In this document: piece after piece, positions 1 through 64,000 of the stretch
Layout: each line of letters starts with the position of its first letter
Numbering within the stretch: the first letter of the stretch is position 1
Source of the DNA: Alphaproteobacteria bacterium
Lineage (GTDB): Bacteria; Pseudomonadota; Alphaproteobacteria; Bin95
Assembly (NCBI GenBank): GCA_963665325.3
Contig: CAXXWS020000002.1
Span: 128,001-192,000 of the forward strand
Length of the DNA stretch: 64,000 nt
Direction: 5' to 3'
Notes under the pieces: model-generated
Database searches by the model: none
What the model saw: only the letters and a program-made list of their open reading frames with translations
Told to the model about the DNA's origin: nothing
Program-made: the position numbers and the translations under genes

Positions 1-697
1 GTGTCCGGAAGAACGCGGTGGCCGAAACGATGAGGTAGCCGAGCCCCTGGTCGGCGTTGACGAACTCGCCCACCACGGCGCCTACAACCGAGAGCGCGAT
101 TGCGACCTTGAGCCCGCTGAAGACGAACGGGACTGCATAGGGAAGGCGGATCCGCATCAACTCCTGCATCTTGGACGCCTTGAAGGATCGTCCGAGCTCG
201 ACAAGGTCGGCCGGCACGGAAAGAAGCCCGACCGCGACCGCAATGACGAGCGGGAAGAAGGCCACCAGGAACGTCACGATGACCCGGGGCAGCTCCGTCG
301 CGCCGAGCATCACCACCAGGATAGGGGCGAGCGCCACCTTCGGGATCGACTGGGTGAAGACGAGAAGCGGGTAGATCGTGGCAGAGGCGTAGCGCGAGGA
401 GGTCAGCAGGACCGCCAGCGGCAGGCTGACGACGATGGACGCGATGAACCCGTACATCACGGTGCGCAGCGTGGCGAGCGTGTGGCCGCCAAGCGTGTCC
501 GCGACCGCAAGGCTCTCGGTCCAGATGAGGCTCGGGGCCGGCAGCAGGTAAACGGGAAGCGAGAATGCATGCACCGACGCTTCCCAGACCGCAACGAGGA
601 CGATGAGCACCGCCGCCGGGAGGACGATCTCGCTGCTCGTATTCCAGATGCGCCTAAGCCGCCGCCGGGCCGGAGAGGTCGGTTTCGTCAGCCCCAA
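1..697 (-). CDS. ABC transporter permease, NitT/TauT family (runs off the window edge; start approximate)
   Basis: Manual translation gives ...VLVAVWEASVHAFSLPVYLLPAPS...QSIPKVALAPILV; lies directly downstream of the ABC ATPase. Confidence 0.85.
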   Translation of the reverse strand, partial: MGLTKPTSPARRRLRRIWNTSSEIVLPAAVLIVLVAVWEASVHAFSLPVYLLPAPSLIWTESLAVADTLGGHTLATLRTVMYGFIASIVVSLPLAVLLTSSRYASATIYPLLVFTQSIPKVALAPILVVMLGATELPRVIVTFLVAFFPLVIAVAVGLLSVPADLVELGRSFKASKMQELMRIRLPYAVPFVFSGLKVAIALSVVGAVVGEFVNADQGLGYLIVSATAFFRT

Positions 698-1439
698 AGA
701 TACGGCGTCGAATTCGTCTGGTGCATTCCTGGAATTCACGGCTTCCCTCCATATCAAGCGTGCGGGGCCGTTCGATCGGCACATCGACAACCTCCGCGAT
801 ACGCCCCGGCCGCGGCGACATCACGATGACCCGGTCGGAGAGCAGGACCGCCTCCGTGATCGAGTGCGTCACGAACACGATGGTCTTCGGGTTCTCGGTC
901 CAGATCCGGAGCAGCTCCATGCTCATCACCTCGCGGGTGAGCGCGTCCAGCGCCCCGAACGGCTCGTCCATGAGCAGGATGCCGGGATCGTGAATCAGCG
1001 CCCGGCAGATGGCGGCGCGCTGCTGCATGCCGCCGGAGAGCTCGCGGGGATAGCGGCTCTCGAACCCCTTGAGGCCCACCAGTTCGAGGAGCGCATGCGC
1101 CCGCGCCCGCGCATCGGTCGCCCTCTCACGCATCAGCCGGAGCGGAAAGAGGACATTGTCGGTGATGTCGGCCCAGGGCAGCAGGGTGGGGCTCTGGAAG
1201 ACGATGCCGATATCCCGGCGCGGCTCGGTGACCGCCGTGCCGTCGATTTCGAGCACCCCCCTTGTGGCGCCGACGAGCCCCGCCAGTAGGCGCAGCATCG
1301 TGGACTTGCCACAGCCGGACGGCCCGACGAGCGACACGAATTCGTTGCGCCCCACCTCCAGCGACACGTCGTGAAGCGCGACAACGCTCCCGCCGTCCCG
1401 GGAGTGAAAGACTTTCGAAAGCCCCTCAACCCGGATCAC
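654..1439 (-). CDS. ABC transporter ATP-binding protein, NitT/TauT family
   Basis: Walker A GPSGCGKST, signature LSGGMQQR, Walker B LLMDEPF, H-loop VTH. Confidence 0.95.
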   Translation of the reverse strand: MIRVEGLSKVFHSRDGGSVVALHDVSLEVGRNEFVSLVGPSGCGKSTMLRLLAGLVGATRGVLEIDGTAVTEPRRDIGIVFQSPTLLPWADITDNVLFPLRLMRERATDARARAHALLELVGLKGFESRYPRELSGGMQQRAAICRALIHDPGILLMDEPFGALDALTREVMSMELLRIWTENPKTIVFVTHSITEAVLLSDRVIVMSPRPGRIAEVVDVPIERPRTLDMEGSREFQECTRRIRRRIFGADETDLSGPAAA

Positions 1440-1477
1440 GGCGGGGCGCCTCTGGTGGCATCGGGCGGCAAGCCGCG

Positions 1478-2485
1478 CTACGGCACGTAGCGATGGTCCA
1501 CGGCCTGGCTGTAATCCCAGCCGGCGTCGAGGTCCTGGGCGTCTGCCACCACCTCATAGGTGAACGCCATGCGCTCCGAATCGTGCCGTCCGAGCCCCGT
1601 GGCTGCGGAATGGTCGTTGAAGACGAAGGTGAGCGTGGCGTTGAGGCTGCCCATGCAATCGTCCATCGCCACCTCCGGCACGCGCTCGACATGCAGCTGG
1701 CACGCTTCCTCCCGGTTGTCGCGGGCCCACTCCATCGCGTTCTTGTTGGCGGTGAGGAACCGGCCCACAAGGTCGGGGTTTTCCTCGATCAGGTCCTCTC
1801 GGGCGATGAGCCCGGTGGCGTAGATCGCGAACCCCGCCTTGACGAAGGGCAGCACCACGATCTCCTCGCCGGCCTGCTTTGCCGCCTTGTTCTGGTAGTA
1901 GTGGTGCATTGCGAAGAACGGGGCCGCGTCGATCTTCTTCGAGATCAGCAGCGCGGCCATCGCCGACGCATCGGAGTTGGACCAGACGATCTTCGAGGGA
2001 TCGGTCCCGGCCCGCTCCGCCACCTTGGGGAAATAGACGCGGTGGCTGTTGCCGGGGGTAATGCCGATCTTCTTGCCCTCGAGCCCCTGGAAGGTCTTGA
2101 TCCCCGAACTCTTCAGCACGAAGAGCGAGTGGGGGGAGTGGGTATAGGTCTGCATGATCTGCTTGACCGGCACCCCGACCCGCACGCGGGCCGTGATGAG
2201 CGCCCCCAGGTCGGCGATGCCGAAGTCGGCGGCGCCGCCTGCGATCTTGGTGACGGTGTCGCCCGACCCGTATCCGCGCGTGATGGTGATGTCGATGCCC
2301 TGGTCTTTCCAGAAGCCCTTGGTCCAGCCGCCGAAATACATGGCGTGCTCGCCGGAAGGGATCCAGTCGGTCTGGAGATGGACCTCATCGGCCGCGCCCG
2401 CCGGTCCGGCGGCAAGCAGCATCCCGGCTCCCACGACGGCGCCCGTGAGCGCGTGGCGACGATGCGGTGAACGAAGAGATTTCAT
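1478..2485 (-). CDS. ABC transporter substrate-binding protein, NMT1/THI5-like
   Basis: Signal-like N-terminus (RRHALTGAVVGAGMLLAAGPAGA) then LQTDWIPSGEH...GYGSGDTV; ATG at 2485 preferred over the track start. Confidence 0.85.
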   Translation of the reverse strand: MKSLRSPHRRHALTGAVVGAGMLLAAGPAGAADEVHLQTDWIPSGEHAMYFGGWTKGFWKDQGIDITITRGYGSGDTVTKIAGGAADFGIADLGALITARVRVGVPVKQIMQTYTHSPHSLFVLKSSGIKTFQGLEGKKIGITPGNSHRVYFPKVAERAGTDPSKIVWSNSDASAMAALLISKKIDAAPFFAMHHYYQNKAAKQAGEEIVVLPFVKAGFAIYATGLIAREDLIEENPDLVGRFLTANKNAMEWARDNREEACQLHVERVPEVAMDDCMGSLNATLTFVFNDHSAATGLGRHDSERMAFTYEVVADAQDLDAGWDYSQAVDHRYVP

Positions 2486-2813
2486 CCGATTCCTCCCGAT
2501 GCTGCTGGATGACGGTCTTCCGGCCGGCAGGGTGTTCCGTGGCGACGGCAGGATCGTTTGTCCTGCTCCCATAAACCGGTCATCGGCCTTATCCGGTCGA
2601 TTCCGGCGTCCAAATCAAGGTGGCAGCGGATGCTGCCTCCCTCGATGCGTGTCGTCACGCTCCCTTCCTCCCGGGCAAGCCCCATTGGGGCAATGCGAAA
2701 GCCTATCCCGTTAATTTCGTTTCGGCCAACGGGAATCTTCCGCCAACCGGCGAAGCACGAAATCGAGATATGATCCGGCCGTCCTCGAGACTTGTGCGGA
2801 CTGGAGCCAGGCG

Positions 2814-4988
2814 ATGATCCCCAACACGATCCCCCTGATCGGATACGCCGACCGGTGGTCGGTCCGCCCCGGCGAAACGATAGAGTTCAAGGTGAGCAGC
2901 CGTTCCGCGGAGCCCTACCGGGCGCGGCTGGTCCGGGTGATATCGGCCGACCCGAACCCCGCGGGTCCCGGTATCAAGGAAGAGGCGGTCGCCTCCGACA
3001 TCGAGGGAAGCTGGCCGTCGCGGGCGCAGGACGCCGCACTCGGCTCCTATGTCCGCGTGGAGGGCGCGCGGCTGGCGGCGGAGGCGCTGACGGTGTCCGC
3101 AACGATCTGGCCGACGCTGCCCGGCGGAGAGGGGCAGGGCATTGTGTCATGGCTCGGCGAGGCGGGCGGACTGGCGCTTCTGCTGGACGGCGAGCGCGGC
3201 GCCTGCGTCAGGGTTGCGACAGCGAATGGCGTCGAGACTGTGGCGGTGGGCAAGCCGCTGCTTGCGCGCGCCTGGTACCGGGTCTGGGCGAGCGTCGATC
3301 CCGCGACCGGCGCGGTCTCGGTCGGCCAGCAGGCGCTTCGTCCCTTCGCCAGGGTGGACGATACGGGCACGGCGAGCGCGCATGTGGACGCGCCGGCGAC
3401 GGGGATCGACGGCGACATCCTTATCGGCGCGGCGGGTGGAAATCCGGTCGAAGGCCATTTCAACGGCAAGATCGAGCGGCCGCGGATTGCGCGCGGTGCG
3501 GCGCCGGACGGCGACATCGTCTCGGACTGGGACTTCTCCCCCGAAATCTCTTCCCTCCGGGTCGTCGATGCGGGACCGAACGGGTGGCATGGCGAGCTGG
3601 TGAACCTGCCGACGCGGGGGATGAAGGGCTCCAACTGGAGCGGGCGAGAGCAGTGCTGGCGCCACGCGCCGGAGGAGTACGGCGCCATCCACTTCCACGA
3701 GGACGACCTCTACGACTGCGGCTGGGAGACCGACTTCTCTTACACGGTGCCGGCCGGCCTCCACAGCGGCTCCTACGCGGTCCGGCTCTCCTGCGGCGGG
3801 CATGAGGACATGATTCCCTTCTTCGTGCTGCCTCCGAGCGGGTCCCGGCGGACGCCGATCTGCGTGCTGATCCCGACCTTCACCTACACGGTGTACGGCA
3901 ACTATGCGCGGGGCGTGACGACCGAAGCCTATCTGGCTCGCGCGCAGGACTGGGGGGCACGCGATCTCACGGCCGACCGCCACAAGGAATACGGCCTTTC
4001 CACCTATGACCGCCATACCGACGGCAGCGGCATCTGCTTCGCCTCGCAGCGCCGTCCGGTGCTGACCCAGCGCTCCGGCTATATGAGCTATCTGGACGAG
4101 GCGGGCTCCGGGCTGCGCCACTATCCCGGCGACACCCATCTCATCGACTGGCTGGAGGAGAAGGGCTACGAGTTCGACCTCGTCACCGACCACGACCTGG
4201 ACCGCGAGGGCTACGACCTCATTTCGTCCTACCGCGTCGTGCTCACCGGCTCCCACCCCGAATATCACACCGCGAACACGCTCGACGCGCTCCAGCGCCA
4301 CTTGGATGAGGGCGGGCGGCTCATGTATCTCGGCGGCAACGGCTTCTACTGGCGGGTGGCGGTCAACGAGTCCGTGCCGGATGCCGTCGAGATCCGGCGG
4401 GGCGAGGGCGGCATCCGGGCCTGGGCGGCGGAGCCGGGCGAGTATTACAACGCGCTCGACGGGGAATATGGCGGCCTCTGGCGGCGCAACGACCGCCCGC
4501 CCCAGAAGCTCGCCGGGGTCGGCTTTTCCGCGCAGGGGCAGTTCGTCGGCTCATACTATGTGCGCGGCCCCGAAGCGGACGACCCGCGCGCCGCCTGGAT
4601 CTTCGAGGGCGTGCCGGACCGCATTCTCGGCAATTTCGGCTTTTCCGGCGGGGGCGCGGCCGGCTTCGAGCTCGACCGGGTGGACATCCGCCTGGGCTCG
4701 CCGCCCAACACGCTCGTGCTGGCGACCTCCGAACGGCACGGCGACACCTTCGTCGTCGTGCCGGAGGAACTGCTGACCCATCTCGTCACCTGGCCGGGCG
4801 AGCCGCCCGAGGCGCTGGTGCGCTCGAACCTGGCCTTCTTCGAGACCGCAGCGGGCGGGGCCGTCTTCTCCGTCGGCTCCATCACCTATTGCGGCAGCCT
4901 TTCCCACAACAATTACGACAACAACATCTCGCGTATCACGAAGAACGTCCTTGATCGCTTCGCCGATCCGGCGCCGTTCGAGGTGTGA
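2814..4988 (+). CDS. N,N-dimethylformamidase beta (large) subunit family protein
   Basis: 724 aa; motifs GYADRWSVRPGE, HFHEDDLYD, TYTVYGN, GLSTYDRH, GSHPEY, LMYLGGNGFYW, GAVFSVGSI. Confidence 0.85.
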   Translation: MIPNTIPLIGYADRWSVRPGETIEFKVSSRSAEPYRARLVRVISADPNPAGPGIKEEAVASDIEGSWPSRAQDAALGSYVRVEGARLAAEALTVSATIWPTLPGGEGQGIVSWLGEAGGLALLLDGERGACVRVATANGVETVAVGKPLLARAWYRVWASVDPATGAVSVGQQALRPFARVDDTGTASAHVDAPATGIDGDILIGAAGGNPVEGHFNGKIERPRIARGAAPDGDIVSDWDFSPEISSLRVVDAGPNGWHGELVNLPTRGMKGSNWSGREQCWRHAPEEYGAIHFHEDDLYDCGWETDFSYTVPAGLHSGSYAVRLSCGGHEDMIPFFVLPPSGSRRTPICVLIPTFTYTVYGNYARGVTTEAYLARAQDWGARDLTADRHKEYGLSTYDRHTDGSGICFASQRRPVLTQRSGYMSYLDEAGSGLRHYPGDTHLIDWLEEKGYEFDLVTDHDLDREGYDLISSYRVVLTGSHPEYHTANTLDALQRHLDEGGRLMYLGGNGFYWRVAVNESVPDAVEIRRGEGGIRAWAAEPGEYYNALDGEYGGLWRRNDRPPQKLAGVGFSAQGQFVGSYYVRGPEADDPRAAWIFEGVPDRILGNFGFSGGGAAGFELDRVDIRLGSPPNTLVLATSERHGDTFVVVPEELLTHLVTWPGEPPEALVRSNLAFFETAAGGAVFSVGSITYCGSLSHNNYDNNISRITKNVLDRFADPAPFEV

Positions 4989-5000
4989 GCCGCTACAGCG

Positions 5001-5188
5001 GCCGCCCTTCGATACGCGCCCGCTTGCGCGGGCGCTACTCAGGGTGAGGGCAAGGGCGTGGGCGGGGTTCCGGGAACTCCCTCACTCCGCGCAGCGCCCC
5101 GCTCCTCCCTTCCCTTATTTCGCGCAGCGCCCCCGGTCCTTCCTTCCCTCATTCCGAGTAGCCGCAAAGCGGCGTATCGAGGGACGGC
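5001..5188. repeat. REP/MITE-like palindromic element
   Basis: Left arm gccgcccttcgatacg...ctactcagggtgaggg (5001-5050) is an imperfect inverted repeat of right arm ccctcattccgagtag...cgtatcgagggacggc (5146-5188); each arm has an inner hairpin; two degenerate part-copies lie between. Confidence 0.7.
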
Positions 5189-5342
5189 GGCCGGGGCGAC
5201 AGTTTCAGTGTCGAGTCTATTTCCGGGGCAAGCAGCACGAAATCCGACTTATCCCGGTCCGCCAGCACCGCTGCGCCGCGCCGGCTTGCTTCCCGGCGAG
5301 TCCGGCGGATATGCTGCACCGGCCTGCGCGAGGGAGGTCGGC

Positions 5343-6251
5343 ATGGCGAGGATCGGGCGGCGCCGGGTTTCATGGCTGACGGGTCTGGGCGTCCTGCTCT
5401 GCCTCGTATCCCTCGGCTCCGTCAGCCTGGCTGAAAACCATGCAAACGAAAGATTTACCTGCGACGATCTTGAAAGGGCGGACAGGCTCTATAGAGACTT
5501 GCCGAACAATGTCAATGCCGAGATTCATTATGCGATCTGTCAGGTCCTGGAAGGGGACCGTGAGGAAGGCTTGCGCCGACTGTATCACGTAACCGACCAA
5601 CAAAATAATGTCTTTGCCGCCTACTTTCTTGCCGAATACATTGAATATGGCGGAGATTTTAAACTGCCCATAGATAGAGAAAAAATCGATGAAGCCATCC
5701 AGGCCTATTTCAGAGTCCTGTTCCTGATCGATTTGACTCCTTACTACCCCAGAGACTATGAGCTTTACGAATATGAGGGGCAAATTGAACTGCAATCCCA
5801 CTACCGTGTCCCTTGGCTCTATTTTGAAAAATTTATTTTAGGTGCTCTAGGCCTTTATCGCGAGCACCTATATAACGCTCCTAGTTATAAAGGTAGCAAA
5901 GACTTTTCAACCTATCCGAGATACAGCCGTCATACTCTGGACAGTCTGGAGAAAACAATTGAGCATGCCAATCGCTGTATTGCCCTTCCTAAAAAGCGTT
6001 ATTTCCGCCAGCCCTATTACGATGATCACCAAAATGCCTGCCGGCTTCTGAAAGAAGCGGCGGAAGCTCTTTTGCCCTTGGAGGAAAAAAGACTGAAGGT
6101 TCTTGCTGTTAAATCTTGCAATAAAGATATACGAAAATGTCAGAAACATAAAGAGATGTTTAACACAATGGAGCCTATTGTTGGGCAAACTAATGACAAG
6201 TTAGAAGCGATCTTTGCCTCCTACTATCAAGAAGTAAGTCAGAAAAATTGA
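5343..6251 (+). CDS. Secreted hypothetical protein with a Sel1/TPR-like segment, AT-rich
   Basis: GGGAGG RBS before ATG 5343; signal peptide MARIGRRR...SVSLA; AAYFLAEYIEYGGDFKLPIDREKIDEAIQAY resembles a Sel1 repeat. Confidence 0.7.
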   Translation: MARIGRRRVSWLTGLGVLLCLVSLGSVSLAENHANERFTCDDLERADRLYRDLPNNVNAEIHYAICQVLEGDREEGLRRLYHVTDQQNNVFAAYFLAEYIEYGGDFKLPIDREKIDEAIQAYFRVLFLIDLTPYYPRDYELYEYEGQIELQSHYRVPWLYFEKFILGALGLYREHLYNAPSYKGSKDFSTYPRYSRHTLDSLEKTIEHANRCIALPKKRYFRQPYYDDHQNACRLLKEAAEALLPLEEKRLKVLAVKSCNKDIRKCQKHKEMFNTMEPIVGQTNDKLEAIFASYYQEVSQKN

Positions 6252-6322
6252 CGCGCGCTCCGTTCCGGTTGACACGGACTCGCCGGCAGCGCACCGGTCA
6301 TCGACTCGGACCGAATTGCGCG

Positions 6323-7885
6323 TTAGCCCCAATCCGTCAGCGCCGCCGCTCCCGCGCCGGCGATGCGGCCGGAGACGAAGCATTCGGCGATGTTGCCGCC
6401 GGAGAGGTAGAGGTGGCCGAAGGCGCTGCCGAGCTCGCCCGCCGCATAGAGCCTCGGGATCGGCGTTCCGAAGACATTGACGATGCGCTGGCGGGTGTCG
6501 TGCACCGGCCCGCCCTGGGTGTTCGACACGACCGGCCATATCGGCGCGCCGTAATAGGGCGGCGTATCGACCGGGACCATGGTTCCCGGCGGGCGGCCGA
6601 AATCCTCGTCGCGCCCAGCCGCGCAGGCCTCGTTCCAGCGCGCGACGCTCGCCTCCACGGCGGCGGTGTCAAGGCCGAGCCCGGCGGCGAGTTCGGCCAG
6701 TGTGTCCGCCCGTGTGAGAACGCCCGATTCGACCTCCGCCAGATTGTCCTCGCTCCAGTCCAGCCTCACACCCTCGTCGTTGGAGGTCGGATGGCCCAGC
6801 GGGTAGAGCCGGCGGCCGTTGTCGTCGCAGATCATGACGCTCGGAATTCGCGGATAGTCCTGCCGGACCGTGTCGTAGAGCTGCATCTGCCGGTGGCCGG
6901 TGTCGTGGGTATAGGGCGGATATTCGTTCATGTAGCGCCGCCCGTCCCGGTCGAGCAGGATCCAGGCCATCTTCACGCCGGGGTCGTCATGTTCGCCACC
7001 TTCGGCGGGCCGCCAGTCGGGAAGCCGCTTGACCCTGATGCCGTAAGGATAGTCCGGATCGGCGCTCCGGAAGCCGTAGGCGCCGTGGAAGTGCCACATA
7101 TGCCAGAGCTGCGCGCCCAGGTCCTGGGCCATGGCGATGCCGTCCCCGGTGTTGTGCCGCGCGGCGGCGGGCAGGACCGGCCGGCCCTCCCAGAACTGGT
7201 CCTGCCGCTCGGCGCTGCCCTCGAACCCGCCGGAGGCGAGAACGACGCCGCGCCGCGCCCTGATCCGGCGGATGCCGTCCTGTCCCGCCACGGTTATGCC
7301 GTGGACTTCGGACCCGTCCTCCGAGGTGAGCATGCGCAGCGCGCGCGTGTTCAGCCGAACCTCGATGTCTTCGTTCCTGAGATTGTCGTCGAGGATCTTG
7401 AACAGCATCGGGCCGCCCGGCGCGCCATTGGCCCAGGGATAGACCGCCCGGGCATCGAAGTTCGGCACCGAGAGAACGGTCGTGTGATAGAATGTATTGA
7501 CCCCCGGCAGGGGGTAGTTGCCCCCGACCTTGCCGGCCACGACCGTGGTGCCGATCTCCGCATCGTTCACCCGGGCGAGGTCGCGCACATAGGGCTCGAG
7601 CAGCGTCATTCCCTCTGCGAGAGTGCGCGTGACGGCGTCCGGCGTCCGCCCGGCATTGGTGGCGGCCAGGTAGCTGTGGGCCTGCTGCGCATCGAGAGCG
7701 CACCGCACCGCGCCGTATGAGCAGATCGAAATGCCGCCCGGCACGCCGGTCTTCTCGATCAGCAGCACCCGCGCGCCGGCGCGCGCGGCTTCCAGCGCCG
7801 AAACGGACCCGGCAAATCCATAGCCGACCACGACGACGTCGAACGCCTCGTCATAGTCGCCCACCGAGCGGGGAATGCCCTCCAT
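6323..7885 (-). CDS. FAD-dependent oxidoreductase (fumarate reductase flavoprotein / 3-ketosteroid dehydrogenase-like, FAD_binding_2)
   Basis: DVVVVGYGFAG dinucleotide motif, VVLASGGF, NTGDGIAMA, TQGG, IPRLYAAGE. Confidence 0.8.
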   Translation of the reverse strand: MEGIPRSVGDYDEAFDVVVVGYGFAGSVSALEAARAGARVLLIEKTGVPGGISICSYGAVRCALDAQQAHSYLAATNAGRTPDAVTRTLAEGMTLLEPYVRDLARVNDAEIGTTVVAGKVGGNYPLPGVNTFYHTTVLSVPNFDARAVYPWANGAPGGPMLFKILDDNLRNEDIEVRLNTRALRMLTSEDGSEVHGITVAGQDGIRRIRARRGVVLASGGFEGSAERQDQFWEGRPVLPAAARHNTGDGIAMAQDLGAQLWHMWHFHGAYGFRSADPDYPYGIRVKRLPDWRPAEGGEHDDPGVKMAWILLDRDGRRYMNEYPPYTHDTGHRQMQLYDTVRQDYPRIPSVMICDDNGRRLYPLGHPTSNDEGVRLDWSEDNLAEVESGVLTRADTLAELAAGLGLDTAAVEASVARWNEACAAGRDEDFGRPPGTMVPVDTPPYYGAPIWPVVSNTQGGPVHDTRQRIVNVFGTPIPRLYAAGELGSAFGHLYLSGGNIAECFVSGRIAGAGAAALTDWG

Positions 7886-7891
7886 GGCCGG

Positions 7892-8788
7892 TCAGTTCGC
7901 CAGGATGTCGGCGGGCCTGACGCCGTGCCAACCGGCCTCGCGCTCGCTCCAGTAGATCGACTGGATGCGGCTCGTGACGATGCCGGCATGGCCGTTGCCG
8001 ATGGGCTTGCCGTTGACCCCGGTAATCGGCATGACCCCGCCCGCCGTGGTGCTGGTGAAGACCTCGCTTGCCTCCTCCAGTTCCTCGGGACGGATCTTGC
8101 GCAGCTCGAAAGGAATGCCCTCGCGCTCGCAGATCTCGCGCACCGACCGCCGCGTAATCCCTTCCAGCACATTGTAGTCGGGGCTCGCCACCCGGCCGTC
8201 CTTCACGACGAATATGTTGAAACCCGGCCCTTCCGAGAGGTAGCCGTCCGGCCCGGCGAGGATGGCGTCGTCGCAGTCATTGTCGTAGGCCTCGAGCCGC
8301 GCCTGCACGAGGTCGGCGCGGTTGTAGTTCTTGAAGCGCTGGTCGATGGCCTTCGACGACACGCGCTCGACACCGCTCACGAAGAGGGTTGCGCCGTTGC
8401 GGCACCTGTCCTCGCCCCATATCCAGACATAGGGGATGGCATAGACCGCGACGCTGGGCTTCAACCCGCGCGGGTCCCGGACGCCCATCGGCGGCACGCC
8501 GCGCGTGATCTGCATCTTCACATAGGTATTCGGAAGCCCGGTCCGCTCCACGCATTCCGCGCAAATCCGGCGCATCTCCTCGAAAGAGTAGGGGTTCTCC
8601 AGCCGGAACCCTTCGCAGGACCGCTGGAACCGCTCGAGATGCTCGTCCAGCATGAAGAACCAGTCGTTCCAGGTGGAGGTCACGTCGTAAACGCAGTCGC
8701 CCCAGACGAATCCGGTGTCGAAGATCGATATCCTGGCCTCTTCCGGGGCCATGTATTCTCCGTCGATGAAAGCGATTCCTTCGGACAT
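7892..8788 (-). CDS. PLP fold-IV aminotransferase, (R)-amine transaminase-like
   Basis: ISIFDTGF..GDCVYDV, HLERF, PLP lysine in RFKNYN, EGPGFNIF, LEGITR, STTAGGVMP. Confidence 0.85.
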   Translation of the reverse strand: MSEGIAFIDGEYMAPEEARISIFDTGFVWGDCVYDVTSTWNDWFFMLDEHLERFQRSCEGFRLENPYSFEEMRRICAECVERTGLPNTYVKMQITRGVPPMGVRDPRGLKPSVAVYAIPYVWIWGEDRCRNGATLFVSGVERVSSKAIDQRFKNYNRADLVQARLEAYDNDCDDAILAGPDGYLSEGPGFNIFVVKDGRVASPDYNVLEGITRRSVREICEREGIPFELRKIRPEELEEASEVFTSTTAGGVMPITGVNGKPIGNGHAGIVTSRIQSIYWSEREAGWHGVRPADILAN

Positions 8789-8970
8789 CGATCCTCCTCC
8801 TGCTGGCGAAGCGGTCGTCGGCCCGGAGCCGGCGGTTCTACAGGGACATTAGGGCATAGGGGGTTTCGCCGCCAAGCCGCCGGGCTGGAAGAGTGTCCTT
8901 CTTCCTGCGATTGTTCGAGGCCTGAACCGTGCTTTCGCACCGCCAGCCGAGGAGGCGCCCCCGACCCGCC

Positions 8971-9717
8971 ATGCCCGATGTCGCCGGTTTCCGCGCCAAG
9001 TTCGCGGCCATCGTGCCGTCCACCAATACGATCGTGGAGGCCGACTTCAACCACCTCTTCCGCGTCCCCGGCGTCACCTTCCACACCGGGCGGATGTACA
9101 TCGAGCGCCCGGCGCTGGACTCGAACGACGCGTTCGCGCGGCTTCTCAGCCAGGTGGACCGCGCCTTCGAAACCGCGGTCCGGGATGTGATGACCTGCGA
9201 GCCCGATTACCTGGTGATGGGAATGTCGGCCCCGACATTCTGGGGCGGCCGGGACGGCAATGCGGCGTTCCTGGAACGCGCGCGCAGCCTTTGCGGGCTC
9301 GGCGTGACGACCGGCGCGGAAGCCTGCAGCACGGCGCTCGACACGCTCGGTGCGCGCCGGATCGCGGTGCTCACGCCCTACCAGCCGATCATGCGCGAGC
9401 AGATCGTGCGCTATTTCGAGGAATCGGGTTTCCCGGTGACGCGCTATGTCGATCTGGAATGCCCGACAGCGACGGCCATTGCGGCGGTGACCCCGGATGA
9501 ATTGCGCAAGGTGCTGCGCGAGATCGACGGCCCGGATGTGGACGCCATCGTGCAGGTGGGCACCAACCTGTCCATGGTGGCACTCGCGACGGAGGCGGAA
9601 GGCTGGCTCGGCAAGCCGGTGATCGCCATCAACACCGCGATTATCTGGCACGCCTACCGGGCGAACGGGTTCGACGACCGCATATACGGCTGCGGCTCGC
9701 TCCTCAGCGACCACTGA
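8971..9717 (+). CDS. Asp/Glu racemase / maleate isomerase / arylmalonate decarboxylase fold protein
   Basis: IVPSTNTIVE, LGARRIAVLTPY, LGKPVIAIN; both catalytic Cys positions are replaced (MGMSA, QVGTNL). Confidence 0.8.
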   Translation: MPDVAGFRAKFAAIVPSTNTIVEADFNHLFRVPGVTFHTGRMYIERPALDSNDAFARLLSQVDRAFETAVRDVMTCEPDYLVMGMSAPTFWGGRDGNAAFLERARSLCGLGVTTGAEACSTALDTLGARRIAVLTPYQPIMREQIVRYFEESGFPVTRYVDLECPTATAIAAVTPDELRKVLREIDGPDVDAIVQVGTNLSMVALATEAEGWLGKPVIAINTAIIWHAYRANGFDDRIYGCGSLLSDH

Positions 9718-9823
9718 GCGCACGCGGTTTGCAACAGGACGGCTTGAGCTATTCTCGGGCTGTCGCGATACGGCCCGGACGGTGCAGTGTCGAACAGGAA
9801 GAATATAAGGAAAGCAGACCTTT

Positions 9824-11890
9824 ATGACTGACTTGGGAACCCGTTGCAGGGTCGGGATTGATGTCGGCGGCACGTTCACCGACGTCATCCTGACGGACCG
9901 TGCCGGCGGAGCGCTCCATGTCGCCAAGTCGCCCTCCGTGCCCAGCGCTCCTGCCGACGGCTTTTTCGGCGGCGTGGACAAGATGCTGGACCTGTCCGGT
10001 GTCGGGCCGGCGGAAATCGCGACGGTCCTGCACGGCTCGACTATCGTCACCAATGCGATTCTGGAGGGAAAGGGCGCCCGCACCGGCCTGGTCACGACAA
10101 AGGGCTTTCGCCATGTACTGGAAATCGGCCGCGCCGAAATCCCGCGAGCGGCCAACCTCTTCTCCTGGGTCAAGCCGAAACGCCCTGTGCAGGCCCGCTA
10201 CATATTCGAGGCGCCCGGCCGCATCCGCATAGATGGAACGGAGGCGACGCCTCTGGACGAGGCCGCGGTCGAGTCGGCCGCAGAGGCCATCCGTACCGCC
10301 CGCCTCGCTTCGGTCGCGGTGGTCCTGCTGCACTCCTATGCCAACCGGGCGCATGAACGCCGGACGGGCGAGATTCTCCGCTCGCGCCTGCCGGACGTCG
10401 AAATTGCGCTTTCCGTCGATGTCCTGCCCGTCTTCCGGGAATACGAGCGCACTGTGGCGACCGCACTGAACGCCTCGGTGCAGCCGGTGGTCAGGCATTA
10501 TATCGGCCGACTTTCCGCCGGCCTGACGGACCGGGACATCCAGGCGCCGCTCTTGCTGATGAAATCGAACGGCGGCGCCTGCCCGCCGGAGGAAGCGGCC
10601 CGCGGCGCGGTGCACCTTGCGCTTTCGGGCCCCGCTGCCGGCGCGCAGGGCGCTGCCTGGCTGGGGCGAGCTGCCGGAATCGACGACCTGCTGACCATCG
10701 ACATGGGCGGCACCAGCGCCGATGTCGCGCTCATCCGGAACGGCCAGCCCGCCCTCTCGACCGCGGGCAGGATCGGCGAGCACCCGCTCGCATTCCCGAT
10801 GATCGACATTCACACCATCGGCGCCGGCGGCGGATCCGTCGCCACCGTGACCGACCAGGGCGCGATCCGGGTCGGCCCGGAAAGTGCCGGCGCCGATCCG
10901 GGCCCGGCCTGTTACGGCAAGGGCGGCGAGCGCCCGACCGTTTCCGACGCCAATCTCGTGCTCGGCCGTATCCCGCCTGCCCTGCTCGACGGCGAGGTCC
11001 CGCTGGACCCGGCTGCTGCAGAAGCCGCGATTCGCAGGCATGTCGCGGAACCGCTCGGCATCGACCTCGTCTCCGCCGCCCTCGGAATCGTCGATCTGGT
11101 CAACGCCAACATGACCGGGGCGCTGAAGGTGATGTCGGTGGAACGCGGCCTCGACCCGCGCGACTTCTCGCTCGCGGCCTTCGGCGGGGCGGGGCCCGTT
11201 CATGGCGCCGAGCTCATGCGCGAGCTCAAGGCCGCGCGCCTGCTTGTGCCGCGGTTTCCGGGCATTCTCTGCGCCATCGGCCTGTTGACGACGGACCTGC
11301 GCTACGACTTCGCCGTCACCCGCCTGCAACGCGCCGGCGCCTTCGACGCCGCTGCCACGGAGACGGTTTTCGCCGAGTTGACAGATGAGGCCGACCGCTG
11401 TCTCGAAGCCAACGGCGTTCCGCTCGAGCGCCGCCGGTTCCGCCGGTCGGCCGACATGCGCTACGAGAAGCAGGGCGTGGAGTTGACGGTGCCTTGCGGC
11501 GGCCCGGTCACGGAAAGCGCCCTGGACGGCCTGGTCGCAGGCTTCCACGCGCTCCACGAGCGGCTCTACACATTCTCGGACCCCGCAGCGCCAGTCGAGA
11601 TCGTCAACCAGCGGGTCGAGGCTGCCGGCCTGACGGACAAGTTCGACCTGCCGGAATTGTCTGCCGCGCCGACCGAGCGGCCGGAGCCTGCGGGCGAACG
11701 CCTCGCATCGTTCGGCGGCGGCACGCTTCGGGCCACGCCGACTTACCGCCGCGAGGCCCTGCTTGCCGGCCACATGGTCGAGGGGCCCGCCATCGTCGAT
11801 CAGCTCGATGCGACGACCGTTCTGCTCCCCGGCCAGACTGCGCTCGCCGACCGCTTCGGCAACCTGATCGTCTCGGAGGGCAGCCCGTGA
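9824..11890 (+). CDS. Hydantoinase A / oxoprolinase family protein
   Basis: GIDVGGTFTD, REYER, SGPAAG, DMGGTSAD, IGAGGGS, GADPGPACYG. Confidence 0.92.
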   Translation: MTDLGTRCRVGIDVGGTFTDVILTDRAGGALHVAKSPSVPSAPADGFFGGVDKMLDLSGVGPAEIATVLHGSTIVTNAILEGKGARTGLVTTKGFRHVLEIGRAEIPRAANLFSWVKPKRPVQARYIFEAPGRIRIDGTEATPLDEAAVESAAEAIRTARLASVAVVLLHSYANRAHERRTGEILRSRLPDVEIALSVDVLPVFREYERTVATALNASVQPVVRHYIGRLSAGLTDRDIQAPLLLMKSNGGACPPEEAARGAVHLALSGPAAGAQGAAWLGRAAGIDDLLTIDMGGTSADVALIRNGQPALSTAGRIGEHPLAFPMIDIHTIGAGGGSVATVTDQGAIRVGPESAGADPGPACYGKGGERPTVSDANLVLGRIPPALLDGEVPLDPAAAEAAIRRHVAEPLGIDLVSAALGIVDLVNANMTGALKVMSVERGLDPRDFSLAAFGGAGPVHGAELMRELKAARLLVPRFPGILCAIGLLTTDLRYDFAVTRLQRAGAFDAAATETVFAELTDEADRCLEANGVPLERRRFRRSADMRYEKQGVELTVPCGGPVTESALDGLVAGFHALHERLYTFSDPAAPVEIVNQRVEAAGLTDKFDLPELSAAPTERPEPAGERLASFGGGTLRATPTYRREALLAGHMVEGPAIVDQLDATTVLLPGQTALADRFGNLIVSEGSP

Positions 11891-13710
11891 CTTGCGAAAC
11901 GCCTGCCGCGCCCAACCGTTTCACCCTCGAACTCATCAAGGGCGCGCTCAATGCGGCCCGGTCGGAGATGGAGGCGCTGATCGCGCGCGCCGCCATGTCG
12001 CCTTTCATCCGAGAGAAAAAGGACTTCTTCACCGCGTTCCTGAACCGGGACGGCGAACTTGTGGTCTCCACCTCGCTCACGCTGGCGGGCAATCTCGTCG
12101 ATGCGATCCTGGAGGAATATCCGGCCGAGACCATGCGGCCCGGCGACCTCTACTGGTTCAATGACGTTTACGGGACCGGCGGCGCCGTCAGCCATCTGCC
12201 CGACATGGTCTTCGTCATGCCCGTGTTTCACGAGGGCCGGCTGTTCGCCTTCGCGGAGGCCTGGGGCCATCTCTGGGACATCGGCGGCTCGGTTCCAGGT
12301 TCGATCAGCCCGCACGCGATATCCGTCTTTCAGGAGGGCATCATGATTCCTCCGGTGCGGGTGATGCGCGAAGGGGTTGAGAACAGGGAGGTGGTGCGCA
12401 TCTTCACCCGCAATTCGCGCTTCCCGGACATGTTGCGAGGAGACCTCCGGGCGATCATGGCCGCCTGCCGCCTGGGCGCTCGCCGCCTGACCGAAACCGT
12501 CGAACGCCACGGCGTCGACGTGGTGGAAGCCGCGTTCGAGGCGATGCTGGCGGAGACCGAAGGCGCGCTGCGCGCCGAGATCGCTGCGCGCATCCCCGAC
12601 GGCGAATACGCTTTCCGCGACCGCATCGATTCCGATGCGGTGACCGACAGGTCGTATTTCGTGGACCTCGTGCTGCGGAAGGGCGGCGGAGCGCTTGAGA
12701 TGGATTTCTCGGCGTCGGACCGGCAGGCCGACGGGCCGATCAACTTTCTCATGGACGATTCGGTGCCGAAATTCATGCTCGGCCTCTGGATGTGCATGGA
12801 CCGGCCCGGCATCGGCATGAACGGCGGCTTCGAGCGCGCGGTAGAGCGCATCGTCACCCGGCCCGGCACGCTGGTCGCGCCCCGTTTCCCCGCGCCTCTG
12901 GGCCTGCGCTCACACACCATGATCCGGGTGACCAGCGCGCTGTTCGGAACGCTTGCCCGGGCGACCGGCGGGCAGGCTTCGGCGGCGCCCTCCGTTTACG
13001 TGCTCTACTATCTGCGCGGCAGGAACGCCGACGGGACGGAGCCGCTCTGCATCGAGGGCCTCTCGGTCGGCTTCGGCGCCCGCACCTTCGCGGACGGCAT
13101 CGATGCGGTCTACTACGTCGCCCAGGAAAACTACCCGATCGAGTTCGCCGAGATGGAATTCGGCGTCGAAATCGAGGCGTTCGGCATCCACCGGGACAGC
13201 GGCGGAGCCGGGCGCTGGCGCGGCGGCTGCGGCATCGTGCGGGACGTTCGGGTGTTGTCGGACGAAGCCCGCTTCGGCATCAGGCTCGACAATTGCCGCC
13301 AACCGGCCTTCGGGGTCCATGGCGGATTGTCGGGTTCGCCGGGCCGGGTCGTCGTCAATCCCGACGGCACGAATCCGCGGGACATCGCGACGATGGGCGA
13401 CGGCATTCGCCTGGAAAAAGGCGACCTGCTCCGGATTATCACACCCGGCGGCGGAGGCTGGGGCAATCCTGCCGACCGCCCGGCCGAAGACGTGCTGGCC
13501 GATGTGCTGGACGGCTTCGTTTCCGAGGAAGCCGCCGCGGGCGACTACGGCGTCGTGCTGGCCGGCGACTGCGTGGACCTCGAAGCGACCCTAGCCCGCC
13601 GCGCCGCCATGGCGCGGCCTTCCAAGATGTTTCACCGCGGGCGCTACTACGACGCCGACGAGGACCGCCCGGACGCCTTCACCGCATCAGCGACGGCAGG
13701 AAAAGGCTGA
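11887..13710 (+). CDS. Hydantoinase B / oxoprolinase family protein
   Basis: GTG overlapping the upstream stop (GTGA); SPFIREKKDF, HLPD, HLWDIGG, QEG, DSGGAGRWRGG, TPGGGGWG. Confidence 0.92.
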   Translation: MTCETPAAPNRFTLELIKGALNAARSEMEALIARAAMSPFIREKKDFFTAFLNRDGELVVSTSLTLAGNLVDAILEEYPAETMRPGDLYWFNDVYGTGGAVSHLPDMVFVMPVFHEGRLFAFAEAWGHLWDIGGSVPGSISPHAISVFQEGIMIPPVRVMREGVENREVVRIFTRNSRFPDMLRGDLRAIMAACRLGARRLTETVERHGVDVVEAAFEAMLAETEGALRAEIAARIPDGEYAFRDRIDSDAVTDRSYFVDLVLRKGGGALEMDFSASDRQADGPINFLMDDSVPKFMLGLWMCMDRPGIGMNGGFERAVERIVTRPGTLVAPRFPAPLGLRSHTMIRVTSALFGTLARATGGQASAAPSVYVLYYLRGRNADGTEPLCIEGLSVGFGARTFADGIDAVYYVAQENYPIEFAEMEFGVEIEAFGIHRDSGGAGRWRGGCGIVRDVRVLSDEARFGIRLDNCRQPAFGVHGGLSGSPGRVVVNPDGTNPRDIATMGDGIRLEKGDLLRIITPGGGGWGNPADRPAEDVLADVLDGFVSEEAAAGDYGVVLAGDCVDLEATLARRAAMARPSKMFHRGRYYDADEDRPDAFTASATAGKG

Positions 13711-14989
13711 TCTCGGGAATCGCGATCAGCAGCAGCAGCGTCAGGACGTCGATGGCGAGGAACGGCATCACGCCCGCGAACACTTCCTCCAGCTTGAGCG
13801 GGATCGGCGAGGCGCTGCGCACGACATAGACATTGAGCCCGACCGGCGGCGTGATGAGCGAGACCTCGGCGAGCTTGATGGCGATGACGCCGAGCCAGAT
13901 CGGGTCGAAGCCGGCCTTGGTCAGGATCGGATACATGACCGGGAGCGTGATCACCATGATCGCGATCGGGTCGATCAGCATGCCGAGCACGAGATAGATG
14001 GCCGCGAACGCGAACAGGTATGTGTATTTGCCGAGCTCCAGCGCCAGCAATGCGCCGGTGATGTCGTTGACGATGCCTGTATATGTCAGATAGCGCGCGA
14101 AGATGATCCCGCCGATCACGATGATGAAGATCGACGAGGTGGTGACGCCGGCGTCCTTGAAGGTGTCGACGGCGGTGCGCGCGTTGAGGCGGCGTTTGGC
14201 GACCACGATCAGGAACGCGCCGAAAGCGCCGATGGCGCCGGCATAGGTAGGCACGAAGAAGCCCGTATAGATGCCGCCGATGACCAGCACGAACAGGAAG
14301 GCGATGCCCCACACGCCGTAGAGGGAGCGCCAGCGCCGGCCCCAGGAAATCCGGATTTCCGAGGGCGGCGCAAGGTGCGGGAACCGCTTCGCGATAGCGT
14401 AGATGCCGCCCATGTAGAGGGCCGCGGACAAGAGACCCGGCACCAGCCCCGCCACCAGCAGCAGCGCCACCGATTGCTCCGTAAGGATGGCGTAGATGAC
14501 CATCAGGATGCTCGGCGGAATCAGCGAGGCGAGCGTGCCCGAGGCGGCGATGCAGCCGGCGCTGAGCCGCCGGTCGTAGCCGAAGGAGGTCATCTGCGGC
14601 AGCGCCATCTTGGTGAAGACGGCGGCGTTGACCACGGTGGAGCCGCTGGCCGCTCCGAACGCCGCGGAGGCGAGCGTCGTTGCCATGGCGAGCCCGCCGG
14701 GCAGGCGCCCCAGCCAGTTATAGGCGGCGCGGTAGAGGTCCGTCGTCAGCCCCGCCTGGGTTGCGAGCGAGCCCATCAGGATGAACAGCGGAATGACCGC
14801 GAGCGTGAAGGAGTTGGTGGTGCTGAACGGGATGGTCGCAAGCTGCGCCCAGGCGGCGTCCGGCCCGATGGCGAGGAAGGTGCCCCATACGCCGCTGAGG
14901 CCGAGCGCCACGCCGATATGGACGCCCGAGCCCAGCATGGCGGCAAGCGCGATGGCAACAAGAACGCCGACGGTCGCGGGGTCGAGCAC
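13679..14989 (-). CDS. dctM: TRAP transporter large permease (DctM)
   Basis: AVIPLFILMG, LIPPSILMVIY, ITPPVGLNVYV; multi-TM. Confidence 0.92.
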   Translation of the reverse strand: MLDPATVGVLVAIALAAMLGSGVHIGVALGLSGVWGTFLAIGPDAAWAQLATIPFSTTNSFTLAVIPLFILMGSLATQAGLTTDLYRAAYNWLGRLPGGLAMATTLASAAFGAASGSTVVNAAVFTKMALPQMTSFGYDRRLSAGCIAASGTLASLIPPSILMVIYAILTEQSVALLLVAGLVPGLLSAALYMGGIYAIAKRFPHLAPPSEIRISWGRRWRSLYGVWGIAFLFVLVIGGIYTGFFVPTYAGAIGAFGAFLIVVAKRRLNARTAVDTFKDAGVTTSSIFIIVIGGIIFARYLTYTGIVNDITGALLALELGKYTYLFAFAAIYLVLGMLIDPIAIMVITLPVMYPILTKAGFDPIWLGVIAIKLAEVSLITPPVGLNVYVVRSASPIPLKLEEVFAGVMPFLAIDVLTLLLLIAIPEISLFLPSLMR

Positions 14990-14992
14990 GGG

Positions 14993-15598
14993 CTAGCGGT
15001 CCCCCTCTTTGTCGTCGATATCCATCGCCGCCGCGTCCGCCGGGATGGTCTCGATGACGCCGATGTCGCGCTCGATGATTTCCTGGACCGAGAGCGCCTC
15101 GCCGCCCTTGATGAGCCGGTCGAGGTCCACGACCAGGTCGAGCAGCAGTTGCAGGATGAGCAGCGCCGTGCCGGCCGCCAGCACGATGCGCGCCGGCCAG
15201 AGCGGCATCCGCACGAGGCCGAATGTCGCCTCGTCTATCTTGATGCTGAACAGCGCCTCGTTGGTCGCCTGCCAGAGGAGCAGCGAAAAGAACAGCATCG
15301 CCATGAGGCTCGCGAAGATGTCCATCGCCGCCTGCCCGCGCGCGCCTGCCCGCATGTAGAGCAGTTCGACCCGGATGTGGCTGCGCCGGATCTGCGTGTA
15401 GGTCAGCGCGCCGAACACGATGAGCACCATCGTGCTCTCGGTGATTTCGGTGGCGCCCGGCACCGGCACGCCGAACATCTGCGTGCCGACCACGTCGGCC
15501 GTGCCGAGAAACGTCGAAATGATGAGGCCCAGCCCGCCGAACAGGAGGATTCCGAGCGCGACGGGTTCGAGCAGGCGGGTGAGCCTGTTCATCGTCAT
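14993..15598 (-). CDS. dctQ: TRAP transporter small permease (DctQ)
   Basis: Four TM segments, HIRVE motif, lies between dctP and dctM. Confidence 0.88.
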   Translation of the reverse strand: MTMNRLTRLLEPVALGILLFGGLGLIISTFLGTADVVGTQMFGVPVPGATEITESTMVLIVFGALTYTQIRRSHIRVELLYMRAGARGQAAMDIFASLMAMLFFSLLLWQATNEALFSIKIDEATFGLVRMPLWPARIVLAAGTALLILQLLLDLVVDLDRLIKGGEALSVQEIIERDIGVIETIPADAAAMDIDDKEGDR

Positions 15599-15699
15599 GG
15601 CGGGCTAGCCCTCAGGCAACGCGACCGCGGCCCCGGCATGCGCCGGAGCCGCGGCGGTTTCATTTGCCTCGGGAAGAGGCGGCAGGACGGTCGTGGACC

Positions 15700-16722
15700 C
15701 TACATCGCCCACTCGCGCCAGGCCGCGCGGACTTCCTTGGCCTGGTCGCCCAGGCCGCGCTCGGCCATGCTCTCCTCCCAGCCCTTCAGCAGGTCGGGCG
15801 TGGCGTCCATCCACTTGGCCAGTTCGGATGCCGGGAACTCCTTGAAGACGCCGCCGGCCTTCTCGATATTGGCGATGGACGAGGCCGTGCCTGTCTCCAG
15901 CCAGTCGAGATATTCCTGCTGGCTCTTCCTCGCCTGGTCGGCGAAGATTTCCTGCACGTCCGCCGGCAGCTTGTCCCAGGCTCCCTTGCCGATGACGATC
16001 AGGTGGCCCGCGATCGTCATGGCGGTGCCGCAGTTGTATTTGCCGGGCTCGTAAAGGCGCAGGCTCTCGACATTGCCGGCATTCAGGAACGAATAGTCGA
16101 TGGTGCCGCGCTGCAGCGCCTCATAGACTTCGGTCGGCTGCACCGTGACCGGGACCGCGCCGATGGCGGCGTGCATCTTCGGCAGGTCCGCGCCGAAGCT
16201 GCGGATCTTCTTGCCCTTCAGCCCTTCTACGGTGTCGCAGTTCGGGTCCGGGCCGGTCATGTAGTAGGAGCCCAGCGGCTGCTGGAACAGGTACATGACG
16301 TTGAGCTTGTCGAGCTCCTCCTTGAAGATCGGGAACTCCTGGTAGGACTTGTAGAGGATGTTGATCGCTTCCTTCGGCTCGTCGAAGACGAAGGGGATCT
16401 GGCAAGCCTTCCAGAACAGCAGCTGGTCGGGATAGTAGCCCGGCGCGACGGACGCCATGTCGATGGCGCCGCGGCCTGCGAGCGTGGCCACTTCCGGCCC
16501 CTTGCCGAGGCCGCCGGCGAAGGTGATCTCGATCTTCACGCGGCCGTTCGTGCGCTCCGCGATCTTCTCGGCGAAGTTCTTCTCGACCTGCACGAAACCG
16601 CTGTTCGGCAGGTAGTGGCCCCAGCGCAGCTTGATCTCCTCGGCCTGCGCCGCTCCGCCGACCGCCACGGCCGAAGCGGCCAGCACGGCCGATTTCCAGA
16701 GCATCCGGATTCCGTTCTTCAT
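15700..16722 (-). CDS. dctP: TRAP transporter substrate-binding protein (DctP)
   Basis: Signal peptide, ERTNGRVKI, LKGKKIR, EVYEALQRGTID. Confidence 0.9.
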   Translation of the reverse strand: MKNGIRMLWKSAVLAASAVAVGGAAQAEEIKLRWGHYLPNSGFVQVEKNFAEKIAERTNGRVKIEITFAGGLGKGPEVATLAGRGAIDMASVAPGYYPDQLLFWKACQIPFVFDEPKEAINILYKSYQEFPIFKEELDKLNVMYLFQQPLGSYYMTGPDPNCDTVEGLKGKKIRSFGADLPKMHAAIGAVPVTVQPTEVYEALQRGTIDYSFLNAGNVESLRLYEPGKYNCGTAMTIAGHLIVIGKGAWDKLPADVQEIFADQARKSQQEYLDWLETGTASSIANIEKAGGVFKEFPASELAKWMDATPDLLKGWEESMAERGLGDQAKEVRAAWREWAM

Positions 16723-17148
16723 GCTTCTCTCCCTTTCGATGAAGCGTCTCAGGCTGCGGTCCGCCTTCCCTGACCGGGGCAGGCCGCGCGTCCCCTGGAG
16801 GCGAGCCTAGACCGTTCGCCGACCGCGTTCCAGCCTCGCACGGTCCGGCGGAGTTCGGGGACACTCCACCGGCATGTCATGAAATGTCATGTTTCGTCAT
16901 GGTCCGCATGCGGTTACCGAAGCTCTGCCGCTCCATTTCTGCACATCGCTCCTCCGTCGCGCTTCCGTCCCGTCGCTGCTCTGCCGCCGTGCGGTGGGTC
17001 CCCAATTCGCGCGTATCGCATGTGCGCCCGCGCGCCCGTTAGCGCCGGCGCGGTTCGCGCGCCTGATTGCGCGCGCGAGACGGCGGACGCACCTGTCCCG
17101 TCCGTTCCCGCCGGGGTTTTCTTCGGCCCCAGCCGATCTCTGCAGAGA

Positions 17149-17175
17149 GAAAAAGGCGGCCCCACAAGCCGCCTC
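17149..17175 (-). terminator. Probable intrinsic terminator
   Basis: Minus strand aggcggc-ttgtggg-gccgcct followed by a T run, about 120 bp past the peptidase stop. Confidence 0.5.
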
Positions 17176-17295
17176 TTCCTGCACACATCATACCACATTT
17201 TCCTCCAGGTCAAGTCTAATTCGGAAATAAATCCGATTTTGATGAACAAATGTCCGGTTTCGGTCCCGGTCTGCCGACATACCCCCGTCATTGCC

Positions 17296-18357
17296 TCACG
17301 GCGAGACGGCAGCGCCGTCGATCTCGATGCGGATATTGTCGGAGACGAGGTCGATATGGCGGTTGCTCTCTATCGTGCCGCCGTAAATGCCGGCCGCGCG
17401 CCAGCCGATCAGGTGGTTGTCGCCGAGCGCGATATGGGCGGTGCCGAGGCGGAACTTGTTTTCCACATGGCCCACCGGCCGGGCGTGCGGATTGGTTCCC
17501 AGGCCGAGCTCGGCGAGCAGCCTGGCATTGCCGTCCGCGGCGTCGAGCACTGCCTCCAGCCGCCGGGCGGCCGCGCCGCCGGAGAGGCCGACCAGCCGGC
17601 CGGCGGCGAACTCCAGCCGGATCGGGTCCTCCAGCAGGCCGAGCTGCGGGCCGGCGTCGGCCAGATAGACGACCTGCCCGAAGGCATCGGCCACGAAGAC
17701 GCCCTCGGCGCTGCCTTCTTCCGGCGACAGCATGGCCTCGCCGCTCGGGAAGGAGCCGAAGCCGGTATCTTCCTCCGCGAAGCCGGTGAGCGGCAGGCAG
17801 GGGCGGCAGACGCGAACGGTGAGGTCGGTTCCGTTCGGTGAGGTAACGCGCACGGAAGGCGCCGCCGACACCGCTCCGGCCAGCCGGCGCGTGCGGTCCC
17901 GCAGCTCCAACGGATCGGCGAGCGCCGCGCCGCGCACGAAATCCTCCAGCGGCGCGTTGTTGATGAGCACCTGCCTGCGTCCGGCGGCGAAGAGCGCGCG
18001 GCTCAGATCGTCATAGGCGCGGGGAAAGCGGATGGAGGTCGCCACGATCGTGAGGCCGGCGCGCTCGACGGCGGCAATCACCGGCGCAGGGTGGCGGTAG
18101 TCGGCCATGTCGTCCGGGCAGGCGATGACGGCAGCCGTTGCCGTGCCCGCGCCGGCCGCATCGGCTGCCGCCAGCAGCGCATCCGCGAGACCCGCCTCCT
18201 GATCCGAACTGGTGACCACCAGCACGTCTTCGCCGGGGCGGACATTGCCGCTCGCCAGGTTCGCGGCCGCGCGGCGCAATTCGTGGGAAGGGAAGACGGG
18301 CAAGGGCCTGGCTCCGGCAGGGTGAGAGGCCGCCAACCGTAGGGGCTCGCCGAACAT
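17296..18357 (-). CDS. M29-like metallo-aminopeptidase / NicX-like protein
   Basis: VRVTSPNGTDL, FPSGEA, AELGLGTNP, GTAHIALGDN, HIDLV; start at MFGEP assumed. Confidence 0.75.
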   Translation of the reverse strand: MFGEPLRLAASHPAGARPLPVFPSHELRRAAANLASGNVRPGEDVLVVTSSDQEAGLADALLAAADAAGAGTATAAVIACPDDMADYRHPAPVIAAVERAGLTIVATSIRFPRAYDDLSRALFAAGRRQVLINNAPLEDFVRGAALADPLELRDRTRRLAGAVSAAPSVRVTSPNGTDLTVRVCRPCLPLTGFAEEDTGFGSFPSGEAMLSPEEGSAEGVFVADAFGQVVYLADAGPQLGLLEDPIRLEFAAGRLVGLSGGAAARRLEAVLDAADGNARLLAELGLGTNPHARPVGHVENKFRLGTAHIALGDNHLIGWRAAGIYGGTIESNRHIDLVSDNIRIEIDGAAVSP

Positions 18358-18437
18358 GCGGCAATTGCCGCCCTTCGGCCCGGGGGTCGAGAAATGCAGG
18401 CAGGTCGGGCCGCCGATGCTGGTACATTGGCCGTCAG

Positions 18438-18781
18438 CTAGCCCGCATTTCTCACCAGGGTCATGGTCTGCGCGGCGCTGTCGGGCCGGCAGGGTAGGAG
18501 AGACTCGCAGCGCATCGTGCGTTGACGCGCGTGGGCGCACGGAGCGGGGCATCGGGCAAGCGGCTCGACGCACCCTGCCGGCCCGACAGCGCCGCCCTTC
18601 GGGTCGCGCCCAGGCGTCCGCCCGCGGCGGCGTAAACGCCGCCATCCATACAAACTGCCGCGTTGCGCGCGGCGTCGCGGGCCTCAACCGTAGGCTGTGC
18701 TACGCTTTTCGGCCCGCTCCTTGCGGAGCGAACGCCTAGACAACGACGCAGGCCGTGACCATGGTGAGAAATGCGGGCTAG
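18438..18781. mobile_element. MITE (344 bp) with 35-bp terminal inverted repeats
   Basis: ctagcccgcatttctcaccagggtcatggtctgcg matches the reverse complement of the right end at 32/35 positions; CTAG at both tips; no transposase. Confidence 0.8.
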
Positions 18782-18787
18782 AACGCC

Positions 18788-19306
18788 ATGCCGGAGCGCG
18801 CCATGCACGACCGCCACCGCCTCGTTCCCGACGATTTCGACGTTCCCGACGTTCTCGAGCATCCGCAGTTCCGCCTACGGATGCTGTCGGTCAACGATCT
18901 CATCAAGGACTACGATGCCGCGATGTCGAGCGTCGAGCACCTGCGCGCGACCTACAGCCCGGAAAGCGGCGGCTCATGGCCCGAAGGGCTCACCATCGAG
19001 GACGACCTCGTCGATCTCGGCTGGCACCAGCACGAGTTCAGGCACCGCTCCTCCTTCGCCTACACCGTGATGACGCCCGGCGAAGACCGGTGCCTTGGCT
19101 GCGTCTACATCAAGCCCACCCGAAAGCGCGGCCACGACTGCAAGGTCATGATGTGGGTGCGCGCCGATGCCCTAGCTAGCGGCCTCGACGAGGAGCTCTA
19201 CCGGACCGTTCGCACCTGGATCGCCGACATCTGGCCCTTCGCCAATCCGGCCTTCCCCGGCCGCGCCGTCTCCTTCGAGGCATGGCGCGCATTGCCGAGC
19301 GAGTGA
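18788..19306 (+). CDS. GNAT family N-acetyltransferase-like protein
   Basis: DYDAAMSS, DLVDLGWHQHEF..RSSFAYTV..CLGCVYI, WVRA, WPF..PAFPGR. Confidence 0.7.
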   Translation: MPERAMHDRHRLVPDDFDVPDVLEHPQFRLRMLSVNDLIKDYDAAMSSVEHLRATYSPESGGSWPEGLTIEDDLVDLGWHQHEFRHRSSFAYTVMTPGEDRCLGCVYIKPTRKRGHDCKVMMWVRADALASGLDEELYRTVRTWIADIWPFANPAFPGRAVSFEAWRALPSE

Positions 19307-19376
19307 GCGCCCGGCCGCAATGAACCGGACTGCGCGGACCATGACATTGCCGGGAAACGCAGGCTACTCTTCTGTC

Positions 19377-20306
19377 ATGGCCAGCGAAAAGATCGTCCTT
19401 TACGAAAACCTGCGCGCCTGCAGCTACACGCCGTTCTACCTGGCGCAGTTGACCGGGCTCTTCGAAGCGGAGGGGCTGGAGGTCGATCTCCGGCTCTCGC
19501 CCTCGCCGCCGGAGACGGCCCAGGGGCTGATCGAGGGGCGTGCGGATGTCTCCTTCGGCGGGCCGATGCGGGTCGCCATGCACCACGATGCCGCCCATGC
19601 GCGCGGGGAGACGAGCCCGCTGGTCTGTTTTGCGCAGGTTGTGGCCCGCGACCCGTTCATTCTGGTCGGCCGCACGCCCAACCCGCATTTCCGGTTCGAA
19701 GACCTGGTCGGCCCGCGCGTCGGCGTCGCGACCGATGTTCCGACGCCGTGGATGACGCTTTATGACGACCTCGACCGCGCCGGCATCGACCCCGCCGCCC
19801 TGACCCGCGCGCCCGACGCCTCCATGGCAGAGAACGCCGAGGCGCTGAAGCGGGGCGAGATCGATGTGGTGCAGCTGTTCGAGCCCCATGCCGAAGGGCT
19901 GGTCTCCGGCGGGCACGGGCATGTGTGGCATCGCTTCTCGGTGCGCGGCGACATCGCCTTCACCACCTTCTACACGACCCGGCGTTTCGCCGCCGGGCGC
20001 CGAGGCGCCTGCATGGCGCTGACCCGCGCCATCGCCGCAGCGCTGGCGCTTATCCATGAGACGGACCCCGCCGAAACCGCCGCCATTGTCGGTCCGGCGT
20101 TCTTCCCCGACCTGCCGCCAGAGGGCTTCGCGCGCATCGTGGCGCACTATCGCGAGGCCGGTATCTGGCCGCGCACCACCGCGCTGCCGGCCGCCGCCTA
20201 TGCCCGCCTCAAGGCGGCCCTGCTGGCGGGCGGGCTGATCGCTTACGACGTGCCCTATGACGACGCCGTCGATGCCGCATTGTCGGAACCCGGAGCGGCG
20301 CCGTGA
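19377..20306 (+). CDS. NMT1/THI5-like substrate-binding protein (no evident signal peptide)
   Basis: YENLRACSYTPFYLA, GGPMR, RDPFILVGR, FEP. Confidence 0.75.
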   Translation: MASEKIVLYENLRACSYTPFYLAQLTGLFEAEGLEVDLRLSPSPPETAQGLIEGRADVSFGGPMRVAMHHDAAHARGETSPLVCFAQVVARDPFILVGRTPNPHFRFEDLVGPRVGVATDVPTPWMTLYDDLDRAGIDPAALTRAPDASMAENAEALKRGEIDVVQLFEPHAEGLVSGGHGHVWHRFSVRGDIAFTTFYTTRRFAAGRRGACMALTRAIAAALALIHETDPAETAAIVGPAFFPDLPPEGFARIVAHYREAGIWPRTTALPAAAYARLKAALLAGGLIAYDVPYDDAVDAALSEPGAAP

Positions 20307-21304
20307 GCGGAAGCGTCCCCGTTGTCGATATTGCGCCGTTCCTCGACGGCACCGACAAACCGTCGGTCGCCCGCGCCGTGGCCGAAGCCTGCGAACGGAT
20401 CGGCTTCCTCACCGTTTCCGGCCACGGCCTCGACCCGGCGGTCGTCGAACGCGCCTTCGAGAGGTCGCGGGCCTTCTTCGACCTGCCGCGCGCCGAAAAG
20501 GACCGCTGGCATCCGACCGGCCCTTCGCGCCAGCGGGGCTTCCACGGCTTCGCCACGCGGGGCCTGGCCTACACTCTGGGAGAGGACGCGCCGCCCGATC
20601 TCCGCGAGACCTTCTTCCTCGGACCCGTGGACGACCACCGCGAGCATTTTGCCAACCTGCCTGAGGCGGCGAACGCCTACGCGCCCAACATCTATCCCGA
20701 TGCGCCGGCGGGAACGGCCGAGGCGCTGGTCGGGATCTACCGTGCCTATGAGCGTCTCTCGGCAGACCTGCTGCGCATCTTCGCGGTGGCGCTGGACCAG
20801 CCGGAGGACTGGTTCGCCGGATTCATCCAGCGCCATTTCTCCATCCTGTCGAGCCACCACTACCCCGCGCTCCGCGAGCTGCCGAAGCCGGGCCAGCTCC
20901 GCACGGGCGCGCACACCGATTTCGGCGCGCTAACGATCCTGGCGATGACGGATGCCGACGGGGGGCTGGAAGTGCGGATGCCGGACGGCGCCTGGCAGCC
21001 CGTCCGGCCGCCTCCGGGAACGCTGGTCGTCAATCTCGGGGACATGATGGCGCGCTGGACCGACGGGCGCTGGACCTCGACGCTGCACCGCGTCGCCAAT
21101 CCGCGCGACCTGAACAGCGCGCGTTCCCGGCGGCAGACCATCGGCTATTTCATGCATCCCGACTACGACGCGCCGATCGGCGCGATCCCATCCTGCGTGC
21201 CGGACGGCGAAAAGCCCGGGTTCCCCACGATCTCGGCCGGCGAGCACATCGCGATGAAAATCGCCGCCAGCCACGAAGGCGCGGCCGCGGCGAAGTCGGC
21301 GTAA
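20303..21304 (+). CDS. 2OG-Fe(II) oxygenase, isopenicillin N synthase family
   Basis: VPVVDI, ACERIGF, HTD...H facial triad (GAHTDFG; STLHRV), VVNLGD, RRQTIGYF. Confidence 0.9.
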   Translation: MSGSVPVVDIAPFLDGTDKPSVARAVAEACERIGFLTVSGHGLDPAVVERAFERSRAFFDLPRAEKDRWHPTGPSRQRGFHGFATRGLAYTLGEDAPPDLRETFFLGPVDDHREHFANLPEAANAYAPNIYPDAPAGTAEALVGIYRAYERLSADLLRIFAVALDQPEDWFAGFIQRHFSILSSHHYPALRELPKPGQLRTGAHTDFGALTILAMTDADGGLEVRMPDGAWQPVRPPPGTLVVNLGDMMARWTDGRWTSTLHRVANPRDLNSARSRRQTIGYFMHPDYDAPIGAIPSCVPDGEKPGFPTISAGEHIAMKIAASHEGAAAAKSA

Positions 21305-21312
21305 GGCTCCGG

Positions 21313-22308
21313 CTACCGGGGCGCGCAGGCCTCTATGGCGGCGAGGAACTTCTCCTTCGCGCCGGGGCCGCGGGCGAAGGGGCTGATGATCGGCAGGTCG
21401 AGGCCCGAGGCGCGATAGGCTTCCAGCCGCTCGCGGCACTCGGCCGGCTGTCCTGCAATGCCGGTGGCGGCGATCATGTCGTCGGTTACGGCCCGCTCGG
21501 CGCCTGTCCTGTCGTCGGCGGCCCAGGCCCGTGCGATTGCCGCCGCCTCGTCGGGGAAGCCGTTTTCGGCGATCAGGCGGTTGTAGCGGGGGAAGAAGCC
21601 CGCATAGAACGCAAGGCCGGGGCGGGCGGCGGCAAAGGCCTCGTCCCGGTCCGCCGAGACGCTCGTGGGCAACAGCGATGAAATCTCGACCGCACGCGCG
21701 TCGCGGCCGGCCCGGCGGGCGCCGGCGGCCACATGCGCACGCGCCTTGGCTGCGCTTGCAAGCGTGCCCCGCGTGAGGATCACGCCGTCCGCGACCTCGC
21801 CGCAAAGCTCGGTCATCTTCGGGAACAGGGCAGAAATGTAGATCGGCAGGTCGTCCCGGAACGGCCGGAACCAGAGATCGAAATGCTCGATCCGGACCGT
21901 ATCGCCGTCATGGCTGACCTCGCCGTCGCGGAGCAGCGCGCGGACCACGGCTGTCGTGTCGCGCACACGCCCGAGGGGCTTGGAATATTCCACCCCGTGT
22001 TCCGGCCCGACCTGGACCCTGTGGCTGGACCCGAGCCCCAGCACGAACCGGCCGCCGGAAAGCTCGTCCACCGCCGCGGCCGCCATGGCGATGGTGGGCG
22101 CGGTGCGCACGAACACGCTGGTGATGGCGGTGCCGAGCCGCACCCGCTTTGTGCGGAGCGCGCAGGCCGCGAGGATCGCGAACTGGTCGCCGCCGTGCCC
22201 CTCCGCGACCCAGACCGACTCGTAGCCGAGCGCTTCGGCCCGCTCCGCGCAGTCGACGATCTCGGTGGCGGTGAGCCCGCCCGAAATTGCGATTCCGATT
22301 CGTGACAC
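21313..22308 (-). CDS. Luciferase-like (LLM class) flavin/F420-dependent oxidoreductase
   Basis: AEALGYESVWVAE, RVRLGTAI, LSGGRFVLGLGSS, GEVADGVIL; GTG start at 22308. Confidence 0.85.
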   Translation of the reverse strand: MSRIGIAISGGLTATEIVDCAERAEALGYESVWVAEGHGGDQFAILAACALRTKRVRLGTAITSVFVRTAPTIAMAAAAVDELSGGRFVLGLGSSHRVQVGPEHGVEYSKPLGRVRDTTAVVRALLRDGEVSHDGDTVRIEHFDLWFRPFRDDLPIYISALFPKMTELCGEVADGVILTRGTLASAAKARAHVAAGARRAGRDARAVEISSLLPTSVSADRDEAFAAARPGLAFYAGFFPRYNRLIAENGFPDEAAAIARAWAADDRTGAERAVTDDMIAATGIAGQPAECRERLEAYRASGLDLPIISPFARGPGAKEKFLAAIEACAPR

Positions 22309-22485
22309 CGATCTGGTCCTCCCCGTCTCGGGCGTCGATGTTCGGCCAGGGCACCGCTTGACGCAAGGGCGCGGGCAGGTCCGGTTGCGGCCGGAAAGCC
22401 CGAGGTTGCATAATCGCAGCCCCGACGGACGGTTGCGGGAAGACGTCCCTGTACCAGGCAGCAACAACGACGGACGCGCGACCCG

Positions 22486-23334
22486 GTGTTCGAGGTCGCT
22501 GAAACGCTCCAGCGCGTCGCGTGGCTGGCGGTGGCGGGCGGCCTTGTCCTGCTGGCGCTCGGCAGCGTGCATCTGCTGCTGGTCTATGCGGGGCTGCTCG
22601 CCCGGAGGCAAAGCGGCTGGCGGCAGTGGGCGGGGAGGCGGTCCTTCACTGCTGCGCTTGTGCTGCTGCTGGGCGCCGCCCTCATGCAGGTGGTGGCGCA
22701 TCGCGGCCTTGCGGGCCGGCCGGAACCGGCCCAGGCGGTCGTCGCCGCGCTGCCGGCCGCGGAAGACCGGGCCGTTGAGGAGCCTGCGGACAAGGCCCCG
22801 AAGGCAGAAATGCGCCCGGCCGTATCGGCTGCGGAGGCCGAGGCGGCTTTCGAGGAAGCGCTTGCGGCCCGCACGGCAGGGCAGGCGGCCGATGCCGAAC
22901 GGGCCTACGGGCAGGCCCGCGACGCCTTCGCGGTGCTGGGCGATGCCCGGCGGGAGGCGGACGCCCTTCACGGGCTGGGCGACATGGCGCTGGGTCGAGA
23001 CGATCTGGCGGACGCCGAACGGCGCTATCTCGAAGCACGGCGCCTCTTTGCCGGCCTCGGCAATGGCATCGGGGAGGCGAATGCGCTGGTCGGCCTCGCC
23101 TCCGTGAAGGCAGGCGCCGGGGCACGCGCGGAGGCCGAACGCCTGCTGGACGAGGCCCATGCCATCTACCTGACGGCGGTGTCGGTACGCGGGCGCGCCA
23201 ATGTCACGCTGGCGCGGGCAGGCCTCGCGACCGACCCCGCGAGGGCGCGCCGGCTCTACAAGGACGCCGCCGGCCTCTATATCCGCGCGGGGATGCCCAA
23301 GTGGGCGGACTACGCCCGCAGCCGGGCGCGCTGA
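22486..23334 (+). CDS. Membrane-anchored tetratricopeptide repeat protein
   Basis: Two N-terminal hydrophobic segments; repeats such as EADALHGLGDMA...AERRYLEARRLF and EANALVGLA. Confidence 0.65.
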   Translation: MFEVAETLQRVAWLAVAGGLVLLALGSVHLLLVYAGLLARRQSGWRQWAGRRSFTAALVLLLGAALMQVVAHRGLAGRPEPAQAVVAALPAAEDRAVEEPADKAPKAEMRPAVSAAEAEAAFEEALAARTAGQAADAERAYGQARDAFAVLGDARREADALHGLGDMALGRDDLADAERRYLEARRLFAGLGNGIGEANALVGLASVKAGAGARAEAERLLDEAHAIYLTAVSVRGRANVTLARAGLATDPARARRLYKDAAGLYIRAGMPKWADYARSRAR

Positions 23335-23349
23335 GTCCCGGCCGGCTCC

Positions 23350-24057
23350 TTAATACCGGCCGATGACTTGCCCGTGCGCCGTGCTATCGGGCAAGGCGAG
23401 GTTGAGGATGAGGTCTGCCGCCCTGTCGGGCGTGGGCAGGTCCGCCGCATCTTCGCCCGGAAAGGCGCCGGCGCGCAGCCGGGTGCGCATCGGCCCCGGA
23501 TCGACGAGATTGACCCGTAGCGCCGTGCGTGCGGTTTCCGCCGCATAGACGCGGACCAGCGCCTCGAGCGCAGCCTTGCTCGCGCCATAGGCCCCCCAAT
23601 AGGCGCGGGAAACGGAACTGCAGGTTGTGAACACCGCCCGGCCCGCCGGCGCGCGCCGAAGCAGCGGGTCCGCAACCCGGATCAGGCGCATGGCGGCGGT
23701 GAGGTTGGTGTCGAGCACGCGCCGCCAGGCGTCGTCGGCGATCTGGTGCGCCGGCCCGAGCGTGCCGAGTGCGGCGGCGCAGGACACCAGGATGTCCAGC
23801 CGCCCGAACCGCGCGCCGAGCGCGGTGACGGCCCGTTCCAGGTCTCCGGGCGCAGTAAGATCGAGCGGACAGAGCGTCGCCTCGCCGCCCGCCGTGCGGA
23901 CCGCATCGTCGGTCTCTTCCAGCCCGCCGACCGTGCGGGCGAGCAGCACGACATGAGCGCCCGCGCCGGCCACTCGCAGCGCCGCCGCCCGGCCAAGTCC
24001 CCGAGAGGCTCCGGTCACAAGTGCGACCCGGCCGTCAAGCAGATTCGATTCCGGCAC
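23350..24057 (-). CDS. Short-chain dehydrogenase/reductase
   Basis: TGASRGLG, YGASK, VDPGPMRT; usual position after purF. Confidence 0.9.
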   Translation of the reverse strand: MPESNLLDGRVALVTGASRGLGRAAALRVAGAGAHVVLLARTVGGLEETDDAVRTAGGEATLCPLDLTAPGDLERAVTALGARFGRLDILVSCAAALGTLGPAHQIADDAWRRVLDTNLTAAMRLIRVADPLLRRAPAGRAVFTTCSSVSRAYWGAYGASKAALEALVRVYAAETARTALRVNLVDPGPMRTRLRAGAFPGEDAADLPTPDRAADLILNLALPDSTAHGQVIGRY

Positions 24058-24068
24058 GGGCGGCTGGC

Positions 24069-25523
24069 TCAGGCGAGTTCGTCGAGCAGCGACATCCGGT
24101 CGGCGGCCGCGCCGTCCCGCCGGTCGAGCAGGTCAATCGGATAGTCGCCGGTGAAGCAGGCGTCGCAGAAGGCGGGCGCCGTGCCGCGCCCCCCGGCCTC
24201 GCCGAGGGCGCGGTAAAGTCCGTCCAGGCCGATGAAGGCCAGCGAATCGACGCCGATCTCCTGGCGCATCCGCTCCAGGTCGAACCGGGCCGCCAGCAGC
24301 GTGTCGCGGCGCGGCGTGTCGATGCCGTAGAAGCAGGAATGGGTCGTTGGCGGGCTGGAAATGCGCATATGCACCTCCGCCGCGCCGGCATTGCGCACCA
24401 TCTCCACGATCTTGGTCGAGGTCGTGCCGCGCACGATGCTGTCGTCCACGAGAACGACGCGCTTGCCTGCGAGCACTGCCTTGTTGGCATTGTGCTTCAG
24501 GCGCACGCCCAGATGGCGGATCTGCTGCGTCGGCTCGATGAAGGTCCGTCCGACATAGTGGTTGCGGATGATGCCGAGGCTGAACGGCAGGCCCGCCTGC
24601 TGGGCGTAGCCGAGCCCGGCGGGCACGCCGGAATCCGGCACGGGCACGACGACATCGGCCGGCGCCGGCGCCTCGCGGGCCAGTTCGCGCCCGATCTCCA
24701 TCCGCGCCTCATAGACGCTGCGGCCGAACACGGAGCTGTCGGGCCGCGCGAAATAGATGAGTTCGAAGATGCAGGGCCGCGGCCGGATCAGGGCGAAGGG
24801 GAAATGGGACTCGATCCGGCCCCCGTCGACCACCACCATCTCGCCGGGCTCGACATCGCGGATATAGTCGGCCCCGATGATGTCGAGCGCGCAGGTCTCG
24901 GACGCAAGAATCCACGCCTCGCCCAGCCGCCCGATCACCAGCGGGCGCACGCCGTGCGGGTCGCGCACGCCGAACAGCTTGCTGCGCGATATCGCGACGA
25001 GGGAGTAGGCGCCCTCGACCTCTGCCAGCGCCTCGACGATCCGGTCCACCAGCATCTGTTTCCGGCTGCGCGCGATCAGGTGGATGATAACCTCGGTGTC
25101 GGTCGTGCTCTGGAACAGCGCGCCTTTGCCGGCCATCTCGCGCCGGATCGACAGCGCGTTGGTCAGGTTGCCGTTGTGGGCCACCGCGACGCCGCCGAAA
25201 GCGAAATCCGCAAACAGCGGCTGGATGTTGCGGGCAACCGGCAGGCCGGTGGTCGAATAGCGGTTGTGGCCGATCGCGATCGTGCCCTGAAGGCGCCTGA
25301 TCGCCTCCTCATTGCCAAAGGTCTCGCTGACCTGGCCCGGCCCGCGCAGGCTGTAGAACTGCTCGCCGTCGCAGGACACGATGCCGGCAGACTGCTGGCC
25401 GCGATGCTGGAGGGCGTGCAGGCCGAGCGCGGTGTGCGCGGCAGCGTCGGCGTGGCCAGCGATGCCGAACACCCCGCATTCCTCATGCAGCTTGTCGTCG
25501 TCGAAGGGGTGAACGGCTCGCAA
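24069..25523 (-). CDS. purF: Amidophosphoribosyltransferase
   Basis: EECGVFG, LQHRGQ, HNGNL, VPDSG, VDDSIVRGTT. Confidence 0.97.
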   Translation of the reverse strand: MRAVHPFDDDKLHEECGVFGIAGHADAAAHTALGLHALQHRGQQSAGIVSCDGEQFYSLRGPGQVSETFGNEEAIRRLQGTIAIGHNRYSTTGLPVARNIQPLFADFAFGGVAVAHNGNLTNALSIRREMAGKGALFQSTTDTEVIIHLIARSRKQMLVDRIVEALAEVEGAYSLVAISRSKLFGVRDPHGVRPLVIGRLGEAWILASETCALDIIGADYIRDVEPGEMVVVDGGRIESHFPFALIRPRPCIFELIYFARPDSSVFGRSVYEARMEIGRELAREAPAPADVVVPVPDSGVPAGLGYAQQAGLPFSLGIIRNHYVGRTFIEPTQQIRHLGVRLKHNANKAVLAGKRVVLVDDSIVRGTTSTKIVEMVRNAGAAEVHMRISSPPTTHSCFYGIDTPRRDTLLAARFDLERMRQEIGVDSLAFIGLDGLYRALGEAGGRGTAPAFCDACFTGDYPIDLLDRRDGAAADRMSLLDELA

Positions 25524-25535
25524 ACGGGCCTCCCT

Positions 25536-26207
25536 TCACCGGCTCCCCTCGATCAGGCGGTCGAGGTTGCGGCGATCCTGTTCCTTATACCCCTTGGGCG
25601 GAGCTTTTGCAGTCGTTTCCGGCTCGGCCTCGGGCCGCTCCAATTTCTCGTACAGGCGCTTGGCGTCCTCGACCCGCTCGATCTCGCGCTGAATGCGGAC
25701 GGCCTCCGAGGAGCCGTAGTCGGCCAGGCGCGGTGGCAGCAATTGCTCGATCTGGCGGGCACCCGTCTCGATCATCGGGATGCTGCGCGCTTCGCGTACC
25801 CAGCCCGGTTGGTCGTCGGGCGGGACCACGCGCGAGCCGACCAGATAGAGCGCGCAGATGATGACCGCGCCCCTGATGATGCCGAACAGGAAACCCAGCG
25901 CGCGGTCCAGCGCGCTGTGGTTGGAACGCTCGACCCGGCCGGCGATTCGCCCTGTAACGACCGAGAACAGCACAAGCGCCGCAAGGAAGCTGCCCGCGCC
26001 GGCCGCGATCCGGGCCAGCAGCGGCTGCTGGATGTAGTCCCCGAGCGCCGCGCTCAGCGGCGTGAAGGCAAGCCAGGCCACGACGGCCGCGCCGATCCAG
26101 CTTGCGAGCGAAAACACCTCGCGCACGAATCCGCGCAGATAGGCGACGATGGCCGAAACCACGACCACGGCGAACAGGGCGAGGTCGAGCGCATAGATGT
26201 CGGTCAT
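25536..26207 (-). CDS. cvpA: CvpA family protein
   Basis: RGFVREVFSL, LDRALGFLFG; upstream of purF. Confidence 0.9.
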   Translation of the reverse strand: MTDIYALDLALFAVVVVSAIVAYLRGFVREVFSLASWIGAAVVAWLAFTPLSAALGDYIQQPLLARIAAGAGSFLAALVLFSVVTGRIAGRVERSNHSALDRALGFLFGIIRGAVIICALYLVGSRVVPPDDQPGWVREARSIPMIETGARQIEQLLPPRLADYGSSEAVRIQREIERVEDAKRLYEKLERPEAEPETTAKAPPKGYKEQDRRNLDRLIEGSR

Positions 26208-27580
26208 ACGCGGGCGCGCCTAGCCGCCCGCCGTCCAGCACCGAGTCGTGCGGCTAGTTCCGCCACATGGCCAACGGTCTCGATTCGCAACCCGTCGCCG
26301 CCCGGCGGCTGTCTGGCGGAGGGGATCACGGCCGCCTCGAAGCCGAGTTTCTGCGCTTCCCTGAGCCGCGCATCGCCATGTGCGACCGGGCGGACCTCGC
26401 CGGTAAGGCCGATTTCGCCGAACCACACGCTGCCCGCCGGCGCAGCCGCGCCCTCCAGCGAGGAGACCAGCGCGGCCGCCGCGGCGAGGTCGGCCGCCGG
26501 CTCGGAGATACGCAGCCCGCCCGCAACATTGAGGTAGATGTCGCGCCCGCCGAGCGCGACTCCGGCCCGCGCCTCCAGCACGGCCAGAACCATGGCCAGC
26601 CGGCTGGCGTCCCATCCCACCACCGCGCGGCGCGGCGAGCCGGCGGCGGGCGGTCCGACAAGCGCCTGGATTTCGACCAGCAGCGGCCGCGCCCCCTCGA
26701 CGCCCGCAAACACCGCCGTGCCGGCCAGCGCCGCGCCGTCCCGGCGGTCGCCCAGGAACAGTTCGGAGGGATTGGCGACCTCGCCGAGGCCGCGGTCGGT
26801 CATCTCGAAGACGCCGATCTCGTCGGTCGCCCCGTGCCGGTTCTTCACGGCGCGCAATATGCGGAAATGGTGGCCGCGCTCGCCCTCGAAATAGAGCACC
26901 GTATCGACCATGTGCTCCAGCACGCGCGGGCCCGCGATGGCGCCGTCCTTGGTGACATGGCCGACGAGCAGCAGCGCCGCGCCGCGCCGGCGCGCGACCT
27001 CGATCAGCACCTGGGCCGAGGCGCGCACCTGCGCGACCGACCCTGCGGCCGAATCGAGGCCGTCCAGATGCATGGTCTGGATCGAGTCCACCACCGCGAC
27101 CTCGCCGCGCTTCGAAAGCGTGGCCGCGATGTCGCCGGCCGCCGTCGCGGCAGCCAGCGCCACCGGGGCGTCGGCCATGCCGAGGCGTCTCGCGCGCATT
27201 GCGATCTGCGAGACCGCCTCCTCGCCGGTGACATAGAGGCAGTCAAGGCCCCGGGCGGCGAGCTTAGCCACCGCCTGCAGCAGCAGGGTGGACTTGCCGA
27301 TGCCGGGGTCGCCGCCGATGAGCACGCAGCTTCCCGGCACCAGCCCGCCGCCCAGCACCCGGTCGAACTCGGCGATGCCGGTCGCGCGCCGTTCGACGAC
27401 CGGCGGGGCGGCGTCGAGCGGCACGAGGTCGAGCGCCCGCCCGGGCCGCTTGGCGGAGACGGGTCCGGCCGCCTCCTCCACAAGGCTGTTCCACGCCCCG
27501 CAGCTTGCGCAGCGCCCCGCCCACTGGCGCGCCGCCGCGCCGCAGGTCTGGCAGACATAGCTGCGGTCCTTTCGGCTCAC
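26204..27580 (-). CDS. radA: DNA repair protein RadA/Sms
   Basis: Zn finger CQTCG...CASCGAW, GDPGIGKST, KNRHG (KNRFG-like), Lon-like C-terminus. Confidence 0.96.
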   Translation of the reverse strand: MSRKDRSYVCQTCGAAARQWAGRCASCGAWNSLVEEAAGPVSAKRPGRALDLVPLDAAPPVVERRATGIAEFDRVLGGGLVPGSCVLIGGDPGIGKSTLLLQAVAKLAARGLDCLYVTGEEAVSQIAMRARRLGMADAPVALAAATAAGDIAATLSKRGEVAVVDSIQTMHLDGLDSAAGSVAQVRASAQVLIEVARRRGAALLLVGHVTKDGAIAGPRVLEHMVDTVLYFEGERGHHFRILRAVKNRHGATDEIGVFEMTDRGLGEVANPSELFLGDRRDGAALAGTAVFAGVEGARPLLVEIQALVGPPAAGSPRRAVVGWDASRLAMVLAVLEARAGVALGGRDIYLNVAGGLRISEPAADLAAAAALVSSLEGAAAPAGSVWFGEIGLTGEVRPVAHGDARLREAQKLGFEAAVIPSARQPPGGDGLRIETVGHVAELAARLGAGRRAARRARV

Positions 27581-28356
27581 CCGCGCACCGCCATGCGGAT
27601 CGGCCCCGACGCGCGGCCGTGGATGAACTGGTCCACGAATTCGTTGCCGCTTGCGTCGATGTCCGCCACCGCGCCCGACCACACGATCCGCCCCTCATGC
27701 AGCATGGCGATGCGGTCGGCGATCTTGCGCGCGCTCGCCATGTCGTGAGTGATCGACAGCGCCGTTGCGCCCAGCTTGCGCACGCATTCGACGATCAGGT
27801 CGTTGATGACATCGGCCATGATCGGGTCGAGGCCCGTCGTCGGCTCGTCGAAGAAGATGATGTCCGGCCGGGCCGCGATGGCGCGCGCGAGCGCCACGCG
27901 CTTCTGCATCCCGCCGGAGAGCTCCGCCGGCATGAGTTCGGCGACCTCGGGCCCGAGGCCGACCTGGGCGAGCGTCTCCACCGCGACCGGCTTCGCCTCG
28001 CGGCGCGTCCTCTGCCCGGCCGCCACCAGCCCGAACGCCACATTTTCCCAGACGGACAGGCTGTCGAACAGTGCGCCACCTTGGAACAGCATTCCCATGC
28101 GCGCATTGACGGCCTCGCGCGCCGCGCCCTTCAGGCCCACCGATTCCACGCCGTCGATCAGGATGCTGCCCCGGTCCGGCTCGACGATGCCGAGCGCGCA
28201 TTTGACCGTGACCGACTTGCCGGTGCCCGACCCGCCGATGACGACCATCGACTCGCCCGCGCCGATGTCCAGATCGACGCCGCGCAGCACGCTCTTCGCG
28301 CCGAAGGCCTTGTGCAGGCCCCGGATACGGATCTTCGGTTCGCCTGAGCCGCTCAT
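27577..28356 (-). CDS. mlaF: MlaF-type ABC transporter ATP-binding protein
   Basis: GGSGTGKS, LSGGMQKR, DEPTTGLDP; follows mlaE. Confidence 0.88.
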   Translation of the reverse strand: MSGSGEPKIRIRGLHKAFGAKSVLRGVDLDIGAGESMVVIGGSGTGKSVTVKCALGIVEPDRGSILIDGVESVGLKGAAREAVNARMGMLFQGGALFDSLSVWENVAFGLVAAGQRTRREAKPVAVETLAQVGLGPEVAELMPAELSGGMQKRVALARAIAARPDIIFFDEPTTGLDPIMADVINDLIVECVRKLGATALSITHDMASARKIADRIAMLHEGRIVWSGAVADIDASGNEFVDQFIHGRASGPIRMAVRG

Positions 28357-29126
28357 TTGGCGAAGAACAGTTCGGTGATGATGTAGTTGAACACCAGGAT
28401 GAGGATGGCCGAGGAGACCACCGCATTCGTCGCTGCCCGGCCCACGCCCTGGGCGCCGCCCTCGGAACGGTAGCCGTGATAGCACCCCATGAGCGTGACG
28501 AGGAAACCGAACACCGCGGCCTTGACGAGACCGGAGACGACATCGATCGTCTCCACGAACCGCCATGTCTGGTCGATATAGGCCGCCGCACCGAAGTCCA
28601 GCTTGTAGACGCCGACGATATAGCCGCCGAATATGCCGATGACATCGCCGACCAGCACCAGCAGCGGCAGCATGGCGAAGCCCGCGAGGATGCGGGGCGC
28701 CACCAGGAACTTCATCGGGTCCGTCGACAGCGTGGAGAGCGCATCGATCTGTTCGGTGACGCGCATAGTGCCGATTTCGGCCGCCATCGACGCGCCGACC
28801 CGTCCGGCGACCATCAGCCCCGCCAGCACCGGCGCAAGCTCGCGCGTGATGGCGAGCGACACGACGCCCGCGACCGCGCCCTCGGCCGAGAAGCGCGCAA
28901 AGCCGGTATGGCTCTGGAGCGCCAGCACCATGCCGCTGAACAGCGTCGTCAGCGCCACGACCGGCAGCGAGTAGTAGCCGATATCGACCATCTGCCGCAG
29001 CAATATGCGCGGATAGAAGGGCGGGCGGACAATGTGCGTCACGGCGGCGAATGCGAACAGCACCAGCCGGCCGATAGCCTCCAGCAGGGCGAGAAAGGCC
29101 CGGCCGATTGCGGCCAGGGGGTTCAA
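28353..29126 (-). CDS. mlaE: MlaE-type ABC transporter permease
   Basis: RELAPVL, AEIGTMRVTEQIDAL, GAQGVGRAAT. Confidence 0.92.
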   Translation of the reverse strand: MNPLAAIGRAFLALLEAIGRLVLFAFAAVTHIVRPPFYPRILLRQMVDIGYYSLPVVALTTLFSGMVLALQSHTGFARFSAEGAVAGVVSLAITRELAPVLAGLMVAGRVGASMAAEIGTMRVTEQIDALSTLSTDPMKFLVAPRILAGFAMLPLLVLVGDVIGIFGGYIVGVYKLDFGAAAYIDQTWRFVETIDVVSGLVKAAVFGFLVTLMGCYHGYRSEGGAQGVGRAATNAVVSSAILILVFNYIITELFFAK

Positions 29127-30190
29127 GCCCCGGGTTCCCCGCCGCCGGTATAGGTCCGCGCATAGCGCGCGCCGAGCGAAGTGAGGATTTCATAGCCGAT
29201 GGTGCCGGCGGTAACGGCGAGCTCATCGGCGTCGACGCCGTTGCCGATCAGGACGGCCCAGTCCCCCGGCTTCACGGTCCCCGGCGGCAACCCGGTCACG
29301 TCCAATACGATCGAATCCATCGACACGCGCCCGATCAACGGAACCCTCCGGCCGTGCAGCGACGCCTCAGCCCCGGGGCTTGCAGCGCGTAGATAGCCGT
29401 CTGCATAGCCTGCGGCAACCGTGGCCAGAACCCGGCCGGCGCGGGTTTCGGCCGTGGCGCCGTAGCCGACCGTCAGGGGCCGGTCCACCTCGCGGACCTG
29501 GAGCACGCGGGCCTCCAGGCGGACGACGGGGCGCATCGGGTTGGGCCCGTCCGGTGTCGGGTTGAGGCCGTACAGCGCCATGCCGGGCCGGGCGAGGTCG
29601 AACCGGTAGCCTGCGCCGAGGAAGATGCCGGAGGAGTTTGCGAGGCTCGCCGGCGCGTCGAACCGGGCGGCAAGTTCCGCGAACAGGCGGCGCTGGGCTT
29701 CGCTCAACGGGTGCTCCGGCTCGTCGGCGCAGGCGAGGTGGCTCATCACCAGCCGGAAGCGCCGCCGGTCGAGCGCCGCCGCGTCCGAGGGGTCGAGGCC
29801 GAGCCGCGTCATGCCGGTGTCGATATGCAGCACGGCGTCTTCGCCCGGCCAGGCGGCGAGGTCGCCCATATGGTTCAGCACCGGCAGCAGGCGGTATTCC
29901 CGGTAGAGCGGCTGGAAGCCCTCTACGGGCGCGCTCAGCACGGCGATCTCGGCATCGGGCAGCAGGGCGCGAAGCGTCGCCCCCTCGTCCAGCCCGGCCA
30001 CGAAGAATGTGCGGCAGCCCGCCCGCTGGAGCGCCGGCGCTACCCGGTCCATGCCCAGCCCGTAAGCGTCCGCCTTGACGACGCCCGCCGACGGCGCCAG
30101 CGCGTCCAGCTTGCGCCAGTTCGCGGCGATCGCGTCCAGGTCGATCTGCAGCCGGCCCGGCGGCGCCATCATTCCCGTTTGCCGCGTCAT
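29123..30190 (-). CDS. alr: Alanine racemase
   Basis: VVKADAYGLG, HIDTGMTRLG, SHLACAD, GYADG, GRVSMD, TIGYEIL. Confidence 0.96.
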   Translation of the reverse strand: MTRQTGMMAPPGRLQIDLDAIAANWRKLDALAPSAGVVKADAYGLGMDRVAPALQRAGCRTFFVAGLDEGATLRALLPDAEIAVLSAPVEGFQPLYREYRLLPVLNHMGDLAAWPGEDAVLHIDTGMTRLGLDPSDAAALDRRRFRLVMSHLACADEPEHPLSEAQRRLFAELAARFDAPASLANSSGIFLGAGYRFDLARPGMALYGLNPTPDGPNPMRPVVRLEARVLQVREVDRPLTVGYGATAETRAGRVLATVAAGYADGYLRAASPGAEASLHGRRVPLIGRVSMDSIVLDVTGLPPGTVKPGDWAVLIGNGVDADELAVTAGTIGYEILTSLGARYARTYTGGGEPGA

Positions 30191-30202
30191 ATGCAGGACG
30201 CC

Positions 30203-31735
30203 TCAGACGGGCGGCTCGCCATCTCGGGTCTTTTCGAGGTTGCCGAAGCGGGTGAAGCGGCCTTCGAAATAGAGCTCGACCTTGCCGGTCGGCCCGTGGC
30301 GCTGCTTTGCGATAATGACATCGGCCAGATTGTGGACGCGGTCCATCTCCTCCTGCCATTCCCGATGCTTGTCGCTGTTCAGGTCCTCCGGCTCCTGGCG
30401 TTCCAGGTAGTATTCGTGGCGGTAAATGAACATCACCACATCGGCATCCTGCTCGATAGAGCCCGATTCGCGCAGGTCCGCAAGGTGCGGGCGCTTGTCC
30501 TCCCTCTGCTCCACGGCGCGGGAAAGCTGGGAGAGCGCGAGGATCGGCAGGTTCAACTCCTTGGCCACGGTCTTGAGGCCGCGGGTTATTTCCGAGACCT
30601 CCTGCACGCGGTTTTCCGGCCGCCGGCCCCCGCCGGGTTGCATGAGCTGGATATAATCCACCACGATCAGGTCCAGCCGCCCGTTGGTGCGCAGCAGTCG
30701 CCGGGCGCGGGTGCGAAGCTGGGAGACGCTGATCGCCGGCGTGTCGTCGATAAACAGCTTCAGATTCTCCAGCTCGCGGCTGGCCTGGACGACCGAGTCG
30801 AACTGAGCATTGGTGATGCGCCCGCGCCGAACCTCGTCCGAGGAGACCTGCGCCTGCTCGCCCAGTATGCGCAGCGCCAGTTGCTCCGCGGACATTTCCA
30901 GTGAGAAGAAGGCGACCGCGTAGCTGTCGATCTCCTGCGTCTCGTCGAAACCGAGGCTGGCGCGCCCGGCGTTGAAGGCGATATTGGTGGCAAGCGCCGT
31001 CTTGCCCATGCCGGGCCGCCCGGCCAGCACCACAAGGTCGGATGGCTGGAGGCCGCCCAGCTTCGCGTCGAGGTCCTTGAACCCGGTCGTCACCCCCGCC
31101 AGACCATCGCCGTGAAATGCTCGCTCGGCCATGTCGATGGCGGATTCGAGCGTGCGGACGAAAGGCCGGAATCCGGTCTGCTCGGCTCCCGTCGTGGCCA
31201 GTTCGAACAGGCGGTGTTCGGCCTTCTCTATGCGGCTGGTGGCTGTGAGGTCGAGGTCGCTGTCATAGGCGTCGTTGACGACCTCGCCGCCGATGGAGAT
31301 GAGCGCGCGGCGCAGGTGCAGGTCCTGGATCGACTGTGCGTAATATTTCGGGTCGATCACGCCGATGGCGCTTGCGGCAAGCTCGGCCAGATAGCGCGGT
31401 CCGCCGACATCTGCGAGCCGGTCCTGCTGCTGGAAATAGTCCCGGAGGGTGTCCGGGGTGGCCTGTCCGCCGCGCTCCGTCAGGCGCCGTATGGCGTCGT
31501 AGATCCGCCGGTGGCTCGGGTCGAAGAAATGCTCCGCTTCCAGGAAATCGCTGACCTCCTCGAAGATGCGGTTGTCCACGAGAACCGCGCCCAGCAGCGC
31601 CATCTCGATCTCCAGATTGGCCGGAGGCTGGCGGTAGCCGGGGTCTTCGTCGGGCGGAGCTTCGAAGGGCGGCTCTTCGGCGAGCCAGGGATCGGCTTGT
31701 GCTGTCATGGCAGGGTCATTAGACCGGGGCACCAT
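30203..31735 (-). CDS. dnaB: Replicative DNA helicase (start at 31735 or 31708)
   Basis: GRPGMGKT, FSLEMSAEQL, DYIQL, LSQLSR, DLRESGSIEQDAD, KQRHGP. Confidence 0.97.
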   Translation of the reverse strand: MVPRSNDPAMTAQADPWLAEEPPFEAPPDEDPGYRQPPANLEIEMALLGAVLVDNRIFEEVSDFLEAEHFFDPSHRRIYDAIRRLTERGGQATPDTLRDYFQQQDRLADVGGPRYLAELAASAIGVIDPKYYAQSIQDLHLRRALISIGGEVVNDAYDSDLDLTATSRIEKAEHRLFELATTGAEQTGFRPFVRTLESAIDMAERAFHGDGLAGVTTGFKDLDAKLGGLQPSDLVVLAGRPGMGKTALATNIAFNAGRASLGFDETQEIDSYAVAFFSLEMSAEQLALRILGEQAQVSSDEVRRGRITNAQFDSVVQASRELENLKLFIDDTPAISVSQLRTRARRLLRTNGRLDLIVVDYIQLMQPGGGRRPENRVQEVSEITRGLKTVAKELNLPILALSQLSRAVEQREDKRPHLADLRESGSIEQDADVVMFIYRHEYYLERQEPEDLNSDKHREWQEEMDRVHNLADVIIAKQRHGPTGKVELYFEGRFTRFGNLEKTRDGEPPV

Positions 31736-31781
31736 TTTCGAGTCTCTAAGGATAAGTTGGAAAGAAGGGATAACCGCCGCC

Positions 31782-32522
31782 ATGCACCGGCTGATCGCGC
31801 TCGAAGGCGCTACGAATTTCCGCGACCTCGGCGGTTACGAAGCCGTTGACGGCCGCCGGGTCCGCTGGCGCCGGCTGTTCCGCGCCGACGGGCTGCACGG
31901 CCTGACGCCGGCGGACCGCAGGACTCTGGAAGCGCTTGGCATCGAGGAGGCGCTCGACATGCGCTACGGGCCGGAGCGCGCGGGCGAGCCCGCGCGCCTG
32001 CCCGAGTCGGCGGCGAGCGTGCATATCGGCCTTCCCGAGGCTCCGGGCGTCTCGTTGCTGGAGACGCTGAATCTGGGCGGCGTGTCCTCGGCGGAGGTGG
32101 CGAAGAGCTGGCTCACGGCCAGCTATGCCGGCTATCCGGAGAAATACGCGCCCGCCTGCCGCGCGATCCTGTGCCGGCTGGCGGCGGATGACGCGCCGCC
32201 GCTGCTCTTCCACTGCACCGCCGGCAAGGACCGCACCGGCTTCGCCGCCGCCGTGGTGCTGGAGGCGCTCGGCGTGCCGCGCGAGACGATCATGGAAGAC
32301 TACCTCCTCACCAACCGCCACTGGGACCGCGGCAACCGCGAACCCGAAGGCCTCCCCCGAGAAATCTACGAGCCGGTGTTTTCAGCGAGGGAGGAATACC
32401 TGTCGGCTTCATGGGCAACGCTGGACCGGGATTATGGCGGGCTGGAGGGCTGGCTGGACCGTGCCGTGGGTTTCGGCGCGGGGGACCGGGAACGGCTGAA
32501 GGCGACGCTGCTGAAATATTAG
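31782..32522 (+). CDS. Protein tyrosine/serine phosphatase (Y_phosphatase3-like)
   Basis: NFRDLGGY, P-loop HCTAGKDRTG, DYLLTN. Confidence 0.9.
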   Translation: MHRLIALEGATNFRDLGGYEAVDGRRVRWRRLFRADGLHGLTPADRRTLEALGIEEALDMRYGPERAGEPARLPESAASVHIGLPEAPGVSLLETLNLGGVSSAEVAKSWLTASYAGYPEKYAPACRAILCRLAADDAPPLLFHCTAGKDRTGFAAAVVLEALGVPRETIMEDYLLTNRHWDRGNREPEGLPREIYEPVFSAREEYLSASWATLDRDYGGLEGWLDRAVGFGAGDRERLKATLLKY

Positions 32523-32613
32523 CACCGTTCCTGTTTCGGACTTCCAGCATGCCCAATCGACCAAGTGTTGTCGCGAAACAACGTGGTTGCAATCATACTA
32601 CTTCTCGACCGAC

Positions 32614-33591
32614 CTAGAAAATGCGTCGCGGACCAACATCACCATACTCCCATGTTTCGATAGGTGAGACGCTTGGGGGCAAATGCCGATTAACTATATC
32701 CAGTACTACTTGATAACCGCGTTTCACCTCGTCGCTACGATCATCAATTCCGAAGCAAACGGCAGCACGAAGGTCGTCGTTTAATGGTAAGCTTGGTCGC
32801 GAAGTCAGGCCCAACTCTACCCGTGCGTCGAGAAGATCTTGCACCTGCTTGATTAGTGATCGCGAATTATTCAGTCCTATATGCCACTCCCAAATGTATT
32901 GCAATAATTGGAAAGGGGAGTAGTAGATTTCCGGCTCAGATCCCTTGGTATGCTTGAGTTCCACAAGAGTCAATCGTCCATCTGGGGAAATTGCAATCTG
33001 GTCAAGTTTTAGGGCGGTTTTCTTTGGCATTGCCCATCGCAATCCGGTGGAAGACTGCCGGTACAAATCATAATTCCTCATCAATTCTTTAAATGCAGAT
33101 TCTACGCCATCGAACAGCCTCAGCTCTTTCCTTTGGACAGTTGATTGATACTCCAAGCGAACCTCTCTATCGAATGGAGTCCAAGGATTTGTGATTCTAG
33201 ACCACTCCAATTGGACCGTCCCTTCCTTACTGATATGCTGTGAGCGGACGCTAACTTGATTCAAGTAAAGCTCTAATTCTTCCAAAAAATCTTCATCGTT
33301 TTCTCGCCAATTTTTCAAGAATCTCTGTCCACAATGTTGATTTTGATAGAATTTGTCCGCTGTCAATTTAATTTGATTATTTCTCTTTAGCCTCTTTATT
33401 ATTATCACTCTGGTCAATCCACAATAAACATGGATGCAATCAAGGCGGCGAAAATGCACATCCAATGATAAATCAGCAATTTTGGTGTTGCTGACAATTT
33501 CTAGAAATAATGAAAGATTACTTCTTGGATAAAATAACTTTTGTAATTCTGCGGATGGTGCTCGGTCAAACCAGAAATTTCGTTTCTGCAT
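32614..33591 (-). CDS. AT-rich hypothetical protein, probable PD-(D/E)XK nuclease
   Basis: FDREV...KLDQIAISPDGRLTLVELKH...QLLQY fits E...D...ExK...QxxxY; AGGAG RBS. Confidence 0.6.
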   Translation of the reverse strand: MQKRNFWFDRAPSAELQKLFYPRSNLSLFLEIVSNTKIADLSLDVHFRRLDCIHVYCGLTRVIIIKRLKRNNQIKLTADKFYQNQHCGQRFLKNWRENDEDFLEELELYLNQVSVRSQHISKEGTVQLEWSRITNPWTPFDREVRLEYQSTVQRKELRLFDGVESAFKELMRNYDLYRQSSTGLRWAMPKKTALKLDQIAISPDGRLTLVELKHTKGSEPEIYYSPFQLLQYIWEWHIGLNNSRSLIKQVQDLLDARVELGLTSRPSLPLNDDLRAAVCFGIDDRSDEVKRGYQVVLDIVNRHLPPSVSPIETWEYGDVGPRRIF

Positions 33592-33615
33592 GTTGTTCTC
33601 CTAATGACTGGGACA

Positions 33616-34863
33616 CTAAATGTCGCACCACTCGCCATCCTCCCGCAGGACGACATTGTTGAAGAATTCCGGGAAGCGGCCGGTTTCGAATGAATGTATC
33701 GGAGTGAGGGCGCGGGGTGCAAGGGCGGCGGCGAAGCGTTGCAGGTCGGCGGCCGAGGCGTGGCCGGAGGTGTGGAGGACCTGCCACTCGATGCCATGCT
33801 GGCCGAGCCAGTCCAACACGCGGCGGGAGGAGTTCTCCTTCAGGTAGCCCCGCCACATCGAGTAGCTGAAGCCGGCGCCGTCCAACGCCGAGCGGACGCC
33901 ACCGTCGAGCCTCGCCATCGGACGGAACAGCATGACGGCGCGTTCGGCGAGGCCGGGCAGGTCTTCCGGATAAACGCGGTACCTGTGGTGCCGGTCGCGG
34001 TCCCGGAACAACTCCTTTTTCTTGATGAGCACTCGCTGGCTTTGCGGGATATAGACGCTGACCTCCGGCCAGTGCGATTGCGGGATGGTGTCCCGCCCCG
34101 TCGCTTCCAGCACCACCGCCGTGTAGAGGTCGATCAGGAGCACGCGGCCTGACTTCTTGGCGGCACGGAAGATCGTGACGATCCGGTCGATGTTCTGCGA
34201 GGAGGTCCAGACAAAGTGCATGCCCCCCGTCTGCCGAAAGGCCTCGACGAACCGTTCTTCGAGGTCCGACTCGGTCTCGAAGCCTTCCTCCGTGCCCGCC
34301 CGCCCGAGTGTCGTGCCCTCCATCAGCAGCACGTCGATGCCGGCGGGCGGGTCGCGGACCAGACGTTCGAACAGCGCCGCCTTGCGGCCGTGGGCGCGGA
34401 AGTCGCCGGAGTAGAAGACCCGTTTGCCGTCCGCTTCGACCAGCAGGGCGTAGGCGTCGAAGGCGCTGTGATCGACCAGAAAGGGCGTGACGCGGAACGG
34501 CCCGATCTCGACCGGCCGCCGGTCGGCGAGGAAATGCGGGTCGGTGAAGGCATGCCCGTTCGGCACCCACGCGCTCGCGGCCTTGAGGATGTTGTGCCCG
34601 GCTTCGCCGATCCACACCGGGATTTCCGGGCGGATATGCGCGGCCAGCCCGTAATGGTCCTGGTGGGCATGCGAGATCATGACGCCGAGCAGGCTGTCGT
34701 CGCGTTCCCGGAACCCGGGAACTTCGGGGAGCAGCGTCTCCTGCGCCTCGTCGGGCGCGTCGAGCGGCAGGCCGACATCGAGCACAATCCGCTTGCCCTG
34801 GGCCTCCGCCTCGATGCAGGTGCCGCCAATCTCCTGCGTGCCCCTGTGGATGCGTAGTCTCAT
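33616..34863 (-). CDS. Metallo-beta-lactamase/beta-CASP hydrolase, RNase J-like
   Basis: EIGGTCIE, SHAHQDH (HxHxDH), DHS, YSGDFR, MEGT, HTSGHA, PIH. Confidence 0.85.
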   Translation of the reverse strand: MRLRIHRGTQEIGGTCIEAEAQGKRIVLDVGLPLDAPDEAQETLLPEVPGFRERDDSLLGVMISHAHQDHYGLAAHIRPEIPVWIGEAGHNILKAASAWVPNGHAFTDPHFLADRRPVEIGPFRVTPFLVDHSAFDAYALLVEADGKRVFYSGDFRAHGRKAALFERLVRDPPAGIDVLLMEGTTLGRAGTEEGFETESDLEERFVEAFRQTGGMHFVWTSSQNIDRIVTIFRAAKKSGRVLLIDLYTAVVLEATGRDTIPQSHWPEVSVYIPQSQRVLIKKKELFRDRDRHHRYRVYPEDLPGLAERAVMLFRPMARLDGGVRSALDGAGFSYSMWRGYLKENSSRRVLDWLGQHGIEWQVLHTSGHASAADLQRFAAALAPRALTPIHSFETGRFPEFFNNVVLREDGEWCDI

Positions 34864-35160
34864 CGCCGACGCTCCTTCGCTCGATACACTGTTTATTTCA
34901 GTTCGGCGGCCGAGAAGTTTACCGAATCAGCTGCGGCTTCTTGCGGAGGCCGCCTTTTCGATTCCGGAGCGAAAGAAGGACCGGGAGGAATGCCGGGAAC
35001 GGATGGGGGATATGCGCCGGGAGCAGGGGCCGCATCGCCCCGGCCGGAACCCGGTCGCGGAAAAATCCTCGCGGGCGCGGGCCGCACGGCCTCCGGCCGC
35101 GCCATTCCCCCTTCGAAAGCCCATATTGCGCCCGCAAACCGCGTCCTGCGGCGTCCGGCG

Positions 35161-35601
35161 TTATTTCACGGTGACGGTAATCACCGCCGACATCACGGGC
35201 GGGGTGTGCGGGACATGGTTGTGGTCGCCCAGCACCAGCTGCAGCGTGTGCGCGCCGGGCGCCAGTTCCACGGTTGCCTCCGTCTGGCCGCCGCCGAAAT
35301 GCCGGTGGTTGTCGTCAGTCGTCACGCTGAAAAGCAGCTCTTCCTCACCGTCCTCGCCCTGGCCCATCGGCGGACGGTCGATCAGCAGGTGGTGGTGGCC
35401 GGTGCCTTCTTTTTCGATGCCGGCCGGCGCCACGCCCATGCCCGACAGGCCGAAGACGACCTTCACCGGGCTCGACACGGTGTCGCCGTCGGAAAGGTTC
35501 ACGAAATACACCACCGCGCCGGGGCTGGACGGCGCCCCCTGTGCGAAGGCCGCGCCCACGGCCGAAAGGGCGAACAGAGCGGCGAGAATTGCGGTTTTCA
35601 T
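35161..35601 (-). CDS. DUF4399-like secreted protein
   Basis: Signal peptide; FGLSGMGVAPAG, TGHHHLLID, HFGGGQTE, LQLVLGD. Confidence 0.8.
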   Translation of the reverse strand: MKTAILAALFALSAVGAAFAQGAPSSPGAVVYFVNLSDGDTVSSPVKVVFGLSGMGVAPAGIEKEGTGHHHLLIDRPPMGQGEDGEEELLFSVTTDDNHRHFGGGQTEATVELAPGAHTLQLVLGDHNHVPHTPPVMSAVITVTVK

Positions 35602-35702
35602 GGGCCTCGTCCTTAATTGTGTCAGATTGTCGCAAGCATACTATCGAACCGGGCCGATACCCAGCAGCAATGCGGGCTCTTCAATGCGTCCGCTCCCAGC
35701 GC

Positions 35703-37415
35703 TCAGTCCAGCAGCGTCTCGCCCGGTCGGATATGAGTGAAGGCGACCGGCTCCGAGGAGGCGGCGAGCGCGCCGCCCGCAAGGCGCACGGCCGTGTAGC
35801 GCGTGGTGTCGAGGTCACCCGTCTCGGGGAAGTCCTCCCGATAGTGCGCGCCGCGCGAGTCCTCGCGGGCGCGGGCGGCCGCCGTAATGGCGCGCGAGAC
35901 CGTCACCAGGCTCTCAAGGTTCAGCCGGTCGTGCCAGGCGAGGTTGAAGGCCCGGCCGCCGCCGGCCGCGCCGGCCGCGTCCACCTCCGCCGCCAGCCCG
36001 GCGAGCCCGGCTTCGGCGCGTTCGAGGCTTTCCGCCGAGCGCAATATGCCGACCTCATCCCACATCAGGTCCGCGAGCCGGTCCCGGATGCCGGCGAGGT
36101 CGCCGGGCGGGTGCTCGAACACAGCGAGGCAGCGCGCGGCCGCGGCCTCCAGCACCGCCTCGTCCGGGTCCGGAAAGGCGCTCTGCCGGGCTGCGTCTTC
36201 CGCCATCCGGTCGCCGGCGATGCCGCCATAGACCGTGGAGTTGGCGACGCCGTTGCCGCCGAGGCGGTTCGCGCCGTGGACGCCGCCCGTGTCCTCGCCG
36301 GCGGCGTAGAGGCCTGGCATGGCGGTCGTCGTATCGGGCTCGAAGGCGACGCCGCCCATCATGTAATGCGCCGTCGGCACCACCTCCACCAGCCCGCCCG
36401 CAAGGTCGAAGCCGCAGTCCCGGCAGCGCTCGACCATGCCCTTGAAGCGCCCGGCCACCGACTCAGGGCCGAGATGGGCCATCGAGATGTAGAGCCCGCC
36501 ATTTTCGGTCACGTTCCCTGCGCGCATCTCGCTCGCCATGGCGCGGCTGACGATGTCGCGGGTGGCGCGCTCCAGGCGGTCGTCGTAGCGCTCCATGAAG
36601 CGCGTGCCGTCGCCGCCGAGCAGGTATCCGCCGGCGCCGCGCAGGCCCTCCTCCAGCACCGTGCCGGTCATGCGGGTGCCGGGGCCGGCATAGAGCCCGG
36701 TCGGGTGGAACTGCACCATCTCCATGTCGCGCAGCGCGAGGCCCGCCTCCAGCGCCATCGCCATGCCGTCGCAGGTCTTGTCGCCCGACGGCGTGTGGTA
36801 GCGGTACATGGTGGGGCCGCCGCCGGTTGCGAGCAGCACGGCCTTCGCCCGCACGAAGCGCAGCGCACCGGTGCGAATGTCGATCAGCAGCACGCCGGCG
36901 AGCCTGGAGCCGTCGCGGGACGGGATCAGCGCCGCCGCCCGGTGCTCTTCCAGCCGCGTCACCGCCCGCGCCCAGACCTGCTCCATCAGCCGGTTGACGA
37001 TCTCGATGCCGGTCAGGTCCCCCTTGTGGACGGTGCGGTCGAAGGTCTGCCCGGCAAACGCCTTCTGGTGGATGCTGCCGTCGGGATTGCGGTCGAAATA
37101 GCAGCCGATCTCGTCTTCGAGCTCCCGGATGCGCGCCACTGCGCCCTCGACCAAGGTCCAGGCGAGCTCCTGGTGGTTGATCCAGGCGCCGCCCTCGATG
37201 GTGTCCATGAAATGGCGCTCGACGCTGTCGCCCGGCGCAAGCGCGACATTGTAGCCGCCCTGCACCATGCGGGTGCAGCCGCTCTTGCCGAGCAGGCCCT
37301 TGGCGGCGATGGCGATGTCGAGCGCCGGGTCGGCGCGGTAGGCGTGCAGGGCGGCGAACAGCCCGGCGCCGCCGGAGCCGAGGATCAGTATGTCCCGGTC
37401 CAGGCGCTCGATCAT
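35703..37415 (-). CDS. Succinate dehydrogenase/fumarate reductase-like flavoprotein subunit
   Basis: GSGGAG, KSGCTRMVQGG, QFHPTG, EGLRG, RDIVSR, HYMMGG, HGANRLGGN, REDSRGAH. Confidence 0.88.
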   Translation of the reverse strand: MIERLDRDILILGSGGAGLFAALHAYRADPALDIAIAAKGLLGKSGCTRMVQGGYNVALAPGDSVERHFMDTIEGGAWINHQELAWTLVEGAVARIRELEDEIGCYFDRNPDGSIHQKAFAGQTFDRTVHKGDLTGIEIVNRLMEQVWARAVTRLEEHRAAALIPSRDGSRLAGVLLIDIRTGALRFVRAKAVLLATGGGPTMYRYHTPSGDKTCDGMAMALEAGLALRDMEMVQFHPTGLYAGPGTRMTGTVLEEGLRGAGGYLLGGDGTRFMERYDDRLERATRDIVSRAMASEMRAGNVTENGGLYISMAHLGPESVAGRFKGMVERCRDCGFDLAGGLVEVVPTAHYMMGGVAFEPDTTTAMPGLYAAGEDTGGVHGANRLGGNGVANSTVYGGIAGDRMAEDAARQSAFPDPDEAVLEAAAARCLAVFEHPPGDLAGIRDRLADLMWDEVGILRSAESLERAEAGLAGLAAEVDAAGAAGGGRAFNLAWHDRLNLESLVTVSRAITAAARAREDSRGAHYREDFPETGDLDTTRYTAVRLAGGALAASSEPVAFTHIRPGETLLD

Positions 37416-37738
37416 GCGAAGGCGGCCGCCAGGAAGCCGAAACCCGCCAGCAGCGCGAGGCCGCCGGCGAGTGCGATGCGCGATTGCTGGCGGTCGGACC
37501 AGCGGCCGAACTCAAGCAGCAACAGGCGCAGGCCCCCCGTCAGGTGGAGCGCCAGCAGCACGACCAGCCCCGCCTCGGCGAGCTTGACCCAGGGGTTGTC
37601 CGTCCAGTCGAGCACGTCGTCGAGCCGGGCGCGCTCCACGGCGAGGCCGAGCACCAGGAAGTGGAACGGCAGGAACACCGCCAGCGCCACGCCGGAAAGC
37701 CGGTGCAGCAGGAAGGCCCACCAGGGTCCGCGTCTCAC
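37412..37738 (-). CDS. Sdh/Frd-like cytochrome b membrane subunit
   Basis: HRLSG...FLPFHF...LHLTGGLR; three TM; GTG overlaps the upstream stop. Confidence 0.75.
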   Translation of the reverse strand: MRRGPWWAFLLHRLSGVALAVFLPFHFLVLGLAVERARLDDVLDWTDNPWVKLAEAGLVVLLALHLTGGLRLLLLEFGRWSDRQQSRIALAGGLALLAGFGFLAAAFA

Positions 37739-38061
37739 AGCACGGCCGCCACGGCGCGCAGGCCGAGCGCCAGCAGCAGCAGGCCGAACAGCCCCATGGC
37801 GATGTCGAGCCCCGCGCCGCGCCACCGGCACCATTCGCTCAGCACGGCGCGCAGGCCGATGGGCGCATGCACGGCGGCTGCCAGCACGAACAGCCCATAG
37901 ACCGCGCCCCAGAACAGGCTGCCCTCGGTGCGCGACAGGATTTCCTCGGCCGAGAGCCCGCCCCGGACCGCATAGAGGACGGTGCCCAGATGCAGCAGCA
38001 CCAGCGGGGCCAGCACCATCGCCGAGAGGCGCTGAGCCGCGAACAGCCAGGCTTCCTTCAT
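37735..38061 (-). CDS. Sdh/Frd-like membrane anchor subunit
   Basis: QRLSA...LHL...VHAPIGLR; three TM; ATGA overlap. Confidence 0.75.
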   Translation of the reverse strand: MKEAWLFAAQRLSAMVLAPLVLLHLGTVLYAVRGGLSAEEILSRTEGSLFWGAVYGLFVLAAAVHAPIGLRAVLSEWCRWRGAGLDIAMGLFGLLLLALGLRAVAAVL

Positions 38062-38774
38062 TGCTGCCGTTCCCGTGTCCGGCCGCCGAGCGCGCGGCGG
38101 AAGACCTCGCGCTTCAGGCCGGCGATGGCGGCGGTCGGGTTGAGGCCGGTCGGGCAGGCGTTGGCGCATTCCTGGTGGCTGCGGCAGAGATGGCAGCCCG
38201 CGCCGGCGGCATCCAGATGGCCGTCGCGGTCGCCGTCGCGCCGGTCGTTCACCAGCGTCCAGAGGCGGTTGAGCACGGCCGGCCCCGGATAGTCCGGGTT
38301 CCAGGCTACGCTGTCGCAGGCGGCGTAGCAGACGGCGCAATTGATGCACTCGATGCCGGCGTCGGCGGCCTTGCGCTCGGGCTCGTCCGGGCGGACCGGC
38401 GCGTCCGGGGGCTCCGCGGCAGGGACGAAGCGCGCCTCCGCGTCGCGCCACTTCTCGAAGAAGGGCGCCATGTCCACCGCGAGGTCCTTGATGACCGGCA
38501 GGTTGCGCAGCGGCCCGATCCGCACCCGGCCCTTGCGGGCGGCCAGCGACACATGGGTGCGGCAGGTCCAGCGCGGGCGGCCGTTGACGGTCATCGCGCA
38601 GGAACCGCACATGCCCACCCGGCAGGCGAAACGGTAGGCGAGCGAGGGGTCGATATGGCGCTGCACGTGGGTCACAACGTCAAGCACGGTCTGGTTCGCC
38701 TCGTGCGGCACGGAGTAGCGCCGCCAGGCGCCGTCCTCGCCCCCGCGCCAGATTTCGACCTCGAGCACTGCCAT
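38058..38774 (-). CDS. Sdh/Frd-like iron-sulfur subunit
   Basis: ACRVGMCGSCAM (2Fe-2S), CINCAVCYAAC, CHLCRSHQECANACP, PVIKDL. Confidence 0.88.
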   Translation of the reverse strand: MAVLEVEIWRGGEDGAWRRYSVPHEANQTVLDVVTHVQRHIDPSLAYRFACRVGMCGSCAMTVNGRPRWTCRTHVSLAARKGRVRIGPLRNLPVIKDLAVDMAPFFEKWRDAEARFVPAAEPPDAPVRPDEPERKAADAGIECINCAVCYAACDSVAWNPDYPGPAVLNRLWTLVNDRRDGDRDGHLDAAGAGCHLCRSHQECANACPTGLNPTAAIAGLKREVFRRALGGRTRERQQ

Positions 38775-38790
38775 GACGGGCTCATCGTAG

Positions 38791-38819
38791 CCGGTTTTGA
38801 CAAGCCGGGGGCAAGTGCG
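38791..38819 (+). repeat. 29-bp direct repeat, left copy
   Basis: ccggttttgacaagccgggggcaagtgcg, identical to 40168-40196. Confidence 0.9.
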
Positions 38820-38821
38820 CG

Positions 38822-39985
38822 TCATGCCGCCGCGAGCAGTTGCGCCAGTTCGCCAAGGCCGATCGCCTCGACCCCTTCGCTCTTGAGGTAACGATCATCG
38901 CCCGAATAAACGACGAAGGAGCGCTCCGGTTCGAGGTCTTCGCGCGCATGGTGGAATCCCCTGTCGAGCCTTGGTGCCAAGCCGCGCTTAATTTCCACGG
39001 CCCACAGCCTTCCGCCCGGCATCTCCAGCACCAGGTCGATTTCAGCGCCGGCGGCAGTTCGGTAGAACCACGCCTTTGCCCGCTCCGGCGCCGCGCCAAG
39101 CAGATTTTCCAGCACGAACCCTTCCCAGCTTCCGCCGGCGACCGGATGGCCCAGAACCGCATCCCGGTCATCGAGGCCGAGCAGCGCGTGGACGATGCCA
39201 CTGTCGCGGACATAGACCTTCGGGGATTTCACCAGGCGCTTGCCGACATTGGCGTGGAAAGGCGGCAGGCGCCGCACCAGCAGGAGATCGACAAGCAGGT
39301 CGAGATAGCGGGCGATCGTCTTGCCATCGACGGCAAGGCCGCGTGCGAGATGGGCGGCGTTGAGCGCGGCGCCCTGCATGTGCGCGAGCATGGTCCAGAA
39401 GCGGCGCAACGTTTCCGCAGGCACGCGCGGCCCGAGTTGCGGGATGTCGCGTTCCAGGTAGGTGCGGACGAAATTCTCCCGCCAGACCGCGCTGGCGTCG
39501 TCGCTGTCGGCGAGAAAGCTGTCCGGGAATCCGCCCCGGATCCAGAGTTTCTCGCGCGCATCGCCATCGACTTCGAGAACGTTGAACGGCTCCAACTCGA
39601 CATAGGCAATGCGGCCGGCAAGGGATTCTCCCGATTGCCTGAGCAGGTCGATGGAAGCCGAGCCCAGCAACAGGAATCGGCCCGTCCGGATGTTACGGCG
39701 GCGGCCCTTGTCGATGAGGCCGCGAAGCGTCTGGAACAGCTCCGGCGCCCGCTGCACCTCGTCGAGGATGACCAGCCTGTCTTCATGCCCGGAGAGGTAA
39801 AGGGCGGCATCGCTCAGCTTCGCGCGGTCCGCGGCATCCTCAAGATCGAGATAGACGCTCGTCCGCTCTTCGGCGACGAAATGGGCCAGCGTAGTCTTGC
39901 CCGCCTGGCGTGGGCCGAGTACGGCTACGGCCGGAAAGCGATCCAGCCGGGCGCGAACGAGCAGCGATTTCCCGCGCGGTATCAT
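38822..39985 (-). CDS. AAA+ ATPase (AAA_14) with DUF4143 and C-terminal PD-(D/E)XK-like domain
   Basis: GPRQAGKTT, ILDEVQ, SGESLAGR, RGGFP, YLERD, KSPKVYVRDSG, EIDLV...AVEIK. Confidence 0.9.
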   Translation of the reverse strand: MIPRGKSLLVRARLDRFPAVAVLGPRQAGKTTLAHFVAEERTSVYLDLEDAADRAKLSDAALYLSGHEDRLVILDEVQRAPELFQTLRGLIDKGRRRNIRTGRFLLLGSASIDLLRQSGESLAGRIAYVELEPFNVLEVDGDAREKLWIRGGFPDSFLADSDDASAVWRENFVRTYLERDIPQLGPRVPAETLRRFWTMLAHMQGAALNAAHLARGLAVDGKTIARYLDLLVDLLLVRRLPPFHANVGKRLVKSPKVYVRDSGIVHALLGLDDRDAVLGHPVAGGSWEGFVLENLLGAAPERAKAWFYRTAAGAEIDLVLEMPGGRLWAVEIKRGLAPRLDRGFHHAREDLEPERSFVVYSGDDRYLKSEGVEAIGLGELAQLLAAA

Positions 39986-40088
39986 CCTTGTAAATATGGC
40001 ACAAGATACCAGAATTACAAGGATATTCAGGGTTCATATTTTGGATGTCCTCGTAAATATGGCATTGTGTGCCGGAATTGCAGGGATG
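39984..40088. promoter_or_regulatory. Two tandem gapped palindromes upstream of the AAA gene (probable operator)
   Basis: atccttgtaa-N21-ttacaaggat (39984-40024) and a degenerate second copy tcctcgtaaatatggca...ttgcagggat (40048-40087). Confidence 0.5.
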
Positions 40089-40167
40089 ATGCCAGGAAAA
40101 GGCCATCGATTCCTCGGAATCCGGTAACACCGCGCAGACTGCTATATCGACGGGAACTTCGGGCTCC

Positions 40168-40196
40168 CCGGTTTTGACAAGCCGGGGGCAAGTGCG
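40168..40196 (+). repeat. 29-bp direct repeat, right copy (contains TTGACA)
   Basis: Identical to 38791-38819; directly upstream of the hydrolase start. Confidence 0.9.
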
Positions 40197-40200
40197 TTTC

Positions 40201-41007
40201 ATGGCTGGCATGACCATGCTTCAGAGAAACGGTTACGCGCTCCATATGGAAACGGTGGACCTCGTGCCGCCCTGGAACGCACCCGGCGAGGCCGTGCTGT
40301 TCTGCCACGGCGTCGCGGTGGATTGCGACATCTGGTCCGGATGGCTGCCGGGCCTGATCGACCGGTTCCGAATCGCGCGCTTCGACCTTTGCGGCTTTGG
40401 GCGCTCGACCCTGCCGGGAGCCGGCCACCGCTGGTCATTCGACGGGCTTGCGGACGACATCATGGCGGTTGCAGACGCGGCCGGTTTCGAGCGCTTCCAC
40501 CTGGTCGGCGAGTCGCTCGGCGGCACGACCTGCCTGTTCACGGCCGCCAGGGAGCCGGAGCGGATTGCGAGTGTGTGCGCCTGCTCCACCGGCCATTACG
40601 GGCCGGCGATCCGGAATGTGGCCGTCTGGCGCGCGGCGGTTGAGGCGGGCGGCATGGAGCGCTGGTCGGAGGAGATGGTCGAACGCCGTTTCGCGGACGG
40701 CAGGGTCGGCACTGCCGAACGGCGATGGACCCATGAGGTCCAGAGCCGCACCGCTGCCTCGTCGCTGCTGGATGCCGCCGACCTGCTGATGGGTGCGGAG
40801 CTGTCCGACACCTTCCGGCGTATCGCCTGCCCGGTGCTGCTGCTACATCCCGACTCGAGCCCGTTCCTGCCGATGACTGTCGCTGCCGACCTGCTGGACG
40901 TGCTGCCGGATGCGCGCCTGCAGGTGTTCCCCGGCGCCCGCCACGGCATTGCGCTCAGCCATGCGGCGGAGGGCGCACAGGCGTTTCGGGAATTCGCCGT
41001 CGCCTGA
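40201..41007 (+). CDS. Alpha/beta fold hydrolase
   Basis: FCHG, FDLCGFGRS, nucleophile GESLGG, GARHG. Confidence 0.88.
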   Translation: MAGMTMLQRNGYALHMETVDLVPPWNAPGEAVLFCHGVAVDCDIWSGWLPGLIDRFRIARFDLCGFGRSTLPGAGHRWSFDGLADDIMAVADAAGFERFHLVGESLGGTTCLFTAAREPERIASVCACSTGHYGPAIRNVAVWRAAVEAGGMERWSEEMVERRFADGRVGTAERRWTHEVQSRTAASSLLDAADLLMGAELSDTFRRIACPVLLLHPDSSPFLPMTVAADLLDVLPDARLQVFPGARHGIALSHAAEGAQAFREFAVA

Positions 41008-41159
41008 GCCACCGCTCCGCCCAATGGCCTGCCGCGACCGGGGGCAATCCGGTGTCGCCGGGCCGTGTGGACCTATTGACTCCCGACGGTACATTCTTGC
41101 TCCGTCGTTGACAGAAGGGCGCAGCGCGTCGGACCGCGGCACCTCGCGCGGGACGCCCA

Positions 41160-42056
41160 TCATGGGTGGGAGCGGCGGTACTTGCCGGGCGTCGTGCCGA
41201 CGAACCGCTTGAACCACTGAGTGAAGTACGCCTGGGACGAGAACCCGCATTGAGCGGCGATTTCGATGATCGGGAGTTCACCTTCCGCGAGCATCGCCTC
41301 GGCGCGTTCCATGCGGCGGTCGGTTATGTAGCGGTGCGGCGCTGTACCGGTCGCCGCCCGGAAGGCGCGGGCGAAGTGGAACGGGCTGAGGCAGGCCTCG
41401 CTCGCCAGCCGCTCCACCGTCAGGTCGTCGGAGAGATAGGCCTCGATGAATTCGGTCACCCTTCGAAGACGTCGGGGATCGAGCGCGCCGCGCGGCCGCG
41501 GCAGCGGGACCGAGGCGGGGTTCAGATTGGAACGGTGTCTGAGAATGTGAACGCCGAGTGCGGCCGCGAGTGTCTCGACCGCCATTTTCCCCGCCGGCGT
41601 CGGATCGAGCATCTCGGCACGGATCGTCCGCGCGATTTGCTCGATGAGGGGGTCGCGGAAACCGCCCACGTAATGCAGCGCGACCCGGCCGGGATCGACG
41701 TCGAGTTCCCGGAGCGCCGCCGCCGAAAGCGGTGCGGCGGGAAGAAAGAGGTGGAGGCTCTCGCGAACCTCGCCGTAGAGCCGGATCATGTCCTCGCGGA
41801 CGCCGTCGGGGCAGAGCCAGACAGTGCCCGGCACCGCGTGGCACTGCTCCAGCTTTCCGTCGCCGCGCCGCCGGATCGGCAGGGTGCCGTCGATCATGAC
41901 GATGACCTCGGTGTCGCGGACCTCGACCTCGCCGAGATCGCCCTCGGAATTGTGCCAGCGCTCGGCCTGCAGCCCGTTCCAGTCGAGCCCTTCGCTGGTC
42001 CCGAGCAAGGTGCCGGTGGTATATTTGTCGATCGCGTGTCCGCCCCATCTGGCCAT
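41160..42056 (-). CDS. AraC family transcriptional regulator
   Basis: LSPFHFARAFRAATG, IAAQCGFSSQAYFT..FKRFVGTTPGKYR. Confidence 0.92.
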   Translation of the reverse strand: MARWGGHAIDKYTTGTLLGTSEGLDWNGLQAERWHNSEGDLGEVEVRDTEVIVMIDGTLPIRRRGDGKLEQCHAVPGTVWLCPDGVREDMIRLYGEVRESLHLFLPAAPLSAAALRELDVDPGRVALHYVGGFRDPLIEQIARTIRAEMLDPTPAGKMAVETLAAALGVHILRHRSNLNPASVPLPRPRGALDPRRLRRVTEFIEAYLSDDLTVERLASEACLSPFHFARAFRAATGTAPHRYITDRRMERAEAMLAEGELPIIEIAAQCGFSSQAYFTQWFKRFVGTTPGKYRRSHP

Positions 42057-42856
42057 GCCGCTCCTCCAACGCAACGGATCCGCGGAACGCCGCCGCAAAG
42101 CTCCTGCCGCCCGGGGTCTCCGATGCCTGTGCCTGAATCGAGAACGACAAATCACGGGGAAATGAAAATGCTTTCGCGGCAATCTTCATGCCGGGACGGC
42201 ATACGGGCGGTCTCCCACGAGCTTCTTCCGTGAACCTCTTCAGGTCCTCCCGATCAGGATTCCCCTCCGGATTGAGATCGATTGTCCACGCGAGCGGCCG
42301 GCGCCTGGCGGCCCCACCCACCGGATGGCGCTGGCGATGTCCTTGCGGCGTCTTGTTCGATGGGTTGCGGCACGAACGCATTCCCCTGCACACCGCGACC
42401 TACGTCCGCCGACCGAGACGGAGACGGCAAGAAGCGGAAGAGTTTCCTGCAAATCGGAGAGGGCCCGCAGGACTGGGAGCGCCAGCATCGAAGCGGACAG
42501 TTAATCGATCGTCTCATCCGCAGACGTTTATTCATTAAAGGAAGAATAATTTGTATGGAACCGCTGCAATATTAAACTCTTGAGCGGCGCGGAGACTGTT
42601 TGCAGGGCAGTTATCGTATTTCCTTTTTGATTACCTGCTATGAGCCTCTTTATCGGGCCCCGGATAGTGCCGGTCTTCGGAAGCCCGGTCGCCTCGAATA
42701 GTTCTTATTGCGCCAAGTATCGTTTCAGGCCGCGATAGCAGGAAATCCCAATTTTTCGACAGTTCCTCAAAATACCGGATAGCGCCGCACGCTCTAAGAA
42801 AGTTTCCGTCGATCCCAGCGACACAGCTGCGTCGCAGGAAACACGGGGGATAGAGC

Positions 42857-44698
42857 ATGTTGCGCGATAACTCACTCCGCACGCATTTCGGGCGATCATT
42901 GCAAGCGCGAGGCTTGGCGGGACGTTCCGGCCGTCAAGGCGCGGCTGGAGAGCGGCTGCGAGTGAGGGCCCTGGCGCTGGCCGTGCTGGCGGTCTGGAGC
43001 GGAGCCGCCGAGGCTGCCGACCTCCGGATCCTCTCTGCGGGCGACGTCGAGCGCTACCGGCGCCTCTTTGTGCTGGAGGCGGAGAACCGCTGGGAGGAAG
43101 CCGACGCGCTCGCGCGCGAACTCGACGACCCCCGGCTGATGGGCCATGTGCTTTACCAGCGCTACGTCGTCTCGCACGACTATGTCACGCCCTATGAGGA
43201 ACTGCGGGCCTGGCTCGAAGCCTATGGCGACCATCCGGGAGCGCATCGGGTGTCTCGCCTGGCGCTCAAACGCTGCCCGCCCGGCATGTTGCCGCCGCCG
43301 CCCGAGAAGCACCCGCCGGTGCGCCGGCCCACGCCGTTGTTCGTCGCCAAGCCCCTGCAGAGACCGCCGACAGCGGTCGGCACGATCTATGCCGGGATCA
43401 TCGAGCAACATCTGAAGGAGGAACGGCCCGATCTCGCGAACAGCCTGTTCCGCGACGCCGCCGTCCACCGGGCGCTGGGCCGGGACTATGCCGACAAGCT
43501 GCGCGGCGACATCGCCTTTTCCTATTACCTCCTGGGCAAGGATGCGGAAGCGTACAGCCTTGCCTCGCGACGTGCAGAGTCCGCGCAGAACCGGGTTTCG
43601 CTGCTCCACTGGGTGGCGGGGCTGGCGGCGCTCAGGCTTGGCAGGCATGCCGGCGCGGCACGGCATTTCGCGGCCCACGCGCAATCGCCGGCTGCCTCAC
43701 CGTGGAATGCCTCGGCCGGCGCGTTCTGGGCGGCGAGGATGTACCGGCAAATGGAGCGGCCAAACGAGGCCGAGCAATGGCTGCGGAAGGCGGCGGTCCA
43801 CAAGCGGACCTTTTACGGCATGCTCGCCCGGGAAATGCTCGGCCTGCCGCACGGGCTGAATTTCGAGCCGCCGCCGCCGGACGAGGGCGACCGATTGCGA
43901 ATCCAAGCGGAACCGGCGGCGGTTCGCTCGCTTGCGCTTGCGCAGGTCGGGCGGACGGTAGAGGCCGAGGCCGAGATGCGCCGCGCGCTGGCCGATGCCG
44001 ATGCGGACACGACGCGCACCCTGCTGGCCGCGTCCATAGCCGCCCGCCTGCCGCGCGCTGCGCTGTTGGCCGGGCGCCGCCTGCTGGGCCGGGGCGACAC
44101 GCCCCGCGACCTCGCGCTCTATCCGCTGGCGCCCTGGGAACCGGAAGGCGGCTACGGGCTGGACCGGGCGCTGCTGCTTGGCTTCATGCGCCGCGAGAGC
44201 GCCTTCGACACACGCGCCGCGAGCCGGGCCGGGGCGCTCGGGCTGATGCAGCTCATGCCCTCGACCGCCAGTTCGGTGTCACGGAACGAACGGTTCGTCG
44301 GCAAGACGCTCAAGCGCCTGCACGAGCCGGAGCTCAATCTGACCCTCGGCCGCGACTATCTTCGTTTGCTGCTGGAGAAGGATGTCGTCGCCGGCGACCT
44401 TCTCAATCTTGCCATCGCCTACAATGCCGGGGCCGGCCGGCTGCGGCGTTGGAGTTCGACGGTAAGCCACATGGACGACCGGCTCCTGTTCATCGAAAGC
44501 CTGCCCGCGAAGGAGACCCGGATATTCGTCGAGCATGTGCTCACGAATATCTGGGCTTACCGCGCGCGCCTCGGCCAGAAGCGGCCGAGCCTGGCTGCGC
44601 TGGCGGCGGGGCAGACGCCGCTCTATAAGTCGCTCGACACCCGGAAGTCGCTCGACACCCGGCAGGCGAACGCCGACCGCAACCCGCCCAACGCATGA
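42857..44698 (+). CDS. Soluble lytic transglycosylase (start may be downstream)
   Basis: RRESAF, GALGLMQLMP, AYNAGAG, FIESLPAKETR; helical N-terminal region. Confidence 0.9.
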   Translation: MLRDNSLRTHFGRSLQARGLAGRSGRQGAAGERLRVRALALAVLAVWSGAAEAADLRILSAGDVERYRRLFVLEAENRWEEADALARELDDPRLMGHVLYQRYVVSHDYVTPYEELRAWLEAYGDHPGAHRVSRLALKRCPPGMLPPPPEKHPPVRRPTPLFVAKPLQRPPTAVGTIYAGIIEQHLKEERPDLANSLFRDAAVHRALGRDYADKLRGDIAFSYYLLGKDAEAYSLASRRAESAQNRVSLLHWVAGLAALRLGRHAGAARHFAAHAQSPAASPWNASAGAFWAARMYRQMERPNEAEQWLRKAAVHKRTFYGMLAREMLGLPHGLNFEPPPPDEGDRLRIQAEPAAVRSLALAQVGRTVEAEAEMRRALADADADTTRTLLAASIAARLPRAALLAGRRLLGRGDTPRDLALYPLAPWEPEGGYGLDRALLLGFMRRESAFDTRAASRAGALGLMQLMPSTASSVSRNERFVGKTLKRLHEPELNLTLGRDYLRLLLEKDVVAGDLLNLAIAYNAGAGRLRRWSSTVSHMDDRLLFIESLPAKETRIFVEHVLTNIWAYRARLGQKRPSLAALAAGQTPLYKSLDTRKSLDTRQANADRNPPNA

Positions 44699-44821
44699 TC
44701 ACGCCGTTTGCACCGGGAGCGCTCCCGTAATGCCCGGCAGCATCGACGAAAGCCGCCCTTTCATTCCCGTGGGGGTTGAAAAATCGACAGTGCGAACGCG
44801 CAAGACCTCGGGTCCGCGAGA

Positions 44822-44950
44822 CTAGGGTCATGGTCTGCGCGGCTTCGCGGACCTCAACCGTGTGCTCTGCCACGCATTCCGGCCCACTTCTTGCGGATCG
44901 AACGACTGGACAGCGACGCAGGCCGTGACCCTAGTGAGAAGTGCGGCTAG
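44822..44950. mobile_element. Internally deleted second copy of the 18438-18781 MITE
   Basis: agggtcatggtctgcgcggc left part joined to cctcaaccgt...cgacgcaggccgtgaccctagtgagaagtgcggctag, colinear with 18680-18781. Confidence 0.75.
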
Positions 44951-45034
44951 GGGCGGACGGGCTATTGACCGTCTGCCCGGCGCCACGGGGGCCGCATCCC
45001 AACCGGGTCCCGGAAATTGAACAGGTTAGCTCAT

Positions 45035-45658
45035 TCAGGCTCCGAGGCCGCCGGCGGAGCTGATGAAGTCGACCACGTCGGAGAGGCCTTCGCCGGTCTT
45101 GAGGTTGGTGAACACCCAAGGGCGGCCGCCACGCATGCGTTCAGTGTCGCTGCGCATGACATCGAGGTTCGCGCCGACGAGTGGGGCGAGGTCGATCTTG
45201 TTGATGACCAGAAGGTCGGAGCGAGTGATCCCCGGCCCACCCTTGCGCGGGATCTTTTCCCCGGCCGCTACGTCGATCACATAGATCGTAAGGTCGGCAA
45301 GTTCCGGGCTGAAGGTGGCTGCGAGATTATCGCCGCCCGACTCGATCAGGCAGAGTTCGGCCGAGGGGAAGCGGCTGCACATATCCGCTATCGCCGAGAG
45401 ATTGATCGAGGCGTCTTCGCGGATGGCGGTGTGCGGGCAACCGCCCGTCTCCACGCCCTCGATCCGCTCCGCCGGCAGGGCGCCCGCTTCCGTCAGGATG
45501 CGCTGGTCTTCCTTGGTGTAGATGTCGTTGGTAATGACGAACAGGTCGTGGCGGTCGCGCATGCTCTTGCAGAGCGCTTCGGCCAGCGCCGTCTTGCCGG
45601 AGCCGACCGGCCCGCCGATGCCGACGCGCAGCGGTCCGTGAGGTGAGGGAAGGGTCAT
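45035..45658 (-). CDS. ureG: Urease accessory GTPase
   Basis: [31 protein letters not shown]. Confidence 0.97.
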
Positions 45659-46332
45659 GATCTGAAGATCCTCGAATACTGGGTTTCGTGGCGCATGGAG
45701 AAGATTTCCGCCGCGGGAGCCGCCGTGCCCGCCTCTTCCGGGGGCGTTGCGGCTGCCATGGTGGCAGTATCGAGAATCGCGGGCTCAAGCTCGGCCGCGA
45801 TCCTCTGCCCGTCGGTCTGGCCGAGCGGCACGAGCCGGACGCCGGCCGAGACGATCATGGCGGCGAACGCGTGCAGGTAGCAGGCCAGCGCCGGCTCGAG
45901 CGCAACGCCATGCGCGGATGCAGCGAAACCGGCAGCGACCGAAAGCGGCGGGCGGTCTTCCAGAAGGCCAGCGAGCATGTGGATGGCGGGGTGCGGCCAG
46001 GCGGCGCCAAGCGTCTTCAGAAACGCCTCGCCCTGCCGTTCGGACTCCAGCGCGAACTCCGCGGTTCCTGTCCAGGCGCGGGCCTCGTCCGCAAGCGCCG
46101 CCGCCGCAACGGCGTCCGGCGCGGCCCTGTGGGCGGCGGCGAAGAAGACGCCATCCAGCTGTCCTGCGCCGTGCAGCAGGAGCCATTTCGTCCAGTCGGC
46201 TAGGCTCTCCCGGTCGCGGACCGTCCCCGCTTCAACGGCGTATTCCAGACCGTGGCTGTAGGCAAAGCCGCCGATCGGAAAGGCGGGCGAAAACCACGCC
46301 TGGAGCCGCAGGAGGTCGCCGCCGCCGGTCAT
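45655..46332 (-). CDS. ureF: Urease accessory protein
   Basis: [38 protein letters not shown]. Confidence 0.95.
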
Positions 46333-46835
46333 GGGTGCTTGTGTCCGTGGTCGTGCTCATGGCTGTGCCCGTGTCCATGGCTGTGGCCGTGGTCATGGCC
46401 TTGACCGGAATAGGCACCACCCTCGGGCTGGAAGGGCGCAACCGTTTCGGTGACGGAGCCTCCAAGGCTGCGCAGCATATCCGCCAGAACGTGGTCCGGG
46501 CGGATCAGGATCGCATCGGCACGGATCTCCGCCGGTGTGTGCCGGTTGCCGAGATGCCAGGCCAGACGCGCCGCCAGTTCCGGCGTCGCCGCCGTAATCC
46601 GGAGTATCGGCTCCGGCCTGGCGGCAACTTCCACCCAGGTCCCGTCAGTGCAGCGCAAGCCGTCGCCTTCCGCCATGGCCACGGCCTTGGGCAAGTCGAG
46701 CAGGATCGCCTCGCCGGCTGTGGTTTCCAGCTTGACGCGGCGCCGGTGCCGGTCGTCGAAGGCCAGGCTCACACGACCGGCCGCGTCCTCGTGCGGCCAA
46801 TGCCCCGCAGGGCGATGTTCGATAGCGCTACGCAT
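46329..46835 (-). CDS. ureE: Urease nickel metallochaperone
   Basis: AWHLGNRH, DHVL, PFQPEGGAY, His-rich tail. Confidence 0.95.
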   Translation of the reverse strand: MRSAIEHRPAGHWPHEDAAGRVSLAFDDRHRRRVKLETTAGEAILLDLPKAVAMAEGDGLRCTDGTWVEVAARPEPILRITAATPELAARLAWHLGNRHTPAEIRADAILIRPDHVLADMLRSLGGSVTETVAPFQPEGGAYSGQGHDHGHSHGHGHSHEHDHGHKHP

Positions 46836-46839
46836 CGGC

Positions 46840-47649
46840 CTAGAACAGGAAGTAGCGCTGCGCCATGGACAGCACCTCTGCCGGCTCGCAGGTAAGCAAC
46901 ACTCCGTCGGCCCGCACCTCGTAGGTTTCAGGGTCGATCTCGACATCGGGCATGAGTTCGTTCAGGACCATGTCTCCCTTTCCGATGGTTCGCGTGCGGC
47001 GAACGGCTTCCAGCCGCCGGCCGGTATCGAAGCCGGCGTCGAGGCCTGCCTCGCTGACGAAGGTAACGGACGTTGCTTGTCGCGCCCGCCCGAAGCTCGC
47101 AAACATCGGCCGGAAATGCTCGGGCTGCGGTGTCGGGATGGAGGCGTTGGGGTCTCCCATGACCGCCGCCGCTATCATGCCACCCTTCAGCACCAGGTCG
47201 GGTTTCACGCCGAAGAACGCTGGCGACCAGACGACAAGGTCTGCAAGCTTTCCGGCCTCGACCGACCCGATATGGTCCGCCATGCCGTGCGCGATGGCGG
47301 GATTGATCGTGTATTTGGCGATGTAGCGCCGGGCGCGCAGATTGTCGTTTTCGCCGCGCTCGCCCGCCAGCCGCCCGAATTGCCGCTTCATCTTGTCGGC
47401 GGTTTGCCAGGTCCGGATCGCCACTTCGCCCACCCGGCCCATCGCCTGGCTGTCCGAGGCGATGATCGAGAATGCCCCCATGTCGTGCAGGAGGTCTTCG
47501 GCGGCGATGGTCTCCTTGCGGATACGGCTCTCGGCAAACGCCACGTCCTCGGCGATGCGCGGATCCAGATGGTGGCAGACCATCAGCATGTCGAGATGTT
47601 CATCGACGGTGTTGACCGTGTAAGGGCGTGTCGGGTTGGTCGAGGAGGG
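46840..47649 (-). pseudogene. ureC: Urease alpha subunit, 3' part (interrupted)
   Basis: [43 protein letters not shown]. Confidence 0.95.
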
Positions 47650-47733
47650 TGAGTGTGCTCTCGGTATCTGATGGCGGGATGGTCACGTTGTTCGATGGTT
47701 TTCAGGCGTCGGGCCGGGCGTGACGGCGGGGGT

Positions 47734-47820
47734 GTCGGACGGCCGTCGGCGCGTCAAGCCGCTTCGCGGCTCCTGCGCTGCGCTCCGGCCCTTCGGGTGA
47801 CCCGCCGCCGTCCCTCCGAC
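47734..47820. other. Large branched hairpin in the non-coding end of the element
   Basis: 47734-47756 pairs with 47798-47820 (19/23), enclosing gccgc-ttc-gcggc and ccc-ttc-ggg mini-hairpins. Confidence 0.6.
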
Positions 47821-47895
47821 GGAGTGCATCCATGGCCGTAAGCAAGCTTCCGGCCACGGGCCGGCCGCTTTACGCAGTGTGACAATGGGAGCGGT

Positions 47896-47957
47896 GTTAC
47901 CCGTTACCGTTACCCTCTCTCCCTAGGGGTTCGAGGCGGTAACGGTTTTCGGTAACG
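47896..47957. repeat. Iteron-like GTTAC/GTAAC repeat cluster
   Basis: Three GTTAC (47896, 47903, 47909) and two GGTAACG (47938, 47951) around the palindrome ccctaggg at the helicase stop. Confidence 0.65.
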
Positions 47958-48921
47958 TGTCCCTGCGGTCGTTGCCGTTGAGGGCGGCGAGGCGGTATCC
48001 GCCTTCGGATGCGCGCTCGACGCGTCCTTCGCGGACGAGCCTGTGCAGCGCCTCGGCGACGGTTGCGGGCCGGGTTGCCGCGCGCTCGCGGATCCGGCGC
48101 TGGGAGAGCGGCGCGTCGGCGTCGGCGAGGGCCTGCAGGATGCGCCGTTCGGGGGTATCCGGCTCCGGCGCCTGGTCTTCCGGCGTCTCGCGCAACCGCA
48201 GGGCGGGGCGCTCGTCGTCGTCGGCGAGTTCGATCTCGAGGTCTTCGAGGCCAGGGGCGTCGCGATGCTCGACGGTCATGAGGATCTGGCGGTCTCGCCG
48301 GCGCAGGTACAGATTCGAATCGCCCCAGGCGTGAAGTTCGCTGCTGCCGCGCAGCGCCTGCCCGGGCCGGGAGCCGCCGCTCTTTCGTGCGTGATGGACG
48401 AGGAGGACGGCGGTTTCGAAGCGGCGCTGTATGTCGCGCAGGAAGCCCAGCATGGGGGCGACCTCGGCGACGGTATTTTCGTCGACGCCGTGCAGGCGCA
48501 CGAGGGGGTCGAGGACGACGAGGCGGGGTGAGACGCGCTCCACCGTCTCGACCAGGCGCTGGCGATCGGCGCGATGGTCGAGACGCAGCGTGGGCACGTC
48601 GATGACGGCGATGTCGAGGGTCTCGAACGCGGTGCCTGCCGCCTTTGCGATGCCCTGGAGGCGTGCGCGCACGATATGGCCGGCGTCCTCGGCGGCGAAC
48701 AGCAGCACGGGGCCGCTTGCGGCGGGACGGAAGTGGCGCAGGCAGGGGACGCCGGCGGCGACCGCGACGGCGATGTCGAGTGCGAGGAAGGATTTGCCGC
48801 ACTTGGGCTCGCCGCCGACGATGCCGACGCCCTGCTCGGACCACAACGCCTCGACCATCCAGCGGCGCGCCTGGGGGCGCTCTTCGAGCTCCGCCGGCGC
48901 CCGTGTCGGGAAGCCCTTCAC
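47923..48921 (-). CDS. RepA-like (AAA_25, RecA/DnaB superfamily) helicase with C-terminal winged HTH
   Basis: GGEPKCGKS, LVVLDPL, LVHHARK, LRGSSELHAWGD; C-terminal SQRRIRERAA...AEALHRLVREGRV; GTG coupled to the upstream stop. Confidence 0.8.
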   Translation of the reverse strand: MKGFPTRAPAELEERPQARRWMVEALWSEQGVGIVGGEPKCGKSFLALDIAVAVAAGVPCLRHFRPAASGPVLLFAAEDAGHIVRARLQGIAKAAGTAFETLDIAVIDVPTLRLDHRADRQRLVETVERVSPRLVVLDPLVRLHGVDENTVAEVAPMLGFLRDIQRRFETAVLLVHHARKSGGSRPGQALRGSSELHAWGDSNLYLRRRDRQILMTVEHRDAPGLEDLEIELADDDERPALRLRETPEDQAPEPDTPERRILQALADADAPLSQRRIRERAATRPATVAEALHRLVREGRVERASEGGYRLAALNGNDRRDTLPKTVTASNP

Positions 48922-49751
48922 CGCCGCGCCCTCCTCGGCTTGGCGGGTTCGCCCAGGGTCTCGATGAAGAGCTTCTCGTCGAGGACCTCGCGCTCCTTCT
49001 CGGCGGCGGCGGCGAGCAGGGCGTCGGCCATGACGGTGAGCGCCCGCGGGTTGCCGTCGGCATGGGCGACCAGGGTGTCCTTGAGGCCCGCGGTCATGAG
49101 GCCGGGATTGCCGGCCTGCTCGATCAGATGGTCGAGCAGGGCCGCGAGGTCGCCGGCCTCGGCCTTGGTCATGACCAGGCGCTGGCGGATGCGCGAGGCG
49201 ATGGGCTGCAGATCGGGCTGGCGGAGCTTGTCGAGCAGGCGCGTGTCGCCGGCGAGGACGACCGAGAGGATGGCGCGCGAGTCGAAGTCGGTCGAAGCCA
49301 GCAGGCGGATCTCGGAGAACACCGAGGGCAGCAGCTCCTGGGCCTCGTCGACGAGCACGACGGGGCGCATGCGGGTATCGTCGACATGGGCGAGCCAGCG
49401 CTCGCGCAGGCTTTTGAAGCTGGCCCAGCGGTTGTTGTACATCAGGTCGACGCCGAACATCTCGCCGATCTCGCGGTAGAAGTCGGACAGCCGGGAGGAG
49501 GGATGGGTGATGGCGGCGATGCTGAGCCCCTCGCAGCGGCCGAGACGGTCGGCGAGCAGGCGCAACGCCACACTCTTTCCGGCGCCGGGCTCGCCGGCGA
49601 TCAAGGCGAAGCCGCCCTGGCGCACCAGGTGGCGCTCGATCCTGAGGCAGAAGCTGTCGACGGCAGGCGTCGCCATGAGACTGTCGACCGGCAGGTCGGT
49701 GGCGAAGGGGTTCCACTTGAGCCCGTAGAAGGTGAGCAGTTCCCGGTTCAT
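48918..49751 (-). CDS. ExeA-like AAA ATPase (probable transposition helper)
   Basis: YGLKWNPF, GEPGAGKS, VVLVDEAQ, GNPRAL; ATGA-coupled to the transposase. Confidence 0.85.
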   Translation of the reverse strand: MNRELLTFYGLKWNPFATDLPVDSLMATPAVDSFCLRIERHLVRQGGFALIAGEPGAGKSVALRLLADRLGRCEGLSIAAITHPSSRLSDFYREIGEMFGVDLMYNNRWASFKSLRERWLAHVDDTRMRPVVLVDEAQELLPSVFSEIRLLASTDFDSRAILSVVLAGDTRLLDKLRQPDLQPIASRIRQRLVMTKAEAGDLAALLDHLIEQAGNPGLMTAGLKDTLVAHADGNPRALTVMADALLAAAAEKEREVLDEKLFIETLGEPAKPRRARR

Positions 49752-51223
49752 GGCGCATCTCCCCGATCTTCGTCCTCGCCCGGACCGGGCGTCTTGTCAT
49801 GGGGCAGCCAGGCCGGCGGCAGGCCGGTTGCGGCCTGGGCGTCGAGCATGCCCTTGAGCAGCGGCGGAAGTTCCCCCGTCCCCGCGCCGCCATTGCCATC
49901 GTTGCCGCCGGGGCCGGCGGGACGGCGCACGCCATCGGCGTTGCCGCGCTTGTCGAGGGGGTACAGCGTGCACAGGCGCTCGCCGCCTCGACCGTCGATC
50001 AGATCGACGCTGGCGAGGTTCCAGCGCGCGTAACGGATCCAGGCCTCGCGCAGGTGGCGCCACGGCTGTGGCACCTGGTAGCGGATGCCCTCGACCGAGA
50101 CGGTGCCGTCCGAGCGCCTGAGCGTGCGCTTCCTGGTGATGCGGAAGGCCGCCTTGAGCTCGGCCGAGCCGGGGCAGGATCTCGACGCGTCGACGCTCCC
50201 GGCCAGGCGTTGATGCGGCGTCATGCCGAGCTCGCGGTGCTTGCGGCGGTGATAGTCCTGCTCCAGCCAGGCGATGGTGGCGTCGTTGAGCATCTTCAAG
50301 GTAAGCGCGTCGACGCCTTCGAGCTGAGCCATCAGGCGCGATTCGACCGTGCCCCAGAACGACTCGATCTTGCCGTTCTGATGGGGGCTGTAAGCGAGCG
50401 TCGTGACCCCCGCGATGCCGAGCCGGTGCAACCCCTCCTCGACCTCGCCCGCGGTCATCGCCGCGCCGTTGTCGGTCAGCAGGGACCTCGGCAGACCGCG
50501 CTTCATGAAGGCCTGGCAAAGGCCGTGGACGAACACCTCGGCGGTCTCGGCGAGGTACCACTGAAGGTGGCAGCCGAGGCGCGAGTGGTCGTCGAGGAAG
50601 CCGAGCAGGATCGGCGTCTTCCACTCGCCCGAGGCGGTCAGCACGCGACGCTTGGCGCTGTGCATGTCGGCGTGCCACAGGGCGTGAGAGCGCGAGACCT
50701 CGTAGCTCAATACCTCGCGGGCTTCGACCGCCGGCCTGGCCTCGCTCTCATGCCACTTGCGCCGGCGCTTGCGTACCAGCCCGCGAGCCCGCATCGCCCG
50801 GGTCAGCGTCGCGTAGGACGGTATCGGGCCGAGCTCGGGATCGGCCTCGACCCGCGCGGCCAGATTCTCGTGATGAAGCTGCGCCGACCACGACGGATGC
50901 GCCCGGTACTGCTCGTGCAGCGCCTCGATCAGCGTCGGCGACATCGCGCGCGGGCGCCCGGCATCGGCGCGCGGGCGCCGCTTGAGCGCCCCCACCGGAT
51001 CGTTGTCCGCCGCCCGCGCCTGGTAGTACCAGCGCTCGATCGTGGACACCGCGAAGCGCACCCGGCCCTTGCCGGACGGGTGATCCCACTCGCGTTCGGC
51101 AAGCCGCTCAAGCTCGGCGTGCAGCCGCCCCGCCGGCGGCGGCGAGGCCAGAAGCGGCCCGACCACCGCGAAGCGCAACCGCGCCCACCGGTCGCGACGC
51201 TCGCTCCCGTCGTTGCTGTTCAT
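49748..51223 (-). CDS. DDE transposase/integrase (rve core, N-terminal HTH, Mu-like C-terminus)
   Basis: LWHAD, DDHSR, LLTDNGA, NGKIESFW, DGTVSVEGIRY. Confidence 0.92.
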   Translation of the reverse strand: MNSNDGSERRDRWARLRFAVVGPLLASPPPAGRLHAELERLAEREWDHPSGKGRVRFAVSTIERWYYQARAADNDPVGALKRRPRADAGRPRAMSPTLIEALHEQYRAHPSWSAQLHHENLAARVEADPELGPIPSYATLTRAMRARGLVRKRRRKWHESEARPAVEAREVLSYEVSRSHALWHADMHSAKRRVLTASGEWKTPILLGFLDDHSRLGCHLQWYLAETAEVFVHGLCQAFMKRGLPRSLLTDNGAAMTAGEVEEGLHRLGIAGVTTLAYSPHQNGKIESFWGTVESRLMAQLEGVDALTLKMLNDATIAWLEQDYHRRKHRELGMTPHQRLAGSVDASRSCPGSAELKAAFRITRKRTLRRSDGTVSVEGIRYQVPQPWRHLREAWIRYARWNLASVDLIDGRGGERLCTLYPLDKRGNADGVRRPAGPGGNDGNGGAGTGELPPLLKGMLDAQAATGLPPAWLPHDKTPGPGEDEDRGDAP

Positions 51224-51271
51224 TCCGGCATCCCCCTCGCTGCTTCGTGGAGGTGCCGATGATGCGGTGCC

Positions 51272-51886
51272 CTATCCGTGCATCATAGAAACGCTTTCTG
51301 CGGGCGAAGCCGGACCTGCGCCGAGCGCGCAAAAGCCGGTCCACGGCATCAGCCAGACCAGGCTCCGCAGCAGCCGCGAGCGGAAGCCACGGCCCCGCAT
51401 GATGCGCAGCAGCCGGCGCAGCGGCGCCTCTTCGGGCGGCGCCGCCAGCTCGCCCCGTCTCGCCTGCCACTCCCGGGTCAGCGGGAAGGCTTCCAGCCAC
51501 CAGCGCCGCCAGCGCTTCAGCGTCGAGGCCGGAACCCCGCACCGCCGCGCGATCGTCTGCAACCGCGCGCCGCCGGCCACAGCCAGCGCACTCACCACAA
51601 GGAACAGCGCCCCGACGTAAAAGCGCCTGCCGAAGAAACGCACCGACGGCGGCTTCACGCGGCGTCGGCACACCGAACAGCACAGGCTGAAGCGCCGAAC
51701 GTCGTTCCGAAGATTCGCCGCCAGACCGTGCGGCTTGCGCGGGTAGCTCGCGCTGTGAAGCGCGCCGCCGCAGCGCGGGCAACCCGCCGCCCGGCACGCC
51801 TCCGCCTCGGCCGCGTCGACCTGCTTCAGAAAATCCCAAACCCGGGCGTTGGAGAGATTGGAGTGCCGGAACAGCTTGTGCGACAT
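51272..51886 (-). CDS. Zn-ribbon plus HTH protein, first gene of the element
   Basis: CPRCG...CCSVC and LQTIARRCGVPASTLKRWRRWW. Confidence 0.7.
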   Translation of the reverse strand: MSHKLFRHSNLSNARVWDFLKQVDAAEAEACRAAGCPRCGGALHSASYPRKPHGLAANLRNDVRRFSLCCSVCRRRVKPPSVRFFGRRFYVGALFLVVSALAVAGGARLQTIARRCGVPASTLKRWRRWWLEAFPLTREWQARRGELAAPPEEAPLRRLLRIMRGRGFRSRLLRSLVWLMPWTGFCALGAGPASPAESVSMMHG

Positions 51887-52032
51887 TGGGGCCGTCTCAG
51901 GTTGATGTCACTGTCACCGAGACAAGCCCTCCGGCGGCCTTCTTGCAAGATCGCCGGGGGCACCCAATCCAAAACCTCGATTAATCCGAGCCGATCAGCC
52001 CCTGATCGCCGCTGAAAGCCTGCGCCCGCTCA

Positions 52033-52924
52033 AGGGGATCACATTGGCGAGCCCGCAGACCTTGATGATGTCCGGCGCGTGGCCGCCGCCGGCTCCTTCG
52101 GTATGAAAGGCGTGGATCGTGCGGTCCTTGAAGGCGGCGACGGTGTGCTCGACGAAGCCCGACTCGTTGAGTGTGTCGGTATGGATCATCACCTGGACGT
52201 CCATCGCGTCGGCGACGCCGAGGCAGGTGTCGATGGCCGCGGGCGTTGTGCCCCAGTCCTCGTGGAGCTTGAGCGCGCACGCGCCCGCCCGCACCTGCTC
52301 CTCCAGCGCGGCCGGAAGGCTTGCGTTGCCCTTGCCCGCGAAGCCCAGGTTCATGGCGAAGCCGTCGGCCGCCTCGATCATGCGCTGCAGGTGCCAGGGA
52401 CCCGGCGTGCAGGTCGTGGCATTGGTGCCGGTCGCGGGACCGGTGCCGCCGCCCAGCATCGATGTGATGCCGGATGCGAGCGCCTCCTCGATCTGCTGCG
52501 GGCAGATGAAGTGGATATGGCAGTCGAAGCCGCCGGCGGTGACGATCTTGCCTTCGCCGGCGACGATCTCCGTGCCCGGACCGATGACGATGTCCACCCC
52601 GTCCTGGATATCGGGGTTGCCCGCCTTGCCGACCGCCTGGATACGTCCGTCCCGGATGCCGATATCCGCCTTGACGACACCCCAATGGTCGAGGATCAGC
52701 GCATTCGTCACCACCGTGTCGGCGGAGCCCTCGGCCCGCGTCGCCTGCGACTGGCCCATGCCGTCGCGGATAACCTTGCCACCCCCGAATTTGACCTCGT
52801 CGCCATAGGCGGTGAAGTCGCGCTCGACCTCGATGAACAGCTCGGTATCGGCGAGGCGGACCCGGTCGCCCACGGTCGGACCGAACATGTCTGCATAGTC
52901 GCGGCGGGGGATCGCGTAGGCCAT
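52033..52924 (-). pseudogene. ureC: Urease alpha subunit, 5' part (interrupted)
   Basis: [48 protein letters not shown], ending at ...ANVIP. Confidence 0.95.
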
Positions 52925-52925
52925 G

Positions 52926-53243
52926 TCAGCCCTCCCGGTCGAGCGCGCCCATGACCCGCCCGTTGAAGCCGAGGGCGCGCCGGACGCCGCGATAGGGAAC
53001 CAGCGTCGCCAGGCGTGTTTGACCCGGCTCGAAGCGCATGGCTGTGCCGGCCGGGATGTCGAGGCGCCACCCCCGCGCCTGTTCTCGATCGAATTGCAGC
53101 GCCGGATTAACTTCGAAGAAATGGAAATGGCTGCCGACCTGAACAGGCCGGTCGCCGCCGTTCGCAACCTCGATCTCCACAGTCTCGAGGCCCCGGTTGA
53201 GCAGGAGCTCGCCCTCGGCAGTCATAATTTCCCCCGGAATCAT
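52926..53243 (-). CDS. ureB: Urease beta subunit
   Basis: [32 protein letters not shown]. Confidence 0.97.
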
Positions 53244-53253
53244 CGCATCCCCC

Positions 53254-53556
53254 TCAGCGGATCGGGTTGTGGACGGTGACCAGCTTTACCCCGTCGGGGA
53301 AGGTCGCCTCCACCTGCACGTCGTGGATCATCTCCGCCACGCCTTCCATCACCTGCTCCCGTGAGACGACATGGGCGCCGGCCTCCATCAGGTCGGCGAC
53401 GCGCCGCCCGTCTCGTGCGCCCTCCACCACGAAATCGGAGATCAGGGCAATGGCCTCCGGGTGATTGAGGCTGACGCCGCGCTCCAGCCGGCGACGGGCG
53501 ACGACGGCGGCCATGGCAACCAGCAGCTTGTCCTTTTCGCGTGGGGTAAGGCGCAT
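53254..53556 (-). CDS. ureA: Urease gamma subunit
   Basis: [33 protein letters not shown]; 100 aa. Confidence 0.97.
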
Positions 53557-53573
53557 GAGAAATCCGTTCTCCT

Positions 53574-54434
53574 TCAACAAAGCCAGACGCGCGGCGCCAG
53601 GGCCGGGCGGTCGAATACGGACGCGCGCAAGGCACCCAGAAACTCGGCGAGCTCTCGCTTGAACGCACCGCCCTCCGGAGCCAGGAACCGCACCGCCACC
53701 AATCCCCTGACCGCGCTGGCGCCCGCGAATGCCGACATGCCCGACAGCAAGCGGCGCAGGTCTTCCAGGCGTTCCGCGGCATCGGGCGCCGCGTAGATCA
53801 GCGTCGCCGACACGCGCGCTCCGCGAAGGCCCGCTTCCGCCGCTGCAGCAGACTCGAATGCGCCGCTGCCGATGCGAAGCGCGTCCCGCCAGACCGGCCG
53901 GCCGTCCCGGTCGATCCGCCAACGGTCGGCAAGGCCGCCGCTCACCATCCGCTCGCCATGCGCGGCGCGCCCGAACACAAGCGTCTCGACAGCCAGCAGC
54001 CGTGCATCGTCCGCCATGTCCACCTCGATCCGCCGCCGGAGCCGCGCGCCGTCGAAAAGGATCGTTTCCTGCGGCAGCCATTCGAGCGTGGTGCCGGGCC
54101 CGAGAGTGAGTCGTGTCGTCCACTCGGCCGGCGCGTCTATGGCGCGGTACACTTTCTCCGCCGCCTGGCCGGAAACAACGGCCTCCGCGCCAGGCCCGAC
54201 TGCGACACCGACTTCGCACCGGTCTCCCCCGGCAATGCCGCCCGCCAGATTGGCAATCACCGCTTCCGGGACGCCGTTCACGGCTCGCGGCGTCAGTATC
54301 CGCATCGGCGCTCGGGAATAGCGCTCGACAAGCGCACTGCGGCCGTCCCGCGCTTCGAAGCGCAGCAGGGCCCGACCCCGGCTCCGCTGGAGCACAAGGT
54401 CAGACGCTGAGGCGACGCTGCAGATCGTCTTCAT
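53574..54434 (-). CDS. ureD: Urease accessory protein
   Basis: [30 protein letters not shown]. Confidence 0.93.
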
Positions 54435-55095
54435 CGAGATCCTCCGGACGGCCTTGCATGACGACTTCGCCCCGGTCCATGACTACGAACATGTCGGCAA
54501 GTTCACGGGCAAAGTCGAAAAACTGTTCGACAAGCAGGATCGCGATATCGCCCCGGCCGGCCAGTTGTGAAATCGCCGCGCCGATCTGCTTGATGATCGA
54601 GGGCTGGATGCCTTCGGTCGGCTCGTCCAGCACCAGAAGACGCGGGCGGGTCGCCAGCGCGCGACCGATCGCCAGTTGCTGCTGCTGCCCGCCGGAGAGA
54701 TCGCCGCCGCGCCGGCGCAGCATGTCCCGCAATACGGGGAACAATGCGAAGATTTCTTCGGGTACCGTGCGCTCGGCGCGGGGCAGCATGCCGAGGCCGG
54801 TCTTCAGATTCTCCTCGACGGTGAGCAACGGAAACACTTCCCGCCCCTGTGGCACCAGCGCGATACCCGCGCGGGCGCGTTCGGCCGTCGTCAGCCGGGT
54901 TATTTCCGCACCTTCCCATTCCACGCTGCCCCGGCGCAGCGGCACATGGCCGACGAGTCCCCGGATCAGACTTGTCTTGCCGACGCCGTTGCGCCCCAGC
55001 AGGCAGGTCACCTCGCCTTTGCGCGCCGTGAGCGACACGCCCTTGAGCGCCTGGCTCGCGCCGTAATAGAGGTCGGCGTCCCGGACCGTCAGCAT
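54400..55095 (-). CDS. urtE: Urea ABC transporter ATP-binding subunit
   Basis: GRNGVGKT, LSGGQQQQLAI, DEPTEGIQPSII. Confidence 0.93.
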   Translation of the reverse strand: MLTVRDADLYYGASQALKGVSLTARKGEVTCLLGRNGVGKTSLIRGLVGHVPLRRGSVEWEGAEITRLTTAERARAGIALVPQGREVFPLLTVEENLKTGLGMLPRAERTVPEEIFALFPVLRDMLRRRGGDLSGGQQQQLAIGRALATRPRLLVLDEPTEGIQPSIIKQIGAAISQLAGRGDIAILLVEQFFDFARELADMFVVMDRGEVVMQGRPEDLDEDDLQRRLSV

Positions 55096-55110
55096 GGCTC
55101 CCCCATCGCC

Positions 55111-55872
55111 TCAACGCCCCAGATAGACTTCGATAACGGCTTCATTGGCGGATACAGCGTCGAGCGTTCCTTCCGCCAGCATCGCCCCCTCATGGAGCGC
55201 CGTTACCCGGCAATCGAGGGCGCGCACGAACTCCATGTCGTGCTCCACCACGATCACGGAGCGGTCACCGCCTGCGATGCGCTTCAACAGGCTCGCCGTC
55301 CGCATGGTCTCGGCATCGGTCATGCCCGCGGCAGGCTCGTCGATCAGCAGGATGCTGGGGTCCTGGACAAGCAGCATTCCGATTTCCAACCATTGCTTCT
55401 GCCCGTGGCTCAGCAGGCCGGCCCGGTCGTCGGCCCGGTCCCGGAGCGCGATCAGCTCCAGCACTTCTTCGATCCGTCGGCGCCGGTCGGACGACAGCCT
55501 TGCAAACAGCGTCCACCTAGCGCGGCGATCTGCCCGGCAGGCGAGCTCCAGGTTTTCGAACACGCTGTGCGCCTCGAACACGGTCGGCCGCTGGAACTTC
55601 CTGCCGATGCCGAGCCCGGCGATGGCGGCTTCGTCGAGCCTCGTCAGGTCGTGGCGGCCGTGCAACAGAACCTGCCCTTCATCCGGCCGCGTCTTGCCGG
55701 TAATGACATCCATCATTGTCGACTTGCCGGCGCCGTTAGGCCCGATGACAGCGCGCAGCTCGCCCGGCTCCAGATAGAGGCCGAGCCGGTTGAGCGCCTT
55801 GAAGCCGTCGAAACTGACGGTGACGGCATCGAGATAGAGCGCGGCGTTGCTGACTGAAGGATGCTCAACCAT
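55111..55872 (-). CDS. urtD: Urea ABC transporter ATP-binding subunit
   Basis: SFDGFKA, GPNGAGKS, GRKFQ, LSHGQKQWLEIG. Confidence 0.93.
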   Translation of the reverse strand: MVEHPSVSNAALYLDAVTVSFDGFKALNRLGLYLEPGELRAVIGPNGAGKSTMMDVITGKTRPDEGQVLLHGRHDLTRLDEAAIAGLGIGRKFQRPTVFEAHSVFENLELACRADRRARWTLFARLSSDRRRRIEEVLELIALRDRADDRAGLLSHGQKQWLEIGMLLVQDPSILLIDEPAAGMTDAETMRTASLLKRIAGGDRSVIVVEHDMEFVRALDCRVTALHEGAMLAEGTLDAVSANEAVIEVYLGR

Positions 55873-56962
55873 CGCTGCCCCGCCTTGCCTGCCAGCGGAC
55901 GCGCAGGCTCGCGATTTCTCCGAGAACGCCCTTGGGGACGAACAGGGTGACGGCGATGAACAGGCCGCCGAGCACGAACAGCCACATCTCCGGGGCGGCG
56001 CCCGTCAGGAAGGTCTTGGCGTAGTTGACGAGAACCGCCCCGAGCGCCGCGCCGATCAGCGTGCCCCGGCCGCCCACGGCCACCCAGATGACGATCTCGA
56101 TGGAGTTGGCGGGCGAGAACTCGCTCGGGTTGATGATGCCGACCTGGGGAACGTAGAGCGCCCCCGCTGCCCCGGCCATCATGGCCGAGACGGTGAAAAC
56201 GAGGATCTTGTAGTGCTCGGGCCGGTAGCCGAGAAAGCGCGTCCGCTGCTCCGCATCGCGCACCGCGACAAGCACGCGCCCGAATTTCCCGACCGTCATC
56301 CAGCGGCAAAGCAGGTAGCCCCCGGCCAGCGCAGCGGCGGACGCGAGCAGCAGGCCCGCGCGCATCCCGGCGCCCTTCAGGTCGTGACCGAACAGATCCT
56401 TGAAGTCGGTGAGTCCGTTATTGCCGCCGAAGCCCATGTCGTTGCGGAAGAAGGCGAGCATCAGCGCGAAGGTCATCGCCTGGCTGATGATCGACAGATA
56501 GACGCCGGTGACGCGGCTGCGAAAGGTGAGCCAGCCGAACAGGAACGCGAGCGCTCCGGGCACGGCCAGGCACATGGGGAGCGCGAACCAGGCCGAATCG
56601 AAGCCGTGCCAGTACCAGGGCAGTTCCTTCCAGTCGAGGAACACCATGAAGTCCGGCAGCACAGGATGCCCATAGACCCCGCGCTCGCCGATCTGGCGCA
56701 TCAGGTGCATGCCCATCGCGTAGCCGCCGAGCGCAAAGAACGCGCCGTGCCCGAGGCTCAGGATGCCGGCGAATCCCCAGACGAGATCGACGCTGAGCGC
56801 CAGCAGCGCGAAGCAGAGATACTTGCCGATGAGCCCGACCATGTAGTTGGGCACATGCAATGCCGAGCTTTCCGGCAGGGACAGGTTGAGCGCCGCCGCG
56901 CCGCCCGCCAGCACGGCGAGGGCCACCAGAAAGATGCGTCCCTTGAGGTCGAGCCACGCCAC
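55865..56962 (-). CDS. urtC: Urea ABC transporter permease
   Basis: WGFAGILSLGHG, LPDFM, GGNNGLTDF, VAVGGRGTL. Confidence 0.93.
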   Translation of the reverse strand: MAWLDLKGRIFLVALAVLAGGAAALNLSLPESSALHVPNYMVGLIGKYLCFALLALSVDLVWGFAGILSLGHGAFFALGGYAMGMHLMRQIGERGVYGHPVLPDFMVFLDWKELPWYWHGFDSAWFALPMCLAVPGALAFLFGWLTFRSRVTGVYLSIISQAMTFALMLAFFRNDMGFGGNNGLTDFKDLFGHDLKGAGMRAGLLLASAAALAGGYLLCRWMTVGKFGRVLVAVRDAEQRTRFLGYRPEHYKILVFTVSAMMAGAAGALYVPQVGIINPSEFSPANSIEIVIWVAVGGRGTLIGAALGAVLVNYAKTFLTGAAPEMWLFVLGGLFIAVTLFVPKGVLGEIASLRVRWQARRGSDG

Positions 56963-56965
56963 GGC

Positions 56966-58600
56966 TCAGAGCTCCGCTGCCCGGCCGCGCATGGCGAAGA
57001 GGCCCTGCGGACGCCGCTGGATGAACAGGATCAGGGCGACCAGCACGACGATCTTGCCGAGCACGGCGCCGGAGAAGGGTTCGATGAACTTGTTGACGAT
57101 GCCGAGCGACATGGCGCCGACGAGCACGCCCCAAAGATTGCCGACACCGCCGAACACGATGACCATGAAGCTGTCGACGATATAGGCCTGGCCCAGATTG
57201 GGGCTCACATTGTCGATCTGGCTGAGAGCGACGCCCGCCATGCCCGCCACGCCGGAACCGAGCGCGAAGGTCATGCAGTCCACATTGCGCGAGCGGATGC
57301 CCATGGCGTTGGCCATCGGGCGGTTCTGGGTAACCGCCCGCATTTCGAGCCCGAAGGTCGTGTAGCGGATGACAGCCATGACCGCGGCCAGCACGGCCAG
57401 CGAGAACAGGATGATCCAGATGCGGTTGTAGGTGATGGCCACGCCGCCGGCGAGCTCGACAGCGCCGCTCATCCACTCGGGATTGCCGACCTCACGGTTT
57501 GTTGGCCCGAAGATCGAACGGACCGCCTGGCGCAGGACGAGGCTCACGCCCCAGGTGGCCAGCAGGGTTTCCAGCGGGCGCCCGTAGAGCCAGCGGATGA
57601 CGGATCGTTCCAGACCGGCGCCGAGCCCCGCCGCAGCAAGGAACGCCACCGGCACCGCGACGGCAAGCGACAGGCCGAAAAGCTCCGGAGCAAAGGTGCG
57701 GAACAGCTCCTGCACGACAAAGGTGGCATAGGCGCCGACCATCACCATCTCGCCATGCGCCATGTTGATGACGCCCATGACGCCGAAAGTGATTGCGAGG
57801 CCCACCGCCGCCAACAGCAGGACCGAGCCCAGGCTGATGCCCTGGAACACCGCGCCGAACTGGCGGTAGAGCTCCAGCCGATTCTCGATCTCTTCCAGGG
57901 CCGTGCGCGCGGCTTCCCGGACGGCGGGGTTGGCTTGCGCATCGCCGACGACCCGCCCCAGGAGGGCGCGCGCCTCCGGCGCCTCGCTCGCGCCCAGCCG
58001 CCCGGCGGCCGCCACCCGGACCGGCGGAGGCGAATCCCGACCGATATCGACCGCCGCAAGCGCGAGCTCCATGGCGGCCCGCACATCCGCATCCGCTTCC
58101 CTGTCGAACGCCGCAGCCAGCAGCGGACGGAGGCCGGGATCGGCGGACTTCAACAGGCCGGCCGCTGCATCCAGGCGCTTTGCACGGTCGGGATGTGTGA
58201 GGTTGAGCCCGGCGAGCGCCGTGCGGATCGCCCGCCTCAGCCGGTTGTTGACCTTGACCTTCTTCAGCACCCTCGACCGCGCCGAACCGGCCTGCTCTCC
58301 GGAAACCGGGTCGAACAGGTCGAGTTCCCGGCCCCTCTTGGCCACGACGAACAGCCGCCCGTCTTCCTTGCGGTAGTAGAGCTTGCCGTCGACCATGGCC
58401 GAGAGCATCGGCGCAGCAGCCGGATGCCCGGACGCCGCGAGCGCCTCCACGCCCGCCATGCGCTTCTTGGCAGATTTCCCGGTCAGCAGCACGAGAGCCG
58501 CCTCGAATCCCTCGGACGCACTGCCGCCGCCGGGAGCCAGACAGGCTCCGGCGGCGAACAGCACCAGGATCAGACGGAAGATTGCGTTGCGAACCGCCAA
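56966..58600 (-). CDS. urtB: Urea ABC transporter permease (start approximate)
   Basis: NNRLR N-terminal domain, GLAITFGVMGVINMAHGE, LYGRPLETLLATWG. Confidence 0.93.
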   Translation of the reverse strand: MAVRNAIFRLILVLFAAGACLAPGGGSASEGFEAALVLLTGKSAKKRMAGVEALAASGHPAAAPMLSAMVDGKLYYRKEDGRLFVVAKRGRELDLFDPVSGEQAGSARSRVLKKVKVNNRLRRAIRTALAGLNLTHPDRAKRLDAAAGLLKSADPGLRPLLAAAFDREADADVRAAMELALAAVDIGRDSPPPVRVAAAGRLGASEAPEARALLGRVVGDAQANPAVREAARTALEEIENRLELYRQFGAVFQGISLGSVLLLAAVGLAITFGVMGVINMAHGEMVMVGAYATFVVQELFRTFAPELFGLSLAVAVPVAFLAAAGLGAGLERSVIRWLYGRPLETLLATWGVSLVLRQAVRSIFGPTNREVGNPEWMSGAVELAGGVAITYNRIWIILFSLAVLAAVMAVIRYTTFGLEMRAVTQNRPMANAMGIRSRNVDCMTFALGSGVAGMAGVALSQIDNVSPNLGQAYIVDSFMVIVFGGVGNLWGVLVGAMSLGIVNKFIEPFSGAVLGKIVVLVALILFIQRRPQGLFAMRGRAAEL

Positions 58601-58622
58601 GGCTCCACACCTCGCATCGAGG

Positions 58623-58651
58623 AAAAATTGCGGCGGCCGAAGCCGCCGCAA
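58623..58651 (-). terminator. Stem-loop between urtA and urtB (attenuator or mRNA stabiliser)
   Basis: ttgcggcggc-ttcg-gccgccgcaa followed by TTTTT on the minus strand. Confidence 0.65.
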
Positions 58652-58657
58652 TCCCGA

Positions 58658-59941
58658 TCAGAACATCGGCTTTTCGCAGTTGCCGCAGACCCAGGGATAG
58701 GTCCAGTCCGCGGTGAGCCTGGCGCTTTCCGGAATATAGTCGGACCAGGCATCGCCTACGACCGGGCCGTCGGTCTGCCAGACGATCTCGAACTGCCCGT
58801 CGTCCTGCACCTCGCCGATCAGCACCGGCTTGGAGAGGTGGTGGTTGACATTCATCAACGCCGTGGTGCCGGTAAGCGACTTGGCGGTCTGGCCGTACAT
58901 GGCCTGCCGGACCGCATCGACATCGGTGGTTCCGGCCTGCTTCACAGCCTGCGCCCACATCCTGAAGCCGATATAGTGGGCCTCCATCGGGTCGTTGGTG
59001 ACACGGTCCTCATCGCCGATGAACGCATGCCATTTCTCGATGAATGCCTCATTCTCGGGCGTCTCGACCGACATGAAGTAGTTCCATGCGGCGAGATGGC
59101 CGACCAGTGGGCTGGTATCGATGCCTGCAAGCTCCTCCTCGCCGACCGAGAACGCGACCACGGGCAGGTCTTCGGCCATCACGCCCTGGTTCGCCAGTTC
59201 CTTGTAAAAGGGCACATTGGCGTCGCCGTTGATCGTCGAGACGATGGCGGTCTTCTTGCCTTCGCTGGCGAAGGACCGGACCTTCGAGACGATGGTCTGC
59301 CAGTCGGAATGACCGAAGGGCGTGTATTCCTCAAGGATGTCCTCGTCGGAAATGCCCCTGGAATGCAGGAAGGCGCGCAGGATCTTGTTGGTCGTGCGCG
59401 GATAGACATAGTCGGTGCCGAGCAGGGCGAAGCGCTCGGCGCTGCCGCCGTCCTCGCTCATCAGATATTCGACGGCCGGAATTGCCTGCTGGTTGGGCGC
59501 CGCTCCCGTATAGAAAACGTTGCGGGAGGACTCCTCGCCCTCATACTGGACCGGATAGAACAGGAGGCCGTTCAACTCCTCGAACACCGGCAGCACCGAC
59601 TTGCGGCTGACCGAGGTCCAGCAGCCGAAGATGACGGCGACCTTGTCCTTCTCGATCAGCTCGCGCGCCTTCTCGGCGAAAAGCGGCCAGTCCGACGCCG
59701 GATCGACCACGACAGGCTCCACCTGCTTGCCGAGCAGGCCGCCAGCCTTGTTGACGTCATCGATGAGCATCAGCATGGCGTCTTTCAGCGTCGTCTCGCT
59801 GATCGCCATCGTGCCCGAAAGGGAATGCAGGATTCCGACCTTGATCGTCTCGGCCATCGCAGGCGCCGCCGAGACCATTGCCGCCCCGGCGAAAAGGCCG
59901 GCTGCCGCCAGGCCCCGAATGCGGCTCGTCATCGTCTTCAT
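58658..59941 (-). CDS. urtA: Urea ABC transporter substrate-binding protein
   Basis: GILHSLSGTMAISE, FGCWTSVSRK, YPVQYEG, DYVYPRTTN. Confidence 0.95.
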   Translation of the reverse strand: MKTMTSRIRGLAAAGLFAGAAMVSAAPAMAETIKVGILHSLSGTMAISETTLKDAMLMLIDDVNKAGGLLGKQVEPVVVDPASDWPLFAEKARELIEKDKVAVIFGCWTSVSRKSVLPVFEELNGLLFYPVQYEGEESSRNVFYTGAAPNQQAIPAVEYLMSEDGGSAERFALLGTDYVYPRTTNKILRAFLHSRGISDEDILEEYTPFGHSDWQTIVSKVRSFASEGKKTAIVSTINGDANVPFYKELANQGVMAEDLPVVAFSVGEEELAGIDTSPLVGHLAAWNYFMSVETPENEAFIEKWHAFIGDEDRVTNDPMEAHYIGFRMWAQAVKQAGTTDVDAVRQAMYGQTAKSLTGTTALMNVNHHLSKPVLIGEVQDDGQFEIVWQTDGPVVGDAWSDYIPESARLTADWTYPWVCGNCEKPMF

Positions 59942-59983
59942 AGCGTTTCAACTCCACGCACAGGTTTGCACTGCAACATGAGA

Positions 59984-59999
59984 AGCAAACAACGTGCCA
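59984..59999 (-). promoter_or_regulatory. Sigma54 (-24/-12) promoter of the urt-ure operon
   Basis: Minus strand TGGCAC-gttgt-TTGCT matches the RpoN consensus. Confidence 0.85.
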
Positions 60000-60064
60000 A
60001 AACGCGTGAACTGAGCGGTGGAACCGGATGAACGCCATTTCGAGAAGCGGGAACGCTCGAAAAT

Positions 60065-60081
60065 TGCCATATTCTTGCGCA
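60065..60081. promoter_or_regulatory. Possible NtrC-type enhancer site
   Basis: 17-bp TGCcatattcttgcGCA upstream of the sigma54 promoter; a second TGCC...GGCA near 60131-60146. Confidence 0.4.
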
Positions 60082-60190
60082 ATGATGAAATAATAGCCAA
60101 ATCATCGCTGGCTGGCGGTCCAGGAAGGCCTGCCTGTTGATTGGCACCATATCAAAGAGACTTCGTGTTAACGGCGTCGGAAAAATGACG

Positions 60191-60280
60191 AAGTGGACGC
60201 CTCCTCCCACCGGCATCGCGATGTGCCAAGGTGTTGGTGCATTCGAACCCCCTGAAGGAGGAGGCATCCATGGAAGAGGT
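60191..60280 (+). mobile_element. Probable IS110/IS1111-type left-end remnant
   Basis: tggacgcctcctcc (60194-60207) inverted with ggaggaggcatcca (60257-60270), then RBS and ATG GAA GAG GT (MEEV), cut off by the next IS. Confidence 0.5.
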
Positions 60281-60577
60281 CAGGTCGTGGACTCGTAAGC
60301 GCGCAGCCAGATTCTGACGGTTGCGATCTTGATCATGGCGAGGAAGTTGGCCGCGAGCTTTTCGTAGCGGGTGGCGATGCGGCGGAACTGCTTGAGCTTG
60401 TTGAAGGCGCGTTCGATACGATTTCACAATCAACACAACGGTTTGCTGAAGGCGTGCCTGGTCTTCGCGCCTTCTCGGTCGGGGATGATCGCGACGGCAT
60501 CGCGTTGCTCGATCAGGTCACGGATCCATTTGGCGTCATAGGCCTTGTCGGCGATGAGGAAACTGTCGGGCGGCAGG
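60280..60577 (-). pseudogene. IS5-family transposase 3' fragment
   Basis: IADKAYDA...NRIERAFNKLKQFRRIATRYEKLAANF, with internal stops. Confidence 0.85.
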
Positions 60578-60868
60578 TGTCCAACGTCAGCGCCTGTGGG
60601 ACAGGCTGAGGCATTTTCATAAGGGAGGATTTCTGGCTCATCGCAGTGGCCGAAGGGAACGAAGATGAGACAGAAATCCGCGCGCGCCAAAGAGCCTGCC
60701 TAGAAGACGGTCCGTGACATTCGCCGCCGGACGCGCAAGCAGTATTCGGCGGAGGAGAAGATCCGCATCGTGCTGGAAGGGCTGCGTGGCGAGGACAGCA
60801 TCGCCGCGCTGTGCCGGCGCGAAGGGATCGCGGAGAGCCTGTATTACAGTTGGTCGAAAGAGTTTCTT
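60578..60868 (+). pseudogene. IS3-family left end and truncated orfA
   Basis: Starts TGT; ATG 60665 MRQKS, in-frame TAG at 60701, then RKQYSAEEKIRIVLEGLRGEDSIAALCRREGI. Confidence 0.85.
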
Positions 60869-60895
60869 CCGTAGTGGGGCTTTTGTCGTCAAGTG

Positions 60896-60997
60896 TACGA
60901 ACAACGCATCGACGTCTCCGAAGCCAGGATCCATGTGGCCTTGGGAAGCCTCCTGCTACGAAGAATCGCCCATTGAATACATTCTCAAACGGACTCT
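60896..60997 (+). pseudogene. IS5-family (IS1031-like) transposase C-terminal fragment and right end
   Basis: YEQRIDVSEARIHVALGSLLLRRIAH-stop followed by ttctcaaacggactct. Confidence 0.65.
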
Positions 60998-61020
60998 CAG
61001 CGTGACGGGCCTTTGCCCGG

Positions 61021-61042
61021 CCTCCCCCGCAAGCGGGAGAGG
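61021..61042. repeat. Short REP-like palindrome
   Basis: cctcccccgc-aa-gcgggagagg downstream of the CoA-transferase stop. Confidence 0.45.
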
Positions 61043-61089
61043 AGATATTTGAGGCAATCGGCTCAGGCGCCAGTCGGCGATGGCGGGTA

Positions 61090-62217
61090 TCAGGCATCGG
61101 CCCCGAATACGTCCCGCGTATGCGCGCCGAGGCCGGGGGCGGCGCTGCGCACGGGCGGCCGCTCGCCGTCCAGGCTCACCGGCAGCCCGAGCACCGGATA
61201 GCCGGTATCGGGCTCGGTCAGCACCGCGCCGAGCGCCGCCGTCTGCGCATCGTCGGCCGCCTCGCTCACCTTGTTGATCGGCGCGTGCGGCACGCCCGCC
61301 GCCTCCAGCGCCGCCCGCCACGCGGATCGCGGCCGGGTCAGCAGCGCCAGCTGTATGAGCGGGATCAGTGCGGCGCGGTTGGTCAGCCGGTCGCGCACGC
61401 TGGCGAAGCGCGCATCGGTTCCCCATTCGGGCCGGCCGAGCACGTCGCAGAGCCGCCGGTAGAGCCTGTCGTTGCCGGCCGCGATCATGACCGGATCGGT
61501 GGCGGTCTCGAACACCTGGTAGGGGGTGAGCATCGAGTTTCCATTGCCCTGGCGTTCCGGTTCGCGCCCGGTGAACAGATAGTCGGACAATGGCTGATAG
61601 ACCCAGCCGAGGCCGGTCTCGAACAGCGAGACATCGACGCGCCCGCCCTTGCCGGTGCGGTCCCGCCGGCGGAGCGCCGCGAGGATGCCGATGACCGCCC
61701 ACATGCCGGTGCCCGGATCGACGATGGAAGCGCCGGCGCGCATGGGCGGCCCCTCGACCGGCCCGTTCATCGCCATGATGCCGGCATAGGCATGGGCGAG
61801 CGGCTCGTAACCCGGCTTCGAAGACAGAGGTCCGGCCCGGCCGAACGCGCCGACCTCGCAATAGACGAGGCGCGGATTGCGCGCTTCGAGCGCCGCATGG
61901 CCGATGCCGAGCGCCTCCGCCTGGCCGGGGCGCAGATTGTGGACCAGCACATCCGCCCGCTCGACCAGCGCGAGGAACCGGGCCAGCGCCGCCTCGTCCT
62001 TGAAATCCACCACCGCGGAACGCTTGTTGCGGTTGAGGATATGGAAGGCGAGCGGATGGCGTTCGCCGTCCTTTTCCACCAGCCAGAACCGGGCGTCGTC
62101 GCCGCCCGGCTTCTCGATCTTGATGACGTCGGCGCCGAGATCGGCGAGGATCGTGCCGGCGAAGGGGCCGGCGATGTTCTGGCCGATCTCTATTACGGTG
62201 AGGCCGGAAAGCGGCAT
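61090..62217 (-). CDS. Class III CoA transferase (CaiB/BaiF)
   Basis: PLSGLTVIE, AGPFAG..LADLGADVIKIE, NRNKRS, NLRPG, APGLGAHT. Confidence 0.92.
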   Translation of the reverse strand: MPLSGLTVIEIGQNIAGPFAGTILADLGADVIKIEKPGGDDARFWLVEKDGERHPLAFHILNRNKRSAVVDFKDEAALARFLALVERADVLVHNLRPGQAEALGIGHAALEARNPRLVYCEVGAFGRAGPLSSKPGYEPLAHAYAGIMAMNGPVEGPPMRAGASIVDPGTGMWAVIGILAALRRRDRTGKGGRVDVSLFETGLGWVYQPLSDYLFTGREPERQGNGNSMLTPYQVFETATDPVMIAAGNDRLYRRLCDVLGRPEWGTDARFASVRDRLTNRAALIPLIQLALLTRPRSAWRAALEAAGVPHAPINKVSEAADDAQTAALGAVLTEPDTGYPVLGLPVSLDGERPPVRSAAPGLGAHTRDVFGADA

Positions 62218-62319
62218 GGGCGGGTGCGCTCCTGCTGCGCCCGCCGGCGGACAGGGCGAAACCCTTGACCCCGGCGGCGGCTGACGATTCGATGGCCGGG
62301 AACTTAGCAGGGGCGGCAG

Positions 62320-63573
62320 ATGGAACCTAGAAAACTGGCCGCGGACCTCTTCGACGAACTCGCCGACGCCACCCATGACGGGATCGGCATCACGCGGGCG
62401 AGCTATGGCGAGGGCGAGGCGTTCGCGCACGGAGCGGTTGCACGCGCAGCGCAGGCGCTTGGGCTCGAGGTCGAAACCGACCCGGCCTGCAACACCTATA
62501 TGACCTTGCCGGGGACCGACCGCTCGGCGGCGCCGGTGATGATCGGCTCGCACCTGGACTCGGTTGCCGAGGGCGGCAATTTCGACGGCGCTGCGGGCGT
62601 CGTGGCGGGCCTCACGGCGATAGCGGCGCTCCGGCGGCAGGGCGCCGCGCCCGGCCGCGACATCCGCGTCATGGGCATCCGCGCGGAGGAGAGCGCCTGG
62701 TTCGGCACCTCCTATATCGGCAGCCGAGCTGCACTCGGCGCGCTGCCGCCGGGCGCGACCGAGAGCTCGCGGCGGGCGGATACGGGGCGCACGCTGGCCG
62801 AGCATATGCGCGAGGCCGGCGGCGACCCGGATGCGCTCGACCCGCCCTTCCTCGACGCCGGCCGGGTCCACTCCTTCCTGGAGGTGCATATCGAGCAGGG
62901 CCCGGTGCTGGTCGAGCAGGGCCTGCCGGTCGGCATCGTCACCGGCATACGCGGCAACCGCCGCCTGCCGGCCGCGCGCTGCATCGGCGCCTACAGCCAT
63001 TGCGGCGGCATGCCGAGGCGCTCGCGGCAGGACGCCGTGATGGCCACAATGGACCTGATCGCGTGGCTCGACGCGCTCTGGGACGAGCGGGAGGCGGGCG
63101 GGGAGGATTTCGCCTTCACGGTCGGCAAGCTCTCTACCGACCCCGAGCGCCACGCCATGACCATCGTGCCGGGCGAATGCCGCTTTTCGCTCGACATGCG
63201 CTCGCTCGACGCCTCGTTCCTCGACGATCTGGAAGGCCGGCTGGCCGAAGCGGCGCGGAATATCGAGGCGCGGCGCGGCGTCGCCTTCGAGCTGGGCGCG
63301 CCCACCCGCGCCGCGCCCGGCGTGCTGGACGAGGCCATCCGCAGCGGCTTTCTGGCCTGTGCGCGGCACATGGGCGTGCCGCATAACGAGATGGCGAGCG
63401 GGGCAAGCCACGACTCCGCCGCCTTCGCCGCCGCCGGGGTGCCGACCGCCATGATCTTCGTGCGCAACCCGAATGGCAGCCATAATCCCGACGAGGCGAT
63501 GGACCTCGACGATTTCATGGCCGCGGTGGACATACTGACCCGCTGGCTCGCAACCGAAGGAACGCGCGCATGA
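62320..63573 (+). CDS. M20 Zn amidohydrolase (N-carbamoyl-amino acid/allantoate amidohydrolase family)
   Basis: GSHLDSV, GNFDGAAG, AEES, EVHIEQGP, SGASHD, GSHNPDE. Confidence 0.9.
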   Translation: MEPRKLAADLFDELADATHDGIGITRASYGEGEAFAHGAVARAAQALGLEVETDPACNTYMTLPGTDRSAAPVMIGSHLDSVAEGGNFDGAAGVVAGLTAIAALRRQGAAPGRDIRVMGIRAEESAWFGTSYIGSRAALGALPPGATESSRRADTGRTLAEHMREAGGDPDALDPPFLDAGRVHSFLEVHIEQGPVLVEQGLPVGIVTGIRGNRRLPAARCIGAYSHCGGMPRRSRQDAVMATMDLIAWLDALWDEREAGGEDFAFTVGKLSTDPERHAMTIVPGECRFSLDMRSLDASFLDDLEGRLAEAARNIEARRGVAFELGAPTRAAPGVLDEAIRSGFLACARHMGVPHNEMASGASHDSAAFAAAGVPTAMIFVRNPNGSHNPDEAMDLDDFMAAVDILTRWLATEGTRA

Positions 63574-64000
63574 CCCGCATTGGCATTCTCGACGACTATC
63601 AGGGCATCGCGATGCAGATGGCCGACTGGGACAGCCTGCCGGACGGCTGCCAGGTGGAGGTGTTCCACGACCATGTGGCCGACCCGGCCGCGCTGGCGGA
63701 CCGCCTCGGGGATTTCGAGATCCTCTGCATCATGCGCGAGCGCACGCCCTTCCGGCGCGACATGCTCTCGCGGCTGCCGAACCTGAAGCTGCTGGTGACG
63801 ACGGGCATGCGCAACGCCTCGGTGGATGTGGCGGCGGCTCACGAGCACGGCATCACGGTCTGCGGCACTGCCGGCAGCGCGCACACCACGCCCGAGCTCA
63901 CCTGGGGGCTGATCCTAGCGCTCCAGCGGCATATCCCTGCCGAGGACCGGGCGATGAAGGCCGGCGCCTGGCAGACGACCGTCGGGCGCGGCCTCGCCGG
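63570..64000 (+). CDS. D-2-hydroxyacid dehydrogenase family protein (runs off the window edge)
   Basis: Manual translation MTRIGILDDYQ...MRERTPF...LPNLKLLVTTGMRNASVD...TPELTWGLIL; ATGA overlap. Confidence 0.88.
   Translation, partial: MTRIGILDDYQGIAMQMADWDSLPDGCQVEVFHDHVADPAALADRLGDFEILCIMRERTPFRRDMLSRLPNLKLLVTTGMRNASVDVAAAHEHGITVCGTAGSAHTTPELTWGLILALQRHIPAEDRAMKAGAWQTTVGRGLA

Follow-up and report, generated by a model that had tools for sequence, protein, structure and literature searches.

Within the window analysed here, a stretch of 64,000 nucleotides of alphaproteobacterial DNA, the gene ureC is broken by an insert with four genes of its own, which raises the question of what kind of mobile element the insert is and what a helicase-like gene does in it. 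The insert is very probably a copy of a transposon that is active, has been amplified recently, and consists of two parts, a Tn6049-type core and a helicase module. The insert and the gene that it interrupts are organized as follows:

47650–52032, minus strand: whole transposon, 4383 bp; 23 full copies have exactly these ends
47646–47649, no strand: target-site duplication AGGG at the orf4-side end
52033–52036, no strand: target-site duplication AGGG at the orf1-side end
52033–52924, minus strand: 5′ part of ureC, codons 1 to about 297
46840–47649, minus strand: 3′ part of ureC, including the stop codon
52009–52032, minus strand: orf1-side terminal repeat, in gene sense TGAGCGGGCGCAGGCTTTCAGCGG
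47650–47698, plus strand: orf4-side terminal repeat TGAGTGTGCTCTCGGTATCTGATGG and second box TGTTCGATGG
51956–51960, no strand: run of five G (G5) in the non-coding leader of orf1; G6 in the 22 other full copies

As written on the plus strand, the insert starts with TGAG and ends with CTCA, and its removal in silico together with one AGGG produces a single ureC frame of 565 amino acids (1698 nucleotides with the stop codon). The preliminary description of this DNA had claimed a precisely bounded DDE transposon of 4383 bp inside ureC, with these ends, AGGG at both flanks, and the restored frame, and each of these points holds; the span of 47646–52036 that it gave comprises the insert and both AGGG copies. 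The terminus TGAGCGnGCGC... is common to type A relatives from other assemblies. At the orf4-side end, boxes occupy positions 16–25 and 40–49 from the terminus, a layout found also in relatives, and TGAGTGTGCTCTCGGTATCTGATGG and TGTTCGATGG are presumed to be transposase-binding sites.

A blastn search of the five-contig genome identified 23 full-length copies of the element and one copy split by another insertion sequence. Twenty-one of the full copies are identical; the copy at C1:503215–507597, which has the G6 leader, has a 1-bp loss of its own inside orf2, and multi-copy contigs of public sequencing runs contain an extra G behind position 51955. Perfect direct repeats flank 19 of the 23 full copies (4 bp in eight copies, 5 bp in nine, and 6 bp in two), the interrupted copy has a direct repeat of 5 bp, and the insertion sites of the genome copies have no consensus. 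The 4-bp duplication described earlier is therefore correct for ureC; however, its length is not fixed and varies from 4 to 6 bp across copies. It had also been proposed to search for other copies with their own duplications and for an empty ureC allele, and both were found. In contigs of the public runs X4 and X6, position 47645 is joined to 52033 and the 4387 bases of the insert and one AGGG are absent, with four letters at the joint that fit either side. No end-to-end circle junction is among the contig joints listed for the public runs, although contigs are a poor test for it.

The transposon encodes four proteins, and a structured element lies behind the last gene:

51886–51272, minus strand: orf1, 204 aa, zinc-ribbon and HTH protein, DUF6431-like
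51223–49748, minus strand: orf2, 491 aa, DDE transposase (HTH_32, rve)
49751–48918, minus strand: orf3, 277 aa, AAA_22 ATPase, 'gspA'/ExeA-like helper
48921–47923, minus strand: orf4, 332 aa, RepA/DnaB-fold ATPase with a C-terminal winged helix
47734–47863, minus strand: structured element of about 130 nucleotides, hairpin and three-way junction, within the module shared with other transposons

All four genes are on the minus strand; orf1 and orf2 are 48 nucleotides apart, orf2 and orf3 overlap by ATGA, and orf3 and orf4 overlap by GTGA. The product of orf1 has an HTH_23 match (27.1 bits, Pfam) and a CxxC...CxxC motif, the cysteines of which (C36, C39, C70, and C73) are invariant across 35 sequences, and an Atlas lead connects it to DUF6431 clusters. 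The orf2 protein has an rve-type domain that can be aligned with the cores of retroviral integrases, and it matches the transposase phrog_310 (E 2.4e-40); the Pfam domains of Mu were not reached at E ≤ 0.01. Its catalytic triad is likely D186, D251, and E287, residues whose contexts are conserved in the DDE protein of Tn6049. The orf3 ATPase matches phrog_296, a 'DNA transposition protein' (E 1.4e-23), and weakly MuB (8xvb, E 0.056), and has no IstB or TniB match in Pfam at E ≤ 0.01. The first three proteins are 40, 51, and 52% identical to their Tn6049 counterparts (BLASTP E 3e-30, 1e-151, and 2e-98), and the genes are in the same order as in Tn6049 on pMOL30, where a small Zn/HTH 'transposase' of 181 residues is followed by the DDE protein and a 277-residue AAA ATPase ('gspA'). 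By sequence comparison, the core of the ureC element is Tn6049-like.

The start codon of orf4 is the GTG behind GAGGAGGG rather than the ATG of a 670-residue frame. The protein contains an AAA_25 domain at about residues 10–235 (Pfam, E 7.9e-36), and the only match in a sequence search of the PDB is RepA of RSF1010 (1g8y, E 2.4e-8). The predicted structure (pLDDT 90.4) resembles DnaB and RepA with a Foldseek probability of 1.00, and RSF1010 RepA is the best target-normalised match, with a TM score of 0.70–0.75 (0.75 on target). Residues K43, E78, D138, and R191, including the Walker A lysine and the Walker B aspartate, are invariant in 60 relatives. The protein has the RecA-fold core and conserved catalytic residues of SF4 helicases of the RepA/DnaB type, and may unwind DNA with ATP. 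The earlier assignments of the four products as Zn-ribbon/HTH, DDE, ExeA-like AAA, and RepA-like proteins, encoded by co-oriented genes, agree with these results. When three copies of orf4 residues 1–250 were modelled together, the self-association score was 0.58 and that of the best control 0.00; this job differed from the calibration set-up in its three copies and custom alignment, and the value may reflect a likeness to solved RepA/DnaB rings. The runs had a contact agreement of at least 83% and a partner pLDDT of at least 78. Among proteins of solved structure, 20 of 30 one-chain pairs and 1 of 23 single chains attain the mark for self-association.

The helicase module, about 1.2 kb long, consists of orf4 and a tail of about 195 nucleotides with the structured element. 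In 80 genome loci gathered by close similarity to orf4, an AAA_22 gene is always directly upstream on the same strand, and orf4 is always the last or next-to-last gene of the transposon. The core resembles that of the ureC element in 47 of these loci, and the other 33 contain a second type, the DDE proteins of which are 31–34% and the AAA_22 proteins 25–28% identical to those of the ureC element. By contrast, the orf4 proteins of the two types are 72–81% identical; in one comparison, the value is 78% for orf4 and 28–29% for the DDE and AAA_22 proteins. The homology of their DNA extends from 6–16 nucleotides before the orf4 start to about 70–80 nucleotides before the element end. The module is passed on as a whole between transposons whose cores differ greatly. 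The preliminary description had treated the four genes as an indivisible unit, which is not the case: orf4 and its tail are also present on a transposon whose core looks unrelated. In 10 of the 80 loci, a gene for a 289-residue DUF3991 and Toprim protein is located directly 3′ of orf4 and replaces the structured element. A third type, bounded by TGTTACG... inverted repeats, has DDE, AAA_22, and AAA_25 genes and a DnaG-like primase gene (Zn_ribbon_DnaG+Toprim) after that for the helicase.

The structure of the element behind orf4 is supported by covariation. In an alignment of 14 sequences, 97.3% of cells are paired and eight pairs have a compensatory change, a result as high as which was obtained in none of 500 shuffles; among 70 distinct sequences, compensatory changes occur in 34 of 45 pairs. 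The covariance model R1 scores 139 bits at the ureC copy, and Rfam has no match at E ≤ 1 on either strand of positions 47400–52300. Among 52 metagenome loci whose upstream sequence spans 500 nucleotides or more, 39 have neither an orf4-like nor the RecD-like gene before the structured element, which also occurs behind dnaN and behind unrelated genes for a terminase, an IS110 transposase, and an acetyl-CoA synthetase. Its occurrence is not tied to the helicase.

These components can be combined into a proposed mechanism. The first part of the transposon, about 3.1 kb, encodes the small zinc-ribbon/HTH protein, the DDE transposase, which is of the IS481/Mu kind and has a long extension at its C-terminus, and the AAA_22 ATPase, which may activate target DNA in a role like that of MuB or TniB. 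The transposase would bind the repeated boxes within both ends, cut at the terminal TG...CA, and join the 3′ ends to a target, here ureC, cut with a stagger of 4–6 bp. The second part, about 1.2 kb, is an accessory module at the 3′ end, in which a putative ring-type ATPase with a winged-helix tail is followed by the 130-nucleotide structured element; it may assist the replication or repair of the intermediate formed in transposition, through helicase loading and priming at the transposon. The helicase module is most likely a replication helper encoded by the transposon. The pathway may be replicative or not: the 19 full copies with intact duplications are simple insertions, which are not what intramolecular replicative transposition leaves, and no resolvase gene was detected in the element with Pfam. 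No measurements of helicase, primase, or transposition activity were found in the literature for any member.

Three other explanations bear on different parts of this interpretation. The 24 copies of a 4.4-kb repeat provide opportunities for misjoined contigs, the flanks of the copies at C4:930514 and C2:25283 are exchanged reciprocally, and the flank contigs of run X1 enter the insert by no more than 28 and 29 letters, just below the bridging rule of 31 letters. It is nevertheless hardly credible that the ureC insertion is an assembly artefact, because the 4-bp duplication is perfect, the ureC frame is restored exactly, and the flanks are contiguous in other runs from which precisely the insert and one copy of the duplicate are missing; the X1 contigs have no mismatches as far as the usual k−1 overlap. 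It is also improbable that the element simply belongs to one of the classical families, be it IS481, IS21, Tn7/Tn5053, or the remnants of Mu-like prophages, and needs no treatment of its own. IS481 is the best NCBIfam model for orf2, the RefSeq label of the Tn6049 protein is 'IS481 family transposase', and the PHROG matches are to phage transposition proteins. However, orf2 scores 123.9 bits with the IS481 model, the cut-off of which is 224, and 45.1 bits with that of IS21, the cut-off of which is 160, and the helper lacks the IstB and TniB matches of the classical systems. The TniB/TnsC, TniQ/TnsD, TnsA, and resolvase families typical of Tn7/Tn5053 are all absent from the Pfam and NCBIfam matches of the four proteins. 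The A/B-like gene pair is one half of a four-gene element of 4.4 kb that has no phage structural genes, whereas in a Mu-like prophage the pair lies in a phage genome with structural and lysis genes. The duplications of 4–6 bp are not of a fixed 5 bp, and the authors who studied Tn6049 wrote that its transposition module "could not be categorized". The family had been called poorly described; it does have a name, since Tn6049 matches the three core genes one by one.

More consideration is due to the possibility, somewhat doubtful on the present evidence, that the helicase module plays no role in transposition and is a selfish passenger or cargo, carried along at the 3′ end of several transposons. 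Its origin could lie in a replication or maintenance function of a plasmid or integrative element, of which it would be a remnant, or it could be a regulator that acts through the winged helix. Tn6049 has 12 copies in Cupriavidus metallidurans CH34 and no helicase gene; therefore, the module is not needed for the transposition of a Tn6049-type core. The module moves between unrelated cores, so that contacts specific to a single transposase cannot be a requirement for it. There are very many relatives of orf4, with 489 clusters at E ≤ 1e-30 and 38189 at E ≤ 1e-3, and the structured element stands alone in many contexts. By contrast, orf4 directly follows the AAA_22 gene in all 80 loci of a sample drawn by close orf4 similarity, its start overlaps the AAA_22 stop in the ureC element, and a more distant relative (42% identity) is again located in a DDE/AAA_22 transposon. 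PADLOC assigned the element to no defence family and returned just weak winged-helix matches (E 0.0018). The interpretation of the module as a replication helper is preferred.

The closest known system is Tn6049, whose name was in print by 2010 and which was still uncategorized in 2018; its authors assign Tn6048, not Tn6049, to the Tn5053 family. Tn6049 inserts into genes, for example pbrU, and is reported to have 4-bp direct repeats, a value from one copy. It is also present on plasmid pHS87a of Pseudomonas aeruginosa. Both Tn6049 and the ureC element have imperfect inverted terminal repeats starting with TG, short direct repeats, and many copies per genome. Tn6049 is, however, 3.5 kb long, whereas the ureC element has 4383 bp with the 332-residue AAA_25 protein and the structured tail; after its ATPase gene, Tn6049 has a 71-residue ORF with no Pfam match in place of the helicase module. 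The published terminal sequence of Tn6049, TGTGCaTaAGCA, is unlike the TGAGCGnGCGC of the ureC element, and the nucleotide similarity of the two amounts to only about 64% and covers roughly one third of the element. The larger size, helicase gene, and structured tail lead to the ureC element being filed as a Tn6049 variant and not as Tn6049.

The A/B pairs of transposable phages such as Mu likewise combine a DDE protein, which has HTH domains and a C-terminal extension, with an AAA+ partner, and have TG...CA ends with repeated internal boxes; the second and third transposon types match the Pfam C-terminal domains of Mu transposase. The ureC element differs from these phages in its 4.4-kb size, four genes, and lack of phage genes, and in its variable duplications, since the target duplication of Mu is 5 bp. 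Tn5053/Tn402 and Tn7 also have TG...CA ends and combine a DDE protein with an AAA+ regulator from the broad clan that includes AAA_22; however, the ureC element lacks TniQ/TnsD, TnsA, a resolvase, and a Pfam TniB match, and inserts at sites without consensus. With IS21 it shares the two-protein logic of DDE and ATPase, overlapping genes, and short duplications of variable length, but its helper is an AAA_22 protein. IS481, the top-scoring curated transposase model for orf2, comprises elements with a single gene and a length of about 1 kb.

For the helicase, the nearest relative of known structure is RSF1010 RepA (PDB 1g8y, 1nlf, and 1olo), in which, as in the orf4 model, the N-terminal arm lies against the adjacent subunit. 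The two proteins are 19% identical, and RepA does not have the added C-terminal winged helix of orf4. RSF1010 RepA acts in the context of a plasmid origin with RepB and RepC, whereas orf4 is encoded in a transposon. The combination of an integrase or transposase with replication proteins encoded by the element itself is, by analogy only, that of the self-synthesising casposons and Polintons. Both carry a DNA polymerase, and casposons a Cas1 integrase; the ureC element, which has no polymerase, carries just the helicase, and its sister elements a Toprim primase.

Features of the transposon that interrupts ureC
47650–52032, insert of 4383 bp, starting with TGAG and ending with CTCA, between two copies of AGGG
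51886..51272, minus strand, orf1, predicted Zn-ribbon/HTH protein
51223..49748, minus strand, orf2, predicted DDE transposase
49751..48918, minus strand, orf3, predicted AAA_22 ATPase
48921..47923, minus strand, orf4, putative RepA-like AAA_25 helicase
47734–47863, structured element of about 130 nt, its three-way-junction core invariant and its outer stems covarying strongly

On the plus strand, the left junction (47646–47660) reads ...gtcgaggAGGG followed by TGAGTGTGCTC..., and the right junction (52022–52042) reads ...GCGCCCGCTCA followed by AGGGgatcac.... In silico removal of the insert and one AGGG restores one continuous reading frame on the minus strand (565 codons, 1698 nt including the stop), which encodes a urease alpha subunit and is neighbored by urease accessory and small-subunit genes. 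The flanking sequence and the in silico deletion reproduce the precise bounds, terminal motifs, AGGG duplication, and restored ureC of the preliminary description. The transposon has inactivated one urease gene. Another ureC-like gene at C1:1660734-1662434 is 49% identical to the restored ureC, and urease activity therefore need not be lost.

Parts of a 701-bp junction probe are present in 20 listed public sequencing runs, four of which were aligned to positions 46800–53200. One contig each from runs X4 and X6 joins 47645 to 52033, skipping 4387 bases, with four letters that fit both sides. This joint is the empty ureC site with a single AGGG, the allele that the preliminary description had proposed to look for in reads. 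The empty-site contig from X6 is 3390 bp long; with 18 differences from the window on one side and 59 on the other, it derives from a relative rather than from the same clone. The flank contigs from run X1 have no mismatches and reach 28 and 29 letters into the insert, which is the usual k-1 overlap at a repeat; because at least 31 letters were required of a bridging contig, they were not counted as bridging. The empty-site contigs together with the exact restoration of the frame exclude a misassembly for practical purposes, and both element and insertion are genuine and sharply delimited. No end-to-end circle junctions occur among the contig joints listed for the aligned runs, contigs being a poor test for them. 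In the metagenome-like X1, X4, and X6, contigs over the element have a summed depth tens of times as high as those over the ureC flanks, although depth does not equal copy number. The many variant positions in these contigs indicate that several diverged lineages of the element coexist there. Four short contigs from RNA run X15 that are 90–99% alike (one 95–99%, three 90–95%) fall on ureC and on parts of the element; they do not demonstrate transcription from the ureC copy.

The genome containing the window (five contigs, 5.58 Mb, 67% G+C) holds 23 full-length copies of the insert according to blastn. One further copy is split at element position 274–277 by a 2070-bp insertion sequence (C1:2290873-2292942) that encodes a 604-residue transposase and has inverted ends CCCAAGTTTAAC... 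and CTAG flanks; this insertion sequence has 12 identical copies in the genome and one rearranged copy on contig C2. Twenty-one copies of the element are identical and 4384 bp long each. The ureC copy has one G fewer in a G6 run in the leader upstream of orf1, and copy C1:503215-507597 has lost one G from a G run in orf2, which shifts the frame of the transposase C-terminus. The element is mobile and active, and its 24 near-identical copies make it a major force shaping the genome. Two protein records that are 100% identical to orf1 (P0271 and P0272) are recorded on nine and five contigs, the longest of 7.2 Mb and 5.0 Mb, and near-identical elements may therefore exist in other assemblies. Fragments at C1:446362-446548 and C1:452255-452348, which are 79–86% identical to the orf1-side end, the 3′ part of orf4, and the tail, are probably relics of an older relative.

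Target duplications of the full-length copies
4 bp, 8 of 23 copies
5 bp, 9 of 23 copies
6 bp, 2 of 23 copies
None, 4 of 23 copies

The 4-bp duplication holds at ureC but is not a constant of the element, since the 19 intact full copies have duplications of 4, 5, or 6 bp; that of the interrupted copy is CCATG. Of the four exceptions, two are imperfect 5-bp repeats that differ by a single base. In the other two, C4:930514-934897 and C2:25283-29666, the flanking repeats (GGTCG and CCGT) are reciprocally swapped, with cross-matches of 5 bp and 4 bp. Left-right cross-matches of at least 4 bp are found in four of 552 non-self pairs, and two of these four belong to this pair of copies. Recombination between copies on different replicons could account for the swap, as could a cointegrate-type product or a switch between repeat copies during assembly. 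Simple insertion agrees with the duplications, most of which are intact, and the element encodes no resolvase. Across the 19 intact sites, the target-site logo has no consensus beyond G+C richness (duplications 75% G+C). A 120-kb stretch (C1:1982775-2101890) contains seven of the 23 full copies, about 10–30 kb apart, which argues against strong target immunity at that scale; the cluster could result from local hopping or mark a permissive region.

All four genes lie on the minus strand, with an ATGA overlap of orf2 and orf3 and a GTGA overlap of orf3 and orf4, in agreement with the co-orientation of the four genes and the coupling of the last three noted before. The GTGA overlap and the ribosome-binding site GAGGAGGG ahead of it indicate that the true orf4 has 332 codons and not the 670 of the longest frame. 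A promoter scan identified no sigma-70-like sites, and terminator-like sites are not commoner than in shuffled sequences. PADLOC assigned none of the four proteins to a defense family beyond P-loop and winged-helix noise.

The orf1 protein contains an HTH_23 domain (residues 101–132) and a CxxC...CxxC zinc ribbon formed by C36, C39, C70, and C73, which are invariant, as are C31, C69, C186, and H44, among 35 aligned homologues of constant length. The AlphaFold2 prediction from these homologues (pLDDT 52.7) was too poor for a fold search, and DUF6431-like clusters in the ESM Atlas provide only a lead. HTH_32 and rve domains are present in the orf2 protein, for which IS481 is the highest-scoring curated model (123.9 bits, cut-off 224), ahead of IS3, IS21, and IS630; residues 41–432 match a PHROG transposase family (E 2.4e-40). 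The motifs LWHAD, LTDNG, and NGKIE (D186, D251, E287) are kept in the corresponding protein of Tn6049, a transposon of Cupriavidus metallidurans CH34, and align with retroviral integrase cores, the only matches in a PDB sequence search (best E 0.00068). The orf3 protein belongs to AAA_22 (E 5.1e-20), resembles PEP-CTERM/ExeA-type ATPases, and matches the PHROG family "DNA transposition protein" (E 1.4e-23); a PDB sequence search returned nothing significant (MuB 8xvb, E 0.056).

The RepA-like helicase assignment of orf4 is upheld by several predictions. The protein matches AAA_25 (E 7.9e-36), with weak winged-helix matches in the C-terminal part, and its sole PDB sequence match is the RSF1010 RepA helicase (E 2.4e-8). 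The AlphaFold2 model built from 60 relatives (pLDDT 90.4) resembles the cores of DnaB, RepA, RadA, and Rad51, with the best target-normalized TM-scores, 0.70–0.75, for RepA. Residues K43, E78, D138, R142, E148, R191, and R220 are invariant among these relatives. In a model of three copies of residues 1–250, the N-terminal arm of one subunit is positioned on the next (score 0.58, best control 0.00); the mark for self-association was reached by 20 of 30 proteins solved as one-chain pairs and by 1 of 23 solved as single chains. Solved structures of RepA and DnaB rings already exist, so the model speaks for likeness rather than binding.

The core of the element belongs, as judged from sequence, to the named Tn6049 family. 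A distant blastn search against plasmids returned 24 records, 20 of them from Cupriavidus, with about 64% identity over the DDE and ATPase genes. The matching region of pMOL30 encodes, in the same order, a 181-residue "transposase", a 479-residue "IS481 family transposase", a 277-residue "AAA family ATPase", and a 71-residue hypothetical protein. The region is Tn6049, and its first three proteins are 40, 51, and 52% identical to those of orf1–3. Tn6049 is 3.5 kb long; each of its 12 CH34 copies contains the ATPase gene "gspA", and one is located in pbrU (PMC2864759). The pHS87a copy has imperfect inverted repeats of 12 bp and direct repeats of 4 bp (PMC4739549). In a 2026 paper, it appears only in deletion maps (PMC13192273). 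In these sources, the family is named but mechanistically blank. Calling the element poorly described is justified for its mechanism, but the family of its core has a name, and a curated entry may exist in ISfinder, TnCentral, or the supplements of Cupriavidus papers. The ureC insertion provides base-exact ends, the duplication, and the gene content for a Tn6049-type element, from a family that is abundant and has never been dissected.

The helicase gene has a different distribution from that of the core. More than 7800 relatives of orf4 are in the database; the best 120 are 72–86% identical to it, except for one at 100%, which is the window's own protein, and many of them are encoded on contigs of about 4.3–4.5 kb. 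A sample of 80 loci from 17 assemblies has record titles naming Alphaproteobacteria, Chloroflexota, Dehalococcoidia, Acidimicrobiales, and Acidobacteria. Each of the 80 loci has an AAA_22 gene ahead of the orf4 homologue. The core is like that of the window (type A) in 47 of them, with identities, where covered, of 63–87% for orf1, 74–87% for orf2, and 72–91% for orf3. The remaining 33 loci have a different core (type B) with TGTTGT... ends and no orf1 homologue, in which DDE and AAA_22 proteins are 31–34% and 25–28% identical to those of the window (tblastn), whereas orf4 is 74–81% identical. Pairwise BLASTP of type A against type B gives 78% identity for AAA_25, 29% for DDE, and 28% for AAA_22. 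The four genes all lie within the insert, but they do not form one fixed transposon unit, since orf4 also travels with the type B core. DNA homology to type B starts at sense position 3096–3106, just ahead of the orf4 start at 3112, and ends at 4302–4315 of 4383 in five of the seven type B elements compared, leaving the type-specific terminal 70–80 nt outside. In the other two, L051 and L072, the matched stretch is orf4 only, to about 4050. By these sequence comparisons, orf4 and its tail constitute a module. Single long-read assemblies contain dozens of copies of both types, and a sample of 400 other genomes of the phylum yielded orf4-like proteins in only 3.

The non-coding part of the module is its best conserved stretch, 86–90% identical to type B. 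Fourteen distinct copies share a hairpin and a three-way junction, with 48 pairs in all, in which 97.3% of cells are paired, against 25–48% with slid partners; eight pairs have compensatory changes, a number reached in none of 500 shuffles. The G-U pairs are on the gene-sense strand, and Rfam has no match. At least 120 metagenome contigs contain the invariant core, as a 33-base pattern, without any mismatch, and the covariance model matches all 80 loci taken from such contigs. In 70 distinct rows, fitted to the covariance model and from loci picked by the core pattern, 94.8% of cells pair and 34 of 45 pairs have compensatory changes (0 of 500 shuffles as high). In 52 loci with at least 500 nt upstream, the preceding gene is orf4-like in 11, a RecD-like helicase in 2, and neither in 39. 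Ten upstream frames chosen from these 39 include a large terminase, AAA_21, acetyl-CoA synthetase, DUF2442, IS110 transposase, and DNA polymerase III beta clamp by Pfam, which had no match for four. In L080 (1347–1517, minus strand), L142, and L166, the structured element follows a gene for a 521-residue RecD/AAA_30-like helicase unrelated to orf4. The structured element is thus not tied to orf4. A scan of 150 further genomes from the phylum with the covariance model gave one weak match (37.7 bits, E 9.8e-4), and a 16-mer of the motif core with up to two mismatches had only chance-like matches in this genome outside copies of the transposon. The structured element combines strong covariation, the lack of an Rfam family, and an exact core in so many contigs; it may represent a new motif by itself, of RNA or of single-stranded DNA.

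In sister elements, the helicase gene is followed by primase-type genes. Ten of the 80 loci (L041, L043, L049, L052, L053, L070, L071, L073, L084, and L092) have a gene for a 289-residue DUF3991+Toprim_2 protein directly 3′ of orf4 (L070:7103-7972 and its equivalents), a five-gene version of type A of about 5.2 kb in L070/L071. A third type occurs in two genomes from another family of the phylum:

L101 (G158:C87) and L102 (G050:C26:1-5600), third-type transposon, 5.5 kb, on a 5.5-kb contig, with TGTTACG... inverted repeats

It encodes a small ORF, a DDE protein (rve, LZ_Tnp_IS481, Mu-transpos_C_2), AAA_22, an AAA_25 protein 42% identical to orf4, and a 380-residue Zn_ribbon_DnaG+Toprim protein. 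The first 119 bases of G050 contig C26 are also present at the termini of four further contigs, indicating that a repeat abuts the transposon.

Judging from their families, orf2 would cut and join at the TG...CA ends, orf3 would be an ATP-dependent target activator like MuB, TniB, and TnsC, and orf1 would be a DNA-binding cofactor or regulator. The repeated boxes TATCTGATGG and TGTTCGATGG, at 16–25 and 40–49 from the orf4-side end, are putative binding sites. Since Tn6049 lacks the helicase module, the module is dispensable for the core, which favors the possible explanation that it is plain cargo. Replication modules are typified by a helicase with a primase behind it, and the structured element occupies the position of the primase gene of the sister elements, which may point to a priming or loading signal. 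A role of the orf4 module as a helper of replication or repair is possible as well, and about as probable as plain cargo. A wider and, on present evidence, unlikely reading is that these are DDE transposons with their own replication-initiation kit, a ring helicase whose translation is coupled to that of the transposition ATPase, with either a Toprim/DnaG-type primase behind it or, as in the ureC copy, a structured loading or priming signal for host enzymes. If this were true, such an element could itself prime the replication or repair of its strand-transfer intermediate, and transposition would depend less on host restart proteins. The 20 to 40 or more copies per genome and the occurrence across phyla indicated by record titles could then be accounted for. 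In this reading, the 130-nt element would separately count as a structured nucleic-acid motif that is dispersed widely and so far undescribed.

Among the parts of the element, the helicase module stands out as unusual. To our knowledge, no small bacterial DDE transposons encode replicative-type helicases or primases. A literature search returned nothing relevant on an AAA_25/RepA-like helicase with a DDE/AAA_22 transposon, or on replicative transposition with a transposon-encoded helicase or primase. The role of the helicase is testable in a natural series that starts with Tn6049, which has no module, continues with elements containing the helicase and the structured element, and extends to those containing the helicase and a Toprim gene or the helicase and a DnaG-like primase.

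Follow-up and report, generated by a model that had tools for sequence, protein, structure and literature searches.

A small transposon in an alphaproteobacterial genome carries what appears to be a replication module of its own. The element, which has a DDE transposase and the size of an insertion sequence, ends in a RepA-like helicase gene, a set of opposed hexamer repeats at the stop codon of that gene and a branched stem-loop. Taken together, this helicase–origin–priming module on a small transposon is real, conserved and apparently undescribed: our literature search, with subscription journals, ISfinder/TnCentral and bioRxiv supplements outside its scope, found no description of an IS-sized DDE transposon with a helicase–iteron–primase module. 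The explanation we favour, at a probability of roughly 0.6, is that a self-loading helicase origin at the right end amplifies an excised copy of the element, which would make it a minimal replicon in the style of staphylococcal satellites. The features discussed here lie in a stretch of 64,000 nucleotides, the whole of which we call the window; statements on published systems refer to the accessible parts of the sources cited.

47650..52032, minus strand: entire transposon (4,383 bp) with TG..CA ends, made up of a Tn6049-like backbone and the helicase-origin module
51272..51886, minus strand: HTH-containing Cys-rich ORF; identity to the first Tn6049 ORF 40%, likeness to a DUF6431 protein weak
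49748..51223, minus strand: DDE (rve) transposase, about 50-51% identical to Tn6049 TnpA
48918..49751, minus strand: AAA_22 (ExeA-like) transposition ATPase, 51% identical to the Tn6049 ATPase
47923..48921, minus strand: RepA-like (SF4, AAA_25) helicase with C-terminal winged helix, 332 aa (Pfam, PDB profile match, fold)
47989..48156, minus strand: winged-helix domain, residues 256-311 (AlphaFold model)
48067-48069, minus strand: codon 285, start of the recognition helix and predicted specificity position (model and covariation)
47896..47956, no strand: putative origin, three GTTACC (47896-47914), a 23-bp spacer and two inverted copies (47938-47956)
47728..47867, minus strand: branched stem-loop, conserved, in the primase slot of sister elements
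47650..47698, no strand: right end of the element, read from the sequence: the TG terminus plus a pair of 16-bp repeats (47659-47674 and 47683-47698; 11 of 16 positions identical)
46840..47649, minus strand: 3' part of host ureC, the target gene (NCBIfam urease alpha); frame continuous across the insertion site
52033..52924, minus strand: 5' part of host ureC, the target gene (NCBIfam urease alpha)

A 4-bp duplication, AGGG (47646-47649 and 52033-52036), flanks the element, whose ends are short, imperfect and inverted; those of multi-copy relatives match them. Similar right ends recur in relatives, and the two 16-bp repeats are likely candidates for transposase sites. The four minus-strand ORFs overlap or are closely spaced, and run from the Cys-rich HTH protein through the DDE transposase and the AAA_22 ATPase to the helicase, which comes last. 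No conjugation module was found inside the element, which holds these four ORFs only, and delimited relatives measure 4.4-5.3 kb. Judged by gene homology and ends, the element belongs with Tn6049 of Cupriavidus metallidurans CH34, which has the same order of ORF, transposase and ATPase (40, 51 and 51% identity), TG..CA ends, a 4-bp duplication (available text of PMC4739549) and multiple copies. In contrast, the fourth gene of Tn6049 is a 71-aa ORF; it lacks helicase, iteron arms and primase, and is 3.5 kb long against 4.4-5.3 kb for helicase-bearing elements. Two other assignments were rejected. The transposase scored 124 bits with the IS481 model (NCBIfam NF033577), under the cut-off of 224, and 45 bits with the IS21 IstA model (NF033546; cut-off 160), the ATPase having no IstB model match.

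The insertion splits ureC, and this host copy is probably urease-negative; apart from the split, the urease and urea-transport gene cluster (window 45035-59941) looks intact. Elsewhere in the window, an AAA_14 + DUF4143 ATPase gene (38822-39985) has a fumarate-reductase-like cluster on one side and a hydrolase gene on the other, and GC content drops to 50-59% at 32000-34000, compared with about 68% elsewhere. A search of 47500-52200 against Rfam, with E up to 1, gave zero matches.

The last ORF of the element has, on its predicted structure, the RecA-type fold and, in its sequence, the motifs of RepA/DnaB-type SF4 helicases. It matches AAA_25 in Pfam (E 5e-36) and RSF1010 RepA in a PDB profile search (E 1e-11), and RSF1010 RepA is also its closest fold (Z 23.5, rmsd 2.4 over 216 residues), with RadA and Twinkle next (Z 20.9). 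An SF3 or SF6 AAA+ motor was considered and rejected, as the top fold matches are RecA-type. The AlphaFold model used was built from 93 sequences (pLDDT 90.9); an earlier one, from 40 close relatives, was discarded at pLDDT 57. Motifs named in a previous reading made from sequence only (GGEPKCGKS, LDPL, HHARK and RGSS) are present in the ORF, and K43, E78, D138, H176, H177, R191 and R220 are invariant in 35 of 35 rows; we take the motifs to be the Walker A, catalytic Glu, Walker B, His and Arg motifs. The same sequence-only reading claimed a C-terminal winged HTH, and this is borne out by HTH models at residues 258-309 and by a structure model with helices at 257-267, 274-281 and 285-297 and a two-strand wing. 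An Atlas search with the winged helix returned unnamed clusters, among which MarR-like leads were weak. Helicase relatives made up 7,823 of 8,000 scored candidates, with full-length forms down to about 40% identity. Among the matches listed from phage and plasmid collections, identity was 26-32%, and some distant relatives exist as fusions with RepB-primase or Prim-Pol domains.

A genome scan matched at least 506 helicase relatives, of which the best 79 loci (about 80) were analysed. This sample is anchored on the helicase and, with the window, falls into 38 clusters. The best 79 of at least 506 represent about 33 assemblies and seven phyla, with 72 loci in Pseudomonadota. Within them, a transposition ATPase lies directly upstream of the helicase in 77 and a transposase was matched in 75, two of the remaining four being cut by contig ends. 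Seen from the helicase side, the gene is not the sporadic cargo that had been named as a possible outcome: it follows the transposition ATPase in 77 of 79 loci, and dN/dS against the window helicase is 0.15-0.36 in 11 pairs, which points to purifying selection. In L056 and L071, both with broken helicases, the helicase–repeat–stem-loop module stands without an adjacent transposase or ATPase.

Three backbones carry the module: the Tn6049-like one, a second type with ATPases only 25-29% identical to that of the window, and a DUF6431 type. The elements move as a unit, with up to 14 copies in one genome within the best 79 of at least 506 relatives. Target duplications, scored in 46 copies, were of 5 bp in 27, of 4 bp in 13 (the window included) and of other kinds in three, an end being missing in the last three. 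The module is always terminal: about 1.1 kb at most separates it from one end of the element. At L012, two members of the family that differ in backbone and repeat type are oppositely oriented and separated by about 1 kb; their genome has 14 and 8 copies in the sample.

At the 3' end of the helicase gene, GTTACC starts at 47896, 47903 and 47909 on the plus strand and, inverted, at 47938 and 47951, and CCCTAGGG (47921-47928, the sole copy in the window) overlaps the stop codon. This confirms the three GTTAC and two inverted repeats around CCCTAGGG that had been described from the sequence, and all five extend to the hexamer GTTACC. A segment of 61 nt contains five of the 22 GTTAC in the window (Poisson probability about 1e-11 for one stretch and about 6e-8 window-wide, for a motif picked post hoc), a clustering far beyond chance with the post hoc choice allowed for. 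One check proposed at the time was whether inverted repeats persist at the 3' end of the helicase gene in homologous elements, and they do so in 35 of the 38 clusters (79 loci, the best of at least 506, and the window). The exceptions are L068, interrupted by another element, L071, whose spacer is deleted, and L072, which is degenerate. The spacer spans 18-25 bp with a mean GC of 0.64 (33 clusters measured). In eight elements checked, the matching hexamers cluster at the repeat site, with at most three stray copies elsewhere. The repeat segment of the window folds as DNA (z -2.45). A conserved hairpin in the spacer was rejected, since across 33 clusters the spacer by itself gives no fold (mean z -0.12), and a promoter and terminator scan returned neither a terminator-like site nor a sigma-70 promoter.

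The spacer centre (47921-47928 in the window, and its counterparts in relatives) is usually a pyrimidine run, then TA or TT, then AG or AAG, and is often palindromic; it is a candidate melting or primase start site. At about 7060-7100 of L068, a type-B element is broken at the repeats by another element. The protein P0002 is identical to the helicase of the window as far as the repeats and differs beyond them, which suggests a similar insertion, and the origin may be an insertion hot spot.

The repeats also co-vary with the winged helix, a second relationship that had been put forward for checking: the variable base of the repeat tracks residue 285, with which the recognition helix begins in the structure model. 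The repeat could be read from the tail peptide in 97 of 119 close proteins (22 were unreadable), and Arg-Pro went with GTTACC in 57/57, Arg-Ala with GTTTCC in 12/12, and Arg-Asn or Arg-His with GTTCC in 28/28. Joining these 97 proteins with 34 locus clusters (L056, L068, L071 and L072 excluded) gave 131 rows, some of which duplicate proteins. Here Pro at 285 accompanies GTTACC (61/61), Ala accompanies GTTTCC (14/14), and Asn (28/28) and His (24/24) accompany GTTCCC; Lys occurs in one row, with a C-type repeat, and Thr is non-predictive, with three repeat types in three rows. Column 285 holds 1.36 of the 1.40 bits on the repeat base, and the next column, 308, holds 0.72 though it is nearer the repeats. 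On the helicase tree, independent pairs with none opposite number eight (p 0.008), six (p 0.03) and four (p 0.125). Direct readout of the base by residue 285 is likely rather than proven, because block exchange of helix and repeats may explain these pairs and the winged-helix tree (53 columns), with one supported independent pair per contrast, has low power.

Beyond the repeats lies a slot with alternative occupants. In 10 clusters (domain scan on six) a DUF3991-Toprim gene directly follows the repeats, and the acidic motifs are intact in all 10; from the domain we infer that the proteins are primases. Plasmid relatives of the protein are often fused to MobV relaxases, and a PDB sequence search with an element primase returned nothing significant. 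In 15 clusters, including the window and two partial cases, the slot holds a branched stem-loop of 140 nt. Nine clusters have neither, four are unscorable and none has both (Fisher p 7e-4, uncorrected for kinship, with four changes on the tree). The earlier remark that no primase is visible was right for the window element, but sister elements carry a putative one; the stem-loop in the same slot partly explains the absence. Two side cases depart from this scheme: L064 has a NikA-like (mobilisation) ORF after the repeats, in place of the primase (3264-3731), and L074 has another stem-loop in the slot, with GCGAAGCG (about 7190-7260), that the stem-loop model does not match.

Double changes in the stem-loop occur in 7 of 46 pairs (12 of 15 aligned), a level reached by one of 500 shuffles. 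A core of 30-50 nt matches 24 plasmid records weakly (best E 3e-3). In seven of nine contexts inspected, the plasmid look-alikes stand 42-91 bp before an opposite-strand gene, and the neighbours (DUF736 three times, a zincin-like protein, DUF2493 followed by ssb, and two hypotheticals) are presumably leading-region genes. Neither DUF736 nor ArdC is named in the accessible part of the preprint 10.1101/2023.02.15.528439. Given that Frpo promoters form such stem-loops (PMC9849209, in the text available), a single-strand priming signal or promoter is a reasonable candidate role for this one. The likeness to Frpo/ssi is one of layout: both have a long stem-loop with TTGAC in the stem. Unlike Frpo/ssi, the family stem-loop shows no canonical -10 box in a promoter scan, and only its 30-50-nt core is common to plasmids.

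The module appears to be an option of the transposon backbone. Tn6049 itself has no helicase and is present in 12 copies in the CH34 genome (available text of PMC2864759), and the table of Tn6049 relatives in the supplement of PMC3414803 (sheet S5, the part available) has no helicase or primase and a variable fourth slot. The helicase is absent from all 24 plasmid records that contain a related transposase, so the module is optional. On the ATPase tree, three Tn6049-like elements without helicase nest inside helicase-bearing backbone A, which fits loss, in a helicase-anchored and thus biased sample. Directly behind the 71-aa ORF of Tn6049 (L001, about 7527-7560) lies a hairpin whose arms, GTAAC and GTTAC, are in the order opposite to that of the family repeats; it is probably a terminator and possibly a relic. 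The orphan ATPase transposon Tn6049 may be a stripped form of the helicase-bearing elements.

SaPI and SCC elements use site-specific recombinases, not DDE transposition, and RSF1010 uses a separate initiator, RepC. To our knowledge, RSF1010 RepA has no winged helix. The layout follows that of SaPI replicons, whose Reps use a C-terminal winged helix to bind opposed iterons of 5-6 nt immediately past the rep gene (PMC9371898, text available). SaPI Rep-ori and SCCmec Cch2 share with the family a winged-helix helicase, opposed iterons after its gene and an adjoining primase (accessible text of PMC9371898 and PMC7581432). However, as described there, their helicases are SF3 or SF6 rather than RepA-like SF4, their origins, with 6-12 iterons, are AT-rich at the centre as opposed to the 64% GC spacer of the family (33 clusters), and their primase lies upstream instead of downstream. 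RSF1010 (IncQ), the source of the closest solved fold, likewise combines helicase, primase and hairpin priming sites (PMC4434180, part available), although its primase is of the archaeo-eukaryotic type and that of the sister elements is Toprim. Among DDE-type ICEs, the circular form of TnGBS replicates and, in Mycoplasma ICEs, a putative single-strand origin is flanked by the transposase gene and the terminal repeat; unlike the window element, these ICEs are large and conjugative, with a Mutator-like transposase, 8-9-bp duplications and a plasmid-type replicase. These points are from the available text of PMC3942029, which mentions neither helicase nor primase.

In the mechanism that we propose, the winged helix would bind the inverted hexamers at the stop codon of its own gene, with residue 285 reading the variable base, a step strongly suggested by the covariation. 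From what is known of the family, the helicase would then load itself at the repeats and unwind DNA as a RepA/DnaB-type ring. Priming would come from the adjoining DUF3991-Toprim protein or, in elements like that of the window, from the stem-loop, which in single-stranded form would be recognised by the RNA polymerase or primase of the host. If it is oriented as in the plasmid look-alikes, the stem-loop would point back into the element, so that one primer could copy nearly all of it. The substrate, in the least certain step, would be an excised circular intermediate that is amplified and then inserted by the DDE transposase and the ATPase. The module would be an optional, swappable booster, dispensable for transposition. 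The origin first suggested from sequence stands in so far as the repeats are kept and co-varying and the helicase is not sporadic; against it, the backbone family transposes without the helicase. Also counter to our explanation are the multi-copy state of helicase-less Tn6049, a spacer that is not AT-rich, nine clusters with neither primase nor stem-loop, and the lack of a circle junction: among 83 pattern hits in 82 assembled loci and the window segment, judged by eye, none was truly end-to-end.

That last result would also be expected if the module worked in place, restarting or branch-migrating the strand-transfer fork in copy-out or cointegrate transposition, where it would replace host restart proteins and form no free replicon. 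We consider this unlikely, though it accounts for the constant position of the module within about 1.1 kb of one end and is in keeping with RadA and Twinkle as next fold matches (Z 20.9). Two ATPase–helicase read-through fusions that hold both domains whole (P0272 and P0280) could likewise speak for it, but the other seven of the nine inspected look like frameshift artefacts. A single helicase clade on three backbones, two of them with ATPases only 25-29% identical to the window's, argues against a specific helicase partnership, and opposed iterons with a fixed spacer form an initiation layout.

The module might instead be a hitch-hiker, a fragment of a satellite or plasmid replicon captured in the fourth slot of Tn6049-like elements, with the covariation reflecting linkage. 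That slot is variable in Tn6049 relatives (PMC3414803 supplement, part available), distant helicase relatives are fused to RepB-primase or Prim-Pol domains, two of 79 loci have the module without an adjoining ATPase, and the recognition helix is about 100 bp from the repeats. Yet linkage would not confine the signal to column 285 over columns nearer the repeats, and some Ala-type elements retain an old-type outer repeat with the inner ones switched. Purifying selection, invariant catalytic residues and the nesting of helicase-less elements in backbone A, which fits loss in a biased sample, also count against capture, and we judge it improbable. Slightly less probable still is a purely regulatory role, with the repeats as an operator or transcript hairpin through which the winged helix would regulate read-through or the primase gene that follows, and no origin. 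The repeats do stand directly before the primase gene in 10 clusters, and the window segment folds (DNA z -2.45), but they persist in 15 stem-loop clusters and in nine with neither, the spacer shows no fold of its own (mean z -0.12 over 33 clusters), the scan found no terminator-like site and the intact helicase is left unexplained.

Extended to the whole family, amplification of an excised copy would imply a widespread, undescribed class of IS-sized DDE transposons that act as transient replicons, with an SF4 self-initiator, a one-residue origin code and a Toprim primase exchanged freely with a single-strand, promoter-like hairpin. We put this forward tentatively, at a little under even odds. 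The established view is that small bacterial DDE transposons depend on the replication proteins of the host to be copied. Here, a multi-copy family in about 33 assemblies and seven phyla (best 79 of at least 506 relatives) retains at one end a helicase together with a putative origin that matches it and a candidate priming device. Among DDE elements, replicating circles are already known from large conjugative ICEs of the TnGBS type (PMC3942029, text available). What the small elements offer is a likely one-residue, one-base recognition code, a possible self-loading SF4 initiator and a natural exchange of a primase gene for a DNA priming signal. If the proposal is true, the one-residue code would let co-resident elements replicate independently, and the elements would bridge insertion sequences, satellites and plasmids, providing a tunable replicon of four to five kb.
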